From assembly GCA_036475815.1 (NCBI GenBank), contig JAZGAL010000021.1, positions 1 through 49,446 of the forward strand: 49,446 bases of DNA, in the 5' to 3' direction. The stretch's first letter is position 1, and every line of letters begins with the position of its first letter. This DNA comes from Gemmatimonadota bacterium (GTDB lineage: Bacteria; Gemmatimonadota; Gemmatimonadetes; Palauibacterales; KS3-K002). This document shows positions 1 to 49,446 of the stretch, piece by piece. The notes under the pieces were generated by a model. That model was given only the letters and a program-made list of their open reading frames with translations, did no database searches and had not been told where the DNA came from. Both the position numbers and the translations under genes were made by a program.

Positions 1-2894
1 TGAGCGGTGCCGACGCCCGGGCGATCCGCCTGGCCGAGGACCGTGAGGAGTTCGCTGCGGCGATGCGGCGCATCGGACTGAAGGTGCCGCACGGCGGGTT
101 CGCGCACACGCTGGAAGAGGCGATCGCGGTCGTCGAGGGAACGGGGTTCCCAGCGATCGTGCGGCCGTCGTTCACATTGGGTGGCACGGGCGGCGGTATC
201 GCGTACAACCGCGAAGAGTTCGAGCAGGTCGCGCGGATCGGGCTCGAAGCGTCGCCGGTGGGGGAGATCCTGATCGACAAGGGTATCATCGGCTGGAAGG
301 AGTACGAGCTGGAAGTGATGCGGGATCACGCCGACAACGTCGTGATCGTGTGCTCCATCGAGAACTTCGACGCGATGGGCGTCCATACCGGCGACTCGAT
401 CACTGTGGCACCGGCGATGACGCTCTCGGATGCGGAGTACCAGGTGATGCGCGACGCCTCCATCGCCTGCATCCGCGAGATAGGAGTCGCCGCCGGCGGC
501 TGCAACATCCAGTTCGCGGTGAATCCGGAGACCGGTGAGATGCTTGTCATTGAGATGAACCCGCGGGTGTCGCGCTCCTCGGCTCTGGCATCGAAAGCGA
601 CTGGCTTCCCCATCGCCCGTATCGGAACGAAAGTGGCCGTCGGGTACAGACTCGACGAGCTTCCCAACGCGATCACTCGAGAGACGCCTGCCTCTTTCGA
701 GCCGGTCCTCGATTACGTCGTCGTCAAGGTTCCCCGCTTCGCCTTCGAGAAGTTCCCGAGCGCGGACCCGGTGCTCGGAGTGCAGATGAAAGCGGTGGGT
801 GAGGTGATGGCGATCGGGCGGACCTTCAAGGAGGCATGGATGAAGGGGTTCCGCGCCCTCGAGAACGACCGGGCGGGTTGGGAGCGCGCTGAGAGGCTGG
901 CAGACGACGGCCTGTCCGGCGACGATAGAGAGACCGTGTTGGCGGCGCTACGCCGGCCCACTGCGGATCGCCCTTTCCAAATCAAGCGCGCGCTTCAGTA
1001 CGGCCTGAGCACGCAGGAGATCTGCGAGGCGAGCCACGTCGATCCCTGGTTCATCGAGCAGCTGAGAGAATTGGTCGATGCGGAGGCCTGGTACGCATCG
1101 CTTGACGAGCCGACGCGCGAAGCCACCTGGAAGATGAAGCGCCTGGGGTTCGGCGACCAGCTGCTCGCCCGCGTTCGAGGGGAGACGGAGACGGACGTAC
1201 GCGAGCGCCGCTGGCGGTGGGGTATGCACCCATCTTACAAGATGGTGGACACGTGTGCCGGGGAGTTTCCCGCGGCCACGCCTTATCTCTACAGTACGTA
1301 CGAAGAAGAGAACGAGTCCGTCCGCAGCGAGAGGCCCAAGATCATCGTGCTCGGCAGCGGCCCCAACCGGATCGGCCAGGGAGTCGAGTTCGACTACTGC
1401 TGCGTTTCCGCCGCCTTCGCGCTGGCCGAAGAGGGCTTCGAGACCATCATGGTGAACTCGAACCCCGAGACGGTGTCCACCGACTTCGATGTCAGCGACA
1501 AGCTGTACTTTGAGCCGCTGACGCTCGAGGACGTGCTCGAGATCGCGCACCTGGAACAGCCGCAGGGCATCGTGGTTCAGATGGGCGGCCAGACCCCGCT
1601 CAAGCTCGCCTCGGCTTTGCATGACCTGGGCGTACCGGTCTCGGGCACTTCCGTCGATGCGATCGACCGGGCCGAGGATCGCGAGCGCTTCGAGGCCCTG
1701 GCCCGCGAGCTGGGCATCGAGCAGCCGCCCAACGGCTTGGCCATGAACGAGGCGGAAGCCGTCGAGGTCGCGGGGCGAATCGGTTATCCCGTGCTGGTTC
1801 GTCCCAGTTACGTGCTAGGCGGCCGCGCCATGGAGATCGTCTATGATGAAGAATCGCTCAAGGATTACTTCGAGCGCGCGGTCCGTGCGTCACCCGAGCA
1901 CCCGGTCCTCATCGACAGCTTTCTGGAAGATGCGTTCGAGGCCGATGTCGACGCGGTCTCCGACGGCGACGAGGTTCTGATCGGCGGCGTCATGCAACAC
2001 ATCGAGGATGCGGGCATCCACTCGGGTGATTCCGCCTGTGTGGTGCCGCCCTACCTGCTGCGTGACGAGCATGTCGAACAGATGAAGGAGCATACGCGGG
2101 CGCTGGCATTGGCGCTGGGTGTTGTCGGCCTGATCAACGTGCAGTTCGCCGTCAAGGACGGTGTGGTGTACGTGCTCGAGGTAAACCCGCGGGCGAGCCG
2201 GACCGTTCCCTACTTGAGCAAGGCGACGGGTGTCTCGCTGGCGCGCGTGGCTGCACGTTGCATGGTGGGTCGGCGTCTTGCCGAATTCGACTTGCAGGTG
2301 GACGGTGAGCTGCAGGGTGTGGCGGTGAAAGAGTCGGTCTTCCCCTTCGACAAGCTCCCGGGTGTGGATACGCTACTCGGTCCGGAGATGCGGTCCACCG
2401 GCGAGGTGATGGGAATCGCCGACTCTTTCGGGCTGGCCATGGCCAAGGCCCAGATCGCAGCGGGCAACCCACTGCCGCTGTCGGGTCGGATCGTGGTTAC
2501 CGTTCACGATCAGGACAAGCCGAACGTCACACCCATCGTGCGTCGCTTTCACGAGATGGGTTTCGAGATCTGGGCGACGGCGGAGACGGCCCGCTATTTG
2601 AGAGCGCGTGGCATCCCGGCCACGCCGGTTCTCAAGGTGCACGAAGGGCGCCCGCATATCGTGGATTACATGATATCGGGCGATATCGCGCTGCTGATCA
2701 ACACGCCGCTGGGGAAGCACGCGCAGCACGACGACTACGCCATCAGGCGCGCTGCCATCCAGCACCGGATACCGTATACTACAACGCTCTCCGCTGCTTC
2801 GGCTTTGTGCGATGCGGTAATCGCGCTGAGGCACAGGACGCTCGAGGTATTGAGCCTCCAGGAGAGAGCGCGGCGGGCGGCAGGAAAGGAATAG
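1..2894 (+). CDS. carB: Carbamoyl-phosphate synthase large subunit (5' truncated by window edge)
   Basis: Frame is open from base 3 ([17 protein letters not shown]...). Two ATP-grasp halves ([21 protein letters not shown]; [35 protein letters not shown]) and a C-terminal MGS-like domain. Confidence 0.98.
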
Positions 2895-2960
2895 AGGCGC
2901 GATCGAATGCCGAAGCTCGAATAGTGTCCGATGTTCGATGTTGCTTCTGAGGAGGGATGC

Positions 2961-4910
2961 GTGAACGGAGCAAGTGCCAGCGCGCTTGTGGGGCGCGTTG
3001 TAGCGACTGAGCGCAAGCCGAACACGACCCATGAATTCCACTTCTGGACAGGTCGCGATGCGCCCATCGGTATAGGCTCGATCGTCAGGGTCGTGGCCGA
3101 ATCGCAGACGGTCTACGGCGTGGTGGTCGAGGGGTTCAGCTACACCGATCTCATGTCGCCGCTCCACGACTACATCGGTGCCGATGCCGACCCGTCCTCG
3201 GAGTCGCGTACACCGTCGGCGCGGCCCGAGATACGCCTCTACTCCGCCGCTGTTCTACGACGCGAGCCCGAAGAGCCGGTCCAGCCCGTCCCTATGGGCG
3301 CCGTCTATCTGGCGGACAACCACGATGTCATCGTCGGTCTTCGGATGGACACCTATGCGGTGGGCGAGGCGCGCACCGGCATCCCGATCGGCCTCTATAC
3401 GAGTGGAGGGCTCGAAGCGCCGGTCTACCTGGACGCCGACTTCCTGCTGGGTCCCGAGGCCGCTCACCTTAACATCACGGGTGTGAGCGGGCTGGCCACC
3501 AAGACGAGCCTGGTCGAGTTCCTGCTGGCCTCGGTCTTCGAGCATATGCCGCGTTCGAAGGGCTCGGTTGCGGCGGTCTGCTTCAACGTGAAGGGTCCGG
3601 ATCTGCTGTTCATGGATCAGCCGGGCGATCTCGATGACAGCGATGCACGGATGTACGAGCAGCTCGGGATTCCGCCCAAGCCCTTCGCGAACGTCCGCTA
3701 CTACGCGCCCTACAAAGCCGACGGGTGGAACCTGAACACCTTGCGGACCCATCCTGACCTGGTGGGGAGCGTGGAGCCTCTACGCTGGGGGCTGAAGGAG
3801 GTCCTGCAGTTTTCCGAGGTGCTGCTGACCCGCGACGACCTGGATGCTAAAGCCGACGCTCTGATCGATTTCATCAGGGACCGTGTATTGGACCAGCAGT
3901 TTGGACCGGACGCAGGACAACCGCTGATGCGGAACCATTGCGTTCGCACGTTCCGGGACTTGGAGGACTGGTTCGACGATGTGCTGGCGTTCTGCGAGCA
4001 GAGCGGCTCGGACCGCTGGATGACTCACCACACGGCGACCATCCGAAAGGTGCGAAACCGATTGAACGGCATCGTAAGCCGCGCCCACGGCCTGGTCGTG
4101 AACGACGATGCCGTGAGCGATCTACCGTGGGGCGCGTTCGAGGACCGGGCCGTCTATGTGATCGATGTGGCGAACGTGGAGCCTGAGGCGCAGGACTTGG
4201 TCTTCGCTCGAACGGTGTCGAAACTGCGGGAAGGTCTCGAAGCCGGCAGCCTCGGCGTGAAGCACGTTGTGGTATTCGCGGACGAGCTGAACAAGTACGC
4301 GCCGTCGGAAGGTCCCGACACGTACGTGCGCAAGATGTTACTCGACATCAGCGAACGGGGCCGTTATCTGGGCCTGGTGATGTTCGGCGCCCAGCAGTTC
4401 CGATCGCAGGTGCACCGGCGCGTCGTCGGCAACTGCGGGTCGGCCGTCTATGGCCGCATGGACATGGACGAACTGGCCACACCCGGTTACTCGGTGCTTT
4501 CACCGGCCACCAAGACGAAGCTTGCGAGTTTGCCGAAGGGTGACTTGATGGTGAGGCACCCGCATTTCACGCAACCGATCTTCGTCCGGTTCCCGAAGCC
4601 GACGGTCATGCGCGGGCGCGATGGCATAGAGTCGTTCCCGCCACGGCAGGGACTGCCTTTCGAGGACGCAATCGCCTATGGCCTGCGGCGCCTTGATGAC
4701 CGCCTGCCGGTGAACCAGGTAAAAGACCTGATCGCGGGGCGCGAGCGCGCGGAAGTACTGCAAGCGTTCCATCATACACAGCGTAGCCGGCCGAAGGATG
4801 TGCTCGCGTTCTTCCGCTCGCGCCTGAAGAAGCGAGTGCCGTTGGAAGAAGTCGAGGTTGCGCGACGCCCTGTGCCCGTACCCGATGATCCCTATGGAGC
4901 CGGCGGTTAG
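2961..4910 (+). CDS. HerA/FtsK-superfamily ATPase (bacterial HerA-like, N-terminal HAS-barrel-like region)
   Basis: Variant Walker A HLNITGVSGLATKTS, FNVKG motif, Walker B VVVFADELNKYAP, ISERGRYLG arginine motif, AQQFRSQV. Start set at GTG 2961 after GAGGAGG; ATG 2931 is the alternative. Confidence 0.8.
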   Translation: MNGASASALVGRVVATERKPNTTHEFHFWTGRDAPIGIGSIVRVVAESQTVYGVVVEGFSYTDLMSPLHDYIGADADPSSESRTPSARPEIRLYSAAVLRREPEEPVQPVPMGAVYLADNHDVIVGLRMDTYAVGEARTGIPIGLYTSGGLEAPVYLDADFLLGPEAAHLNITGVSGLATKTSLVEFLLASVFEHMPRSKGSVAAVCFNVKGPDLLFMDQPGDLDDSDARMYEQLGIPPKPFANVRYYAPYKADGWNLNTLRTHPDLVGSVEPLRWGLKEVLQFSEVLLTRDDLDAKADALIDFIRDRVLDQQFGPDAGQPLMRNHCVRTFRDLEDWFDDVLAFCEQSGSDRWMTHHTATIRKVRNRLNGIVSRAHGLVVNDDAVSDLPWGAFEDRAVYVIDVANVEPEAQDLVFARTVSKLREGLEAGSLGVKHVVVFADELNKYAPSEGPDTYVRKMLLDISERGRYLGLVMFGAQQFRSQVHRRVVGNCGSAVYGRMDMDELATPGYSVLSPATKTKLASLPKGDLMVRHPHFTQPIFVRFPKPTVMRGRDGIESFPPRQGLPFEDAIAYGLRRLDDRLPVNQVKDLIAGRERAEVLQAFHHTQRSRPKDVLAFFRSRLKKRVPLEEVEVARRPVPVPDDPYGAGG

Positions 4911-5799
4911 GATAGCTCGACGACGTCTTCTCAGCTCTTGTGCAGCGTTGGCGCTTGCGGTCTGCGTCGCCTCACCGGGCTTTTCTCAGGAGCCAGGCAG
5001 CGACGCTACGGGGCCGCGCGTACTGTTGCGCATGGCCTCGGATTCCAACGTGGTCGGCCATTACAAGTTTACGGTGCTAGAGCGACAACGACTGGTGTTC
5101 GACCTAGCGGCGGACGACCCACGCGCGGCCTTGCTCGAACCGGCGACCGTACCGAAACAGACGACCACCGATGTCGCCGTCACCATCGTGTCGACCCCGG
5201 TCGCGCCGGACGAAGATCGTCGCTACCTGGCCTACTGGCTCGGTTACAAGGTCTATGGTGACGACGTACAGGGGCTGAGCTCGTTTCAATGGGATACGAT
5301 CTTCCAGCAGGTCGGCCGCCGCGTTGTTCTGAGGTTCTCGCCTCGCGGTCATCCGAAGGGCGTCGAGGTCACGTCCGACGCCGTTCGCCCCGTGGCCCAG
5401 TCGCTGGCCGACGCGCTCGCGGGGCTGGCGATGGCCCTGCCGCCGGATTCCGTGAGCCGGGGGAGTCGGTGGGAAGATGACGTGGCCATAGTGTTGAAGG
5501 CTCCGGACGGCTCCGGGTTGACAGTGGTTATTCGCGTGACGTATCGGCTTAGAGAAATCCAGGTCGAACCTGAGGGTCTTGTGGCTCGCATAGAGTTCGA
5601 TGGCGAGCCCGTGCACAGCAGCGCTGCCGGGGCTCGCGTTCTCGGGCGCTACTTTGGCGACAGCAGGTTCGCCGTGAACGAAGGACGTTACGAGAGAATG
5701 ATGGCGCTGGCGAAACTCGAGATCGAGTGGGAGGATACGAGCGGGTTGCCGCCGAGCCGCTCGCTGGTGGAGTGGCAAGGGCAGTTCGCCCGACGTTAG
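4885..5799 (+). CDS. Exported hypothetical protein (DUF6263-like beta-rich fold), paralog of 6331..7212
   Basis: Signal-peptide-like N-terminus (RRRLLSSCAALALAVCVASPGFSQ). Motifs LPPDSVSRGSRW, ARIEFDG and GDSRFAVNEGR match the downstream paralog. Start uncertain. Confidence 0.6.
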   Translation: MIPMEPAVRIARRRLLSSCAALALAVCVASPGFSQEPGSDATGPRVLLRMASDSNVVGHYKFTVLERQRLVFDLAADDPRAALLEPATVPKQTTTDVAVTIVSTPVAPDEDRRYLAYWLGYKVYGDDVQGLSSFQWDTIFQQVGRRVVLRFSPRGHPKGVEVTSDAVRPVAQSLADALAGLAMALPPDSVSRGSRWEDDVAIVLKAPDGSGLTVVIRVTYRLREIQVEPEGLVARIEFDGEPVHSSAAGARVLGRYFGDSRFAVNEGRYERMMALAKLEIEWEDTSGLPPSRSLVEWQGQFARR

Positions 5800-5807
5800 G
5801 AGGTAGG

Positions 5808-6281
5808 ATGGCCGTGCAACTGTTGGTATTCGTGCACCTGTTCGGCATGGCGCTATGGCTGGGCAGCATGTTCACCATGGGAATCTGGACGTCGCGGGCG
5901 CGAGCAACCGGTGACTGGAAGATCATTGCGTTCACTTACTCCGCCGCGCGACGCTTGTACCAACGGCTGGTTGCCGTTCCGGCCGTCGTGACAGTCGCCT
6001 CAGGCGCGATCCTCATGTTCCTGACGGACCGGCCGTGGTTCCGCCCTTTCCCGGAACACTGGGTGTTCCAGATGCAGCTGGTCGGATCGATCGTGCTCCT
6101 GGTCACTTTGCTCTATATCGTGCCCAATGCGGGAGTCCTGGCGACGCTGGCCGAGAGCTCGGTCGAGACCGGCGAAGCTGCGCCGGAGTTCAGCGCGCGT
6201 GTGAAGCGCCAGGCGATAGTCGGAAGCCTGGTCGGCCTCGCGTTGGCTTACCTGGTACTGCTGGGTGCCTATCAGTTCTAG
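5808..6281 (+). CDS. Four-helix membrane protein (DUF2269/CopD/HemJ-like)
   Basis: RBS AGGAGG before ATG 5808. N-terminal FVHLFGMALWLG with a His in TM1, and four hydrophobic segments. Confidence 0.6.
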   Translation: MAVQLLVFVHLFGMALWLGSMFTMGIWTSRARATGDWKIIAFTYSAARRLYQRLVAVPAVVTVASGAILMFLTDRPWFRPFPEHWVFQMQLVGSIVLLVTLLYIVPNAGVLATLAESSVETGEAAPEFSARVKRQAIVGSLVGLALAYLVLLGAYQF

Positions 6282-6330
6282 GCCGTCGCCCCCTGCGCCC
6301 CCTGGACGAGTCAAAGGTGGAGCGCGGAGC

Positions 6331-7212
6331 TTGACACCTGCGGCCTGGGGGGGGCTTTGTGTCGCGCTCGCCATGGTTCCTGCCGTCGCCCAGAGCCCGG
6401 CCTATCGCTTGCGGCTTTCGGATGCGGTCGGCCAGACCAGCCGCTACCGCCTCACCTTCGAGATTCGCATGCGGGCTGAGATTTCGGACCAGGGCGAGCC
6501 CGATGCCCGTACGCGGCAATTGATGGAATCCCTGGCGGCGGGCATGGAAATGCGGACCATCGTGGAGTATGAGCAGCGGTTGATGGTGGTAGCGTCTGAC
6601 GGGGAACGGGTATACCACGTTCGCTGGTACGACTACCAGTTCACCGGGGAACTGGGGGGAGAAGAGATCCCGCCGCCACCAGGCTATCTGGAATCGATGC
6701 ACGACCTGCTCTCGCAGGTGGCGCGAGTTCGTACGACTCCTACCGGGCGAACGATCGATGTGACCTACTCCCACCCGCGGCTGGCCGGTTTGACCGAGGG
6801 CTTGGAGCAAGGCGGCATGCCGACCTATCTGCCGGAGCAACCTGTCGAGGTGGGCGATAGCTGGAAGGGCACGGCGGAGATTCCGGTGGGGATGGGCGCG
6901 GGTGGCGGCAGCTTGAACCTGGAGCTCGAACACACTTTGAAGGAAGTGAGGCCAGGGCCCGAGGGCTCGATAGCCGTGATCGAGCTGTCCGGATCCTATT
7001 CACAGCTCCAGGGCTTTGAGGATACCCGCTTCGGCGTGCCCTTGCACGTGCAGGCCAGCCTGACGGGTTCTTCCCTTTTCGACATCGACCGGGGCCGGTT
7101 TGTCGGAGGTCGGTACGAAATTGACATGTTCGCGCTGCATGCGGCGGAGGGTGTCGAGATCCAGCTCACCGGGCGCGCGAACGGGAACCTGGAACTGCTG
7201 AACGCAAGATGA
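6331..7212 (+). CDS. Exported hypothetical protein (DUF6263-like), paralog of 4885..5799
   Basis: Signal peptide ending AVAQ. Motifs LPEQPVEVGDSW, AVIELSG and GSSLFDIDRGRF. Stop overlaps sbcD start (ATGA). Start uncertain. Confidence 0.6.
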   Translation: MTPAAWGGLCVALAMVPAVAQSPAYRLRLSDAVGQTSRYRLTFEIRMRAEISDQGEPDARTRQLMESLAAGMEMRTIVEYEQRLMVVASDGERVYHVRWYDYQFTGELGGEEIPPPPGYLESMHDLLSQVARVRTTPTGRTIDVTYSHPRLAGLTEGLEQGGMPTYLPEQPVEVGDSWKGTAEIPVGMGAGGGSLNLELEHTLKEVRPGPEGSIAVIELSGSYSQLQGFEDTRFGVPLHVQASLTGSSLFDIDRGRFVGGRYEIDMFALHAAEGVEIQLTGRANGNLELLNAR

Positions 7213-8362
7213 AGCTGGTTCACACGGCCGACCTGCACCTCGGATACAGGGCTTACCACCGGACGAATCCACACGGAATCAACATCCGGGAGTCTGACGT
7301 AGCACGAGTCTTCCGCGAGCTGCTCGATCGTACGGCTGACATCGCTCCGGACTTGCTGCTTGTGGCGGGTGACGTGTTCCACACTGTGCGGCCGTCGAAT
7401 GCGGCGATCGCGGACGCGTTCCGCCAGTTCTCGCGCTTTCGACTGGAGTCGCCGAACACTCATGTCGTCATAATCGCGGGCAACCACGATTCCCCTCGTG
7501 CCGCCGAGACGGGCAATATCCTGAGGCTGTTCGCCGAGATACCAGGAATCCTGGTCGTCCATCAGGAACCGAAGCGGCTCTCGTTCCCTGATCTCGATAC
7601 GGCGGTGCTGTGCTTGCCTCACAACGCTCTCATCTCCGAGGAGCAACCGGTGATCGAACCGGCGCCGGACGCGAGCGTGAACATCCTGATGGCGCACGCG
7701 GCGCACGAGGACCTGAAGTTGATCAGCCGTTTCGGCGCGGCGGTGCTCAGGGGCGGCGACATCAAGCCAGAGCAGTGGAGCTATGTGGCACTCGGGCATT
7801 ATCACCTGTACGAGCGGCTGGCTCCCAACATGATCTACCCCGGCGCGATCGAGCGGACGAGCATGGACATCTGGGCGGAAGCCGACCGGCCGAAGGGATT
7901 CATCGAGTTTGACTCTGCCGAAGGCCGGGCGATCTTCCACGAGCTGGAAGGCCCCCGGGCCGTCATCGACCTGCCGCCGCTGATGGGGCAGGATCTCGCG
8001 CCGCAGGAGCTCGACCTGGCGATCGAAGACGCACTGGCCGCCGTTCCAGGCGGTATCGAGGACAAGATCATCAGGCTCCGCGTCTTCAACGTACCTCGTG
8101 ACGTCTACCGGGAGCTTGACCACCGGGCGATCCGCGAATACAGGACACGGGCGCTCCACTTCCACCTGGATGCGCGGCCACCGGAGGTCATACGGCGTGA
8201 AGGCCTGGCCGGCGCCTCACGCTACAGGAAGAACTGACGGCTTTCATCAAGCATCGCTGGAAGCCGGAGTCGGAGAAGGTCGACCGCGAAGCATTGATCC
8301 AGCTGGGCCTTCGCTATCTCCAGCAGGCCCAGGATTCGGAAGCCTTCGAGGACAGGGAGTGA
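7209..8362 (+). CDS. sbcD: SbcD/Mre11 metallophosphoesterase nuclease with a -1 frameshift near 8203 (as written the ORF stops at 8237; the intact C-terminus continues in another frame to TGA 8360-8362)
   Basis: Motifs HTADLHLG, AGDVFH, IAGNHDSP, MAH and ALGHYH. The alternative frame reads PGRRLTLQEELTAFIKHRWKPESEKVDREALIQLGLRYLQQAQ and ends 1 nt before the sbcC ATG. Confidence 0.88.
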
Positions 8363-8363
8363 T

Positions 8364-10820
8364 ATGCGGCTGATCCGCCTGTCCCTCAAGAATTTCCGGC
8401 AGCACGCCGACACGGTACTGGAATTCCGGCCGGGCCTCACCGGCATCATCGGGCCAAACGGCTCCGGGAAGACGACGATACTCGAGGCGATCGTCTGGGC
8501 GATCTACGGAGCCAGCGCGATCCGCGGCACGAAGGACACGCTCCGCTTCAACCGGGCGGCGGGGCGCTCCATCGTTCGGGCGGAGCTCGAGTTCGAGTTG
8601 CGGGGCGAGCGTTTCCGCGTGACCCGTACTCCTCGGGGCGCTGAGCTCTACCGTGCGGAGCAGGGAGATCCCATCGCGGCCGGTATCAACGAGGTGACCC
8701 GGCAGCTGACGCGCCGTCTGGGAATGACCCGGCAGGAATTCTTCAACACGTACTTCACCGGACAGAAGGAACTCCGGTTCCTCGCCGCGATGGGCCCGGC
8801 GGACCGCGCGCGCTTCCTGTCCCAGGTGCTGGGCTACGAGCGGCTGCGCGTGGCGCAGGGGCTGGTCCGGGAGCAACGGAAGGTGCTCAAGGGCCAGGTG
8901 GAGGAGTTACGCCGGGCGCTGGGAGACATAGAGGAGATAAAGAGGGCGAGAGAGGAAGCCGAGGCGCGACTCAAGACAGCCACCTCCGCCCTGCGTGAAG
9001 CCGAACAGCGGCAGACGGAAGCGGCCTCGCGCCTGGCCGATATCGAGCCCGCCTGGAATGAGCTGCAGGCGGCACGCGAGCGGGATCGGGAGCTGCGCGA
9101 AGAGCTGCGGGTTGCGCAAACGCGCTTGGAGGGCGTCCTGAAGGAGCGGAGCGAGGCCGAAAAGGAACTCAAGGACCTTGCGGGGGCTGCCGGGCAGCTG
9201 GAGAAACTGCGAGAGCAGGTGGCGCCGTTGGAAGGTCTGCGCGCCGAGGAGGAGCAGCTTCGTGACCTGGCGAACGCCGAGTCGCGGCGCCGGGACCTGG
9301 AGAGGCAACTGGCGGAACAACGCGTTCGCGTTGATGCGCTGGCCGGGAAGGTAGCCGAACAGGAGGAGCGGGGGCGCGCGCGCCACGAGCTCACCGGCAA
9401 GTTCGCGAAGCAGGAAGAAGAGTGTGACAGGCAAGAGGCCGTCAAAGATGAGGCGACCGCCCGATGGCAACGCGACGCCCAGGATGTCGAGGCGCGTCTT
9501 CGCATCCTGCTCGGCCAGGCCGAGGAGGTGAAGAAACAGATCGAGCAGCTCGAGTCGGAAGGGCCGGACGGCGCCTGCCCGACTTGCAAGCGTCCGTTGG
9601 GGGCTGAATACGATCGCGTTCTCAGCCTGGTTCGCGGCCAGCATGAGGAGATCATCCAGGACGGGAAGTGGCACCGCAGGCGGCAGGAACAGCTGAGGAA
9701 CGAGCCGGACGACGTCATCGACGCAAAGAACGAGTTGGCAAGAGCCCGCAAGGAGCGCGAACGTCTCCGGGCCGAGCTGGCCGCTGCGGAGGCGGCCGTC
9801 TCGCAGGCCGGGGCCTTGAGAGATGAGTTGGCTGTCGAAGAGGCGGAGTCCCGCTCGATAGCCGGAGAACTGGCGGCGCTTCCCAAGGGCTACGACGCCG
9901 AGCGGCACGTCAAAGTGAAAAGTGAGCTGGAACGTCTGCGGGGATTGGAGAAGCAGATCACTCAGGTCGAGACCCGCCTGGAGCGCGAGCCGAAGCTGCG
10001 CAGCGCGGCCGCCCAGGCCGAGGAGAACGAGAGGCAGCTCCGCGGACAGATCGCCACGCTGGAAGCGACGCGCGAAGAGTTGGCGTTCTCAGAGGAACAC
10101 TACCGGGCCGCCGGCGCGGAGTACGAGGGCGCGCGAGCCGCGCTGGACGCCGCGAGGCTGGAGTTGGAGCGTATCAAGGGCGAGGCCGATAGCGCGCGCC
10201 AGGCGGCGGATGCGGCGCGCCAGGCAGAGCGTGAGCACCGGCAGATCGCGCAGAGCATAGCCGATCGCGAGGCGGACCATCGCCTGCATAACGATCTCGA
10301 CGCAGCGTTAGGTCAGCTGCGAGACGATCTGAACGATCGCGTGCGGCCAGAACTTTCCGAGGTCGCCAGCCTCTTTCTCGCCGAGCTGACAGATGGACGC
10401 TACAACCGTATCGAGATCAGCCGCGACCACGAGATCGTCGTCCTGGACGATGGCGAGGAGAAGCCGGTGATTTCCGGGGGCGAGGAGGATCTGGCCAACC
10501 TCGTCTTGCGGCTGGCCATCAGCCAGATGATCGCCGACCGCGCCGGACAGACCCTCTCTTTGCTCATCTTCGACGAAGTATTCGGCGGCCTTGACGAGCA
10601 GCGGCGGGAGAGCGTAGTCCGCCTGCTGCAACGGCTTCAGGATCGCTTCGAGCAGGTCATCCTTATCACCCACATCGAGTCGATCCGCGAGGGCATGGAT
10701 CAGGTCACGCGGGTGACGTACGACGAGCGCACGGGGACGAGCGTGGTACGCGATGAAAGTCCCGGTGCCAGCTCCGAGGACTTGCTGGCGGAAGATCTCG
10801 CCGCGCTGGTGAGCGACTGA
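8364..10820 (+). CDS. sbcC: SbcC/Rad50 SMC-family ATPase
   Basis: Walker A GPNGSGKTT, long coiled coils with a central CPTC zinc hook, signature ISGGE, Walker B LLIFDE, H-loop ITH. Confidence 0.93.
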   Translation: MRLIRLSLKNFRQHADTVLEFRPGLTGIIGPNGSGKTTILEAIVWAIYGASAIRGTKDTLRFNRAAGRSIVRAELEFELRGERFRVTRTPRGAELYRAEQGDPIAAGINEVTRQLTRRLGMTRQEFFNTYFTGQKELRFLAAMGPADRARFLSQVLGYERLRVAQGLVREQRKVLKGQVEELRRALGDIEEIKRAREEAEARLKTATSALREAEQRQTEAASRLADIEPAWNELQAARERDRELREELRVAQTRLEGVLKERSEAEKELKDLAGAAGQLEKLREQVAPLEGLRAEEEQLRDLANAESRRRDLERQLAEQRVRVDALAGKVAEQEERGRARHELTGKFAKQEEECDRQEAVKDEATARWQRDAQDVEARLRILLGQAEEVKKQIEQLESEGPDGACPTCKRPLGAEYDRVLSLVRGQHEEIIQDGKWHRRRQEQLRNEPDDVIDAKNELARARKERERLRAELAAAEAAVSQAGALRDELAVEEAESRSIAGELAALPKGYDAERHVKVKSELERLRGLEKQITQVETRLEREPKLRSAAAQAEENERQLRGQIATLEATREELAFSEEHYRAAGAEYEGARAALDAARLELERIKGEADSARQAADAARQAEREHRQIAQSIADREADHRLHNDLDAALGQLRDDLNDRVRPELSEVASLFLAELTDGRYNRIEISRDHEIVVLDDGEEKPVISGGEEDLANLVLRLAISQMIADRAGQTLSLLIFDEVFGGLDEQRRESVVRLLQRLQDRFEQVILITHIESIREGMDQVTRVTYDERTGTSVVRDESPGASSEDLLAEDLAALVSD

Positions 10821-10849
10821 CGGCCCGGAACCGACGTTCGCCGCTCTAG

Positions 10850-13360
10850 TTACTGGCCGCCGCTGTCGGGCTGCACCGTGTCGGTCGGGAGCTCGATCGG
10901 TATCGACGGGGCGTCAGCGGCGGGCGCCGCCGCCGGTGCCGGCAAGTCGATGGGTCCCAGAGCGACTTCCACGAATCGTCGCGCCTGCTCCATCGCCTGA
11001 TTCGAAGCCTGCACTTGGTTCAGCACAAGGTAGGCGTTAGCCAGCGACGTGTAGGCCTGGTAGTACTGAAGCGGGATCCCGTTCGTGGACAGATCCGGCC
11101 AGAAGGTCCAGTCGGGCATGTCCCTGTAGATGTAGAAGTCGTCGAGCAATGCGGCGGTTTTCTCCACATCCAGCCAGAACGGGAGTATGCGTCCCCCGCC
11201 GAAGCGTGCCTGTAGCGGCAGCGGCAGGATCGTGGCAGACGGCTGCACATCCGTAGGCGACATCTTGTACGCCACCCCTTCCCGGATCAGCCAGGGCTGG
11301 ATCGCGAATTTCTCGTAGGTGCCTGTAGTGCTGGCGAAGTAGATCGGCCGATCACCCGCCGACGTCTGCAATATGCGCAGGACCAAGATGTCGTTGCGCA
11401 ACAGATAGTCTCCACTCGCGACCAGTCCTTCCACATCGTCACTGATCGGCACTGCGACGGTGTCGGTGAATAGCTGGCAACGTCCGTAGTCGTCGCGAGG
11501 GTAGCAGTCGGGAGCGCTCTCGATCTCGGCGTCACTCATCTCGAGGATCGAACGTGTCGGCAGGGGCCAATCCCGGCCGCGATAGATGTCGATCGCCTTG
11601 TCGGGCTCGAATGGCCGCTGACAGGTGATCACCGTCGCGTCGGCCAGCGGGTCGCGCTCACCGCACGGACTGGTCAGGTCCCGCAGCTGCTCGGCGTACC
11701 AGGGAGTCGCCAGGTAGGAGTAGACGATGACCGTGACGTCGCGGCGCAGCCCCTCCACTTCCTGCAGATACCAGAGCGGGAACGTGTCGTTGTCACCGTT
11801 GGTGAAGACGATGCCGTATGGATCGACGGACATCAGGAGATTGTAAGCCCAGTCCCGCGCCACATAATCTCCGGCCCGGCTTGCGTACTTGAAGTTGAGC
11901 AGAAGCGGCAGCAAAGCGAGGACGAGTATGGGACTCGCGCGTCGAAGTTGCACGAGCGACGGCCGTGCCGTCGCTCCCGCCATCGTCTGTGCCAGCCGCT
12001 GCCAGAGAGCGGCCAGCCCGATGCCGGCCCACAGCCCCCAGACGGAGAAGGAGACCATGAAGAAGTAGTCACGTTCGCGTACCTCGCGCCAGTCGCGGGG
12101 CACGGGTACCAACTCGCCCGTGCCGGGGTTCACCACCTTCGCCCCGACCGAATACCCGTACTTGAAGTTCAGGTAGATGACGAGCCCTATCCACACGGTG
12201 GCGAAGAGGACGGCGAAGTAGATCCACGAAGTACGGTCTGCCCGGTAGTGCCGCAGAATCCCGTACAAGCCGAGCAGCACGAAGAGCAATGTGAAGGGCG
12301 CGCGAATCCAGGCGAAGAACGTGTTCGAACCGTCCAGGCTCCTGGCCCATTGCCAGTCGAAGTACTGCGCGTAGTGGATGAACTGCCACCTGACGAGGGT
12401 GAGGTCGCGCGGCCGTGGCCCGCCTGGAAAAGGGATCGGGCTCGTGTCGAGCGGCGGCTTGCGGTACTGCTCGCGCCGCAGCGATGCCGCCAACGCCTGG
12501 CAGCGGTCGTTCTCCTGGTCAGGTCCGAACAGCGAAACCGGGGGGTGGAGTCGCAGAATGTCGATGGTCGCGTCGACCAGCGATTCGCATCTCGGGTCCG
12601 CCTCGCTGATGACTGGCCGGCTCTCGGCACGGATCGGGAGGAACAGCTGCACGGAAAGCCCCAGCACCCAGGCGAGCGCGGCGAAGGAATAGAGCTGCCA
12701 GCGGACCAGCGCACGCGGGTGCACCCAGATCAGGTATAGCACCATCGCGGGCGCGACGAGGAACGCCATCAAGTGGTTCCCCAACGACAGGGCCAGCAGG
12801 AAAACGATGAGTATGAGAAGATTGTCGTCCTTGCCGCGGCCGATATTGTCACGCCAGCGGAAGATTAGGAAGGTGAGCACCGCGATCGTCATCAGGCTCA
12901 CCGTGTAAACCTTCTCGTTCACGACCGACTGGTTCCAGACGGTGAACGCCGTCGAGGAGATCAGGACTGTAGCCGCAGCGCCCACTCGCCGGAAAGGCTC
13001 GTCATCGGAGAAGAAGGCCAGTATGCGGTGAACGACCAGAAACCAGAAAGCGGCGGCTACGGCGCCGTTCGCCGCCGAGAACAGATTGATCTTAATCGCG
13101 ACGGACAGAGGGAACGGCGCGAGAAGAACCTCCCAGGTGCGAGCCAGAAGCACGAAGACGGGGTTCCCCGGCGGGTGCGGGATACCCAGGATGTGCGCCG
13201 TAGCGATGTACTCACTGGTATCCCAGAAGGCCGTGGAGCGCGCCAGGGTGATGACATAGAGAAGGAATATGGTCAGCCCAACGGCGGCGGCCCAGCGGTA
13301 CGGAGGCTGATAGTCCGCTGCTGAGGTGACCTCAGGCCTGACACGCTGCTGCGCTCCCAT
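10850..13360 (-). CDS. DUF2723 / TMEM260-like polytopic membrane glycosyltransferase (GT-C type)
   Basis: FWDTSEY, GIPHPPG, EKVY, RERDYFF and NGDNDTFPLWY motifs. Many TM segments followed by a soluble C-terminal domain. RBS GGAGG precedes ATG 13360. Confidence 0.8.
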   Translation of the reverse strand: MGAQQRVRPEVTSAADYQPPYRWAAAVGLTIFLLYVITLARSTAFWDTSEYIATAHILGIPHPPGNPVFVLLARTWEVLLAPFPLSVAIKINLFSAANGAVAAAFWFLVVHRILAFFSDDEPFRRVGAAATVLISSTAFTVWNQSVVNEKVYTVSLMTIAVLTFLIFRWRDNIGRGKDDNLLILIVFLLALSLGNHLMAFLVAPAMVLYLIWVHPRALVRWQLYSFAALAWVLGLSVQLFLPIRAESRPVISEADPRCESLVDATIDILRLHPPVSLFGPDQENDRCQALAASLRREQYRKPPLDTSPIPFPGGPRPRDLTLVRWQFIHYAQYFDWQWARSLDGSNTFFAWIRAPFTLLFVLLGLYGILRHYRADRTSWIYFAVLFATVWIGLVIYLNFKYGYSVGAKVVNPGTGELVPVPRDWREVRERDYFFMVSFSVWGLWAGIGLAALWQRLAQTMAGATARPSLVQLRRASPILVLALLPLLLNFKYASRAGDYVARDWAYNLLMSVDPYGIVFTNGDNDTFPLWYLQEVEGLRRDVTVIVYSYLATPWYAEQLRDLTSPCGERDPLADATVITCQRPFEPDKAIDIYRGRDWPLPTRSILEMSDAEIESAPDCYPRDDYGRCQLFTDTVAVPISDDVEGLVASGDYLLRNDILVLRILQTSAGDRPIYFASTTGTYEKFAIQPWLIREGVAYKMSPTDVQPSATILPLPLQARFGGGRILPFWLDVEKTAALLDDFYIYRDMPDWTFWPDLSTNGIPLQYYQAYTSLANAYLVLNQVQASNQAMEQARRFVEVALGPIDLPAPAAAPAADAPSIPIELPTDTVQPDSGGQ

Positions 13361-13400
13361 AACCCTCCGGACAGTCAACTGCTGATCTTCGTTTAGAACG

Positions 13401-13426
13401 GCGGCTCTATTAGCGGCTCTATTATA
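13401..13426 (-). promoter_or_regulatory. Perfect TATAAT -10 element (minus strand) abutting a 12-bp tandem repeat, upstream of the DUF2723 gene
   Basis: GCGGCTCTATTA twice at 13401-13424. ATTATA at 13421-13426 reads TATAAT on the minus strand. The -35 match is weak. Confidence 0.45.
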
Positions 13427-13560
13427 AGTTTGAGCGCTGACGGCGCCAGACCGTTGCTGCCGGGACCGGTGTTCCGCTGCCTGGGTTGCGTGTCCCGGCC
13501 TATGACGCAGATTCGAAGTCACGGAAAGCTGCAGCGATTCGAAACCGGGCTGGAGGGTCC

Positions 13561-14061
13561 ATGAAACCCGACAGAGCGCAGGTATTGACTCAGGGTCTTG
13601 TCGCAGGGCTGCTCAGCTACGCCGCTGTGGTGCTCTTTTTCATCGTGGCGAACCTCGTCGCGGGCCGGTCCCCCTTCCACACAGCCGCAGCGTTGGGCTC
13701 GGCTCTCTTTTATGGACTCTCGGATCCGGCGCGCCTGGTCATCGAGCCGGGACCCGTACTTGCCATGAATGGTCTCCATCTTGTACTGTCTCTCGCCGTC
13801 GGGACCGTCGCCACCTGGCTGCTGTTCGAGACCGAGCGTCACCATTTCATCTGGTATTTCGTTCTCTTCATCTTTCTGGCGGGCTTTGTCTACAGCTTGC
13901 TGGCGATCGGTATCTTCGGCGCCGAGATCGCGCACGTGATCCCCTGGTGGTCTGTGCTCGCTGGGAATGTCGTCTGGATGCTGTCACTGGGTAGTTACCT
14001 GTGGTTACAGCACCGTGGTCTAGTAGCAGCGTTGAAGAGGGAGCAAGAGTCGGCAACCTAG
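13561..14061 (+). CDS. Hypothetical 4-TM membrane protein (single copy of the domain duplicated in the next gene)
   Basis: RBS GGAGG. GLVAGLL...GRSPFHTAAALGSALF...NGLHL pattern shared with both halves of 14080..15045. Confidence 0.7.
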   Translation: MKPDRAQVLTQGLVAGLLSYAAVVLFFIVANLVAGRSPFHTAAALGSALFYGLSDPARLVIEPGPVLAMNGLHLVLSLAVGTVATWLLFETERHHFIWYFVLFIFLAGFVYSLLAIGIFGAEIAHVIPWWSVLAGNVVWMLSLGSYLWLQHRGLVAALKREQESAT

Positions 14062-14079
14062 GTGCGAGGAGGAGACTTG

Positions 14080-15045
14080 ATGCTTCGTAAGCAGACCGTG
14101 GTGCGGGGATTCCAGGCCGGCTTGATCGGGGCGACGATCCTGGCGGCGTGGTTCTTGATCGTGGACACTATCCAGGGTCGGCCCTTCGATACGCCGGCTT
14201 TCCTGTCGGACATCATCGTCAATGTGGACGTGGATCGCTCAGTCCTCCTCATAGCCCTGTATACCGTCCTCCACTACGCCGCCTTCTGTATGGTAGGCGT
14301 CGCGATGGCTTGGCTGCTGAGCGGGCTCGAGACGTTTCCCTCGATTCTGCTCGGGCTTGTCCTGGGATTCGTTCTCTTCGACCTGGTGTTCTATTCGGGA
14401 ATCGTGCTGAACGGGGCGGACATCGTCGAGGAGCTAGGTTGGCCTCAGGTACTTTCGGGGAATCTGCTTGCCGGCATCGGGGTGACCAGCTACCTGCGTC
14501 TGAAGTCGGAAGCGCCGTCGCTGGGCTGGCTGCCCGCCCTGGCCAAGAAACCGATAGTGCGGGAAGGGGTCATGGTAGGGGTGATCACGGCGGCCGCGGT
14601 GGCCGTCTGGTTTCTCCTCTTCGACATGGTTCGCGGTCAGATCTTCTTCACTCCCGGAGCGCTGGGTTCGGCTCTCTTTCTGCGCGTGAGCGGGCCTTCG
14701 CAGGTTGAAGTGACCTTCCTGACCGTAGGCGGCTATACCGTCGTTCACTTCGCCGCCTTCATCATGGTCGCCCTGGCGGCGGCTGCGATCGCCTGCCAGG
14801 CGGAAGAGACGCCGCCCTTGCTGCTGGCGGGCGTCCTGATCTTCGCGACGTTCGAGGCGTTCTTCCTGGGTCTACTCGCCATCGCCGCAGAGTGGCTGTT
14901 CGGCGCGCTCGGCTGGCTGTCGATCGGCGTTGGCAACCTGATCGCCACGGCGGTCATGGCGTACCTGATCTGGCGGGAGCACCCGAAGCTCCACGCTGCG
15001 CTTGGCAAGCAGACACTGGCCGAGGAAGACATCGAGTTGCCTTAG
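14080..15045 (+). CDS. Hypothetical 8-TM membrane protein with internal duplication
   Basis: RBS GAGGAGG. Half 1: GFQAGLIGA..WFLIVD..GRPFDTPAFL..YTVLHY..GNLLA. Half 2: GVMVGVITA..WFLLFD..GQIFFTPGALGSALF..YTVVHF..GNLIA. Confidence 0.75.
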   Translation: MLRKQTVVRGFQAGLIGATILAAWFLIVDTIQGRPFDTPAFLSDIIVNVDVDRSVLLIALYTVLHYAAFCMVGVAMAWLLSGLETFPSILLGLVLGFVLFDLVFYSGIVLNGADIVEELGWPQVLSGNLLAGIGVTSYLRLKSEAPSLGWLPALAKKPIVREGVMVGVITAAAVAVWFLLFDMVRGQIFFTPGALGSALFLRVSGPSQVEVTFLTVGGYTVVHFAAFIMVALAAAAIACQAEETPPLLLAGVLIFATFEAFFLGLLAIAAEWLFGALGWLSIGVGNLIATAVMAYLIWREHPKLHAALGKQTLAEEDIELP

Positions 15046-15122
15046 AGCGAGACTTGTGAGACCGCCTGACGCTTCAGATACTTCCGAGAGGGCGCGCCCT
15101 CGATCCCGCGCCGGGTAGGATC

Positions 15123-15941
15123 ATGCAGTGGTGGTGCTCGGCTCAAACCGTCGCCTGGGATTGGAGCTGGCAGATGTATCCCGGCGTCTGGGCTTTTGTA
15201 TCGCTCCTGGGCATCGCTTACTGGGTTCTCCTGCGCCGGCTCGGGGCGCGGGCTAGAGAGGGCGCGCTGTGGGAGAGCCGCCTCAGGCGCGCGACCTATT
15301 TCGCCGGCCTGCTTTGTCTGTGGGTCGCCCTGGATTGGCCGATTGGGCCCTTGGGTGCGGGGTATCTCGCGAGCGCGCACATGGTGCAGTTTCTGCTCAT
15401 CGCCCTCGTCGCACCGCCGCTGTTGCTCTACGGCTTGCCCAGCGGAGCGTTCGAGCGACTGGCGAACCGCCCGGCTGTACTCGGCTTTCTGCGAGTAGTG
15501 ACACATCCTCTCGTGGCGCTGGCATTCTTCAATGTCACACTCATCGCCACGCACTGGCCGTCCGTCGTCGACAGTATGATGGGGTCCCAGCTCGGCTCGT
15601 TCCTCCTGGATATGGCGTGGTGGGTGGCCGGACTGGTTCTATGGTGGCCGGTGGTGGCTCCCGTCCCGGCGCGTCCGGGCTTCGCGTATCTGTACAAGAT
15701 CGGGTATCTCATCCTGGCCACGATAGTGAACACCCCGGTCTTCGCCCTCCTCACCTTCAGCGGTCTGCCGCTGTACGCGACCTACGAGCTGTCACCGCCC
15801 ATCCAAGGCATATCGCCGCGTGTCGATCAGCAGCTGGCCGGCTTGATAATGAAGATAGGTGGCGGGTTGATCTTCTGGGCGGCGATAACGGTCCTCTTCT
15901 ATCGCTGGTACCGAGCGGAGCACGCGGCGGGTGAGGCGTAG
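15123..15941 (+). CDS. ctaG: Cytochrome caa3 oxidase assembly factor (Caa3_CtaG family)
   Basis: ALDWPI, SAHMVQFLLIALVAPPLL, HPLVA, THWP and DQQLAGLIMK motifs. Lies convergent to the caa3 operon. Confidence 0.85.
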   Translation: MQWWCSAQTVAWDWSWQMYPGVWAFVSLLGIAYWVLLRRLGARAREGALWESRLRRATYFAGLLCLWVALDWPIGPLGAGYLASAHMVQFLLIALVAPPLLLYGLPSGAFERLANRPAVLGFLRVVTHPLVALAFFNVTLIATHWPSVVDSMMGSQLGSFLLDMAWWVAGLVLWWPVVAPVPARPGFAYLYKIGYLILATIVNTPVFALLTFSGLPLYATYELSPPIQGISPRVDQQLAGLIMKIGGGLIFWAAITVLFYRWYRAEHAAGEA

Positions 15942-16035
15942 GTCGGGAGGGCCCCGCGTGAGTCTCAGGCCGTGCCCGACCGGCGACCGCGACATGAAGC
16001 CAAGGGTTCCGCGTCGCTGTTACGGAGGCGGAGCT

Positions 16036-16410
16036 TTAGCTGCCGATCTGGCCCATGCCGTGCGGGACAACGTGGAACAGTATGATGAGCGCGATCACCA
16101 CGAGTACGGCCAGCGCCAGAGGAACCACAAAGACGCCGCTGAAGATGCGGCTGTCGAATCTCAGGTGCATGTAGAACATCGCGACCAGCGCGAACTTGGT
16201 GCTGGAGAGTACCAGCAGAGTCGGCACGAGGACTCCTCGCAGCGCCGGGATGTAGAAAAGGGCGACCTCTGCAGCCGTGATGACTGTCAGAATCGTCCCG
16301 ATCACGACATAGGTTCTCCAGGTCGGGTGTCCCGGCGCCTCGGAACCAGCTCCCGCCGGCCGATTCACGCCCGCGCCGCCGCCTTCTACTTGACCGGTGA
16401 TTCCGCTCAT
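16036..16410 (-). CDS. ctaF: Cytochrome c oxidase subunit IV (prokaryotic COX4)
   Basis: ITAAEVALFY, KFALVAMFYMHLRFD. Last gene of the oxidase operon. Confidence 0.88.
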   Translation of the reverse strand: MSGITGQVEGGGAGVNRPAGAGSEAPGHPTWRTYVVIGTILTVITAAEVALFYIPALRGVLVPTLLVLSSTKFALVAMFYMHLRFDSRIFSGVFVVPLALAVLVVIALIILFHVVPHGMGQIGS

Positions 16411-16420
16411 GCCGCCTCCA

Positions 16421-17008
16421 TCACGGTATCAGATAGACGAGGGTGAAGATCACGATCCAGACGATGTCAACGAAGTGCCAGTACAACCCTGCTATCTCCA
16501 CATTCAGCGCATCCGCCTTGCCGATCTTCCCGCGCAGCGTCAGGATCCACAACGTTAGAAGCCAGATCACACCGACCGAGACATGCGCGCCGTGGAAGCC
16601 CGTGAGGACGAAGAAGGATGAGCCGAACACGTTCGCCTTTATGGTAAGACCCTCGTGCACGAAGGCGGTGAACTCATACGCTTGGAATCCGAGAAAGATG
16701 AGCCCGCAGATGGCCGTGGCGAGGAGCCATGTGAGCGCCCCGCGGCGGTTGCCCTGCTGAACCGCGTTCAGGGCGAGGACCATGGCGAGCGAGCTGGTGA
16801 GCAGCACGAATGTGCTTACGCTGGTCACCGGGATGTTGAGCACCTCGTGCGGGTAGGGGCCCGACACGGAAGCGCCCTTGTAGACCATGTAGGTCGAGAT
16901 CAGGCTGCCAAAGAACAGCGTCTCGGATCCGATGAAGGTCCAGAAGCCCAGCTTCCTGCTGTCCAGGCCGGTCGCGGTCGGTGGGTGGTGTACGCTCTCC
17001 ATTTCCAT
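16421..17008 (-). CDS. ctaE: Cytochrome c oxidase subunit III
   Basis: KLGFWTFIGSE, LTGFHGAHV, GLYWHFVDIVW. Confidence 0.95.
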   Translation of the reverse strand: MEMESVHHPPTATGLDSRKLGFWTFIGSETLFFGSLISTYMVYKGASVSGPYPHEVLNIPVTSVSTFVLLTSSLAMVLALNAVQQGNRRGALTWLLATAICGLIFLGFQAYEFTAFVHEGLTIKANVFGSSFFVLTGFHGAHVSVGVIWLLTLWILTLRGKIGKADALNVEIAGLYWHFVDIVWIVIFTLVYLIP

Positions 17009-17010
17009 CC

Positions 17011-18906
17011 TTATGTCGCCTCACCCCGAAACGCGGGCTGAAAGGCCCAGCTAAATACGCAGACGGCGGTGACGGCTAATCCGAGCAAAGGCACCCACCA
17101 GACTCCGGTCATCACCAGTATCCAGGTCAAAGCGATTCCGAAGGCGGTGAGGATCGGCCAGACCGAGGGTGACGGCATATGGGGCTCCTCAACCTCGGAC
17201 GGAACGCGCTCTTCAGCTTCTTCAGCTTTTGCCCATAGCGGCTCGCGGCTCTTCACCACCGGGATTTCGGCAAAGTTGTAGTACGGCGGCGGCGACGGGG
17301 TGGACCATTCGAGGGTCGCCGCCTTCCATGGGTTCGCCGGCGCCGGAGATCCCTTGAAAGCGCTGCGGACCAGGTTGAGAAGGAAGAGGAGGCTGCTGAG
17401 CGCGAAGATGAAGGCCCCGATGGTGGAGGCCATGTTCCAGTCGCCGACGTTGAGCTCGGCCGGATAGGTGAACACGCGCCGGGGCATCCCGAACAATCCG
17501 CTGAAGTGCATCGGGAAGAAAGTGAGATTGAACCCGATGATGAACGTCCAGAAGTGCCATGCCCCGAGTTTTTCGCTCATGAAGCGACCGGTCATCTTGG
17601 GGAACCAGTAGTAGAATCCGGCGAACAGTCCTACCATCGCGCCACCTACGATCGTGTAGTGGAAGTGCGCGACTACGAAGTAGGAGTCGTGCTGCTGAGT
17701 GTCCACCGGCGCCGAGGCGTGCATGATCCCCGTGAGGCCGCCGATCGTGAAGATCGCCAGGAGTCCGATGGCGAACAGCATGGCCGTAGTGAAACGAATC
17801 GAGCCGCCCCACATGGTGGCCAGCCAGTTGAAGATCTTCACCCCGGTTGGGATGGCGATGATCATCGTGCTCGCCACGAAGAAGGAATCGGTGATCGGTC
17901 CCAATCCCGACGTGAACATGTGATGGCTCCACACGCCCCACCCGATGAAGCCGATCAGGATCCCCGCGTATACGACGATCGGATAGCCGAACAACGGCTT
18001 GCGCGAGAATGTGGGGATCACGTCGGAGATGATCCCGAAGGACGGGAGGATCAGGATGTAGACCTCCGGATGCCCGAAGATCCAGAACAGGTGCTGCCAG
18101 AGGATCGGATCGCCGCCCGCCACCGGCACAAAGAAGTTCGCCCCGAAAAAACGGTCGAAGGCCAGTAAGATCAAAGCCACCGCGATCACCGGGATCGCCG
18201 TCACCAGGACCCAGCTGGTCACGAAAGTCATCCACGTGAACAGCGGCATCCGCATCAGCGTCATCCCGGGAGCCCGCAAGTTGATAATCGTGGTGATGAA
18301 GTTTATTCCGCCGATTAGCGAGCTCAGCCCCACGATCGACAGGCCGACGACCCAGAAGTTCACATTCGGACCGGGGGAGAACTGAGTGGACGTCAGGTTG
18401 GAGTATCCAACCCAGCTCGTGTCTGGTGCCGCCCCGAACAAGAAGCTGGAGTTCAGAAAAAGCCCGCCGAACAGAAAGACCCAGAAAGAGAGGGCGTTGA
18501 GCCTGGGAAAGGCGACGTCGCGGGCCCCGATCTGAAGCGGCACGATGTAGTTGAAGAAAGCTACGGCCATCGGCATGGCCACCAGGAAGATCATGGTGGT
18601 GCCATGCATGGTGAACAGTTGGTTGAACGTCTCAGCGCCGACGAAGTCGTTCTCCGGCACCGCCAGCTGGATGCGTATGAGCAGGGCCTCGACGCCCCCC
18701 ACGAGGAAGAAGAGCAGGGCGGCGGTGCCGTACATGAGGCCGATCCGCTTGTGATCGACCGTCGTGATCCAGTTCCATATCGTCGGGCCGAGGCCTCGCG
18801 GATCGGAGTAGAGCTCCGCGGCGGCGCTGCGTTCTTTGATGGACGCACCACCTCTGGGGCTGCCGGCCTCGGCGCGGCCACCTGTGCTAGCTCTCGTATC
18901 GGCCAT
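17011..18906 (-). CDS. ctaD: Cytochrome c oxidase subunit I, A1-type (caa3 operon)
   Basis: TMHGTTM, D-channel DVAFPRLN, WIFGHPEVY, VWSHHM, K-channel PTGVK, VVAHFHY, GMPRR. Confidence 0.97.
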   Translation of the reverse strand: MADTRASTGGRAEAGSPRGGASIKERSAAAELYSDPRGLGPTIWNWITTVDHKRIGLMYGTAALLFFLVGGVEALLIRIQLAVPENDFVGAETFNQLFTMHGTTMIFLVAMPMAVAFFNYIVPLQIGARDVAFPRLNALSFWVFLFGGLFLNSSFLFGAAPDTSWVGYSNLTSTQFSPGPNVNFWVVGLSIVGLSSLIGGINFITTIINLRAPGMTLMRMPLFTWMTFVTSWVLVTAIPVIAVALILLAFDRFFGANFFVPVAGGDPILWQHLFWIFGHPEVYILILPSFGIISDVIPTFSRKPLFGYPIVVYAGILIGFIGWGVWSHHMFTSGLGPITDSFFVASTMIIAIPTGVKIFNWLATMWGGSIRFTTAMLFAIGLLAIFTIGGLTGIMHASAPVDTQQHDSYFVVAHFHYTIVGGAMVGLFAGFYYWFPKMTGRFMSEKLGAWHFWTFIIGFNLTFFPMHFSGLFGMPRRVFTYPAELNVGDWNMASTIGAFIFALSSLLFLLNLVRSAFKGSPAPANPWKAATLEWSTPSPPPYYNFAEIPVVKSREPLWAKAEEAEERVPSEVEEPHMPSPSVWPILTAFGIALTWILVMTGVWWVPLLGLAVTAVCVFSWAFQPAFRGEAT

Positions 18907-18941
18907 CCAAGCGTTCCCTCAAACGTTGAGACAAGCCCGTA

Positions 18942-20039
18942 TCACTTCAGATTGGAGAGATAGGCCGCCACGGCCTCGACCTGCTCTTCGGAAAGCCCGC
19001 TGGGAGGCGAGCCTCCGCCGGGTTCCGCCACGCCGGGCATCTTGACGCCGGGCTTGAACCGCGCCGGGTTGCTGATCCAAGCCGCCAGGTTCTCCGGCCT
19101 GTTCTCCAGCAGGCCGGCGCCGATTCCTGTCCGGGCGCCGAAGCGGGTCAGGTTCGGGCCAAGGGTGCCCCGGGCGCTCGTCCCCTCGATGGCGTGGCAG
19201 GCAACACAGGTGCTCTGCATGAACAGCTCGCGCCCGAGCTCAGCTAGCGTCCCGGAATCGGGAGCCGCCGGACCCTTCATGCGCAGCACCCACTCCTCGA
19301 AGTTGGCCTGCGGCTCCGCGATGACCTGCAACCCCATGAGGGCGTGAGCAGAACCGCAGAACTCCGCGCACTGTCCGGAGTAGATTCCGGCCTCGTCCAC
19401 GGTGAACTTGAGCCGGTTGACCTTCGGCGGGCCTCCCTCCGGTTCCCGGACCAATGGGTTGAGGTCCCGTTTTCCACCCAGACGTGGCACCCAGAACGAG
19501 TGGATGACGTCCGCCGACCACATCCGCAGATCCACGCTGCGCCCGACCGGGATGTGGAGCTCGTTGGCCGTCACCACATTCTCCGCCGGGTAACGGAACT
19601 CCCACCACCACTGGTGACCGATAACCTCCACCACTATGGCATCTGCACCGGCTTCGGCTTGGGTACGAAAAACCGTTCTTATCGTGGGGATAGTGATGAG
19701 AATGACGATAATCGCAGCACCCACCGTCCACCCGATCTCCAGGCCCAGATGACCGCGTGTCTTCTTGGGCTCCGGCCCGCCGGGCCGTTCCCGGAAGCGG
19801 ATGAGAATGTAGGCGAGCACGCCCCATACGACGATCAGGATCAGCACAGACCACCAGAATACCGTGAGATAGAGGCTCTGGATCGCCGACCCGTAGTCGC
19901 TCGTGACCGGGTCGATCGTGCTCCCTGGATGCTCCTGCCCGCACGCGGCCAGGTAGACGCTCAACGCCAGTATGAAAAGGTTAATCGGGTTGAGAAAACG
20001 TCGGCCGTGTTGCCTCAACCTATTGCCCCTGCAGATCAC
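18942..20039 (-). CDS. ctaC: Cytochrome c oxidase subunit II with CuA site and fused C-terminal cytochrome c (caa3 type), lipoprotein
   Basis: Lipobox LAAC, GHQWWWEF, DVIHSFW, CAEFCGSAHALM, CVACH and KMP. Start GTG 20039 follows GAGGA. Confidence 0.93.
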   Translation of the reverse strand: MICRGNRLRQHGRRFLNPINLFILALSVYLAACGQEHPGSTIDPVTSDYGSAIQSLYLTVFWWSVLILIVVWGVLAYILIRFRERPGGPEPKKTRGHLGLEIGWTVGAAIIVILITIPTIRTVFRTQAEAGADAIVVEVIGHQWWWEFRYPAENVVTANELHIPVGRSVDLRMWSADVIHSFWVPRLGGKRDLNPLVREPEGGPPKVNRLKFTVDEAGIYSGQCAEFCGSAHALMGLQVIAEPQANFEEWVLRMKGPAAPDSGTLAELGRELFMQSTCVACHAIEGTSARGTLGPNLTRFGARTGIGAGLLENRPENLAAWISNPARFKPGVKMPGVAEPGGGSPPSGLSEEQVEAVAAYLSNLK

Positions 20040-20134
20040 GTTGTCCTCGTAGTTTTCGATCTCCCTGTCGCGGCTGGCGGCAACGATACAAGATCTGCAC
20101 TGATTCGCAACCGGGTGGACCGCCGGGCCGAGCT

Positions 20135-20779
20135 TCACTGCTGATTACTGAAATCGCGGCCGCCGTCACCGCGGTACCGGTAGCGGAAGGTGACGCAACC
20201 GGGTCGTCCGCCGGGACAGTAATAACCGAGGAACCGCAGGACTGCGTACTTGCCGTCGGCCGTGCGGATCGCGTAGGCCCGGTCGGCGGGCCGCAGCAAG
20301 TGGGAGATCCAGCTGTAGTCGTACCAATTCTCTAAGGCGCGGTTACGGGACATCTCCCCAGACCCCGCGTCCTTCACGTAACCGCTGTCCGGGAGCACGA
20401 GCGCCGAATCGATCCTGGCGGTCCCCAGGTCGATCACACCCGCCCGCCCTCGAGGGTTCGTGGCGCCGCCGTTGCTGATTATCCTGTGCCGCTGAAAGGC
20501 GATGTCCCAGTCCAGGGAGCGTCTCGACTCGATGCTGACCACCGAGCCGCGGGAGAAGTCGAAGTAGACCCAGCGGTCGTGGGACGTGGCATCCACCGTG
20601 TGGTTGCGGGGACCGACCGACCTCTCGCCGACTTCCTCCGGTGACGGCGGCGACGGCGACGGCACAAAGGTCTCGACTTGCGGCTGCACAAGGCTGCTGG
20701 CGACCACACCGGCGATCAGCACCACGAATAGAAAGCCAACGGTGCTCAGTACTATTGTGGACAGTCTGGGCATCGGCAT
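20135..20779 (-). CDS. HmuY-family haem-binding protein with N-terminal membrane anchor
   Basis: VDATSHDRWVYFDF, WDIAFQRHRIISNGG, WYDY and IRTADGKYAVLRFLGYY..G..TFRY motifs typical of HmuY-like proteins. Confidence 0.75.
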   Translation of the reverse strand: MPMPRLSTIVLSTVGFLFVVLIAGVVASSLVQPQVETFVPSPSPPSPEEVGERSVGPRNHTVDATSHDRWVYFDFSRGSVVSIESRRSLDWDIAFQRHRIISNGGATNPRGRAGVIDLGTARIDSALVLPDSGYVKDAGSGEMSRNRALENWYDYSWISHLLRPADRAYAIRTADGKYAVLRFLGYYCPGGRPGCVTFRYRYRGDGGRDFSNQQ

Positions 20780-20786
20780 TCGTTCT

Positions 20787-22769
20787 TCAGTCGCGCTCCG
20801 TTCGTAGCAGCAGATCCCCTGATCCGCTCACCCGCACATGCCACGCCGGCGGCACCCAGGTCGTAGCGCTGTACTCCGCGATAACCGATGGGCCTTCGAT
20901 TCGATGCCCCGCCAGCAACGACCCGCGCTGAAAGAGCGGGACGTCGCGCCAGCCGCCCTCGACATAGACGCGAGTCGAGCGTTCCGGCTGCGGGGGTGTC
21001 TTTGCGGGCTCCAGCTCAAAGGGCCGAGGCCCCGTGACACGGGCGCACGCCGTGACTCGAAGCGTCACCGCCTCTACCACCGCGTCTTCGCGCCTGAAGC
21101 CGAAGCGCTTCTGGTGGGCCGCGTGAAAGGCCTCGAGCCACCCTATCGAAGCCGGCACGCCGAGCTCGTAACTCTGGCCCTCGTAGCGCGCATCGATCAC
21201 CCGGTCGACCGAAACAGCTTCGCCGGAGAACCCTTCGGCGGAAAGCTCGGCCCGCGCTAGCTCCTCCAGTTCAGCGAAGATCGGCTCCAGCGCCGCCAGC
21301 TCCGCCTCGGGTCCGCGGCGCAGTACGCTGCGAGACGTGTCCTTTCGAACATCTGCCACCAAGATCCCATGAGCCGACAGCGTACCCGGGTCGGGCGGCA
21401 CCAGCACGAGCGGCACCCCTAGTCGGGCGGCGAGCTCCGCCGCGTGCAGTGGCGCCGCGCCACCGAAGGCTACAAGAACCAGGTCCGCCGGATCGTAGCC
21501 GCGCTCCACGCTGATCAGCCGCAACGCACCCTCCATTAGAGTGTTCGCGACCTCCACGACTCCCAGCGCCGCGCTTTCGGGTGACTCGCCCAGTGCTGCG
21601 GCCAGATCGTCGAGCGGGCCCCGGATCGCTGCCCGATCGAGGATCTGACGGCCACCCAGGAACATCTCGGCCGGGATGCGGCCGAGCCAGACGTGCGCGT
21701 CGGTAACCGTGACCTCGCGACCACCTCTGCCGTAGCAGACGGGACCCGGCACGGCGCCGGCACTCTCGGGCCCCACCTTGAGGGCGCCGCCCGGATCGGG
21801 TCGCGCCATGGATCCGCCGCCCGCGCCGACCGTGTGAATGTCGATGACGGGGATCGCCACCGCCGACCCGGAGATCTCGTATTCCTTGGTGTTGATGGGG
21901 CGGCCCGGGCAGAGAGATACGTCGGTGGAGGTGCCACCCATATCGAAGGACAGGACCTGGTGAAAGCCGGCGCGCCGCGCCGCCTCGAGCGCCGCTACTA
22001 CGCCACCCGCGGGCCCCGAGAGAATGGTGTGCACCGGTTCACGGGCGGCCCGCTCCACGGAGAACGCGCCGCCGCCGGACCCCATGATCCGGACTCGTGT
22101 CGCTCCGCTCTCCTGCGCGAGAGTGTGAAGGTAGCGCTGGACCAGTGGTGCCACGTAAGCGTTCACCAACGCCGTGGAGAATCGCTCATACTCCCGATAC
22201 TCGGGCAGGAGGCGGCCCGAGCAGGTGATCGGAACGCCGAGACCGCTCAGCGCCTCGGCCACGGCTTCTTCGTGCGAGGGGTCGGCGTAGCTGTGCAGGA
22301 ACCCGATGGCGATCGATTCCATCTCACGCAGGCGATCGGTCAGAGCTTCCAGTTCTCCAGCTACCAGCGGGCTCTCCACCGAGCCGTCCTTGAGGATGCG
22401 GCCGCTGATGCCTACGCGGTCCTCGGCGCTGACCAGGGGAGCTGGCCGCTCGCCCACGAGGGCGTAGAGTTGGGGGCGGGCCTGCCGGCCGATCTCGATG
22501 AGGTCCTCGAAGCCCCGGTTTGTGATCCAGCCCGTTCGTGCGCCTCGGCGCTCAAGCAGCGCGTTCGTCGCGACCGTCGAGCCGTGGGCGAGAATGAACG
22601 GCTCCCCTGGCTCGAGTATCTCCCCGAGTCCTTCGAGAACCGCCTGCGCCGGGTTTCCCGGGGTCGAGGCGCGCTTGTGTACGCGTATCGTCCCCTGGCG
22701 AAGGACTACGAAGTCGGTGAACGTGCCACCGGTGTCGACGGCGACGACGGTGAGTTCCACGTTGTTCAT
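20787..22769 (-). CDS. Hydantoinase A / 5-oxoprolinase-family ATP-dependent subunit
   Basis: VDTGGTFTD, HGSTVATNALLER, SGPAGGV, DMGGTSTD, HTVGAGGGS, GPESAGAVPGP. No B subunit in the window. Confidence 0.9.
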   Translation of the reverse strand: MNNVELTVVAVDTGGTFTDFVVLRQGTIRVHKRASTPGNPAQAVLEGLGEILEPGEPFILAHGSTVATNALLERRGARTGWITNRGFEDLIEIGRQARPQLYALVGERPAPLVSAEDRVGISGRILKDGSVESPLVAGELEALTDRLREMESIAIGFLHSYADPSHEEAVAEALSGLGVPITCSGRLLPEYREYERFSTALVNAYVAPLVQRYLHTLAQESGATRVRIMGSGGGAFSVERAAREPVHTILSGPAGGVVAALEAARRAGFHQVLSFDMGGTSTDVSLCPGRPINTKEYEISGSAVAIPVIDIHTVGAGGGSMARPDPGGALKVGPESAGAVPGPVCYGRGGREVTVTDAHVWLGRIPAEMFLGGRQILDRAAIRGPLDDLAAALGESPESAALGVVEVANTLMEGALRLISVERGYDPADLVLVAFGGAAPLHAAELAARLGVPLVLVPPDPGTLSAHGILVADVRKDTSRSVLRRGPEAELAALEPIFAELEELARAELSAEGFSGEAVSVDRVIDARYEGQSYELGVPASIGWLEAFHAAHQKRFGFRREDAVVEAVTLRVTACARVTGPRPFELEPAKTPPQPERSTRVYVEGGWRDVPLFQRGSLLAGHRIEGPSVIAEYSATTWVPPAWHVRVSGSGDLLLRTERD

Positions 22770-22829
22770 CGGCTTGACAAGCTACCCGCTTGCTGTCGCA
22801 CGGGAAAGCATGCTCCGGCATCCTGGCTC

Positions 22830-22867
22830 TTTACTCACTCGCCGGCAGCGCTTAGGCTAGGGTCATG
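22830..22867 (+). promoter_or_regulatory. Putative sigma70-type promoter giving a leaderless transcript of the radical SAM gene
   Basis: TTTACT-N17-TAGGCT-N6-ATG(22865), with no Shine-Dalgarno. Confidence 0.5.
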
Positions 22868-24184
22868 TTTCGGAGCCATGTCATTTCCTGGAACCTCACC
22901 AAGAAGTGCAACCTGCGCTGCGAGCACTGCTACATCAGCGCGGGGCGCATATCGAAGGCGGAGGCGCAGGACGAGCTCTCCACCGAGGAGTGCTTTCGGG
23001 TCATCGATCAGATCTGCGAGGTGAATCCGGAGGCTCTGCTGATCTTAACGGGGGGCGAGCCTCTGCTGAGGAAGGACGTTTTCGAGATCGCCTCCCACGC
23101 CGACTCGAAGGGACTGTGGGTGGTCGTGGGGACAAACGGTGTGCTGGTCACCGAAGAGTTGTGCCGACGGGTGATCGATGCGGGGATCAGGGGCGTCGCC
23201 CTCTCGCTCGACTCGCTGGATCCTGCGACGCACGACCTTTTTCGCGGTGTCCAGGGTGCTTGGGACAACACCGTGAACGGCTCCAAGGTGCTGCGCGCGG
23301 CCGGTCTCCCGTTCATCATCCAGACGACGATCGGCAAGCACAACCTCGGGTCGATCCTGGACCTGGCTCGCTTCGCCTACGAGCTCGGCGCCCGTGTGTT
23401 CAACCTCTACTTCCTCGTGCCGACCGGCCGGGGTGCGTACACCAGCGACATCACGGCCCAGGAATATGAGGATACTCTGACGCAGTTGATTGAACTGCAG
23501 AAGGAATTCGCGGGCGTGATGCTCGTGAACTCCAAGTGCGCGCCCCATTATCAGCGGCTGCTCTACCAGCACGACTCCGACTCCCCATTCCTGAAGAGCT
23601 TCGCCGGCGGCGCGGGTGGCTGCCCTGCCGGGACGCACTATCTGGGCATTCGCCCGAACGGCGACATGACGCCCTGCCCCTACCTGCCGGTCTATGGCGG
23701 TAACCTGCGGGAGAAGACGTTCAGAGAGATCTGGGAGACATCGTCGGTTTTCACCAGGATCCGTGAACGCAACTCGCTGGGCGGTCGCTGTGGCGCTTGT
23801 GAGTTCAACGAGGTATGCGGCGGTTGCCGGGCGCGAGCCTACGGAGCCACGGGTGACTACCTGGCCGAAGATGCATGGTGTGTGTACGAGCCGGGCGAGT
23901 ACGGATTTCAGACGATCAGCTTCGAGGGGAAGACGACGTACGGGCTGGAGGTGGAGGGCAAGCTGCCATGGACTCCGGAGGCAAAGGGCCGGCTGGGTAA
24001 CGTGCCGTCGTTCGTGCGCGGCATGCTAGCGAAGCGTGTCGAGTCGTACGCGGGCGAAATGGGTTACGAGGAGGTAACCGCGGCCGTCATGCAGGAGGTG
24101 CGTGAACGCGTGATGAGCGGCCGAGTGGGCAACGTTCCACCTTTTGTGCGGAAGATGCTGGCGGGAGAAAACCCGTCTCGCTAG
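22865..24184 (+). CDS. Radical SAM/SPASM enzyme of AhbD/NirJ type (haem biosynthesis-like) with C-terminal PCP_red-like domain
   Basis: SWNLTKKCNLRCEHC, LTGGEPLLR, LVPTGRG and CAPHY. SPASM cysteines CPAG..PCPY..CGACEFNEVCGGCRARA..C. Tail WTPEAKGRLGNVPSFVRGML..VE.YA...G...VT. Confidence 0.8.
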   Translation: MFRSHVISWNLTKKCNLRCEHCYISAGRISKAEAQDELSTEECFRVIDQICEVNPEALLILTGGEPLLRKDVFEIASHADSKGLWVVVGTNGVLVTEELCRRVIDAGIRGVALSLDSLDPATHDLFRGVQGAWDNTVNGSKVLRAAGLPFIIQTTIGKHNLGSILDLARFAYELGARVFNLYFLVPTGRGAYTSDITAQEYEDTLTQLIELQKEFAGVMLVNSKCAPHYQRLLYQHDSDSPFLKSFAGGAGGCPAGTHYLGIRPNGDMTPCPYLPVYGGNLREKTFREIWETSSVFTRIRERNSLGGRCGACEFNEVCGGCRARAYGATGDYLAEDAWCVYEPGEYGFQTISFEGKTTYGLEVEGKLPWTPEAKGRLGNVPSFVRGMLAKRVESYAGEMGYEEVTAAVMQEVRERVMSGRVGNVPPFVRKMLAGENPSR

Positions 24185-24194
24185 GCTACCAAGC

Positions 24195-25706
24195 ATGACT
24201 CTCGGCGCGCTGCGAAAGAGCGGCCCAGTTCCCGACCGGGCCGAATTCGGCCGACTGGCCGGAAGTGCCGATCTGGTTCCCGTCTACAGGGAGATCCCCT
24301 TCGACGATGAGACGGCGGTCACCGCCTTCAGCAAGATCGCCGATCCACCCTTCGGATTCCTGCTCGAGTCGGTGATCGGCGGCGAGAAATGGGCCCGCTA
24401 CTCTTTCCTCGGTACCGGCGCAGTCGCCGCCTGGCGGCTGCGCGACCGCGAGCAGGACGTTTGGTCGCCTGAGAGCGGCTGGACACGGAGCGGTAGCACG
24501 GATGACCCGCTCGCCGCTCTGCAGGAGGTCATGCCGGGCCGACAGGTGGCGGAGCTGCCGGGTCTCCCGCGCTTCTGGGGTGGCGCCGTTGGGTATTTCG
24601 GCTACGACCTGGTACGCTTCTTCGAGAACCTGCCGAAGCCTACGGCGGCGGCGCTCGACGTACCCGATGCGCTGATCATGTTCAGCGACGTCGTGGTCGC
24701 GGTGGACAAGTTGTTCGACCGCGCCCTGGTCATCGCTGTGGCGCGGACGGGCGACGGTTCGGCGGCGGAAGCGTATGACGGAGCATTGGCGCGGATCGAC
24801 TCGACGATCGACCGGCTCCGCTCGCGCCCGGCGCCGGGGCCGCTGCGGCTGGATCCCGAAGCGTCTCCTGCGCGCTGGACCTCCTCGTATGATAGACGCG
24901 ACTTCGAGCGCGACGTCGATCGGATCCGCGAATACATTCGTGCGGGTGACGCGTTCCAGGTCGTACTGTCACAGCGGCTTACGGCCGAGCTCGAGGCCGA
25001 GCCGTTCCAGATCTACCGGACACTCCGAACGCTCAACCCGTCTCCCTATCTGTTCTACCTGGATCTGGACGGTCTCCAGCTCATCGGTTCGTCTCCCGAG
25101 GTGATGGTGCGGGTGGAGAACGAGCGGGTGATCGTGCGGCCGATCGCGGGCACGCGGCCGCGCGGGCTGACCGAGACCGAGGACATGGAGTTGGAAGCCG
25201 AGCTGCGCGCGGACGAGAAGGAGCGAGCTGAACACTTGATGCTCGTGGATCTCGGCCGGAACGACGTGGGTCGCGTGGCCCGCTATGGCAGCGTGAGCGT
25301 GCCCGAGTTCATGACGGTCGAGCGATACAGCCACGTGATGCACCTCGTGACCCAGGTGGAGGGGGAGCTGCAGGATGGACTCACCGCCTTCGACGCCTTC
25401 CGCGCCGCGTTCCCCGCCGGCACAGTCAGCGGTGCTCCCAAGATTCGGGCGATGGAAATCATTGACGAGCTGGAGCCGGTTCGTAGGGGGCCCTACGCGG
25501 GCGCCGTGGGCTACCTGTCCTACGACCGCAAGAACCTGGACACGGCCATCGCGATCCGCACCATCCTGGTGGAATCGGGCAGGGCTCACGTCCAGGCGGG
25601 GGCGGGGATCGTTGCCGACTCCGTTCCGAGCCGGGAATACGAGGAGACGCTGGGCAAGGCCCAGGCGCTGTTGAGCGCGTTGGCGGTCACGCGCGGTCGC
25701 TCGTAG
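24195..25706 (+). CDS. trpE: Anthranilate synthase component I
   Basis: FLLESV, GGAVGYFGYD, FQVVLSQR, NPSPY, GSSPE, PIAGT, EHLMLVDLGRND, PAGTVSGAPK, QAGAGIVADS. Confidence 0.9.
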   Translation: MTLGALRKSGPVPDRAEFGRLAGSADLVPVYREIPFDDETAVTAFSKIADPPFGFLLESVIGGEKWARYSFLGTGAVAAWRLRDREQDVWSPESGWTRSGSTDDPLAALQEVMPGRQVAELPGLPRFWGGAVGYFGYDLVRFFENLPKPTAAALDVPDALIMFSDVVVAVDKLFDRALVIAVARTGDGSAAEAYDGALARIDSTIDRLRSRPAPGPLRLDPEASPARWTSSYDRRDFERDVDRIREYIRAGDAFQVVLSQRLTAELEAEPFQIYRTLRTLNPSPYLFYLDLDGLQLIGSSPEVMVRVENERVIVRPIAGTRPRGLTETEDMELEAELRADEKERAEHLMLVDLGRNDVGRVARYGSVSVPEFMTVERYSHVMHLVTQVEGELQDGLTAFDAFRAAFPAGTVSGAPKIRAMEIIDELEPVRRGPYAGAVGYLSYDRKNLDTAIAIRTILVESGRAHVQAGAGIVADSVPSREYEETLGKAQALLSALAVTRGRS

Positions 25707-25743
25707 AGGCTGCGGTACCAGGCGGCCGAGGGCAGCTGCTGTC

Positions 25744-25781
25744 TTGACACCATTCGGAGGCCGATCTAGGCTCCAACTATG
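25744..25781 (+). promoter_or_regulatory. sigma70-type promoter, probably leaderless, for the 25779-27770 operon
   Basis: TTGACA(25744)-N17-TAGGCT(25767)-N6-ATG(25779). Confidence 0.65.
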
Positions 25782-26180
25782 GACTTGGGCCCCAGCCACA
25801 TAGTTGAAGCATCCGGTCAGGCGGTAGACGGGCACACCGCGCTCGCGCGGAAGTATCACGGTGCCGCCGTCTTCTATTTCGGATACGGCGTCTATTACCT
25901 CGCTCGCATCATAGCACTGGGGTGGCGCAGCGACTGGAACCGCCACGGCTTCAGTCCGGCTCTCGCCTGGGCCTTCATCTTCGTAGGCATCCTCATCACC
26001 GTCGCTTTTCCCTATTTCATATGGCGCCAGGTCCGCTGGTTCGCCATCGCGCTGGCCGTCGTGGTGTTCCTCCGGTCGGTCTACTTGTTCAGCCAGGGCA
26101 ACGTCGACTTCTTCCTCGCCCCCTTCCTCGTGAGCGCAGCGGCGGCGTGGATGCTGGCGCGTGCGGCCTGGGACCTCTGA
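25779..26180 (+). CDS. Small hypothetical membrane protein (about 4 TM)
   Basis: Hydrophobic ORF with typical codon usage, directly behind a consensus promoter and 5 nt before mrp. Confidence 0.65.
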   Translation: MDLGPSHIVEASGQAVDGHTALARKYHGAAVFYFGYGVYYLARIIALGWRSDWNRHGFSPALAWAFIFVGILITVAFPYFIWRQVRWFAIALAVVVFLRSVYLFSQGNVDFFLAPFLVSAAAAWMLARAAWDL

Positions 26181-26185
26181 GCGCC

Positions 26186-27073
26186 GTGAAGAAGCTCCGT
26201 ACTTACTTCCAGCTCCCCGATGGCACGGCGTCCGATATCGCTGGCCAGCTAGCCGTCAAGACGAAGCGGCTTCAGCGCCGCCTGGCGGCGGTCCAGCACG
26301 TCTTCGCTGTCATGAGCGGCAAGGGCGGAGTGGGTAAGAGTGTCATCACCGCCAACCTGGCGGCGCGTCTGGCTGACGAGGGTCTCTCGGTCGGTGTGCT
26401 CGACGCCGATCTCAACGGCCCTTCCATGGCCCGGCTGCTGGCAGCGAACGGGGAGCCGCTGCGGGTGACTGAGCGCTCCGTCGAACCGGCGGTCGGATCG
26501 GCTGGTGTCAAAGTCATGTCCATGGACCTGCTGCTGGCGGGCGAGGCGACACCCGTGGAGTGGGGCGGCCCCCAATCGGAAACCTTCCTTTGGCGTGGAA
26601 CGCTGGAAGCGAACACATTGAGAGAGTTCCTCTCCGACACGGCTTGGGGCAACCTCGACTACCTCATACTGGACCTTCCGCCGGGAACGGACAGGATCGC
26701 GCCGGTGCGCGACCTGCTGCCCACCCTGGGTGGTGTGATCGTCGTCACGGTGCCGTCCGAGCTGTCTCGGTTCATCGTGGGGAAATCGTTGACGTTGTCA
26801 CGGGAGATGGGTATCCCCGTGCTCGGATACGTGGAGAACATGTCGGGCTATGTCTGCCCGCACTGCGGAGAGGTGGGGCGGTTGTTCGATTCGGCAAGCG
26901 TGAGTTTCGAGGATGTGCCACGACTTGCGGGCTTGCCGTTCGATCCCGAGTTCGGACGAGAGACGGAGGCCGGACGTCCTGACGTCTTGCGGCGACCGGA
27001 CACCGAGGTAGGCCGCGGGATCCGTGTGATCGCCTCCGCAATCAGAGAGCACTTCGAGGGCCCAAGATCATGA
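26186..27073 (+). CDS. Mrp/ApbC/NBP35 Fe-S cluster carrier ATPase
   Basis: SGKGGVGKS, DADLNGPS, WRG, DLPPGT, ENMSGYVCPHC. Start GTG 26186; no N-terminal DUF59-type domain. Confidence 0.88.
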   Translation: MKKLRTYFQLPDGTASDIAGQLAVKTKRLQRRLAAVQHVFAVMSGKGGVGKSVITANLAARLADEGLSVGVLDADLNGPSMARLLAANGEPLRVTERSVEPAVGSAGVKVMSMDLLLAGEATPVEWGGPQSETFLWRGTLEANTLREFLSDTAWGNLDYLILDLPPGTDRIAPVRDLLPTLGGVIVVTVPSELSRFIVGKSLTLSREMGIPVLGYVENMSGYVCPHCGEVGRLFDSASVSFEDVPRLAGLPFDPEFGRETEAGRPDVLRRPDTEVGRGIRVIASAIREHFEGPRS

Positions 27074-27507
27074 AGTTCCTGTGCGTAGACTGCGACGCCC
27101 AGATGGCATCGGTGGAGAAGACGCTCCCCGGCGACGGGACTCTGGCGCTGGTGTTCCGTTGCCCGGCCTGCGAGCGCGAGATCGCCATGTTGACCAACCC
27201 CATGGAAACACAAATGGTGAACAGCCTTTGCGTGGACGTGGGTGGCCGTGCCGTGCCGGAACAGCCGTTCGAGTTGGTTCGCTCCCAGCTCAAGACCGGC
27301 GGCGAGGACGCGTTGCGGGATATGCCCGGCTCCGCGGAGCCGACCTGGAGTGAGGAAGCGGAGGCCAGGCTGGGCCGCGTGCCGGGTTTCGTTCGAGGTA
27401 TGGTGCGTCGTCTCTACGGCGAGTGGGCTCGCGATCGCGGCATAGCCGAGGTTACGCTGGCGATGATGGATGAAGCTCGTTCAGATCTCGGGCTGGAGGG
27501 CATGTGA
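27070..27507 (+). CDS. Zn-ribbon (CxxC...CxxC) plus PCP_red-like domain protein
   Basis: CVDC and CPAC. C-terminal WSEEAEARLGRVPGFVRGMVRR...ARDRGIAEVT. Overlaps both neighbours by 4 nt. Confidence 0.75.
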   Translation: MKFLCVDCDAQMASVEKTLPGDGTLALVFRCPACEREIAMLTNPMETQMVNSLCVDVGGRAVPEQPFELVRSQLKTGGEDALRDMPGSAEPTWSEEAEARLGRVPGFVRGMVRRLYGEWARDRGIAEVTLAMMDEARSDLGLEGM

Positions 27508-27770
27508 GCGAAGCGGGGGAAGTGCGGAGCGAGGGGTTCTCCGAATTGAACGGGGTGCTGGTGCGGGTGGACCACGATATCTGTGTGGGCTTCTCCGACT
27601 GCGTGGTGGCGGCGCCGGAGGTGTTTTTTCTCAACGATGATAATCTGGCGGTCGTCGTCGAGCCCGACGCGGTGGATCTCGACACCCTCAAGCAAGCCGC
27701 CGGCGTCTGCCCTGTGAGCGCGATCTTGCTGTTCGGCGAGGACGGGACGCCGCTCGATCTCGATGCTTAA
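27504..27770 (+). CDS. Small monocluster ferredoxin (probably [3Fe-4S] type)
   Basis: VDHDICVGFSDCVVAAPEVF...AAGVCPVSAI. Only three Cys, the second canonical Cys is absent; acidic. Confidence 0.8.
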   Translation: MSEAGEVRSEGFSELNGVLVRVDHDICVGFSDCVVAAPEVFFLNDDNLAVVVEPDAVDLDTLKQAAGVCPVSAILLFGEDGTPLDLDA

Positions 27771-27794
27771 GCCGGTTCGAGGGTGGCCGTTTTG

Positions 27795-27823
27795 TTGACA
27801 GGTGGAGAGCGGGTCGCTATACT
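27795..27823 (+). promoter_or_regulatory. Near-consensus sigma70 promoter for the USP / bd-like / aa3 operon
   Basis: TTGACA(27795)-N17-TATACT(27818). Confidence 0.8.
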
Positions 27824-27842
27824 CGCACGACTATTAACAAGA

Positions 27843-27859
27843 ATAACGATTCTCGTTAT
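27843..27859. promoter_or_regulatory. Palindromic operator, Fur-family box-like
   Basis: ATAACGA-TTC-TCGTTAT is a perfect 7-3-7 inverted repeat. 27842-27860 matches GATAATGATAATCATTATC at 14 of 19 positions by my count. Confidence 0.55.
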
Positions 27860-28043
27860 CGTTGGATGTCTTGAGGCGGGGATATCGAATCCGCCGCCGT
27901 TTCCAGGTTCCGGGGCTACCACCGCTGTTCCGACAACCGAGTCTCTAACTATGGTATCGATCGCGGGTCGCGATCGTTCTTGGATATAGCTATGCGTTGA
28001 TCCTCAAGAGCTGATCTCTTAAACCCTAGGCACCGAGGGATAA

Positions 28044-29780
28044 ATGTACAAAGAGATCTTCGTTCCGTGTGACAACTCACAGGAGTGTAACTACGCTATC
28101 CACCGGGCCATCGAGTTCGCTCGGACATGCGGCTCGGAGATAGTGGGTAATCACGTTTACGCGGCGAAACTCCACGATGTGCGGTTCCGCCAGCTCGAGT
28201 CCGGGCTGCCCGCGCGGTTCCAGTCGAAAGACGAAATTCAGCACCAGCGAAAGATTCACGACAAACTGATCGAGAAGGGTCTGCAGCTGATCAGCGATTC
28301 CTTTCTAGACGAAATGGAGAAGCAGTGCCGGGCCGCGAGTCTGGAAATGAAGCGGCAGCTGCTGGAGGGCATCCATTTCGAGGAGGTCGCCAACGAGGTC
28401 AACTCAAACGGCTACGACCTCTGTGCCATGGGCGCTCACGGTTTGGGTCGCCAGCCACACTCGCAACTGGGCGGCGTAGTGTCGCGAGTGATGCGAAGAA
28501 TCGAGAAGGACCTTCTGATCGCTCGGGCGGACGCCCCGCTCGAGGGCGGGCTGTACTTGGTGTGTGTGGACGGTAGCTCGTACAGCTACCGGTCCGCGAA
28601 GATAGCGCTGGCGCTTGCGCGCACGTTCAATGCAGAGGTTCAGTTGTGCAGCGCGTTCGACCTCGATTTCCACCACATAGCGTTCAACAACATCAAGGAC
28701 GTCCTCAGCTATCAGGCGAGCCGTGTCTTCAAGTTCGAGGAGCAGGAAGAGCTCCACAACAACATCATAGACAAGGGGCTGCTCAAGCTCTGCCAGGCGA
28801 ATCTCATGAGGGCGGAAAAGATGGCCGAGGAGTACCCGGACGTGTCGGTCGGCAGTCAGGTGCTCATCGGCAAGCCGTTCGAGTGCATCCTGAAATACAT
28901 CGAGGAACTAGAGCCTGCCCTTCTGGTTCTGGCTCGCCACGGCGCGCACCGCATCGAGGGCACCGACATGGGCTCGCAGGTCGAGAACCTGGTCCGCATG
29001 GCACCCTGCAACATCCTGCTCACCGGCACCGTAGGCGTGAGTCCCGAGGATGTGCCGTGGATCGAAGAGGATGGCGTGCCCGGGCTCGAGTGGGACCCGC
29101 TGGCAGCGGTGCGCATCCAGCGGGTGCCTCCGTTCGCGCAAGGGATCGCACGCAACGCCGTCGAGGAGTGGGTCGAGGAGCAGGGTGGCGAGGTGGTCAC
29201 CAACGATCTGCTGGACAGAGCTATCCAGTCGCTGCTCCCCACCCATATGCAGCTGGTTATGGGCATCGGCCGGGCGGAGGAGATCGCCCGCGCCGAGCTC
29301 ACGGCCGAGGAGGCGCTGGCCGATCGTCCAGTTCCCATGTGTCCAATGGGCAGCGATCGGGAGGCAGCCAGGCGGCGCGCGCGCAATGGGATCACCTGGG
29401 CCTTGGATGCCTGGAATCGCCTGGAGCTCGTTCCGCTCATCGCCAGACCGTTGGCTCGATCGACCGTCGAGCGCTTCGCCAGGGATGGCGATATCGAGCA
29501 TGTGACCGTGCAGGTGATGGACGGGAACAAGCAGGCCATGATCGAGGCGGACACATTTGACATCGACACGATGATGGTGATGTTCAGCGAGCTCCGCGCC
29601 CGGGAGATCCGCGCAGGTGCGGAAGGCGATTCCGCCGAGTTCACAGAATCGGCCGACGTCGGCAAATGCCCTATCCGGGAGGTCCAGGAGATGCTCGACA
29701 GGCGCGCGAGCCAGACCGGGCCAGGGAACGGAGACGGCGGCAGCGCTCAGGGCGCTGACGCGCCCCGCTCGAACGCCTGA
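28044..29780 (+). CDS. Tandem universal stress protein (2x USP) fused to two PCP_red-like domains, with Cys-Pro motifs
   Basis: IFVPCDNS...MGAHGLG..LGGVVSRV; LVCVDGSSYS...ARHG..MGSQVENLVRMAPCNILL; WDPLAAVRIQRVPPFAQGIARNAVE; WALDAWNRLELVPLIARPLARSTVE; MCPM and KCPI. Confidence 0.8.
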   Translation: MYKEIFVPCDNSQECNYAIHRAIEFARTCGSEIVGNHVYAAKLHDVRFRQLESGLPARFQSKDEIQHQRKIHDKLIEKGLQLISDSFLDEMEKQCRAASLEMKRQLLEGIHFEEVANEVNSNGYDLCAMGAHGLGRQPHSQLGGVVSRVMRRIEKDLLIARADAPLEGGLYLVCVDGSSYSYRSAKIALALARTFNAEVQLCSAFDLDFHHIAFNNIKDVLSYQASRVFKFEEQEELHNNIIDKGLLKLCQANLMRAEKMAEEYPDVSVGSQVLIGKPFECILKYIEELEPALLVLARHGAHRIEGTDMGSQVENLVRMAPCNILLTGTVGVSPEDVPWIEEDGVPGLEWDPLAAVRIQRVPPFAQGIARNAVEEWVEEQGGEVVTNDLLDRAIQSLLPTHMQLVMGIGRAEEIARAELTAEEALADRPVPMCPMGSDREAARRRARNGITWALDAWNRLELVPLIARPLARSTVERFARDGDIEHVTVQVMDGNKQAMIEADTFDIDTMMVMFSELRAREIRAGAEGDSAEFTESADVGKCPIREVQEMLDRRASQTGPGNGDGGSAQGADAPRSNA

Positions 29781-29844
29781 CGGTGGCGCGGGTGGACCTT
29801 CCGGGAGAGATGGCGGGGTTCGCATTGGGCGGGAGCGTGCGGCT

Positions 29845-31638
29845 GTGAACGCGCGCGGCCTGATCCGGACTGCGTGCCTGGCGCTGGTGGTGGCCCTGCT
29901 GCTGACGGCGGGCGCCGACCCGGCCTGGGCTCAAGCGGGGGCGGACGGCATCCGCGAGTACGGCAACTTCCCGGTTGTGGGCAGCAGGGTCGCCGTCTGG
30001 GTCGCCGCTCAGGTGCACCTGATGTTCGCCGCCTTCGTACTCGGGGTGCCGATGTTCGCGGTCGTGACCGAGGCGATCGGCATCTTCGGTAAGGACGAGC
30101 GCTACGATCGGCTCTCGAAGGAGTTCACGCGCCTCTTGCTTGTCGCGTATAGCGCGACGGCGCTCTGGGGCGCGACGCTGACCTTCCTGCTCATCACACT
30201 GTACCCTCGATTCACGATTTACCTGACTGCGATCTTCGACGTCTCGATCTGGTTCTACGTGGCGCTCTTCTTCTTCGAGTCGGCGACGCTGTACATCTAC
30301 TATTATGGTTGGGAGCGATGGAAGAAGGGTGGCGCCAAGCTCTTCCACTGGTCTCTGGGCATCCTGCTGAACGTCTGGGGCACCGCGGTACTGTTCATCG
30401 CCAACAGCTGGCTCAGCTACATGATGAGCCCGCCGGCGGAAGTGACGCCCGATACCGCTCCGGCGCAGGTGCAGTTCTGGAGCGCCTTCGCCAACGCTAC
30501 TTGGATGCCCATCAACATCCATCGATTGATCGCGAACGTGGTCTTCGGTGGCGCGATCGTCTCCGCGTACGCCGCCTTCCGTTTCCTCTCTGCCCGCGAC
30601 CAGGAGGAACGGGCCCACTACGACTGGATGGGTTACGTCGGCAACTTCATCGCCATCGGCGCGCTGATCGTGCTGCCTTTCGCCGGCTACTGGCTGGGCC
30701 GGGAGATCTACGAGTACAACCAGGCCATGGGCATCACCATGATGGGCGGGTTCATGAGCTGGCTGTGGATCATCCAGGCGTTTTTGATCGGCGTGCTTTT
30801 CCTGGCCGGCAACTACTACCTGTGGGTGGGGATGGGCCGCATCCCGGGCGCTGAGCGCTTCACACCCTACACCAAGTGGATGCTGCTGGTCTTGATCGCT
30901 GGGGTCATCGTCTGGGCGACGCCTCACACGATGATAGCCAGCCGGGAAGAACTGGCGGCCATGGGCGGGACGCACCACCCCTTCCTGGGGGTCCTCGGCG
31001 TTATGAGCGCCAAGAACACGGCTGTGAACCTGATGATCCTGACGACGTTCCTGTCGTTCATGCTGTACCGCCGGGCCAACAAGCGGCCCGTCGTGAGCTG
31101 GGTGAAGCAGGGCACGATCGTTCAGGGCATGGCGCTGGGGCTGGCGGCGGCCGTCGTGGTCTTCTACGGAATCTATGGGTACTTCGTCACCGCCATCGTT
31201 CGGATCGGCTTCAGCGTCTATCAGGTTCTGACCGTATTGGCCGCCATGATCCTGGTGGTGGTCCTGGACATCCTCATGCTGCGAGGCGCGAAAGCGCGCG
31301 GGGCGATTCGCTGGGGTGAGATGCCCGCGCGCTCGCAATACGTGCTGATCGTGCTGGCCGTCACCTTCACCTGGCTCATGGGTCTGATGGGCTTCGCTCG
31401 TAGCGGCATCCGCCAGCACTGGCACGTCTGGGAGGTGATGCGGGATACGAGCCAGTGGGCTGCGACGCCGGCGCTCGGTTACGCGGGGATCATCATCAGT
31501 GCCTGCGTGCTGATCTTCCTCGCCATCGTTTCCTTCGTCTTCTGGATCGGCGGACTGGTGGAGAAGCCTGTCTTCGCCACGGCGAGGAGCAGCGGCGAGT
31601 CGGACTCGGGGCTGCTTCCACAGGTAGGAGGGGACTGA
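29845..31638 (+). CDS. Cytochrome bd-like oxidase subunit I homolog (CydA superfamily, Nitrospira bd-like type; no Q-loop)
   Basis: By-eye alignment to E. coli CydA: QVHLMF (His19), FFFES (Glu107), LFHW, ANSWLSYMMSP, NIHR (His186), IRQHW (GRQPW). Many TM helices and an apparent cleavable signal (AWA|Q). Start GTG 29845 follows GGGAG. Confidence 0.8.
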   Translation: MNARGLIRTACLALVVALLLTAGADPAWAQAGADGIREYGNFPVVGSRVAVWVAAQVHLMFAAFVLGVPMFAVVTEAIGIFGKDERYDRLSKEFTRLLLVAYSATALWGATLTFLLITLYPRFTIYLTAIFDVSIWFYVALFFFESATLYIYYYGWERWKKGGAKLFHWSLGILLNVWGTAVLFIANSWLSYMMSPPAEVTPDTAPAQVQFWSAFANATWMPINIHRLIANVVFGGAIVSAYAAFRFLSARDQEERAHYDWMGYVGNFIAIGALIVLPFAGYWLGREIYEYNQAMGITMMGGFMSWLWIIQAFLIGVLFLAGNYYLWVGMGRIPGAERFTPYTKWMLLVLIAGVIVWATPHTMIASREELAAMGGTHHPFLGVLGVMSAKNTAVNLMILTTFLSFMLYRRANKRPVVSWVKQGTIVQGMALGLAAAVVVFYGIYGYFVTAIVRIGFSVYQVLTVLAAMILVVVLDILMLRGAKARGAIRWGEMPARSQYVLIVLAVTFTWLMGLMGFARSGIRQHWHVWEVMRDTSQWAATPALGYAGIIISACVLIFLAIVSFVFWIGGLVEKPVFATARSSGESDSGLLPQVGGD

Positions 31639-31662
31639 TGAGAGCGGGTGGGCGGCGCTGAC

Positions 31663-32457
31663 ATGTTCGCGACCAACCTGAAGATCGCCATCGTCGTCGT
31701 CTTGACGCTCGCGGCGTACACGCTGTTAGCCAACATGATCCCCCAGATCGAGTCGGAGGTACCGGAGGAGTTCAATCTCTCGGGAGAGATTACGGCGGAG
31801 CGGCTGGTGGCTGCGGGTGAGCGTATCTACAACGGCGCGGGCGGTTGTACGGTGTGTCACGGACTGGGTACGCGCGCGCCCAACCTCTTGAGGTCGGAGG
31901 GGAATCTGGGCCGGATCGGAGCGCGCTGCGACCGCCGTGAGAGCGGGTTGGATTGTAAGGAGTACCTTTTCAGGTCCTTGACCGAGCCCGCAGGCTACGT
32001 GGTCGAAGGCTACAACCCGATCATGCCGGACGTGCGGCGCATCCTTTCCGAAGATCAGGTCTGGACGCTGGTGGCCTTCCTGGAGAGTCTGGGAGGGGAA
32101 GTGACGGTGACGGCCGACGATCTGACGCGGTGGGATGCCGGCGAGCAGGAAGAGGCGGCGACCGGCACATCCGGCGTCTCGTTGTCGTCTACGAGTGATC
32201 CGTTGGAGCTGATGACCGAGCTCGGGTGCTTCGCTTGTCATCAGCTGGGTGACTTGGGGAACGCCATTGGACCGCCGCTCACGGATGTGGGAGCGCGGCG
32301 CGAAGCGGAGTACATCCGCGAGTCGATCCTGCGGCCTCGTGCGGACATCAGCTCCGGTTACGAGACGTTTGCCGGTATGATGCCCGCGGATTTCGGCGAC
32401 CGCGTGACCGCCGCCCAGCTGGAGGCGCTGGTCGAATTCCTCGCCGCGCAACGGTGA
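31663..32457 (+). CDS. Membrane-anchored dihaem c-type cytochrome
   Basis: N-terminal TM segment, CTVCH...IMP and CFACH...MMP. Confidence 0.88.
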   Translation: MFATNLKIAIVVVLTLAAYTLLANMIPQIESEVPEEFNLSGEITAERLVAAGERIYNGAGGCTVCHGLGTRAPNLLRSEGNLGRIGARCDRRESGLDCKEYLFRSLTEPAGYVVEGYNPIMPDVRRILSEDQVWTLVAFLESLGGEVTVTADDLTRWDAGEQEEAATGTSGVSLSSTSDPLELMTELGCFACHQLGDLGNAIGPPLTDVGARREAEYIRESILRPRADISSGYETFAGMMPADFGDRVTAAQLEALVEFLAAQR

Positions 32458-32464
32458 CGTGCCG

Positions 32465-33277
32465 ATGTCGATGAATCGGATCAGAGAATATCTGCGCCAT
32501 CCTTTCTGGCAGGCTCTCCTGCTGATGTTCCTGGCCTACCTGATATTCGAGTTCGGGATCGAATACGTGCCCCCGCTGCTCGGCATCCGCAGCGCCCCGG
32601 TCCCCGACAGTGTGTTGATCCAGTATCTGCTGACCGCGCTGGTCGGCATTCTCATCTACGTAAGCGACAACGAGGCGCGTTGGGACAGGTTCAAGGAGCC
32701 GATCAAGACCTTGCTCGTCGATCCGGGCGCGCGTTGGCTTCGGGTCACGCTGATGGTGGCTTTACCGCTCTTCGTGGGCTGGTTGACCTATAGCCAGGTG
32801 AGGCCTGGCGTCGCCGCGCCCCTCCAGCTGCGCTCGATTCACCCGGCCCCCCCGACCTCCATTAGCTTCCGCGGCCGCAGGATCGAGCTGGCGGGGCTCG
32901 AGAACCCGCTGCGCGCCGATGGCTCGATCAGCGAGGACTACGAGGACGGTAAGCGGGTCTACTATCAGAATTGCCTGCCCTGTCATGGCGACTTGCTCGA
33001 CGGCAGCGGCCACTACGCCCACGGGTTCAATCCCAGACCTCTGGCGTTCACGGACAACGGCACCATCCCGCAGCTCACGGAGAGCTTCGTCTTCTGGCGG
33101 ATAGCCAGGGGCGGACCCGGTCTGCCGACGGAAGGGGCGCCGTGGAACTCGGCGATGCCGGCTTGGGAGACCATCCTCACGGAAAACGAGATCTGGGCGG
33201 TCACGATCTTCTTGTACGAGCAGACGGGCTGGACCCCACGAACGTGGGAAGACGCCGAGGGGGGTGGCCATGAGTAG
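32465..33277 (+). CDS. Membrane-bound monohaem cytochrome c (3 N-terminal TM helices)
   Basis: Three hydrophobic segments, CLPCHG, distal SAMPAW. Confidence 0.85.
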   Translation: MSMNRIREYLRHPFWQALLLMFLAYLIFEFGIEYVPPLLGIRSAPVPDSVLIQYLLTALVGILIYVSDNEARWDRFKEPIKTLLVDPGARWLRVTLMVALPLFVGWLTYSQVRPGVAAPLQLRSIHPAPPTSISFRGRRIELAGLENPLRADGSISEDYEDGKRVYYQNCLPCHGDLLDGSGHYAHGFNPRPLAFTDNGTIPQLTESFVFWRIARGGPGLPTEGAPWNSAMPAWETILTENEIWAVTIFLYEQTGWTPRTWEDAEGGGHE

Positions 33278-34832
33278 CATCGCGGCCGCTCGCGTGATGG
33301 CGATCGGATTGACCGTCCTGGTCCTGGCGTCTGAAGCGGCGACGCAGGATCTGGAGCGTGGCCAGCGGCTGTACGATCGCTGGTGCGCCGAGTGTCACGG
33401 CGTGGACGGAAAGGGCGACGGCTCGGCAGCGGCGTACATGCTGCCTCGACCGCGAGACTTCACTATGGGTATCTACCAGATCCGGACGACGCCCAACGGT
33501 GAGCTGCCCACGGACGAGGATGTGGAAAGGATCATCAGGGTCGGCATGCCGGGCACGGCGATGCCGGGCTGGGAGTCGAAGTTCAACCAGGGGGAGATCC
33601 GCGACGTGGTGGCTTACATCAAGACCTTCTCGCGGTTCTTCGAGCAACTCGGCGAGCCGAACCCGCTCGCTTTCGGGAAACCGCCGCGTCTCACTGAAGA
33701 GGGACTGGCGGAAGGGCGCCGGTTCTACAGGGAGATCGAGTGCTTCAAGTGCCACGGCGATGCGGGCCGGGGTGACGGGCCTTCGGCGCCGACGCTCCAG
33801 GATGACCTCGACTTCCCGGCACGGCCGGCCGATCTCACCAAGAACTGGACCTTCAACGGCGGGGGCACCGTCGACGAGATCTACCGGCGGTTGCGCACAG
33901 GGCTCGACGGCTCGCCGATGCCGTCGTTCTCCGACTTGATCGACTCCGGATTCATGACGGACGAGCAGCTGTGGCACGTAGCACAATACGTTCGCAGTCT
34001 GGCACCGGATGACCCTCCGAGAGTGCGCGAGGTCATCACTGCCACGCTGGTTGAGGCTGAACTGCCTGCGTCTCCTGACGACCTGTTGTGGGATGAGATC
34101 GAGCCGCTCTACATCCCGATGGTCGGTCAGGTGATCCGGCAGACTCGCTGGTTCGCGCCCACCGTGGACGGACTGTGGGTGAGAGCGGCGCACAACGGCG
34201 AGGAACTGGCGTTGATGATCACCTGGCACGATCCGTCCCGGAGCCCCGATCCCGCCTGGCTCGAATGGCAGCAGTGGATCGCGCAGTCGGTTTATCCCTT
34301 CCGGGAGACCGGCGGAGCTGAACGATTGCCCGACCGCTTGACCGTCCAGTTTCCAATGTCGATCCCTACCGGCCGCGAGCGCCCGTATTTCCTGATGGGC
34401 GATTCCCGCCGGCCGGTTTACCTGTGGCAGTGGATCAGTGATCCCGAGGAGGCTCTAGAAGCGCGCGCCACCGGGCTTGGCAGTGCGCAGGCCTTGGCCG
34501 CGGGGAGCCGGACACTCACCTGGTCCAGCTCCTGGGACCAGGGAGAGTGGCGGGTGCAGTTCCGGCGCCGACTGGCTACGGCGGATTCCGTCAATGCACT
34601 TCAATTCCTCTTGGGAGAGGCGATTCCAATAGCCTTTTTCGCCTGGGACGGCTCCAACGGCGAGAGCGGAACGCAGATGGCTATCAGTTCGTGGTACGCA
34701 ATTCATCTCCAGCAACCGGCATCGTCGACCGTCTACTTATCGCCGGTTGCGGCAATGCTGGCTACGGCCGCCCTGGGCTTCCTGGTCATCTGGCGGGCTC
34801 AGCGGCGCGAAGAAGAGGAACGGTCCTCGTAA
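33270..34832 (+). CDS. Dihaem cytochrome c fused to an ethylbenzene-dehydrogenase gamma-like (EB_dh/DOMON) haem-b domain, with C-terminal TM anchor
   Basis: Signal peptide; CAECH..TAMP and CFKCH..SPMP; PYFLMGD..PVYLWQW and IAFFAWDGSNGE..ISSW; hydrophobic C-terminal helix. Confidence 0.82.
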   Translation: MSSIAAARVMAIGLTVLVLASEAATQDLERGQRLYDRWCAECHGVDGKGDGSAAAYMLPRPRDFTMGIYQIRTTPNGELPTDEDVERIIRVGMPGTAMPGWESKFNQGEIRDVVAYIKTFSRFFEQLGEPNPLAFGKPPRLTEEGLAEGRRFYREIECFKCHGDAGRGDGPSAPTLQDDLDFPARPADLTKNWTFNGGGTVDEIYRRLRTGLDGSPMPSFSDLIDSGFMTDEQLWHVAQYVRSLAPDDPPRVREVITATLVEAELPASPDDLLWDEIEPLYIPMVGQVIRQTRWFAPTVDGLWVRAAHNGEELALMITWHDPSRSPDPAWLEWQQWIAQSVYPFRETGGAERLPDRLTVQFPMSIPTGRERPYFLMGDSRRPVYLWQWISDPEEALEARATGLGSAQALAAGSRTLTWSSSWDQGEWRVQFRRRLATADSVNALQFLLGEAIPIAFFAWDGSNGESGTQMAISSWYAIHLQQPASSTVYLSPVAAMLATAALGFLVIWRAQRREEEERSS

Positions 34833-34857
34833 CAATCATGGATGGAGGGGCAAGATC

Positions 34858-35655
34858 ATGCGTTACACAAAGCGCTCTGACACCTTGGGGCTTCTGCTCG
34901 CCCTGCTGGTCGCTGCGGGTTGCGGAGGCGGAGAGCAACGCGCCGCAGAAGAAGGGGCCGTCGGCGGAGAGACCGGCGCGGAAACCATGGCCTCCGTCGT
35001 GGACGAGGCCACGGCCGCCACGGTTGCGGGCAGCGTGATGTTCGTGGGAACCGCGCCCGAAGCGACGATGATCGACATGTCCGAGGAATCGGTGTGCGCG
35101 GACAAGTACGACGCACCGAAGTACAGTGAGGAAGTGGTCGTCAGCGAGAACGGCACCTTGGCCAGTGTCTTCGTCTACGTCAAAGAGGGGCTCGAGGACA
35201 TGACCTTCCCGGTGCCACAGGAGCCGGTCGTCCTCGACCAGGCGGGCTGCTGGTATACCCCGCGCGTCTTCGGGCTCCAAGTCGGCCAGGAGATGGTGAT
35301 CAAGAACAGCGATGGTATTCTGCACAACATCAACGCGAAGCCCTCGATCAATCGCGGCTTCAACATCAGCCAGCCGGTGGTGATGGAGACGAAGAGGACT
35401 TTCCGCTCGCCCGAAGTGATGATTCCTCTCGAGTGCGACGTGCACGGATGGATGCAGGCCTACGTCGGTGTGCTGGACCATCCGTATTACTCGGTCACCG
35501 GCGCCCATGGCAGCTTCTCGCTGGCGCCGCTGCCTCCCGGCACCTACGTGATAGAGGCGTGGCATGAGGTGTACGGCACGCAGACACAGGAAGTGACGGT
35601 GGGTGAGGGCGAAGAGCTCGAGATCGCCTTCAGCTTCGGAGAGCCCTCGGCGTAG
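34858..35655 (+). CDS. Cupredoxin-like lipoprotein with carboxypeptidase-regulatory-like beta domain
   Basis: Lipobox AAGC; LDQAGCWYTP, NSDGILHNIN and ECDVHGWM (His...Cys-x2-His-x2-Met); LPPGTYVIEAWHE. Confidence 0.7.
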   Translation: MRYTKRSDTLGLLLALLVAAGCGGGEQRAAEEGAVGGETGAETMASVVDEATAATVAGSVMFVGTAPEATMIDMSEESVCADKYDAPKYSEEVVVSENGTLASVFVYVKEGLEDMTFPVPQEPVVLDQAGCWYTPRVFGLQVGQEMVIKNSDGILHNINAKPSINRGFNISQPVVMETKRTFRSPEVMIPLECDVHGWMQAYVGVLDHPYYSVTGAHGSFSLAPLPPGTYVIEAWHEVYGTQTQEVTVGEGEELEIAFSFGEPSA

Positions 35656-35684
35656 CTCGCGCCGATAGCAAGGAGAACCCAGCG

Positions 35685-36341
35685 ATGGACTGGCTACCCA
35701 CCGCGGCGTCAACGTATGCCGCCGACCTTGACAGGATGTTCTACATCATCCTGGTGATCACAGGGATCATCTTCGTTGGCGTCGAAGGAACGCTGTTGTA
35801 CTTCCTGATCAAGTATCGTGGCCGAAGAGGCCGGAAGGCGGAGTACATCGAAGGAAGTACCAGGGCCGAAGTCATATGGACCGTGACTCCAGCGGTCATC
35901 GTCCTGGGGTTGGCCATAGCCAGCCAGGGCGTTTGGCGCGACATAAAGGACCCTGACCGCTTCCCTGCCGACGCGATAGAGGTCAGCGTTCAGGCCAGCC
36001 AGTTCGAGTGGAACGTCACGTACCCGGGCGCTGATGGCGTGTTCGGCACGGATGACGACTTCACTCGTCGAAATCAGCTGCACGTTCCGGTCGGGCAGCC
36101 CGTCGTAGTGCATCTCAGCTCGGAGGACGTGATCCACTCGTTCTTCGTGCCTGCGTTCCGGATCAAACAGGATGTGGTTCCCGGGATGAACGGCCTGAGA
36201 GCCTGGTTCGAGGCGACCGAGGTGGGAGTGTTCGAGCTGGCCTGCGCCGAGCTGTGCGGGTTGGGGCACTATCGCATGCGAGCCCGGGTCTTTGTGCACC
36301 CGCAAGACGAGTACGAGCTCTGGATGGCGGAGCAGAGCTGA
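35685..36341 (+). CDS. coxB: Cytochrome c oxidase subunit II (CuA, no fused cytochrome c)
   Basis: EVIWT, QFEWNVTYP, DVIHSFF, CAELCGLGHYRM. Confidence 0.93.
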   Translation: MDWLPTAASTYAADLDRMFYIILVITGIIFVGVEGTLLYFLIKYRGRRGRKAEYIEGSTRAEVIWTVTPAVIVLGLAIASQGVWRDIKDPDRFPADAIEVSVQASQFEWNVTYPGADGVFGTDDDFTRRNQLHVPVGQPVVVHLSSEDVIHSFFVPAFRIKQDVVPGMNGLRAWFEATEVGVFELACAELCGLGHYRMRARVFVHPQDEYELWMAEQS

Positions 36342-36385
36342 TCGGCATGACTGGTAGAGATCGAGACCGGACTTAGAGAGGTCCT

Positions 36386-38146
36386 ATGGCGACAGTCGAA
36401 GCGGTGGCCGGGCCGGTTGCCCACGCTCATCACGAAGAGACCGGCTTCATCCGCCGATACATATTCTCCACCGATCATAAGGTGATCGGCATCCAGTTTC
36501 TGTTCACCTGCCTGTTCTTCCTGGCGGTCGGTGGATTGCTGGCAATGATGATCCGCTGGCAGCTCGGATTCCCGGGCAAGCCGTTGCCCGGTGGCAGCGG
36601 TCTGCCTGACACGATGGCGCCGCAGGGCATCATGTTGCCGGAGTTCTACAACGCCCTGCTGACGATGCATGGTACGTTCATGGTGTTCTTCGCGATCATG
36701 CCGCTGCTAGTCGGCGTGTACGCCAACTTCCTCATCCCGCTGAAGCTCGGCGCTCCGGACATGGCGTTTCCGAGGCTCAACATGGCCTCCTTTTGGGTGT
36801 TCGTATTGTCAGGGATCGTGATGCTGGCGAGCCTTTTCGTGGAGGGCGGCGCGGCGGGGGCCGGCTGGACGGCCTACGCGCCGTTGAGTGCGGTGCCGGA
36901 GTACACGGGAGTGTCGCTGGGGCAGCAGCTATGGATCGTTAGCATCATCCTGTTCGCAGCGTCGTCGTTACTGGGCTCGGTGAACTACATCACGACGGTG
37001 ATCAACATGCGGGCGCCCGGCATGACGCTCTTGCGCATGCCGCTCTCGATATGGTCGCTGTTCATCACGGCGATCCTGGCCCTGCTGGCGGTGCCGATCC
37101 TGGCCGGTGCCGTCATCATGCTGCTCTTCGACCAGACGATCGGGACCACGTTCTTCCTTCCTGAGGGCGGTGGACAGCCACTGCTCTGGCAGCACCTCTT
37201 CTGGTTCTTCGGGCACCCGGAGGTCTACATCCTGATTCTCCCGGCGATGGGAATAGTGTCCGATGTCCTGGCCAACGGTTCTCGGAAGCCGATCTTCGGC
37301 TACCACTCGATGGTGTTCGCTATCATCGCGATCGCCTTCTTGGGCTGGATCGTATGGGGGCACCACATGTTCCAGAGCGGGATGAACCCGCTGCTGGGAA
37401 CCTCTTTCATGGTGTCGACGATGGCGATCGCGATTCCCTCCGCTATCAAGGTGTTCAATTGGCTGGGCACGATGTGGCGTGGGAACATCCAGTTCAACAC
37501 ACCGATGCTGAACGCCATCGCCTTCGTGGCGATGTTCACGATCGGCGGGTTGAGCGGTATCTTCATGGCCTCCAACAGCGTGGATATCTTCATCCACGAC
37601 ACGTACTTCATCGTAGCGCATATCCACTACGTGCTGTTCGGCGGCAGCCTATTCGCCATCTTCGCGGCCATCTACTTCTGGTTCCCGAAGATGTTCGGCC
37701 GGATGATGAACGAAACGTGGGGCAAGATCCATTTCGCGCTCACGTTCGTCTTGTACAACCTCGTGTTCTTCCCCATGCATGTACTCGGCATGGGCGGCCA
37801 CATGCGGCGGATCTACGACCCGACCCAGTACGATTTCCTGCAACGCTTCCAGGGTACGAACACCTTCATCTCGATCAGTGCGTTCTTGCTGTTTACCGCG
37901 CAGTTCGTGTTCCTGATCAACTTCTTGTGGAGCATGTTCAAGGGTAAGAAGGCCGAATTGAACCCGTGGCGCGACAACGGGCTCGAGTGGACGGTCCCGT
38001 CGCCGGCTCCTCATGGGAATTTTGCGGTAACGCCTACGGTGTACCGCGGCCCCTATGAGTTCAGTTCTCCGCTGGTCGAGGAAGATTTCCTGCCCCAGAA
38101 TGTTCCGCTTGATGGAGAACGGGCGGGCGTTGGCGCCGAGGGATAA
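36386..38146 (+). CDS. coxA: Cytochrome c oxidase subunit I, A1-type (second copy)
   Basis: STDHKVIG, TMHGT, DMAFPRLN, WFFGHPEVY, VWGHHM, PSAIK, IVAHIHY, MRR. Confidence 0.97.
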   Translation: MATVEAVAGPVAHAHHEETGFIRRYIFSTDHKVIGIQFLFTCLFFLAVGGLLAMMIRWQLGFPGKPLPGGSGLPDTMAPQGIMLPEFYNALLTMHGTFMVFFAIMPLLVGVYANFLIPLKLGAPDMAFPRLNMASFWVFVLSGIVMLASLFVEGGAAGAGWTAYAPLSAVPEYTGVSLGQQLWIVSIILFAASSLLGSVNYITTVINMRAPGMTLLRMPLSIWSLFITAILALLAVPILAGAVIMLLFDQTIGTTFFLPEGGGQPLLWQHLFWFFGHPEVYILILPAMGIVSDVLANGSRKPIFGYHSMVFAIIAIAFLGWIVWGHHMFQSGMNPLLGTSFMVSTMAIAIPSAIKVFNWLGTMWRGNIQFNTPMLNAIAFVAMFTIGGLSGIFMASNSVDIFIHDTYFIVAHIHYVLFGGSLFAIFAAIYFWFPKMFGRMMNETWGKIHFALTFVLYNLVFFPMHVLGMGGHMRRIYDPTQYDFLQRFQGTNTFISISAFLLFTAQFVFLINFLWSMFKGKKAELNPWRDNGLEWTVPSPAPHGNFAVTPTVYRGPYEFSSPLVEEDFLPQNVPLDGERAGVGAEG

Positions 38147-38157
38147 CGAACGACGCT

Positions 38158-38850
38158 ATGGAACGAGCAGACGAGCAGACGATGAACGAAGCCGTAGTAA
38201 TGTCCGGAAGCGTAGTAATGCCCGGAGGCGTAAGCGCCGAGCCCGGAATGCGCGTCTACAACCAGAAGCTCGGGATGTGGGTGTTCCTCACCTCCGAGAT
38301 CATGTTCTTCACCAGCTTGATCGGTGCCTACATCATCCTGCGGTTCGGGGGAGGGGCGTGGGCGTTGCCGGCTGTGCCGCTCTCAGAAGGTGGATCGCCC
38401 CTCAACATCCAATTGACCGCGCTCAACACGTTCCTCCTGATCTGCAGCAGCGTGACCATGGTGAAGGCGTTCGCGTCCATCGAGCACGGCGACCAAAAGG
38501 GACTTCGACTGTTCCTTGTGCTCACCGTGCTGCTGGGTGCTACCTTCGTGGGTATTCAGATCGTCGAGTATACCGTGCTGGCCCACGAAGGGTTCCTTCC
38601 GCATTGCAGCGCGGAGCTGGCGGCCGTAGTACCCAGCTGTCATCTGTTTGGCTCGACGTTCTATACCATGACCGGTTTCCACGGCCTACACGTAACGATC
38701 GGCGTGCTGTGCATCAGCTGGGTGACGGTGAAAGCGTTCCGTGGTGGCTATAGCAAGGAGAATCACGGCGGTGTGGAGGTGGTCGGGCTCTACTGGCACT
38801 TCGTCGACCTCGTGTGGATCATCCTCTTCACGATCGTCTACCTGATCTGA
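38158..38850 (+). CDS. coxC: Cytochrome c oxidase subunit III (second copy)
   Basis: KLGMWVFLTSE, TGFHGLHV, GLYWHFVDLVW. Confidence 0.95.
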   Translation: MERADEQTMNEAVVMSGSVVMPGGVSAEPGMRVYNQKLGMWVFLTSEIMFFTSLIGAYIILRFGGGAWALPAVPLSEGGSPLNIQLTALNTFLLICSSVTMVKAFASIEHGDQKGLRLFLVLTVLLGATFVGIQIVEYTVLAHEGFLPHCSAELAAVVPSCHLFGSTFYTMTGFHGLHVTIGVLCISWVTVKAFRGGYSKENHGGVEVVGLYWHFVDLVWIILFTIVYLI

Positions 38851-38866
38851 GGAGGTGTGGAGGTCG

Positions 38867-39169
38867 ATGAACAGCACGGAGGGTAACCTGATGGAGAGCG
38901 CCGAAAAGAAGAAGCCGAACTACTATTTCATCTGGTTTCTGCTCTTCGTCCTGACTGTGGTCGAAGTGGGTGTGGCTTACATGAGCACACTGCCGCGGAA
39001 CGTCCTGATTCTGGTCCTGCTGGCGCTGGCGCTCTGGAAAGCGACGCTGGTAGCCATGTACTACATGCACCTTAGATTCGAGAGACTGAGGCTGATACTA
39101 CTGGCCACGGCGCCGCTCCCGCTGGCAATCATCCTGGTAGTCGTGGTCCTGCTTGAATATGCGCAGTAA
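38867..39169 (+). CDS. Cytochrome c oxidase subunit IV (second copy)
   Basis: LTVVEV, KATLVAMYYMHLRFE. Start 38867 or 38891. Confidence 0.85.
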   Translation: MNSTEGNLMESAEKKKPNYYFIWFLLFVLTVVEVGVAYMSTLPRNVLILVLLALALWKATLVAMYYMHLRFERLRLILLATAPLPLAIILVVVVLLEYAQ

Positions 39170-40022
39170 GACCGTCGCCGCCGATCTGTACGAGCTGACC
39201 AAGCCCGGCATCACCCGTCTGGTGCTCATCACCACGGCGGTGGGGTTCTATCTCGGCTCGAGCGGTTCGTTCGACCTGGCTCTGCTGCTCCATGCCCTCG
39301 TTGGCACCGGGCTGCTGGCGGCCGGCACCAACGCGCTCAACCAGTGGGCGGAACGGGGCGTGGACGCCGTGATGAAACGCACCCGCGGCCGCCCGCTTCC
39401 CTCGGGACGGCTCAGATCGTCCACGGCGCTGGTCTTCTCGGTCGGGATCTCGGTTGCCGGGACGCTGTACCTGGCAACCCTGGTTAATCTGCTTACCGCG
39501 TGCCTCGGCGCAGCGTCGCTGCTGATCTACATCTTCGCCTACACGCCGCTGAAGCGGCGGACCTGGTGGTGCACGGCGGTGGGTGCGATTCCCGGAGCGA
39601 TCCCGCCGCTGATGGGATGGGCCGCGGTCACGGGAAGCCTCGACACGCTGGCCTGGGTGCTGTTCGGCATCGTCTTCCTGTGGCAGATGCCACACTTCTT
39701 CGCCATTGCCTGGCTGTACCGGCTCGACTACGCGCGTGCCGGTTTCCCGATGCTGCCGGTGGTCGATTCCGAAGGGGTGCGGACCGCGCGGCAGATCGTC
39801 CTCTACACGCTCGCCCTGCTGGTGGTGAGCCTGCTCACCTCGGTCTTGGGCCTGACGGGCGCACTCTACTTCTTCGGAGCGTTGACGCTGGGGCTGGCCT
39901 TTCTTGGACTGGCGCTGGCGCTGGCGTTCACACGCACCGGCGTTCAGGCGCGACGCCTCTTCCTCGGCTCGGTGCTCTACCTGCCGGTCCTGCTGGTGCT
40001 GATGGTCGTGGACAAGGTGTGA
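39159..40022 (+). CDS. ctaB: Protohaem IX farnesyltransferase (haem o synthase)
   Basis: LTKPGI, NQWAERGVDAVMKRTRGRPLPSG, YTPLKR, GAIPPLMGW, WQMPHF, DYARAGFPMLP. Confidence 0.95.
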   Translation: MRSKTVAADLYELTKPGITRLVLITTAVGFYLGSSGSFDLALLLHALVGTGLLAAGTNALNQWAERGVDAVMKRTRGRPLPSGRLRSSTALVFSVGISVAGTLYLATLVNLLTACLGAASLLIYIFAYTPLKRRTWWCTAVGAIPGAIPPLMGWAAVTGSLDTLAWVLFGIVFLWQMPHFFAIAWLYRLDYARAGFPMLPVVDSEGVRTARQIVLYTLALLVVSLLTSVLGLTGALYFFGALTLGLAFLGLALALAFTRTGVQARRLFLGSVLYLPVLLVLMVVDKV

Positions 40023-40031
40023 GGTAGTCGA

Positions 40032-40220
40032 ATGGTCAACTTTCACAAGGTCCTGATCTCCGCAGCGATCGTCTTCACGCTCGGCTTCGCTGTGTGGTCC
40101 GGTTGGGCCTATTCGGGGACGGGCGACTTTTGGGCGGGCGCAGCCGCCGTCGGTTTCGGCTTTGCCACGGTGGTCCTGATCCTTTACCTCAAGAACCTGA
40201 AGCGCTTCCTGGGCGAGTGA
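40032..40220 (+). CDS. Small 2-TM hypothetical protein
   Basis: RBS GAGGT, FHKVLI N-terminus, two hydrophobic helices; located inside the operon. Confidence 0.65.
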   Translation: MVNFHKVLISAAIVFTLGFAVWSGWAYSGTGDFWAGAAAVGFGFATVVLILYLKNLKRFLGE

Positions 40221-40249
40221 GCACAGGAGGGCGGACATGAGCCGGTAGG

Positions 40250-40678
40250 TTGATCTCGCTCGGCGATCTTCCCGCGGTCAACGCCACGCTGAACGGCACC
40301 AGCGCCGTGCTGCTGGTCGCTGGCTACCTGGCGATCCGTCGGGGTCGGACGAAGCTGCACCGAGGACTGATGCTGTCGGCGCTGGGTGTCTCGACCCTCT
40401 TCCTCGTCTCGTACCTCTACTACCACTACCACGTTGGGACGACCTATTTCACGGGCCAGGGTTGGGTGCGGCCCGTCTACTTCACCATCCTCATCTCTCA
40501 CACGATCCTGGCCGTGGTCATCGTCCCGCTGGTCATCGTGACCCTGTATCGTGCGCTCCGCCAGGACTTCACCCGCCACCGCCGCATCGCGCGCGTCACG
40601 TTCCCGGTCTGGCTGTACGTCTCCGTGACAGGGATCCTGGTCTACCTGATGCTCTACCAGATCTATCGGCCCGTCTAG
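40250..40678 (+). CDS. DUF420 (YozB/CtaM-like) oxidase accessory membrane protein
   Basis: LPAVNATLN, HRGLM, FLVSYLYYH, ILISHTILA, HRRIAR..FPVWLYVSVTG. Confidence 0.88.
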   Translation: MISLGDLPAVNATLNGTSAVLLVAGYLAIRRGRTKLHRGLMLSALGVSTLFLVSYLYYHYHVGTTYFTGQGWVRPVYFTILISHTILAVVIVPLVIVTLYRALRQDFTRHRRIARVTFPVWLYVSVTGILVYLMLYQIYRPV

Positions 40679-40722
40679 AAGCGCGGGGCCAATAGCTGGA
40701 GAGCAGTCGGCGCCAGCCGTTC

Positions 40723-41682
40723 CTAACCGGCCGACCCGGGCAGGCTGTCTGGAACCTCACGCTGGGCGAGGGCCGCCCAGACCACCAGCGCCGCCCAAAG
40801 CGCGACGCCGACGGCCAGGTGCAGGCCGCGCAGGTTGGGTGGAAGCTGACGGGCGACCAGCTCCGCCGCGACCCAGATCTGTCCGATGAGGAGCCCGAGC
40901 GCGACGATGGCCCAGCGCGAGACCGCGGCCGGAGCTTTGTGGCGCAGCGTTGCGATGACGGCGGTCACGATCACAACGAGCTCGGCGTAGGCCAACAGGC
41001 GGTGGGTCCAGTGAAGGTGAACGAGGCCGCCGCCCTGCGGGAACAGCCGGCCGTTGCAGAGCGGAAAGCCCTGGCAGAGCGGGGCTGCGCCCGTGTTCGC
41101 CACCAGAGCGCCGAACAGAAGGACGACGAAGCCCAGGGCCGCCGCGGCCAGCGCCCAGCGTTTGTAGGCGGCGCCGGTCCGCTCTTGCGCCTCGGGACTC
41201 GCCTCTACACGGGCCCGGAGGCCGGCGACGAGCAGTGTCGCCAGCAGGGTCAAGGCCAGCCCCAGGTGCAGCACGACTGTGCTTGTGGGGAGCTCCAACC
41301 AGACTGTTATCGCTCCCACCAGGACCTGGATAACGAGAAGGACCGCGGAAGCGATCGCCAGACCGACGACCCGGCGAGCGGCGAAACCGGAGACCTTGCG
41401 ATGCCGGATCGCGTACGCGGCGACAACGAAGACCATGATGCTCACGAGGGCCGCCGCCAGCCGGTGGCTGTACTCGATCAGGGTCTCGAAGTCCATCGGG
41501 GGAATGAGCTGGCCGTTGCAGAGCGGCCAGTCGTCGCCGCAGCCCATCCCGGAGCCGGTGATCCTCACCACCCCGCCGAAGACGATGAGAGCGTAGGTGA
41601 AAGCCGCAGTGATGAAGACCAACCAGGCGAATCGGTTGAGGATCTTCGTCGTCATCGAATCACGCTGGTCCCGATCGGGCAT
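40723..41682 (-). CDS. ctaA: Haem A synthase (CtaA/COX15)
   Basis: GGVVRITGSGMGCGDDWPLCNG, EYSHR, VVLHL, CQGFPLCNG, HWTHR, GLHL. RBS GGGAG before ATG 41682. Confidence 0.9.
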   Translation of the reverse strand: MPDRDQRDSMTTKILNRFAWLVFITAAFTYALIVFGGVVRITGSGMGCGDDWPLCNGQLIPPMDFETLIEYSHRLAAALVSIMVFVVAAYAIRHRKVSGFAARRVVGLAIASAVLLVIQVLVGAITVWLELPTSTVVLHLGLALTLLATLLVAGLRARVEASPEAQERTGAAYKRWALAAAALGFVVLLFGALVANTGAAPLCQGFPLCNGRLFPQGGGLVHLHWTHRLLAYAELVVIVTAVIATLRHKAPAAVSRWAIVALGLLIGQIWVAAELVARQLPPNLRGLHLAVGVALWAALVVWAALAQREVPDSLPGSAG

Positions 41683-41817
41683 GCTGACTCCCGGTTTCTC
41701 GATGCTTAGACGGCCGGGGCACCGCAATATGGCAGCGGGCCGGCTCGGAAGCGATGGGTCTGGGGCTGCCCGAGACAACGGCCGCTCTCGGGTCTACATT
41801 ATTATTATGTGACTACC

Positions 41818-43632
41818 ATGGCTCAGGATCGAAGGCGCACGAAGCTGCGCGTACCGCCGATACAGGTTCCGGTGTTCGTGTTCCGGCGACTGGGGCCGCG
41901 GCTCTACCCCCACCGCTGGGTGCTGGCAACCGCGACCGTTTTTCTGTTGCTGAGCGGCAGCATCGGACTGGCGTTCCCGCTCATCGTGCAGCGGCTGATG
42001 GATGCGGCGTTCGTCGACATGGATCGGACGCTGTTGAATCGGATCGCGCTGCTGCTACTGGTGCTCTTCTCGGTCCAGGGCCTGTTCAACTTCTTCCAGG
42101 TGTACCTGCTGGGAGCCACCGGTGAACGGATCATCGCGGGACTCAGGCAGGATCTGTTCACGCACCTGCTGACGCTGTCTCCCGATTTCTTCACGGAACG
42201 AACGACAGGCGAGCTGACGAGCCGGCTGACCTCCGACGTTGTGAGACTGCAAAGCGTGCTGAGTTATCAGATATCTGAGCTGCTGCGCCAGTTGCTCTAC
42301 CTGATCGGATCGCTCGTCCTCCTCACCCTGATGCACCGTCAGCTCACGTTCACGACTTTGGCCGTCATCCCGGCGGTTGTTCTTCTGGGGGTGACTTTCG
42401 GCAGGCGGCTGCGTCGCGTGAGCACCGAGGTTCAGGACGAGATCGCGCACGCGAACACGGTGGCCGAGGAATCGATCGTGCAGATCCGCACGGTGCAGAG
42501 CTTCGTGCGCGAGCCGACCGAGATCGGGCGTTATGCCGAGCGTATCGACTCGGCGCTCCGTGCCGCGTTGCAGCGGGCGTTGACCCGGGGCGTCTTCTTC
42601 GGTGTGATCACAGTGGTAACGTTCGGCGGCATCGTCGCCGTGCTCTGGCAGGGCGGGCGCCTGGTGCTGACGGGCGAGATCACGGGAGGCCAGCTCGTTT
42701 CCTTCATGTTGTACGCGGTGATGGTGGCGGCGGCGATCACGTCGCTCGCCTCGCTGTGGGGCGGCTACCAGGAGGCGCAGGGCTCGGCGGAAAGGGTGTT
42801 CGAGCTGCTGGACCAGAAGCCGACCGTGGCGGACCCTCTTCAGCCGCGCACGCTGGCGCCGGGGAGAGGCTGGACGCTCAACTTCGACGATGTCTGGTTC
42901 CGTTATGGGTCTGACCTGCCATGGGTGCTCCGGGAGATCGCTCTCGAGATCATGCCCGGTGAAATCGTGGCGCTCGTCGGGCCAAGCGGGGCCGGGAAGT
43001 CGACGTTGGCCGGGCTGCTCCCTCGGTTCTGGGACCCCACGCGCGGTGCCGTCAGACTGGACGGGACGGACTTGCGTGAACTCCGGCTCGCGGATCTCAG
43101 ATTCGCCGTGGGCATCGTGCCGCAGGAGCCGATGCTGTTCGGGACCACGGTCCGCGAGAACATCAGTTACGGGCGCGACGGCGCGACGTCCGAAGAGATC
43201 GAAGCCGTGGCCCGGGCCGCTCACGCGGCGGAATTCATCGAACGCTTGCCGGACGAATACGAGTCGCTGGTTGGCGAGCGGGGTGTGAAGCTTTCGGTGG
43301 GCCAGCGCCAGCGCATCGCCATCGCCCGGGTGCTCCTGAAGGATCCCCGCATCCTGATACTCGACGAAGCGACCAGCAGCCTGGATACCGAGAGTGAACG
43401 TCTGGTGGAGGCGGCGTTCGAGCAGCTGATGGAGGGCAGGACCACGCTCATCATCGCCCATCGCCTGAGCACGGTTCAGCGCGCCGATCGGGTGCTGGTG
43501 CTGGACGGGGGGCGGATAGTGGAGGTCGGAACCCACGCCGAGTTGCTCGAACTGGAAGGGCTGTACGCGCGGCTGTACATGGGGCAGTTTAGAGATGACC
43601 TACGCCCGGAAGCGGGATCTCTTCTGGGGTAG
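41818..43632 (+). CDS. ABC exporter, fused permease and ATPase (MsbA-like)
   Basis: 6-TM domain, TGELTSRL, GPSGAGKS, LSVGQRQR, ILDEATSSLD, IAHRLST. Start 41809 or 41818. Confidence 0.92.
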   Translation: MAQDRRRTKLRVPPIQVPVFVFRRLGPRLYPHRWVLATATVFLLLSGSIGLAFPLIVQRLMDAAFVDMDRTLLNRIALLLLVLFSVQGLFNFFQVYLLGATGERIIAGLRQDLFTHLLTLSPDFFTERTTGELTSRLTSDVVRLQSVLSYQISELLRQLLYLIGSLVLLTLMHRQLTFTTLAVIPAVVLLGVTFGRRLRRVSTEVQDEIAHANTVAEESIVQIRTVQSFVREPTEIGRYAERIDSALRAALQRALTRGVFFGVITVVTFGGIVAVLWQGGRLVLTGEITGGQLVSFMLYAVMVAAAITSLASLWGGYQEAQGSAERVFELLDQKPTVADPLQPRTLAPGRGWTLNFDDVWFRYGSDLPWVLREIALEIMPGEIVALVGPSGAGKSTLAGLLPRFWDPTRGAVRLDGTDLRELRLADLRFAVGIVPQEPMLFGTTVRENISYGRDGATSEEIEAVARAAHAAEFIERLPDEYESLVGERGVKLSVGQRQRIAIARVLLKDPRILILDEATSSLDTESERLVEAAFEQLMEGRTTLIIAHRLSTVQRADRVLVLDGGRIVEVGTHAELLELEGLYARLYMGQFRDDLRPEAGSLLG

Positions 43633-43673
43633 CGCCGGTTGATAACAGGTGGTGTGAGGAGTCTAACCGAGGC

Positions 43674-45602
43674 ATGGCCGGGAAAGTGAACAAGAAAGAG
43701 CGACAGACGGGAGAGCCCCGGCGTCCCGGGCCCGCGAGCCCGATGGGCCGGCAGCGGCTCTTGCCGCTTCTGGCTATTGTGGCCGTACTTCTGCTTTTCG
43801 GCCTCAACTATCTGGTCTCCTCCAATCGGTCGGGCCAGGAGATCAGCTACAGCGAGCTGAAGGAGAGAATCGCCGCGGGTGAGGTGGCGAAGCTGACGAT
43901 AGGCGAGCGCAGGATCGTGGCGGAGCCGACGGAGGGGAGGAAGGCGGCCGGGGCGCCCGAGAGCTGGATCGCCGTGAAGGTCGAGGACCCCGGCCTCGTG
44001 GACCTGGCGGAAGAGCACGGTGTCGAATACGAGGGCGCCGTCTCGAATGGAATGGGTTGGCTGCTCAACCTGATCATCCCATTCGGCTTCCTGCTCCTGC
44101 TCTGGATGTTCTTGCTGCGCCGGATGGGCCCGGCCCAGGGCGTGATGACGTTCGGGAAGTCCCAGGCGCGGCTCCAGGCCGAGGGTGACACCGGCGTCAG
44201 CTTCGCGGACGTGGCCGGTGAAGATGAGGCGGAGGAGGAGCTTCAGGAGGTCGTCGATTTCCTGAAGACGCCCCAGAAGTTCACGCGACTGGGCGCGAAG
44301 ATTCCCAAGGGCATCCTGCTGGTGGGTCCGCCGGGGACCGGCAAGACGCTGCTGGCGCGTGCGGTGGCCGGCGAGGCGGGGGTGCCGTTCTTCAATCTGT
44401 CGGGCTCGGAGTTCGTCGAGATGTTTGTCGGGGTCGGTGCGGCCCGGGTACGGGACCTCTTCGCCCAGGCGAAGGAGAAGGCGCCCTGCATCATCTTCAT
44501 CGATGAGCTGGATGCGCTGGCCAAGGCGCGCGGAATTGGAGGTCCCGTGGGCGGCCACGATGAGCGGGAGCAGACGCTCAACCAGCTGCTGGTCGAGATG
44601 GACGGTTTCGATCCGACCGTCGGCGTCATCATCATGGCCGCCACGAACCGGCCGGAGTTGCTGGATCCTGCCTTGCTCCGGGCCGGCCGCTTCGACCGGC
44701 ACGTTCTGGTGGACCGACCCGACAAGAACGGCCGCCTGGAGATTCTCGAGGTGCACGCCCGGGGTATCAAGCTGGCTGCGGATGTGGATCTGGAAGTGGT
44801 GGCGCGGCGTACGCCCGGGTTCGTCGGCGCCGATCTGGCCAATTTGCTCAACGAGGCAGCGCTGCTCGCCGCGCGCCGCGGCGGTGACGCGGTCAGCATG
44901 GAAGACATCGACCGGGCGATCGACCGCATCGTAGCGGGTCTCGAGAAAAAGAACCGACTCATCAACGAGGACGAGAAACGGATCGTCGCTTTCCACGAGG
45001 CCGGGCACGCCATTGTCGCGCAATGTGTGGAGCATGCGGACCGGGTCCACAAGATCTCGATCATCCCGCGCGGCATCGGGGCGCTGGGTTACACTCAGCA
45101 ACTTCCGACGGAAGACCGCTACCTGCTGACCCAGGCCGAGCTAGAGGACCGGGTTGCCGTGTTGCTGGGCGGCCGCGTCGCTGAGGAGATCGTCTTCGGC
45201 GAGATCTCGACAGGCGCCCAGAACGACCTCGGCCGCGTCACCGATATCGCGCGCAGCATGGTCGTAGAATATGGCATGAGCGAGTCGCTGGGCCCGATCG
45301 CTTATGAGAACCGCGCCCGCGGCATGCTGGGTCTCCGGCAGCCGATGGACCTCGAGCAGGCGCAGCTCAGCGAGGAGACGCGGCAAGAGATTGACCGGGA
45401 GGTGCGCCGCATAGTCGACGAGGCACACGCTCGTGCGCACGATCTATTAACGAATGAGCGGAGAGCTCTCGATGCCGTTGCCGAGCGCTTGCTCGAGAAG
45501 GAAGTCGTCGAGGGCGAGGAGCTCGTCGAGATCCTCGAGCAGTACGCGCCGAAGAAGGGTCGCAAGGAAAGCTGCGCTGAACCGGCTTCACAGAAGTCAT
45601 GA
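43674..45602 (+). CDS. ftsH: ATP-dependent zinc metalloprotease FtsH
   Basis: Two TM segments, [42 protein letters not shown]. Confidence 0.97.
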
Positions 45603-46237
45603 GAATCACGGAGATCTTCCTTTCCATCCAGGGCGAGTCGAGCTGGGCGGGGTTCGCTTGCGTGTTCGTGCGCACCACCGGGTGCAACTTGCGCTGCGTC
45701 TGGTGTGACACGGACTACGCGTTCTACGGCGGCCGTGACATGCTGGTGGAGGAGATCGTCACTGAAGTCGAGCGCATCGGGCGGGACTGCAAGCTGGTGG
45801 AGCTGACCGGTGGGGAGCCGCTGCTCCAGAAGGACGTCGGGCGACTTGCCGAGTTACTCCTGGCGCGTGATTACACCGTTTTGTGCGAGACGAGCGGCAG
45901 CATCGATATCGGCGTCCTGCCTGCCGAGGTTATCAAGATCATGGACATCAAGTGCCCGGGGTCGGGAGAGGTGGACAGTAACCTTTGGGACAACCTCGAG
46001 AGGCTGGGGCACGAAGATGAGATCAAATTCGTGGTCCGGGACCGGGCCGACTACGACTGGGCGCTCGCCGTGATCGCTGAGCGGAAGCTCGCCGGGCGCA
46101 GGCTGCTCCTGGCCCCCGTCTGGGGCGAGCTCGAGCTTAAGGATCTCGCCGGGTGGATGATGAAAGATAACCTGCCCGCGCGACTGCAAACGCAGCTCCA
46201 CAAGCATATCTGGAGCCCGTATGCCTCCGGAGTCTGA
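45599..46237 (+). CDS. queE: 7-carboxy-7-deazaguanine synthase (radical SAM)
   Basis: EIFLSIQGE, GCNLRCVWCDT, TGGEPLLQ, DIKCPGSG, QLHKHIW; adjacent to queD. Confidence 0.92.
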   Translation: MRITEIFLSIQGESSWAGFACVFVRTTGCNLRCVWCDTDYAFYGGRDMLVEEIVTEVERIGRDCKLVELTGGEPLLQKDVGRLAELLLARDYTVLCETSGSIDIGVLPAEVIKIMDIKCPGSGEVDSNLWDNLERLGHEDEIKFVVRDRADYDWALAVIAERKLAGRRLLLAPVWGELELKDLAGWMMKDNLPARLQTQLHKHIWSPYASGV

Positions 46238-46238
46238 C

Positions 46239-46601
46239 ATGCGGGTCGAGCTCTCTCGCAAGTACCACTTTTCCGCCGCCCACCACCTTCCGCGGGCGCC
46301 GGACGGGCACAAGTGCCGCCGCCTCCATGGTCATTCCTACGAGATCGAAGTGGCCGTCCACGGCGAGGTGGATCCGCAGACCGGCTGGCTCATCGACTAC
46401 GGAGCCATCGACGAGCAGGTGAAGCCGCTTATCGCCGAGCTGGACCACCGCACACTCAACGACATCCCCGGCCTCGAAAACGCTACCAGCGAGATCCTCT
46501 GCGCTTGGCTCTGGGACCGGCTGAAGGACCGGCTGCAAGGCCTCCAGCGGGTTTCCGTGGCTGAGACCTGCGCCGCCACCTGCCACTACTTCGGCGATTG
46601 A
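46239..46601 (+). CDS. queD: 6-carboxy-5,6,7,8-tetrahydropterin synthase
   Basis: FSAAHHLP, KCRRLHGHSY, LDHRTLNDIPGLENATSE, ETC. Confidence 0.93.
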   Translation: MRVELSRKYHFSAAHHLPRAPDGHKCRRLHGHSYEIEVAVHGEVDPQTGWLIDYGAIDEQVKPLIAELDHRTLNDIPGLENATSEILCAWLWDRLKDRLQGLQRVSVAETCAATCHYFGD

Positions 46602-46609
46602 GGCCCCCG

Positions 46610-46635
46610 GGAACCGACCCGGGCCGCAATCCGTT
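46610..46635 (+). promoter_or_regulatory. Putative ECF-sigma promoter upstream of the NPC-repeat cytochrome
   Basis: GGAAC(46610)-N17-CGTT(46632), the canonical ECF/SigH/SigR-type arrangement. Confidence 0.5.
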
Positions 46636-46796
46636 AATGGCTACAAAGCTGGATCGTCCATAAGACTCTGGCGAAGCCCGTGCCCGTCAGCATAGCCGCC
46701 GTGCTGGGCTGTTGACCGGCGGGCAGTAAAGGGGCTCGAGCTGTTTGTAGTGTACGATACGTTTCCCGGTCCCTAACCACCCAGAAGGAGGTAGTA

Positions 46797-47489
46797 ATGC
46801 TGGAATCGCGACGCAGCGGGTGGCTTCTTGCCGCCTCCGTGTTCCTGCTCAGCGCCTGTAGCAGCGGCGGCGAGCAGGGCGGTCAGTCGGCGGCCGCCAA
46901 CCCGTGCAACCCATGCGCGGCGAAGAACGTCTGTAATCCTTGTGCGGCGATGAATCCCTGCGCAGCCCAGAACCCCTGTAATCCTTGTGCGGCGAACCCG
47001 TGCAACCCGTGTGCGGCGGCGATGGGGAAGATCGATGGATCCAAGATCCGTCAGGGGTATAACAAGCTGAGCAGTGGGGGGCACAGCGAGACAGAGCTGG
47101 TCGCTATGGGCGAGAAGCTCTGGAACGACAAGTCGCTGAGCGGCGCTGGCACGACATCGTGCTCGACGTGCCATGTCAACAAGTACGCCATGATGAACAA
47201 GACCTTCGCCGACCCGTATCCGCACACTGTTGCGATGGCGAAGGAGCGTGCCGGCCTGGACAAGGTCAACGCGGCGGAGATGGTTCAGCTCTGCATGGTC
47301 ATCCCGATGCAGAACGAGCCTCTCGATTGGAACTCGGTGGAGCTTGCGGCTCTCTCCGAGTATGTTACCTCCATTCAGAGTGGGTATGCGGGGATGAACC
47401 CGTGCAATCCGTGCATGGGCATGAACCCCTGCAACCCATGCAAGGGCATGAATCCGTGCAACCCTTGCAAGGGGAAGGGTGGTAACTAG
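46797..47489 (+). CDS. Lipoprotein monohaem cytochrome c (SoxA/TsdA-like domain) flanked by Asn-Pro-Cys repeats
   Basis: RBS AAGGAGG; lipobox LSAC; CSTCH; YPH...MVQLCMVIPM..PLDWNSVELAALSEYV; NPC arrays at both ends. Confidence 0.8.
   Translation: MLESRRSGWLLAASVFLLSACSSGGEQGGQSAAANPCNPCAAKNVCNPCAAMNPCAAQNPCNPCAANPCNPCAAAMGKIDGSKIRQGYNKLSSGGHSETELVAMGEKLWNDKSLSGAGTTSCSTCHVNKYAMMNKTFADPYPHTVAMAKERAGLDKVNAAEMVQLCMVIPMQNEPLDWNSVELAALSEYVTSIQSGYAGMNPCNPCMGMNPCNPCKGMNPCNPCKGKGGN
46899..47012 (+). repeat. Coding NPC/CNPC repeat array (9 Cys)
   Basis: NPCNPCAAKNVCNPCAAMNPCAAQNPCNPCAANPCNPC, with varied synonymous codons. Confidence 0.95.
47394..47474 (+). repeat. Three 27-bp coding repeats MNPCNPC(M/K)G (6 Cys)
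   Basis: atgaacccgtgcaatccgtgcatgggc / atgaacccctgcaacccatgcaagggc / atgaatccgtgcaacccttgcaagggg. Confidence 0.95.
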
Positions 47490-47516
47490 CGACACCCGTC
47501 GCAGTGAGGTGCGGTC

Positions 47517-48821
47517 TTGAGAGCACCCGCAAGAGCAGGAACGAGCTGGGCCCGGTCGGTAACGGCCGGGCCCGCTGTTGTGGTGGTTGCCGTACTTGCG
47601 GCCCTGGCCTCGTGTTCCGACTCGAGGTCCCGGGCCGGGGCGGGCGTCGACGTCGCCTCTTTGCCTGCGGAGCTGCGCGTCTTCAGCGATGCGGACGACT
47701 TCTTGGATGGGTACTGGCTGCGGCCGATACCGCTGCAGGGTGCCGCGCCGCAGAGCTTCTCGCCGCTGGAAGCATCGCTGGAGCCGGCGACGTGCGGGAC
47801 CTGCCACGCTCAGCAGTACGCGGACTGGCAGACCAGCGTGCATGCGGGCGCCTATTCTCCGGGACTATCCGGTCAGTTGGTGAACTGGGAGGAGAACTGG
47901 TACGAGAGCGTACGTGAGTGCCTGGTCTGTCATGCGCCGCTGTCCGAGCAATCGGCCCAGGTGCCTGAGGTTGCAGGTACACTGGTTCCCAACCCCCTGT
48001 TTGACCCGACGCTTCGGAATAATGGACTTGTGTGCCCGGCCTGCCACGTGCGCGGCTGGCAGCGCTATGGTCCGCCGCGTCGTGATGGGTCGCTCTCCGC
48101 ATCGCCGCCGGGCTCGCCGCACGGCGGTGTGAAGCGCACGCCTTTCTTCGAGGACTCACGGTTTTGCTCCGGCTGCCACCAATTCGAGTTCCCCGCGCCT
48201 AACGGCAAGTCGCTCCAGAACACGTACAGGGAGTGGTCGCTGAGCCGTTATGCGGAGGAGGGCGTTGGCTGCCAGGGCTGCCATATGCCGGATCGCCGCC
48301 ATCTGTGGCGGGGCGTGCACGACTCGACGATGGTGAGCGATGGCGTCACGATCGAGTGGGCCGCGCCGGCCCGCTCCGCGGCCGGCGGCGATGCGGTGGT
48401 CCTCCGCATCACGAACAGCGGGACGGGGCATCGATTCCCGACCTATGTGACTCCCGAGGTCTGGGTCCGCATCGAGCTGCTCGATGGCGACGGCCGGGTG
48501 ATCGATGGCGCGGGTGTCGAGACAGCTATCAGGCGCATCGTGGAGAGCCGGGGCGGCGTTTGGGTCGAGGTATCCGACACCCGTCTATCACCGGACAGCA
48601 GCCTGACCGTTGTGGCGTCTGTCGGAGCGTCCGGCGCTCGCTTCGCTCGCGGCAGGGTGGTCGTGTATCCAGATGCGTTCTACGAGGAGGTCTTCGACGG
48701 GATGCTGGCCGCCGCCCCCACCGCCCTGAGTGACACCTCGCGAGCGCTGATCTCCACTGCCCGGCGTCGGGCGAGCGAGAGCTCCTTTACGATCTTCGAC
48801 GAGACGATCCCGATTCGTTGA
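47517..48821 (+). CDS. Pentahaem c-type cytochrome lipoprotein (cytochrome c554-like N-terminal region)
   Basis: Lipobox LASC; CGTCH, CLVCH, CPACH, CSGCH and CQGCH; QYADWQTSVHA; TNSGTGHRFPT. Start uncertain. Confidence 0.85.
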   Translation: MRAPARAGTSWARSVTAGPAVVVVAVLAALASCSDSRSRAGAGVDVASLPAELRVFSDADDFLDGYWLRPIPLQGAAPQSFSPLEASLEPATCGTCHAQQYADWQTSVHAGAYSPGLSGQLVNWEENWYESVRECLVCHAPLSEQSAQVPEVAGTLVPNPLFDPTLRNNGLVCPACHVRGWQRYGPPRRDGSLSASPPGSPHGGVKRTPFFEDSRFCSGCHQFEFPAPNGKSLQNTYREWSLSRYAEEGVGCQGCHMPDRRHLWRGVHDSTMVSDGVTIEWAAPARSAAGGDAVVLRITNSGTGHRFPTYVTPEVWVRIELLDGDGRVIDGAGVETAIRRIVESRGGVWVEVSDTRLSPDSSLTVVASVGASGARFARGRVVVYPDAFYEEVFDGMLAAAPTALSDTSRALISTARRRASESSFTIFDETIPIR

Positions 48822-48891
48822 GCAGCCGCCGCGTGCGAAATTCGGGCGTGGCATCTGGACGGTGGAACCGGAGCGCGTAGGTTCGTAGTGA

Positions 48892-49167
48892 GTGCTGACC
48901 ATGGATGATCCCGTACTGATTGCCAAGATAATCGGCGCTGCCGTGGCGTTCGGCCTGGGTATCTGGATTGGAATCGGGACGCCGGGGCTCAAGCGTCCCG
49001 CGCAGAGCCGGCCGTGGCGTGCCGCCGATCGCCTACATGCCACGTGGATCAACCGCGTCTTCTTCCGCATGGAGCGCCCGGCGCGACGCTTGGATGCCAG
49101 CCGTTTGATCGTGCCCAAGGATGAGCCGGAAAAACCGTCGGGCGAGCGGACTGAGGGTGAGAACTAG
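48892..49167 (+). CDS. Small hypothetical membrane-anchored protein
   Basis: One N-terminal TM segment and a basic tail. Fills the gap between neighbours. Start 48892 or 48901. Confidence 0.5.
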   Translation: MLTMDDPVLIAKIIGAAVAFGLGIWIGIGTPGLKRPAQSRPWRAADRLHATWINRVFFRMERPARRLDASRLIVPKDEPEKPSGERTEGEN

Positions 49168-49446
49168 GAGAGCGTGGTAGATTCCTGCTTCTCATGCACG
49201 CGTAGCGTGCGCAGCCTTGCCAATGCGGCCGCCAGCTCGTAGATGCGGAACGTTGCGAGGTCTCCCGGCTGTCGCTCGTCGATCGTCTTGAGTCCTCTGC
49301 GCCGCAGCTCCTCCATCAGACCGGTCAGTGCTTCGCGCATGGTGCGACGCCCGTCGAACCAATGTGCGCTGGCGTAGACCATCGCCCAGGCGATGCCTCG
49401 GACCTGGGCCTCTTCCACAATCTGTTCCAGGGCGCTGAGATCGAGC
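49164..49446 (-). CDS. C-terminus of an ABC-ATPase-domain (PF09818-like) protein, 5' part outside the window
   Basis: Frame is open to the window edge: LDLSALEQIVEEAQVRGIA...GDLATFRIYELAAALARLRTLRV, resembling the conserved tail of this family. Confidence 0.65.
   Translation of the reverse strand, partial: LDLSALEQIVEEAQVRGIAWAMVYASAHWFDGRRTMREALTGLMEELRRRGLKTIDERQPGDLATFRIYELAAALARLRTLRVHEKQESTTLS

Follow-up and report, generated by a model that had tools for sequence, protein, structure and literature searches.

The small domain PCP_red (PF08369) is known as the C-terminal domain of the protochlorophyllide reductase (DPOR) subunit BchB/ChlB (2kru, 2xdq_B, 2ynm_D, 3aek_B), and the stand-alone protein Asr4154 (2l09) also belongs to this family. 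ChdC/HemQ (PF06778) is a peroxide-dependent coproheme decarboxylase that is isofunctional with AhbD. In the available text of two studies, AhbD is found in organisms with the coproporphyrin pathway (PMC13564367, PMC7242693), and the first of these presents it as the anaerobic alternative to ChdC. The OR-N family of bd-like oxidases is encoded in operons with genes for alternative electron donors; the accessible part of its description reports that the quinol-binding site has been lost and that the number of transmembrane helices is 10 or 14, according to subfamily (Murali et al. preprint). Nitrospira, Nitrospina and anammox bacteria share a conserved bd-like cluster of this kind, which is highly transcribed, as stated in PMC6606698 and PMC9040806; term searches of the main texts brought up no helper set with USP, radical SAM or PCP_red proteins. 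In the sections available, Nitrospira, Nitrospina and Ca. Manganitrophus are considered to rely on OR-N oxidases as their main terminal oxidases, while experimental confirmation of their subunits, cofactors and assembly is called 'still lacking' (PMC10839748; also PMC12342949, PMC9040806). We found no published description of the PCP_red helper set that is reported here.

The DNA analyzed, referred to as the window, is a stretch of 49,446 nucleotides of a Gemmatimonadota contig (JAZGAL010000021.1) from a 2.5-Mb assembly that is 77% complete (G000, GCA_036475815.1). An earlier note, made from the letters alone, had proposed that a PCP_red-like motif is reused four times across three neighboring genes, encoding a radical SAM enzyme (rSAM), a Zn-ribbon protein and a universal stress protein (USP). 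The HMM search bore this out. Pfam hmmscan detected PF08369 in all three proteins, with protein-level matches at residues 369–413 of the rSAM (60.5 bits, E 1.6e-16) and 93–137 of the Zn-ribbon protein (57.1 bits, E 1.8e-15), and two stretches in the USP protein summing to 64.7 bits. Four copies exceed the gathering cut-off of 32.5 bits, all on the + strand: one on the rSAM protein (23969..24103, 59.2 bits), one on the Zn-ribbon protein (27346..27480, 58.7 bits), and two on the USP protein (USPa, 29091..29222, 35.8 bits; USPb, 29397..29522, 38.8 bits). When the entire assembly was searched in six frames, exactly four matches came back, all above the cut-off and all within the cluster. The proposed motif W-x3-A-x2-R...VP...T also held up, since W5, A9, R12, P17 and T41 are invariant in a 15-copy alignment and V16 is at least 90% conserved. 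The rSAM ends in a partial fifth repeat with a VPxF-like motif (residues ~419–439; 24119..24181, + strand), modelled with pLDDT <50. All 24 of 24 orthologues keep Phe427 of this repeat, and the corresponding tails in two related loci (L052 and L053) give weak HMM matches. We rejected an identity as BchB/ChlB (TIGR01278), for which only the last 50–65 model positions align, at 33–44 bits against cut-offs of 490–912; the nitrogenase-like body (Oxidored_nitro) is absent from all three proteins by Pfam hmmscan.

Each of the four positions has its own sequence signature in the alignment, and in the tree the Zn-ribbon, USPa and USPb copies form one clade each with support of at least 100/99 (100/99 for USPa, 100/100 for USPb). 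Judged from this alignment and tree, the four positions are separately conserved paralogues, and each copy has evidently held its position from a time before the Gemmatimonadota families diverged. The AlphaFold2 model of the Zn-ribbon copy (pLDDT >90) has the three-helix fold of the solved domain 2kru (Foldseek rmsd 1.6 over 54 columns, 41% identity, TM by target 0.76) and superimposes on 2ynm_D with an rmsd of 1.6 over 48 columns. The rSAM copy is predicted to form three helices as well (pLDDT 70–91), preceded by a linker at residues 356–362 with pLDDT <50. A PF08369 profile search collected 1701 sequence clusters, many carrying 2–6 repeats. Arrays of this kind in many proteins and the small size of the domain (45 aa) would suit a generic helical oligomerisation domain that has no tetrapyrrole meaning, its four copies here reflecting domain shuffling in an inherited cluster, and the portions of the DPOR literature that we searched describe no role for PCP_red within DPOR. 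We regard this explanation as very improbable, given the conservation of each copy by position and the observation that the enzyme partners of PCP_red that we encountered (BchB, the AhbD-like rSAM and ChdC-like proteins) are all tetrapyrrole enzymes.

The rSAM gene (22865..24184, + strand; Pfam Radical_SAM, SPASM and PCP_red) encodes an AhbD/NirJ2-like radical SAM/SPASM enzyme with PCP_red at its C-terminus. The protein scores 347.3 bits against the NCBIfam AhbD model (TIGR04545), aligning over positions 1–339 of 339 but falling below the equivalog cut-off of 500 bits, and 324.7 bits against NirJ2, again below the equivalog cut-off. Among 24 sequences, the cysteines of the CX3CX2C motif (C15/C19/C22) are at least 90% conserved and C253, C271, C309, C312, C318, C321 and C339 are invariant; the SPASM domain (PF13186) has its auxiliary-cluster cysteines. 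The closest relatives in the PDB by sequence are PqqE and SkfB. The score of 347 against 500 bits for AhbD, together with the close score for NirJ2, weakens the reading that this enzyme makes haem b.

Evidence on the tetrapyrrole link came from other carriers of the domain. In Leptospirillia, PCP_red is fused to ChdC-like proteins at three of three loci, where it is N-terminal and followed by a long linker, and 35 of 46 relatives contain both domains. Because PCP_red is thus attached to ChdC-like coproheme decarboxylases too, the link to tetrapyrroles has independent support. Disordered or low-complexity linkers tether the domain in the ChdC fusions, the rSAM and the Zn-ribbon protein. The earlier note had seen in PCP_red a shared docking or tetrapyrrole-handling module; the connection to tetrapyrroles gained ground from the fusions, and docking and porphyrin binding are what we infer beyond it. 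Three genomes including that of the window (G000, G031, G117) have a ChdC-like gene and contain the rSAM as their only strong AhbD-like gene; neither HemN nor HemF was found in G000 (77% complete), G031 or G117, a gene content in keeping with a coproporphyrin pathway. A ChdC-like enzyme already present in these genomes weakens the case for the rSAM as a supplier of haem b, and so does a further genome (G341), in which a true HemN is present and ChdC is missing.

With coproheme decarboxylation already covered by the ChdC-like enzyme, the rSAM could instead make an OR-N-specific modified tetrapyrrole or modify a protein subunit, and PCP_red would then serve to recruit it. Similar scores below both cut-offs fit this idea, as does the common use of SPASM enzymes in peptide modification, with PqqE and SkfB as nearest structures; the cofactor composition of OR-N oxidases is among the items for which confirmation is 'still lacking' in the accessible text of PMC10839748. 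However, the AhbD model aligns over its full length, no precursor peptide gene was noticed within the conserved set, and the presence of PCP_red on ChdC-like proteins, functional equivalents of AhbD, provides a parallel that fits coproheme decarboxylation best. We therefore consider a modified product quite unlikely.

The surroundings of the three genes agree with the earlier note: Mrp/ApbC and a ferredoxin are present, as are the bd-like CydA and two operons for haem-copper oxidases. The Mrp/ApbC-type P-loop Fe-S cluster carrier (26186..27073, + strand, GTG start at 26186; PF10609, 216.8 bits) contains a CPHC motif and falls below the NCBIfam cut-offs for both MrpORP (223.7 bits, cut-off 450) and ApbC (148 bits). 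Its stop overlaps the start of the gene for the Zn-ribbon protein (27070..27507, + strand; Pfam, AlphaFold2 model), in which a CxxC...CxxC ribbon and a disordered linker precede PCP_red; across 39 sequences, C5, C8, C31 and C34 show conservation of 90% or more. The next gene (27504..27770, + strand; Fer4_13, Fer4_15) encodes a small single-cluster ferredoxin with three cysteines (27, 33, 69), probably of the [3Fe-4S] type because of its CxxFxxC...CP pattern. The rSAM and Mrp genes are separated by trpE (24195–25706) and a 133-aa membrane ORF (25779..26180, + strand), on both of which the earlier note was silent. This ORF has hydrophobic segments and no match in Pfam or NCBIfam, and its homologues occur only in the family of the window (L051–L053, 61–70% identity) and in L058 (28%).

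The USP protein (28044..29780, + strand; Pfam Usp x2, PCP_red x2) consists of tandem Usp domains, the two PCP_red copies and a conserved C-terminal CP motif. It matches PF00582 in two stretches with 109.7 bits and is 33–37% identical to Nitrospirota USP-PCP_red proteins. The ATP-binding motif of universal stress proteins is G-2x-G-9x-G(S/T). G130, G133 and G143 are invariant in the first Usp domain and G300, H302, G310 and S311 are conserved in the second, each an inexact fit to this motif. Some lineages carry a Zn-ribbon/rubredoxin-like element inside the USP-PCP_red protein itself (4 of 23 USP architectures, 60 proteins scanned), and such fusions were also seen at loci L087 and L065.

Downstream lies the bd-like CydA homologue (29845..31638, + strand; start uncertain, likely the GTG at 29845). 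It matches PF01654 over profile positions 2–243 of 418 only (80 bits) and has ~12–14 hydrophobic segments in a crude hydropathy scan. Its identity to Nitrospirota bd-like proteins ranges from 34 to 57%, with 34–49% for four bd-like CydA proteins and 39% over residues 14–364 of a fifth; BLASTP E-values are 1e-73 and lower for such proteins, against 4e-10 only for a canonical CydA. Three cytochrome genes follow (31648..34832, + strand), encoding a dihaem cytochrome c, a monohaem cytochrome c and a dihaem cytochrome c fused to an EB_dh/NxrC-like haem b domain (CxxCH counts of 2, 1 and 2; DMSO_red_II_gam, 83.7 bits; Pfam, NCBIfam). The CydA-like gene was thus assigned to the OR-N type as a Nitrospirota-related CydA homologue in an operon with cytochromes c.

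The helper set and this oxidase travel together. The set lies beside bd-like CydA and cytochrome c genes in all 26 complete Gemmatimonadota loci. Twenty of twenty same-order loci contain Mrp, the Zn-ribbon-PCP_red protein, ferredoxin, USP, rSAM, the CydA-like gene and two cytochrome c genes, with four PCP_red each, and these genes are likewise all present at the six of six full loci that other families of the class contributed. PCP_red is present in 86 of 86 CydA-like-positive genomes among 301 from Gemmatimonadota (exactly four matches in 75 of the 86) and in 69 of 69 among 201 from Nitrospirota, counts that overstate independence because genomes of one phylum are kin. Over both phyla, the 155 OR-N-positive genomes all have PCP_red and 304 of 347 OR-N-negative genomes lack it entirely. 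Within families the distribution is uneven: in f3, for instance, PCP_red occurs in 43 of 125 genomes and the CydA-like gene in 39 of 125, and the two features track together. Profiling of the fusions against bd-like CydA, as the earlier note had suggested, therefore upheld their association.

The arrangement is looser outside Gemmatimonadota. In 80 loci, of which 78 are from Nitrospirota, the USP-PCP_red gene is directly followed by the rSAM-PCP_red gene 76 times; neither Mrp nor ferredoxin was found beside the pair in any of the 80, and none has a CydA-like gene within 10 kb. The bd-like genes were elsewhere in five of five genomes checked. Among Nitrospirota loci picked for proximity, three (L151–L153) share the order CydA-like-cytc1-cytc2-cytcEB-USP-rSAM(PCP_red), and L155 has rSAM(PCP_red)-CydA-like. 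The USP-PCP_red and rSAM-PCP_red pair is the core shared between the phyla, and Mrp and ferredoxin are Gemmatimonadota additions, so that their proposed membership in the module stands for that phylum and fails beside the Nitrospirota-dominated pairs. Three genomes carry the set without a detected OR-N CydA: in G109, where the contig ends inside the rSAM gene, and in G358 only canonical CydA was found, and in G490 no CydA was found. The pairing of Mrp with the Zn-ribbon-PCP_red protein is retained even in the divergent set of G109.

These exceptions would fit a general unit for low-oxygen haem b synthesis and regulation, a housekeeping alternative to ChdC with no special tie to the bd-like complex; co-occurrence would then reflect a shared fit to microaerobic life, and the Gemmatimonadota linkage an inherited operon accident. 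The PCP_red-ChdC fusions in two genomes with canonical CydA only (G383, G390) point the same way, and the known role of AhbD in place of ChdC agrees with it. We judge such a unit unlikely, in view of the 155 of 155 against 304 of 347 distribution, the joint presence or absence of both features within families, and the synteny with CydA-like genes in 26 of 26 Gemmatimonadota loci that recurs in Nitrospirota (L151–L155). The earlier claim that the module is dedicated to the bd-like complex accordingly has co-occurrence and Gemmatimonadota synteny in its favor and G109, G358 and G490 against it; we leave it unproven because most Nitrospirota-dominated pairs are more than 10 kb from the bd-like gene.

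The explanation toward which we lean, as somewhat probable, is that the PCP_red set consists of cytoplasmic helpers for oxygen-independent supply and hand-over of haem b to the neighboring-gene products, a haem-rich membrane complex of OR-N CydA, cytochromes c and haem b protein. The AhbD-like rSAM would decarboxylate coproheme, the product of the coproporphyrin pathway that these genomes probably use, to haem b when the peroxide-dependent ChdC cannot operate. Its [4Fe-4S] clusters would be loaded by Mrp/ApbC, and the small ferredoxin would deliver the electron for SAM cleavage. The tandem-USP protein with its two PCP_red copies may be a nucleotide-sensing scaffold or regulator and the Zn-ribbon-PCP_red protein an additional adaptor. 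PCP_red itself would act as a flexibly tethered three-helix module that docks these proteins to each other or to a common partner, or that holds the tetrapyrrole during transfer. A broader and more speculative proposal, which we put forward tentatively and as rather doubtful, is that PCP_red is a tetrapyrrole-relay tag, with multi-PCP_red USP scaffolds sensing the nucleotide or energy state, and that the helper set is the missing cofactor-supply and assembly system of OR-N oxidases. If so, the tag would take the product from enzymes that make (copro)haem or chlorophyll and pass it on or recruit the next protein, and the relay would serve the OR-N oxidases of nitrite oxidisers, anammox bacteria, manganese oxidisers and Gemmatimonadota. 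A helper set that accompanies these oxidases in every OR-N-positive genome of two phyla offers a concrete experimental handle. The haem b proposal gives PF08369 a possible role beyond chlorophyll synthesis and suggests that aerobes may retain an oxygen-independent coproheme decarboxylase for low oxygen.

The locus shares parts with each of the systems described at the outset. As in DPOR, where BchB carries the domain, PCP_red is borne by a putative tetrapyrrole enzyme; unlike in DPOR, its carriers are a radical SAM enzyme, a USP protein and a Zn-ribbon protein, with four conserved paralogues. The rSAM resembles AhbD in its full-length model match, CX3CX2C motif and SPASM domain, and its host genomes have a gene content that fits a coproporphyrin-type pathway, as reported for AhbD in the accessible text of PMC13564367. 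It differs in its score below the cut-off, the extra PCP_red domain, the conserved tail and the partner gene for USP-PCP_red. ChdC catalyzes the reaction proposed for the rSAM and shares PCP_red with it in Leptospirillia, but is unrelated in fold and chemistry; in the genome of the window, the ChdC-like protein lacks PCP_red and has a Rieske domain at its C-terminus in its place. Like Mrp/ApbC/Nbp35 carriers, the P-loop protein has a Walker A motif (GKGGVGKS) and a CxxC motif (C212-P-H-C215), whereas its gene is translationally coupled to that of a Zn-ribbon-PCP_red protein. Finally, with its CydA-like gene, two cytochromes c and EB_dh/NxrC-like haem b protein, the window matches the gene content of the OR-N clusters 'bd-like_3 + alt_NxrC_2 + two cytochromes c' of N. 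moscoviensis and TO_1 of Ca. Manganitrophus, and the Gemmatimonadota cluster differs from these in being followed directly by a haem-copper oxidase operon.

The motif that had caught attention in three neighbouring genes of the window belongs to PCP_red (PF08369), otherwise the C-terminal domain of the protochlorophyllide reductase (DPOR) subunit BchB/ChlB. Pfam returned four matches, one at the end of the AhbD-like radical SAM protein (60.5 bits), one at the end of a Zn-ribbon protein (57.1 bits) and two in a tandem-USP protein, which confirmed the earlier note on both the sharing of the motif and its doubling in the USP protein. When the entire assembly (2.5 Mb, 77% complete) was searched in six frames, these four matches were recovered and no others. 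Aligning 15 copies traced the motif to columns in which W, A, R, P and T never vary. The last ~20 residues of the radical SAM protein form a partial fifth repeat, whose Phe is kept by all 24 of 24 orthologues.

All genes of the cluster lie on the forward strand. The AhbD/NirJ2-like radical SAM/SPASM gene (22865-24184), identified by gene calling, Pfam and NCBIfam, is followed by trpE (24195-25706), a membrane ORF of 133 aa (25779-26180), Mrp/ApbC (26186-27073), the Zn-ribbon gene (27070-27507), a small ferredoxin gene (27504-27770), the tandem-USP gene (28044-29780), a CydA homologue of the Nitrospirota bd-like type (about 29845-31638; CydA-like below) and three cytochrome genes (31648-34832). 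Haem-copper oxidase operons flank this region on either side. The trpE gene encodes a full-length anthranilate synthase component I; only in the window is it inserted between the radical SAM gene and the membrane ORF, and the family's three further loci (L051-L053) lack it there. The membrane ORF had no family match, and follows the radical SAM gene in the window's own family. The gap that separates the ferredoxin gene from the USP gene holds a terminator-like hairpin (27773-27789) and then a sigma-70-like promoter match (11/12; 27795-27823); these consensus matches hint at two transcription units, split here. Nearby on the reverse strand (20135-20779) is an HmuY-like gene, the product of which starts with a membrane or signal segment.

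By the source names of its close homologues the window belongs to Gemmatimonadota, and the cluster is conserved in that phylum. PF08369 matches were found in 37 of 60 relatives, usually four inside about 6 kb, and 20 of these 37 loci, thus selected by their PCP_red match, were fetched. Genes for Mrp, the Zn-ribbon-PCP_red protein, ferredoxin, the USP protein, the radical SAM protein, the CydA-like subunit and two cytochromes (cytc1 and cytc2) were present in all 20, each with four PCP_red copies, and the haem-b/cytochrome c fusion gene (cytcEB) in 19; the contig of the twentieth stops short of that position. Other families of the class supplied six full loci, all six with the same set in the order Mrp-ZnPCP-Fd ... 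USP-rSAM-CydA-like-cytc1-cytc2-cytcEB, followed by a haem-copper oxidase operon, whereas the radical SAM gene heads the cluster in the window's own family. The HmuY-like gene adjoins the helper genes in 17 of the 20 same-order loci and in 3 of the 6 from other families. In a locus of family f2, ABC ATPase and ABC-2 permease genes have been inserted after the ferredoxin gene and before the USP gene (L034:7476-9190), and the other f2 loci have a gap at this position (17 of the 20 loci). Also in f2 (L034:10598-11100 and further loci), about 100 residues of low complexity interrupt the first USP copy of PCP_red between helices 2 and 3.

We surveyed two phyla, 301 Gemmatimonadota (at least 85% completeness requested) and 201 Nitrospirota, 502 genomes in all. 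At a CydA-like threshold of E <= 1e-30, PF08369 occurred in 103 and the CydA-like gene in 86 of the 301 Gemmatimonadota, and 86 of the 86 CydA-like genomes held PF08369; these counts include G230, a genome flagged unpublished, without which they are 102, 85 and 85 of 300. Exactly four PF08369 matches were seen in 75 of the 86; 17 genomes had PF08369 without the CydA-like gene and 198 had neither. The Nitrospirota gave PF08369 in 95 and the CydA-like gene in 69 of 201, again with PF08369 in 69 of 69, leaving 26 with PF08369 only and 106 with neither; co-occurrence counts of this kind are not independent trials because genomes of one phylum are kin. Within family f3 both features are patchy and track each other (PF08369 in 43 and CydA-like in 39 of 125 genomes). 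A second CydA-like paralogue of 49-53% identity, remote from the helper genes, is present in four of the Gemmatimonadota (G116:C8, G034:C93, G179:C1 and G052:C98), and a single in-frame TGA or TAA stop occurs within the CydA-like matches of several relatives (G266, G325, G099, G230 and others).

Of the 17 Gemmatimonadota genomes with PF08369 only, 16 hold one or two matches, and three of the five checked encode BchB (two above the cut-off, one as a truncated match of 453 bits); the other two are without BchB. G109, which belongs to these 17, encodes four copies in a divergent set; its 9.6 kb contig stops within the radical SAM gene, and the rest of its genome yielded canonical CydA only, with no CydA-like gene found. 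The 26 Nitrospirota with PF08369 only comprise 23 with one match each and three with 5-10; in this trio, the edge of a G342 contig holds a CydA fragment, G358 has canonical CydA only, and no CydA was found in G490. Nitrospira-like genomes typically hold 10-13 PCP_red copies, which in G337 and similar Nitrospirota are spread over several loci and include proteins of about 250-350 aa with at least two copies.

To look beyond these genomes, a PCP_red profile was searched against 1.84 billion representatives, giving 1701 clusters (50% identity, E <= 0.001), many of them with proteins of 2-6 repeats. Named members come from Nitrospinota, Ca. Manganitrophus and one anammox bacterium. A Pfam architecture scan of 60 proteins, of 150 listed from the 1701 clusters, found Usp with PCP_red in 23 (four of which also have a rubredoxin-like domain), radical SAM/SPASM with PCP_red in five, a rubredoxin-like domain with PCP_red in two and PCP_red alone in 30; BchB was found in none of the 60. 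A search with a USP-PCP_red alignment, the first sequence of which is from Manganitrophus, gave at least 583 relatives at one genome per species, and 78 of the best 80 have Nitrospirota-type titles. Among these best 80 loci of at least 583 relatives, the radical SAM-PCP_red gene, with 41-57% identity to that of the window, directly follows the USP gene in 76; in two of the remaining four the contig ends past the USP gene, and two have room but no such gene. Small membrane proteins were noted after the radical SAM gene in Nitrospirota, namely a DUF4149 protein directly after it (L087:13659-14165) and a CopD-like protein that comes after two PCP_red-only ORFs (L065:15260-15814).

No CydA-like gene lay within the 10 kb flanks of the USP/radical SAM pair in any of these 80 loci, the best of at least 583 relatives, and in five of five genomes checked the bd-like genes are located elsewhere. 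Five further Nitrospirota loci are no random sample, because they were chosen for close coordinates: L151-L153 have the order CydA-like-cytc1-cytc2-cytcEB-USP-rSAM(PCP_red), L155 has rSAM(PCP_red)-CydA-like, and in L154 the USP/radical SAM pair is divergent from the CydA-like gene. Neither outcome that would have refuted the earlier note, a lack of PF08369 hits or an independent distribution of the fusions, was seen: the fusions travel with one another and with the bd-like gene in 26 of 26 complete Gemmatimonadota loci and, by genome co-occurrence, in both phyla. The interpretation given in the earlier note is partly supported. The stronger claim, that the module is dedicated exclusively to the bd-like complex, is not proven, and is weakened by the 80 loci and by G109, G358 and G490.

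The four PCP_red positions can be told apart by conserved signatures, one for each position. A tree built from 78 copies (57 columns) places the Zn-ribbon, USP-a and USP-b copies in one clade each (support >=100/99); the tree separates positional classes, not their order of origin. By signature and clade, the four positions are therefore old, separately maintained paralogues. The model of the Zn-ribbon protein has a ribbon of three strands (pLDDT 69-83) and a linker at aa 49-87 that is disordered (pLDDT below 50), followed by a PCP_red domain of three helices, predicted with confidence (pLDDT above 90), that superimposes on the solved structure 2kru with an rmsd of 1.6 over 54 columns. It also matches Asr4154 (2l09) and ChlB in 2ynm, a likeness seen by sequence too. 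The radical SAM model (pTM 0.80) has a low-confidence linker before PCP_red and a disordered tail. Since a small, well-folded domain is borne on flexible tethers by three different hosts, a docking or hand-over module would fit better than a fixed active-site lid. A complex prediction for the radical SAM protein with USP residues 335-578 (score 0.00, mark 0.32), for which controls were not folded, speaks neither for nor against binding. Excerpts of the DPOR papers treat a helix at residues 398-420, and the terminal domain is not covered there.

The USP tail carries a (K/R)CP(I/V)R(D/E) motif (29650-29700; USP aa about 540-547) in 27 of 27 Gemmatimonadota USP-PCP_red proteins and a second motif, CPVD(F/L), in 23 of 27. 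We take these to resemble haem-regulatory Cys-Pro motifs. Haem regulation was dropped as the explanation for the conserved CP; the motif is confined to Gemmatimonadota. A second conserved Cys-Pro, at USP 433-434, appears to be a relic of the rubredoxin-like knuckle that Nitrospirota USP proteins have.

A tetrapyrrole connection emerged from the other fusions. Three Nitrospirota loci with a single copy were inspected, and in all three PCP_red is N-terminal on a Chlor_dismutase/ChdC-like protein, joined by a linker of 70-90 residues rich in Pro, Ser and Ala; both domains occur in 35 of 46 relatives, the named ones being Leptospirillum or Leptospirillia. The enzyme partners of PCP_red among the fusions seen are BchB, the AhbD-like radical SAM enzyme and the ChdC-like enzyme. 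As described in excerpts of two papers (PMC7242693, PMC13564367), AhbD and ChdC are unrelated enzymes of one reaction, the conversion of coproheme to haem b. The cluster-bearing genomes G000 (the window's own), G031 and G117 contain a ChdC-like gene; neither HemN/HemF nor a second strong AhbD/AhbC-like gene was found in these three. G155, a phototrophic relative, instead carries HemN as well as HemF. Of five Nitrospirota genomes, three show the pattern of the cluster-bearers, a fourth lacks both enzymes and the fifth, a small assembly, has a true HemN. The radical SAM protein scores 347 bits against the AhbD equivalog, under the 500-bit cut-off. This gene content fits, and does not prove, coproheme as the substrate of the radical SAM enzyme, which would then be an oxygen-independent alternative to ChdC. 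An AhbD-like gene in G014 (302.8 bits for AhbD) was rejected as an orthologue; it is without PCP_red and has only 31% identity to the window's protein. The ChdC-like protein of G000 (465 aa; L166:2630-4027, contig C192) has a C-terminal Rieske [2Fe-2S] domain, and its homologue in G031 (281 aa) has none.

Domains, conservation, linkage and co-occurrence are established here; the most likely role of the helper genes is oxygen-independent supply of haem b to the neighbouring complex, all biochemical steps of which we infer. The helper set would turn coproheme into haem b without oxygen and hand it on under control. The recipient would be the neighbouring complex, whose genes call for many haems, in the CydA-like subunit, at five haem c sites and in an NxrC-like haem b domain. 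Mrp, with its CPHC motif, would load the clusters of the radical SAM enzyme, the three-Cys ferredoxin would donate the electron, the USP protein may serve as a nucleotide-sensing scaffold, and PCP_red would be the common handle.

In the main texts on the OR-N, Nitrospira and Manganitrophus clusters no mention of USP, radical SAM or protochlorophyllide was found (their supplements may list neighbouring genes). A full-text literature search by the domain's names gave nine papers, PF08369 being present in three, and by title and abstract not one of the nine deals with the domain. As far as these searches show, the helper set is therefore so far undescribed, and built from known parts. The membrane part of the window, by comparison, matches TO_1 from Ca. 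Manganitrophus as well as the OR-N family that Murali et al. describe, as seen in excerpts of that work. It also corresponds to the Nitrospira cluster of a 'bd-like oxidase + two cytochromes c + alternative NxrC', which the available sections of its description report as highly transcribed and conserved in Nitrospira, Nitrospina and anammox bacteria.

Follow-up and report, generated by a model that had tools for sequence, protein, structure and literature searches.

A bd-like CydA homologue with cytochromes c and a cupredoxin, joined to an aa3 oxidase operon in Gemmatimonadota

Described relatives of the module and layout of the locus

Within the cytochrome bd superfamily, the OR-N family (subfamilies N1/N2) also goes by the name of "cytochrome bd-like oxidases" and is described from Nitrospira, Nitrospina and Ca. 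Manganitrophus (Murali et al. 2021, 10.1101/2021.01.16.426971). In the available text of two sources, its members are regarded as oxygen reductases that oxidise cytochrome c (PMC10839748; 10.1101/2021.01.16.426971); according to the former, none of them has been purified or assayed, and canonical bd oxidases also detoxify NO and oxygen. A further described system is the NXR-associated cluster of Nitrospina, Nitrospira and Kuenenia, which, in the accessible parts of PMC3578206 and PMC6606698, comprises an alternative NxrC, mono- and dihaem cytochromes c, cupredoxin-like proteins and a bd-like protein with 14 transmembrane helices. In the former source, Lücker et al. (2013) proposed a complex-III-like role for this homologous module.

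The window analysed here, 49,446 nucleotides of DNA, comes from a marine Gemmatimonadota genome, the whole assembly of which is 77% complete. Genes were called from Pfam and NCBIfam profiles, translations and motif counts, which bore out the complete gene list of an earlier note on this DNA, with coordinates equal or close to those given below. One tightly packed plus-strand run carries bdL-c2A-c1B-c2EB-Cup-coxB-coxA-coxC-coxD-ctaB, followed by a DUF420 gene. The gaps from bdL through to ctaB are 9, 1, -14, 25, 29, 44, 11, 4 and -17 bases, and 227 bases lie between ctaB and the DUF420 gene.

The first gene, bdL (29845..31638), encodes a bd-like CydA homologue, assigned to the OR-N1/N2 class by its PF01654 match, fold and position in a tree. 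It starts with GTG at 29845 and its product has a signal-peptide-like N-terminus; the reading frame is open from 29617, but a start there would overlap the upstream gene. The three cytochromes contain 2+1+2 CxxCH motifs. Specifically, c2A (31648..32457; PF00034, PF13442) is a dihaem cytochrome c with an N-terminal transmembrane anchor, c1B (32459..33277) a monohaem cytochrome c with an N-terminal membrane domain seen in its hydropathy, and c2EB (33264..34832) combines a signal peptide, a dihaem c part, an EB_dh (NxrC-like haem b) domain and a C-terminal transmembrane helix. Cup (34858..35655), which starts with the ATG at 34858 rather than at 34855, is a lipoprotein with an amicyanin-like cupredoxin domain and a CarboxypepD_reg-like beta-sandwich.

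Directly downstream, CoxB (35685..36341; TIGR02866, E 5.4e-52) is a subunit II with the CuA motif H-x34-CAELCGLGHYRM, 0 CxxCH motifs and no cytochrome c domain. CoxA (36386..38146; PF00115, E 5.5e-153) is subunit I of an A1-type haem-copper oxidase; it includes a GHPEVY motif and reached 650.7 bits against TIGR02891, just under the cut-off of 670.75. The run continues with CoxC (38158..38850; PF00510, E 1.4e-25), CoxD (38855..39169; PF03626, E 3.8e-14), the haem O synthase CtaB of the UbiA family (39153..40022; PF01040, E 1.5e-61) and the DUF420 membrane protein (40250..40678; PF04238, E 6.3e-47), which was also encoded 3' of the orthologous cox operon in two other loci (L138 and L139). A gene for a CtaA/COX15 haem A synthase on the minus strand (40723..41778; PF02628, E 7.9e-40) is convergent with the operon.

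The set of parts is identical to that of the NXR-associated cluster as described in the accessible parts of PMC3578206 and PMC6606698. In contrast to that cluster, however, the window is without NXR, the dihaem c and the NxrC-like domain form a single polypeptide, one cupredoxin takes the place of the two described there, and coxBACD-ctaB follows directly 3'. The order bdL-c2A-c1B-c2EB was also observed in a distant metagenome locus (L151), where the products showed 45%, 24%, 38% and 32% identity, respectively.

The bd-like protein and its electron-carrier partners

The protein encoded by bdL is not an ordinary quinol oxidase. It matched PF01654 with 80 bits (E 1.5e-22), covering profile positions 2-243 of 418 only, the N-terminal half, whereas canonical CydA of the same phylum scored 484-504 bits over the whole profile and was encoded next to cydB. 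A CydB match (PF02322) was not found anywhere in the 77% complete assembly. In the tree, bdL belongs to the "bd-like"/OR-N clade, with a long branch separating it from the canonical CydA of its own phylum. Two suppositions of the earlier note, namely that bdL is without a cydB partner and lies apart from quinol-oxidising CydA, were thus supported. With proteins labelled Nitrospira, Manganitrophaceae or Nitrospinae in their sources, bdL shows 38-46% identity over its full length. As far as the available text on OR-N enzymes describes them, it shares with these a CydA fold that retains the first helices and the H19 position, the lack of a quinol-binding Q-loop and of CxxCH, 14 hydrophobic helices (in bdL a signal helix plus 13 transmembrane helices) and the frequent lack of a second CydA-like gene. 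It differs from them in its host, a Gemmatimonadota heterotroph lineage instead of a nitrite or manganese oxidiser, and in the joining of its gene to an aa3 oxidase operon.

The AF2 model of bdL (pLDDT 89.4) aligned to ten CydA chains with VIA-align Z scores of 32-35 and about 355 aligned residues from TM1 to the last helix. The fold is therefore common to bdL and the CydAB quinol oxidases (qOR; E. coli 6RKO, Geobacillus 5DOQ), but the quinol-binding Q-loop was absent from bdL in the alignment to CydA, in the AF2 model and in the VIA-align superposition, and four extra helices occupy its place. H58, E145 and H226 of bdL align with H19, E107 and H186 of E. coli, and in the GRQPW motif of M. smegmatis CydA the Arg is the residue aligned with R523. 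We take this Arg to be E. coli R448, and K252 and E257 are presumably Q-loop residues, at whose place bdL has its stretch of short loop plus helices. H58, E145, H226 and R523 were kept in 39, 31, 39 and 34 of 41 diverse family members, respectively. Hence, bdL retains ligand and channel positions of the haem pocket in which oxygen is reduced, namely the H19 and E107 equivalents and the GRQPW-type Arg. The position of E99, however, is occupied by Tyr in 38 of the 41 sequences, and equivalents of M393 and E445 were not identified in bdL, neither in the alignment to CydA nor in the 41-member family alignment. The haem set may therefore differ from that of bd oxidases. Two subunits that bind quinone, ActC (Z about 20) and PsrC (Z 15.8), could be aligned to the model as well, a likeness which may be common to every CydA fold. 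No other protein of the operon is as conserved as bdL, which shows 69-88% identity across the phylum compared with 67-77% for CoxA.

Among the carriers, c1B showed two strongly hydrophobic segments in a hydropathy scan, a third transmembrane helix being read from the sequence by eye, and a mean column identity of 63% over 16 orthologues. For c2EB, the EB_dh profile PF09459 was matched with E 4.4e-16 and TIGR03477 with E 1e-23, the latter below the cut-off; its C-terminal transmembrane helix spans residues 489-512. Cup matched PF13620 (E 3.3e-8), and Foldseek related its AF2 model (pLDDT 88.3) to amicyanin, pseudoazurin, plastocyanin and NirK with E values of about 1e-5. Its copper motif, H...C-x2-H-x2-M, was invariant in 19 of 19 aligned copies.

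In three relatives (P0122, P0125 and P0132), c2A is fused onto the C-terminus of the bd-like protein, and c1B and c2EB are fused in an NC10 locus (L129). Co-folding of bdL with c1B gave an ipSAE of 0.73 (median of three runs) compared with 0.00 for the best of three controls, with a partner pLDDT of 75-77 and at least 50% of the contacts agreeing between runs. The mark applied to such co-folds was reached by 58 of 80 solved complexes and by 2 of 110 mismatched pairs, counts that are only rough here because our own alignments were used. The predicted interface is formed by residues 306-381 of bdL with residues 43-75 and 118-130 of c1B, and places the membrane helices of c1B on the inserted helices of bdL. 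Docking on the helices that replace the Q-loop would bring cytochrome c to the site where quinol normally delivers electrons. Together, the fusions and the modelled interface support one membrane complex and suggest that the cytochromes physically associate with the bd-like protein, as the earlier note had supposed.

Conservation of the module and respiratory genes of the genome

To judge from 55 related loci of Gemmatimonadota and Rokubacteria with at least 6.6 kb of downstream sequence, the joining of the module to coxBAC is very strongly conserved. The order bdL-c2A-c1B-c2EB-Cup-coxBAC was kept in 53 of them, CoxA being present in 53, CoxB in 54 and all three cytochromes in 55. The order was likewise kept in all 19 orthologue loci that were chosen for long contigs from 57 genomes. 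Furthermore, 57 of the 58 holders of bdL possess an orthologous CoxA. The orthologous aa3 operon also occurs without the module in three genomes of one family, and the core module without cox was encountered in one genome (G127, locus L046), in NC10 L129 and in L151. In NC10 L129, it follows genes for a PQQ dehydrogenase, a solute-binding protein and a small cytochrome c. Since the module stands alone without cox at these loci, it has a function of its own.

The position directly 5' of coxB is often taken by ACIII or bc genes. With ACIII (ActABCDEF)-cox operons, the locus has in common that a haem-rich membrane module lies directly 5' of cox, and that the fold of bdL aligns to ActC; in contrast to ACIII, the module lacks an ActB Fe-S/molybdopterin-like subunit and a pentahaem ActA, and shows no sequence match to the NrfD family. 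Profile searches detected no Rieske, cytochrome b or ACIII genes in the window, and the earlier note had suggested that bdL fills an empty complex III slot. This suggestion is contradicted by the rest of the genome, which encodes a true ACIII elsewhere. Contig C72 carries a fragment with ActC-ActD-ActE-ActF and contig C17 a cytochrome b, both of which the note had missed. Nor is ACIII absent from the genomes at large: of 201 genomes sampled in the phylum, 190 encode ActD, and among the 58 with the bd-like orthologue 57 do. Because the genome also has an ordinary ACIII, the bd-like module is probably not a replacement for it. A second, caa3-type oxidase operon on the minus strand of the window (16036-20138) had also been overlooked.

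Possible functions of the module and its upstream neighbours

We tentatively prefer the view that the region is a self-contained bd-like module (bdL, c2A, c1B, c2EB and Cup) joined to an A1 aa3 oxidase operon, where bdL could reduce oxygen with electrons from cytochrome c and cupredoxin and be expressed together with aa3. A tethered high-potential wire on the periplasmic face would then be made up of the cytochromes and the cupredoxin, and may receive its electrons from ACIII (menaquinol:cytochrome c). One sink of this wire would be the CuA of aa3, in which subunit II carries no cytochrome c domain. The second sink would be the haems of bdL, and bdL would reduce oxygen without copper and at the expense of cytochrome c, in the way proposed for OR-N. 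If this is true, the respiratory chain branches at its end to two oxidases, both encoded in this operon, and the operon does not substitute for complex III. Quinol oxidation alone would hardly account for the conserved buried Glu and for the ligand to the oxygen-binding haem. On the other hand, it is unusual for one operon to encode two terminal oxidases; the input of an oxidase would involve a large number of carriers, with five c-haems, one b-haem and copper, reminiscent of ACIII-type reductases; and the module sits directly 5' of coxB, at a spot frequent for ACIII or bc.

These last points lead to the earlier note's reading, which we consider unlikely: bdL, the cytochromes and the cupredoxin would form a new quinol:cytochrome c (or cupredoxin) oxidoreductase that feeds the CuA of aa3 as one supercomplex, here taken to operate alongside ACIII and not in its stead. 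A complex-III-like role is not a new idea, as the accessible part of Lücker et al. 2013 (PMC3578206) raises the same possibility for the homologous protein. The kept gene order, the orthologous CoxA in nearly all bdL holders, a CoxB devoid of a cytochrome c domain, the ACIII-like wealth of haem in the wire and the alignment of bdL to ActC and PsrC agree with it, and the synteny and the cytochrome partnership on which it drew have stood. Its quinol-oxidising part fared worse: the Q-loop is absent, no alternative quinol site was pinpointed, and the retained oxygen-reducing pocket, with its H19 and E107 equivalents, would be left without a role. ACIII is, moreover, present in this and nearly all module genomes and therefore leaves no gap for the module to fill, and both the aa3 operon without the module and the module without cox speak against this reading. 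A single-contig genome rated 100% complete (G141), in which the bdL-linked aa3 is the sole haem-copper oxidase, fits this reading as well as the preferred one.

Less probable still is a membrane electron hub for periplasmic dehydrogenases, in which the NxrC-like haem-b domain would dock a soluble oxidoreductase and bdL would either anchor the wire or connect it with the quinone pool (reverse electron flow), with electrons passing on to aa3. Such a hub has been proposed for nitrite oxidisers and anammox bacteria, where, in the accessible parts of PMC3578206 and PMC6606698, the homologous cluster adjoins NXR. The EB_dh/NxrC-like domain and the genes that precede the module in NC10 L129 would suit it. 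However, neither in the window nor in the Gemmatimonadota loci scanned is the module flanked by a gene for a molybdoenzyme or another periplasmic dehydrogenase, heterotrophs with complex I-type input would have little need for reverse electron flow, and the quinone site is missing here too. It is highly improbable that the module is not strictly respiratory, protecting aa3 by scavenging NO, peroxide or oxygen or serving as a haem/copper delivery or assembly device for it, since the detoxification known for canonical bd oxidases (PMC10839748, available text) and conserved neighbours that handle haem and Fe-S (AhbD-like radical SAM, PCP_red, Mrp, ferredoxin, ctaA and ctaB) are set against a bdL that outranks CoxA in conservation, comes with a full set of electron carriers and is also found where cox genes are not near.

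The upstream neighbours, all on the plus strand, start with an AhbD/NirJ2-like radical SAM/SPASM protein with a C-terminal PCP_red domain (22865..24184; Pfam Radical_SAM, SPASM and PCP_red), which matched the NCBIfam profiles TIGR04545 (E 1.1e-103, below the cut-off) and NirJ2 (E 7.7e-97). A homologue with 43-50% identity is encoded immediately 5' of bdL in nearly all related loci, and this bdL-adjacent gene is the sole copy in five of five near-complete genomes. Further downstream lies the gene for an Mrp/NUBPL-type, MrpORP-like Fe-S cluster carrier (25922..27073; PF10609, E 4.2e-64; NF041136, E 4.1e-66, below the cut-off), part of the upstream set kept in bdL loci of Gemmatimonadota and NC10. 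Next come a small PCP_red-domain protein at a conserved position (27070..27507; PF08369, E 1.8e-15) and a single-cluster 4Fe-4S ferredoxin (27504..27770; PF13370 and PF13459, E about 4e-9), the gene of which is kept in many related loci. The last gene, likewise conserved in its upstream position, encodes a fusion of universal-stress-protein domains and two PCP_red domains (28044..29780; PF00582, E 2.3e-31; PF08369, E 7.8e-18) and stops 64 bases 5' of bdL. Just upstream of this gene, at 27795-27823, lies the best promoter-like match of the region, a pattern match only.

Gene content and conservation of the operon

As contig C21, the window belongs to a metagenome-assembled genome that is 77% complete and comprises 2.5 Mb in 223 contigs. 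Pfam and NCBIfam matches, together with the translations, bore out each gene that the earlier note had listed for the operon. Its first gene, bdL (29845-31638), has a GTG start and encodes a CydA-like protein with a signal-peptide-like N-terminus. It is followed by genes for three cytochromes c, namely c2A (31648-32457), which is TM-anchored and has two CxxCH motifs, c1B (32459-33277), which has a multi-TM domain at its N-terminus and one CxxCH motif, and c2EB (33264-34832), in which an EB_dh domain is combined with two CxxCH motifs and a C-terminal anchor. Next come the gene for the lipoprotein Cup (34858-35655), with a predicted cupredoxin fold and a copper-ligand motif, and those of the oxidase: coxB (35685-36341), coxA (36386-38146) and, by Pfam matches, coxC, coxD, ctaB and DUF420 (38158-40678). 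The ctaA gene (40723-41778; PF02628) lies on the minus strand. From bdL to ctaB the intergenic gaps measure only -17 to 44 bases. In a pattern scan of positions 27500-42000, promoter-like sites numbered 3, against 2.6 expected, and terminator-like sites 10, against 7.1; neither count exceeds chance, and none of the sites was conspicuous in the intergenic gaps. Of 22 sequencing runs listed, 18 contain part of the window, and no RNA run was among these.

The oxidase has the features of an A1-type haem-copper cytochrome c oxidase. A GHPEV motif with the helix-VI Glu, together with D- and K-channel residues, is the mark of an A1-type subunit I, and the CoxA translation contains GHPEVY as well as PDMAFPRLN and PSAIK. 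CoxA matched PF00115 with 510 bits and TIGR02891 with 650.7 bits, slightly below the cut-off of 670.75. CoxB carries the CuA-ligand pattern H-x34-C-x-E-x-C-x3-H-x2-M, has no CxxCH motif and matched TIGR02866 above its cut-off (176 bits).

A survey of 201 sampled genomes of the phylum, counting the window's own genome and four unpublished ones (G182, G157, G057 and G097), revealed a full-length bdL orthologue of 70-80% identity in 58 genomes, and 16 further genomes gave weak matches only, of the canonical-CydA type. A CoxA orthologue of 68-77% identity, well set off from the paralogues (55% or less), was present in 60 genomes, among them 57 of the 58 bdL holders; in the missing one, G139, the contig ends inside c2EB. 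Nineteen orthologue loci were picked for long contigs out of the 57 other bdL-carrying genomes, and the order bdL-c2A-c1B-c2EB-Cup-CoxB-CoxA-CoxC was retained on the same strand in all of them. In addition, a search with a nine-row bdL alignment (A2) gave 596 confirmed matches, and in 55 of the best 80 loci the sequence continues for 6.6 kb or more beyond the downstream end of bdL. The three cytochromes are encoded at all 55 of these loci, the cupredoxin at 53, CoxB at 54 and CoxA at 53, counts that are not independent of the 19-locus count because genomes of some species contributed to both. The exceptions were L120, which gave no Cup match, L129 from NC10, which is without cupredoxin or cox genes, and L133 from Rokubacteria, with fragmented cox genes. 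The earlier note had proposed a survey of bdL neighbourhoods, and synteny with coxBAC indeed proved to be conserved. Chance adjacency of bdL and the cox genes was rejected on the basis of this conserved gene order.

The bd-like protein and the cupredoxin

The suspicion voiced in the earlier note that bdL is not an ordinary CydA was borne out by a partial profile match, the missing Q-loop and a split in the protein tree. Against PF01654, bdL scored 80.2 bits (cut-off 26.2; E 1.5e-22) and matched profile positions 2-243 of 418 only, whereas canonical CydA proteins of the same phylum score 484-504 bits over the whole profile and have cydB adjacent. CydB (PF02322) gave no match in the window's assembly, whose 77% completeness leaves its absence from the organism unproven, and none adjoined bdL in any related locus scanned with the window's proteins. 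Among the 37 rows of a quick IQ-TREE search with a midpoint root, the three canonical CydA proteins of the phylum stand apart from all 34 bd-like ones, and the branches that divide the two groups measure 4.1 and 1.0 changes per column, with an SH-aLRT of 100. This quick tree, a placement which the earlier note had suggested, puts bdL outside the qOR (canonical quinol-oxidising CydAB) group and among its Gemmatimonadota orthologues, with Rokubacteria and NC10 as neighbours. Relatives that their sources name Nitrospira, Manganitrophaceae or Nitrospinae share 38-46% identity with bdL.

The AF2 model of bdL (pLDDT 89.4, pTM 0.87) contains a signal helix (4-23) and 13 TM helices. Foldseek matched it to 6RX4_A with an E-value of 6.5e-10, and VIA-align superimposed it on ten solved CydA chains with Z-scores of 31.8-35.1 and an rmsd of 3.4-3.8 over 348-362 residues. 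Since the VIA-align match extends from the first to the last helix, the nine CydA helices are present in bdL. According to the model and the alignments, about four additional helices lie at the expected position of the Q-loop, and just a short loop follows TM6. The periplasmic Q-loop of qOR proteins, with the quinol-binding residues K252 and E257, is missing from bdL. In phmmer alignments, H58, E145 and H226 of bdL correspond to H19, E107 and H186 of E. coli CydA, Y138 to E99, and R523 to the Arg in the GRQPW motif of M. smegmatis CydA, presumably R448 in E. coli. Accordingly, the haem ligands at the H19 and H186 positions are in place; of the two glutamates typical of qOR proteins, the E107 equivalent is kept and the E99 position is taken by Tyr. 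Among 41 diverse family members, H58 and H226 are each conserved in 39, Y138 in 38, R523 in 34 and E145 in 31. H378 and H527 are further conserved residues.

In Murali et al. 2021 (10.1101/2021.01.16.426971), the OR-N branch of the cytochrome bd superfamily is defined by a CydA-like protein without a quinol site or a haem c motif, with 14 TM helices in N1 and N2 and 10 in N3-N5, as compared with 8 in OR-C. bdL lacks the Q-loop, has no CxxCH motif and, in the AF2 model, reaches 14 helices when the signal helix is counted with the 13 TM helices. By these definitions, bdL is a member of the OR-N family in the 14-helix class that takes N1 and N2 together. The signal helix is found in the window and in some lineages. 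Many orthologues, for example those at loci L045, L047-L051, L081 and L121, start just before TM1 and are without it, so that the presence of a 14th helix varies.

Cup gave no match to the Pfam cupredoxin families at the sequence level. However, its AF2 model (pLDDT 88.3) was matched by Foldseek to amicyanin, pseudoazurin, plastocyanin and a NirK domain with E-values of 1e-5 to 5e-4, and target TM-scores against single-domain cupredoxins were about 0.55-0.71. Furthermore, H157, C194, H197 and M200 are invariant in all 19 aligned copies and form the motif H...C-x2-H-x2-M; C-x2-H-x2-M is the spacing of the copper-ligand loop in amicyanin. By its predicted fold and putative copper ligands, Cup qualifies as an amicyanin-like type-1 cupredoxin, and the description of the lipoprotein as blue-copper-like can be upheld on its ligand set and model matches despite the silent Pfam search.

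The same set of parts was previously reported beside nitrite oxidoreductase (NXR) genes in Nitrospina, Nitrospira and Kuenenia, with 14 helices, retained haem-b ligands and no Q-loop, by Lücker et al. 2013 (PMC3578206). In N. moscoviensis, the genes of this cluster rank with those most strongly transcribed, according to Mundinger et al. 2019 (PMC6606698). Later papers treat OR-N proteins as putative cytochrome c-oxidising oxygen reductases and state that no experiment exists (PMC10839748; PMC12342949). The window resembles the NXR-associated cluster described by Lücker et al. in its 14-TM bd-like protein, monohaem and dihaem cytochromes c, EB_dh protein and cupredoxin, but it has no adjoining nxrAB, and no molybdopterin oxidoreductase was detected among its ORFs. 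Among the papers listed by our literature searches, none describes the aa3-linked form in Gemmatimonadota or Rokubacteria; the supplements or figures of Murali et al. may show such contexts. In a paper on the energy metabolism of Gemmatimonadota (PMC9426454), the term "bd-like" occurs 0 times.

The module, its oxidase partner and complex III

Conceivably, the bd-like module could stand in for complex III upstream of the oxidase, as the earlier note had argued from the operon's layout. This argument fails, since both a fragment of alternative complex III (ACIII) and a cytochrome b are encoded elsewhere in the same genome. The cytochrome b (contig C17:1051-2076; locus L004) is b6/ExtP-like with no Rieske gene adjoining, and three Rieske-domain matches fall on other contigs. 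ActC, ActD, ActE and ActF follow one another on a 3.9-kb contig (C72:1-3610; locus L005), with ActC (NrfD-type, E 4.2e-23) cut by the contig start and ActD matching PF11821 (E 4.4e-40); this contig encodes a monohaem cytochrome c and an ActF-like membrane protein of 438 residues, and we take its gene order to be that of ACIII. Within the window itself, none of the ACIII subunits ActB, ActC/NrfD, ActD and ActA/ActE was found. ACIII is also not absent from the genomes that hold the module: ActD was detected in 190 of the 201 sampled genomes, including 57 of the 58 bdL carriers, and in three of four Rokubacteria/NC10 genomes with the module. The only candidates for a genome with the module and with neither ACIII nor cytochrome b are incomplete assemblies (G185, 94%; G204, 1.9 Mb).

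A second oxidase operon, with a fusion of subunit II and cytochrome c, is located in the window on the minus strand (16036-20138). It consists of coxD (16036-16410), coxC (16421-17008), coxA (17011-18906) and the caa3-type coxB with its cytochrome c domain (18942-20138), next to a plus-strand gene for the caa3 assembly factor CtaG (15123-15941). This caa3 operon lies 10 kb upstream of the bd-like/aa3 operon and on the opposite strand. Directly upstream of its coxB, also on the minus strand, is a gene for an HmuY-like haem-binding protein (20135-20779).

Both halves of the bd-like/aa3 operon occur alone. Three genomes of one family (G069, G128 and G155) encode the orthologous CoxA without a bd-like orthologue, and at two loci (L138 on G069:C7 and L139 on G155:C202) coxBACD-ctaB-DUF420 is found without bd-like, cytochrome or cupredoxin genes; there, CoxA is at 73-75% identity and the upstream gene is divergently transcribed. 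These genomes are natural controls for the contribution of the module. Conversely, positions 1305-10430 of locus L046 (G127:C1:2109100-2129000) contain a second, paralogous and enlarged module without cox genes, composed of a c1B fragment, a c2EB-like protein, two cupredoxin-like proteins, a bd-like protein (52% identity), c2A-like and c1B-like proteins and a second c2EB-like protein, which makes two cupredoxins and two NxrC-like proteins in all. Similar paralogues at 50% identity were also seen in G060 and G086. On the contig of NC10 bacterium CSP1-5 (L129, 593-15156), the module is preceded by genes for a PQQ-dependent dehydrogenase, a solute-binding protein and a small cytochrome c; another small cytochrome c gene follows it. 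Lastly, a distant metagenome contig of 51% G+C (L151, 678-10824) shows the order bdL-c2A-c1B-c2EB with no cox genes nearby and has two bd-like genes back to back. Of these, one shares 45% identity with bdL of the window and is the first gene of the four-gene module, and the other, of the type named Nitrospira/Manganitrophaceae, stands alone, a pair that fits the published remark that a single locus may hold both N1 and N2 types. Because the aa3 operon exists without the module and the module without cox genes, the two are separable units, which, judging from gene order, would have become one operon in Gemmatimonadota and Rokubacteria.

The module itself may act as one complex, for which natural gene fusions and co-folding provide evidence. 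In three related proteins (P0122, P0125 and P0132), the bd-like protein carries, by fusion, an additional TM helix plus one or two c2A-like cytochrome c domains, and at the NC10 locus L129 c1B and c2EB form a single protein of 727 residues. Co-folding of bdL (37-585) with c1B gave ipSAE values of 0.71, 0.74 and 0.73, all three controls gave 0.00, the partner pLDDT was 75-77, and at least half of the contacts agreed between runs. The c1B alignment left out the row of locus L134, where c1B has a stop codon. The benchmark mark was reached by 58 of 80 solved complexes and 2 of 110 mismatched pairs, counts which are only roughly valid for this pair because our own alignments were used, one per partner. 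We know of no similar solved complex. The predicted interface involves, on the bdL side, residues 306-381, which comprise the helices at the place of the Q-loop, with a conserved loop T359-P360...E369...H378, and, on the c1B side, helix 43-75 as well as the stretch at 118-130 with its invariant RSIHPAPP. Through its haem domain, c1B also contacts periplasmic loops of bdL near R48 and Q524-H525. As c1B is docked on the helices that replace the Q-loop, the co-fold predicts that a cytochrome c occupies the site on bdL where quinol usually delivers electrons to haem b558.

Possible electron flow and neighbouring genes

Upstream of bdL, an AhbD/NirJ2-like radical SAM/SPASM protein with a C-terminal PCP_red domain is encoded in the window at 22865-24184. 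In relatives, the corresponding gene lies directly upstream of bdL, for instance at L037:3625-4887 and in the same position at most related loci. In all five near-complete genomes inspected it is the sole copy, and these encode ChdC, the usual haem-b synthase, elsewhere. The enzyme may serve the operon by oxygen-independent haem synthesis or by tailoring haem. A conserved gene set at 25922-29780 specifies an MrpORP-like Fe-S carrier, a small PCP_red protein, a 4Fe-4S ferredoxin and a Usp protein with two PCP_red domains; together with the radical SAM gene it is common to Gemmatimonadota and NC10 loci, and four PCP_red-domain proteins are encoded within 7 kb. We infer that the radical SAM enzyme may make or deliver a haem for the operon.

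Tentatively, we prefer a reading in which the tethered cytochromes and the cupredoxin would constitute a high-potential wire that is fed by ACIII and has two sinks, one being the CuA of the aa3 oxidase and the other the bd-like protein, which would reduce oxygen with electrons from cytochrome c. Four points underlie this preference: the retained H19 and E107 positions and the GRQPW-aligned Arg, the predicted docking of a cytochrome c where the Q-loop would be, the independent occurrence of the module and the presence of ACIII. The reading of the earlier note, a new quinol:cytochrome c reductase feeding aa3, accounts for the gene position of the module and for its many haems. However, there is no sign of a quinol site, and the conserved haem-pocket residues would be left without a role, so that we consider it doubtful. 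In its fullest form, the module would be a third, unrecognised kind of menaquinol:cytochrome c/cupredoxin oxidoreductase, wired directly to the CuA of aa3 as a supercomplex, a reading that we likewise judge doubtful. Its quinol site would be built from the four Q-loop-replacing helices of bdL and the membrane helices of c1B, and it might depend on haem tailored by the neighbouring AhbD/NirJ-like enzyme. A hub for periplasmic dehydrogenases with reverse electron flow to quinone appears distinctly less likely, and a protective or assembly role is the least likely of all.

In key nitrifiers, bd-like proteins are regarded as putative terminal oxidases. Across Gemmatimonadota and Rokubacteria the four- to five-gene module is fixed to an ordinary aa3 operon, and the window contains no gene for nitrite oxidoreductase, an arrangement that separates the module from nitrite oxidation. 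Lineages of aerobic heterotrophs offer a simpler setting for the question of oxygen reduction versus quinol handling. The predicted docking of c1B, the gene fusions and the conserved radical-SAM/PCP_red neighbours yield concrete hypotheses for mutagenesis and structure determination.

Two further cytochrome genes were noticed downstream of the operon, at 46797-48821 of the window. The first encodes a protein of 230 residues with haem domains of the CCP_MauG/SoxA type, and the second a multihaem protein of 434 residues with cytochrome c554/MtrC-like matches.
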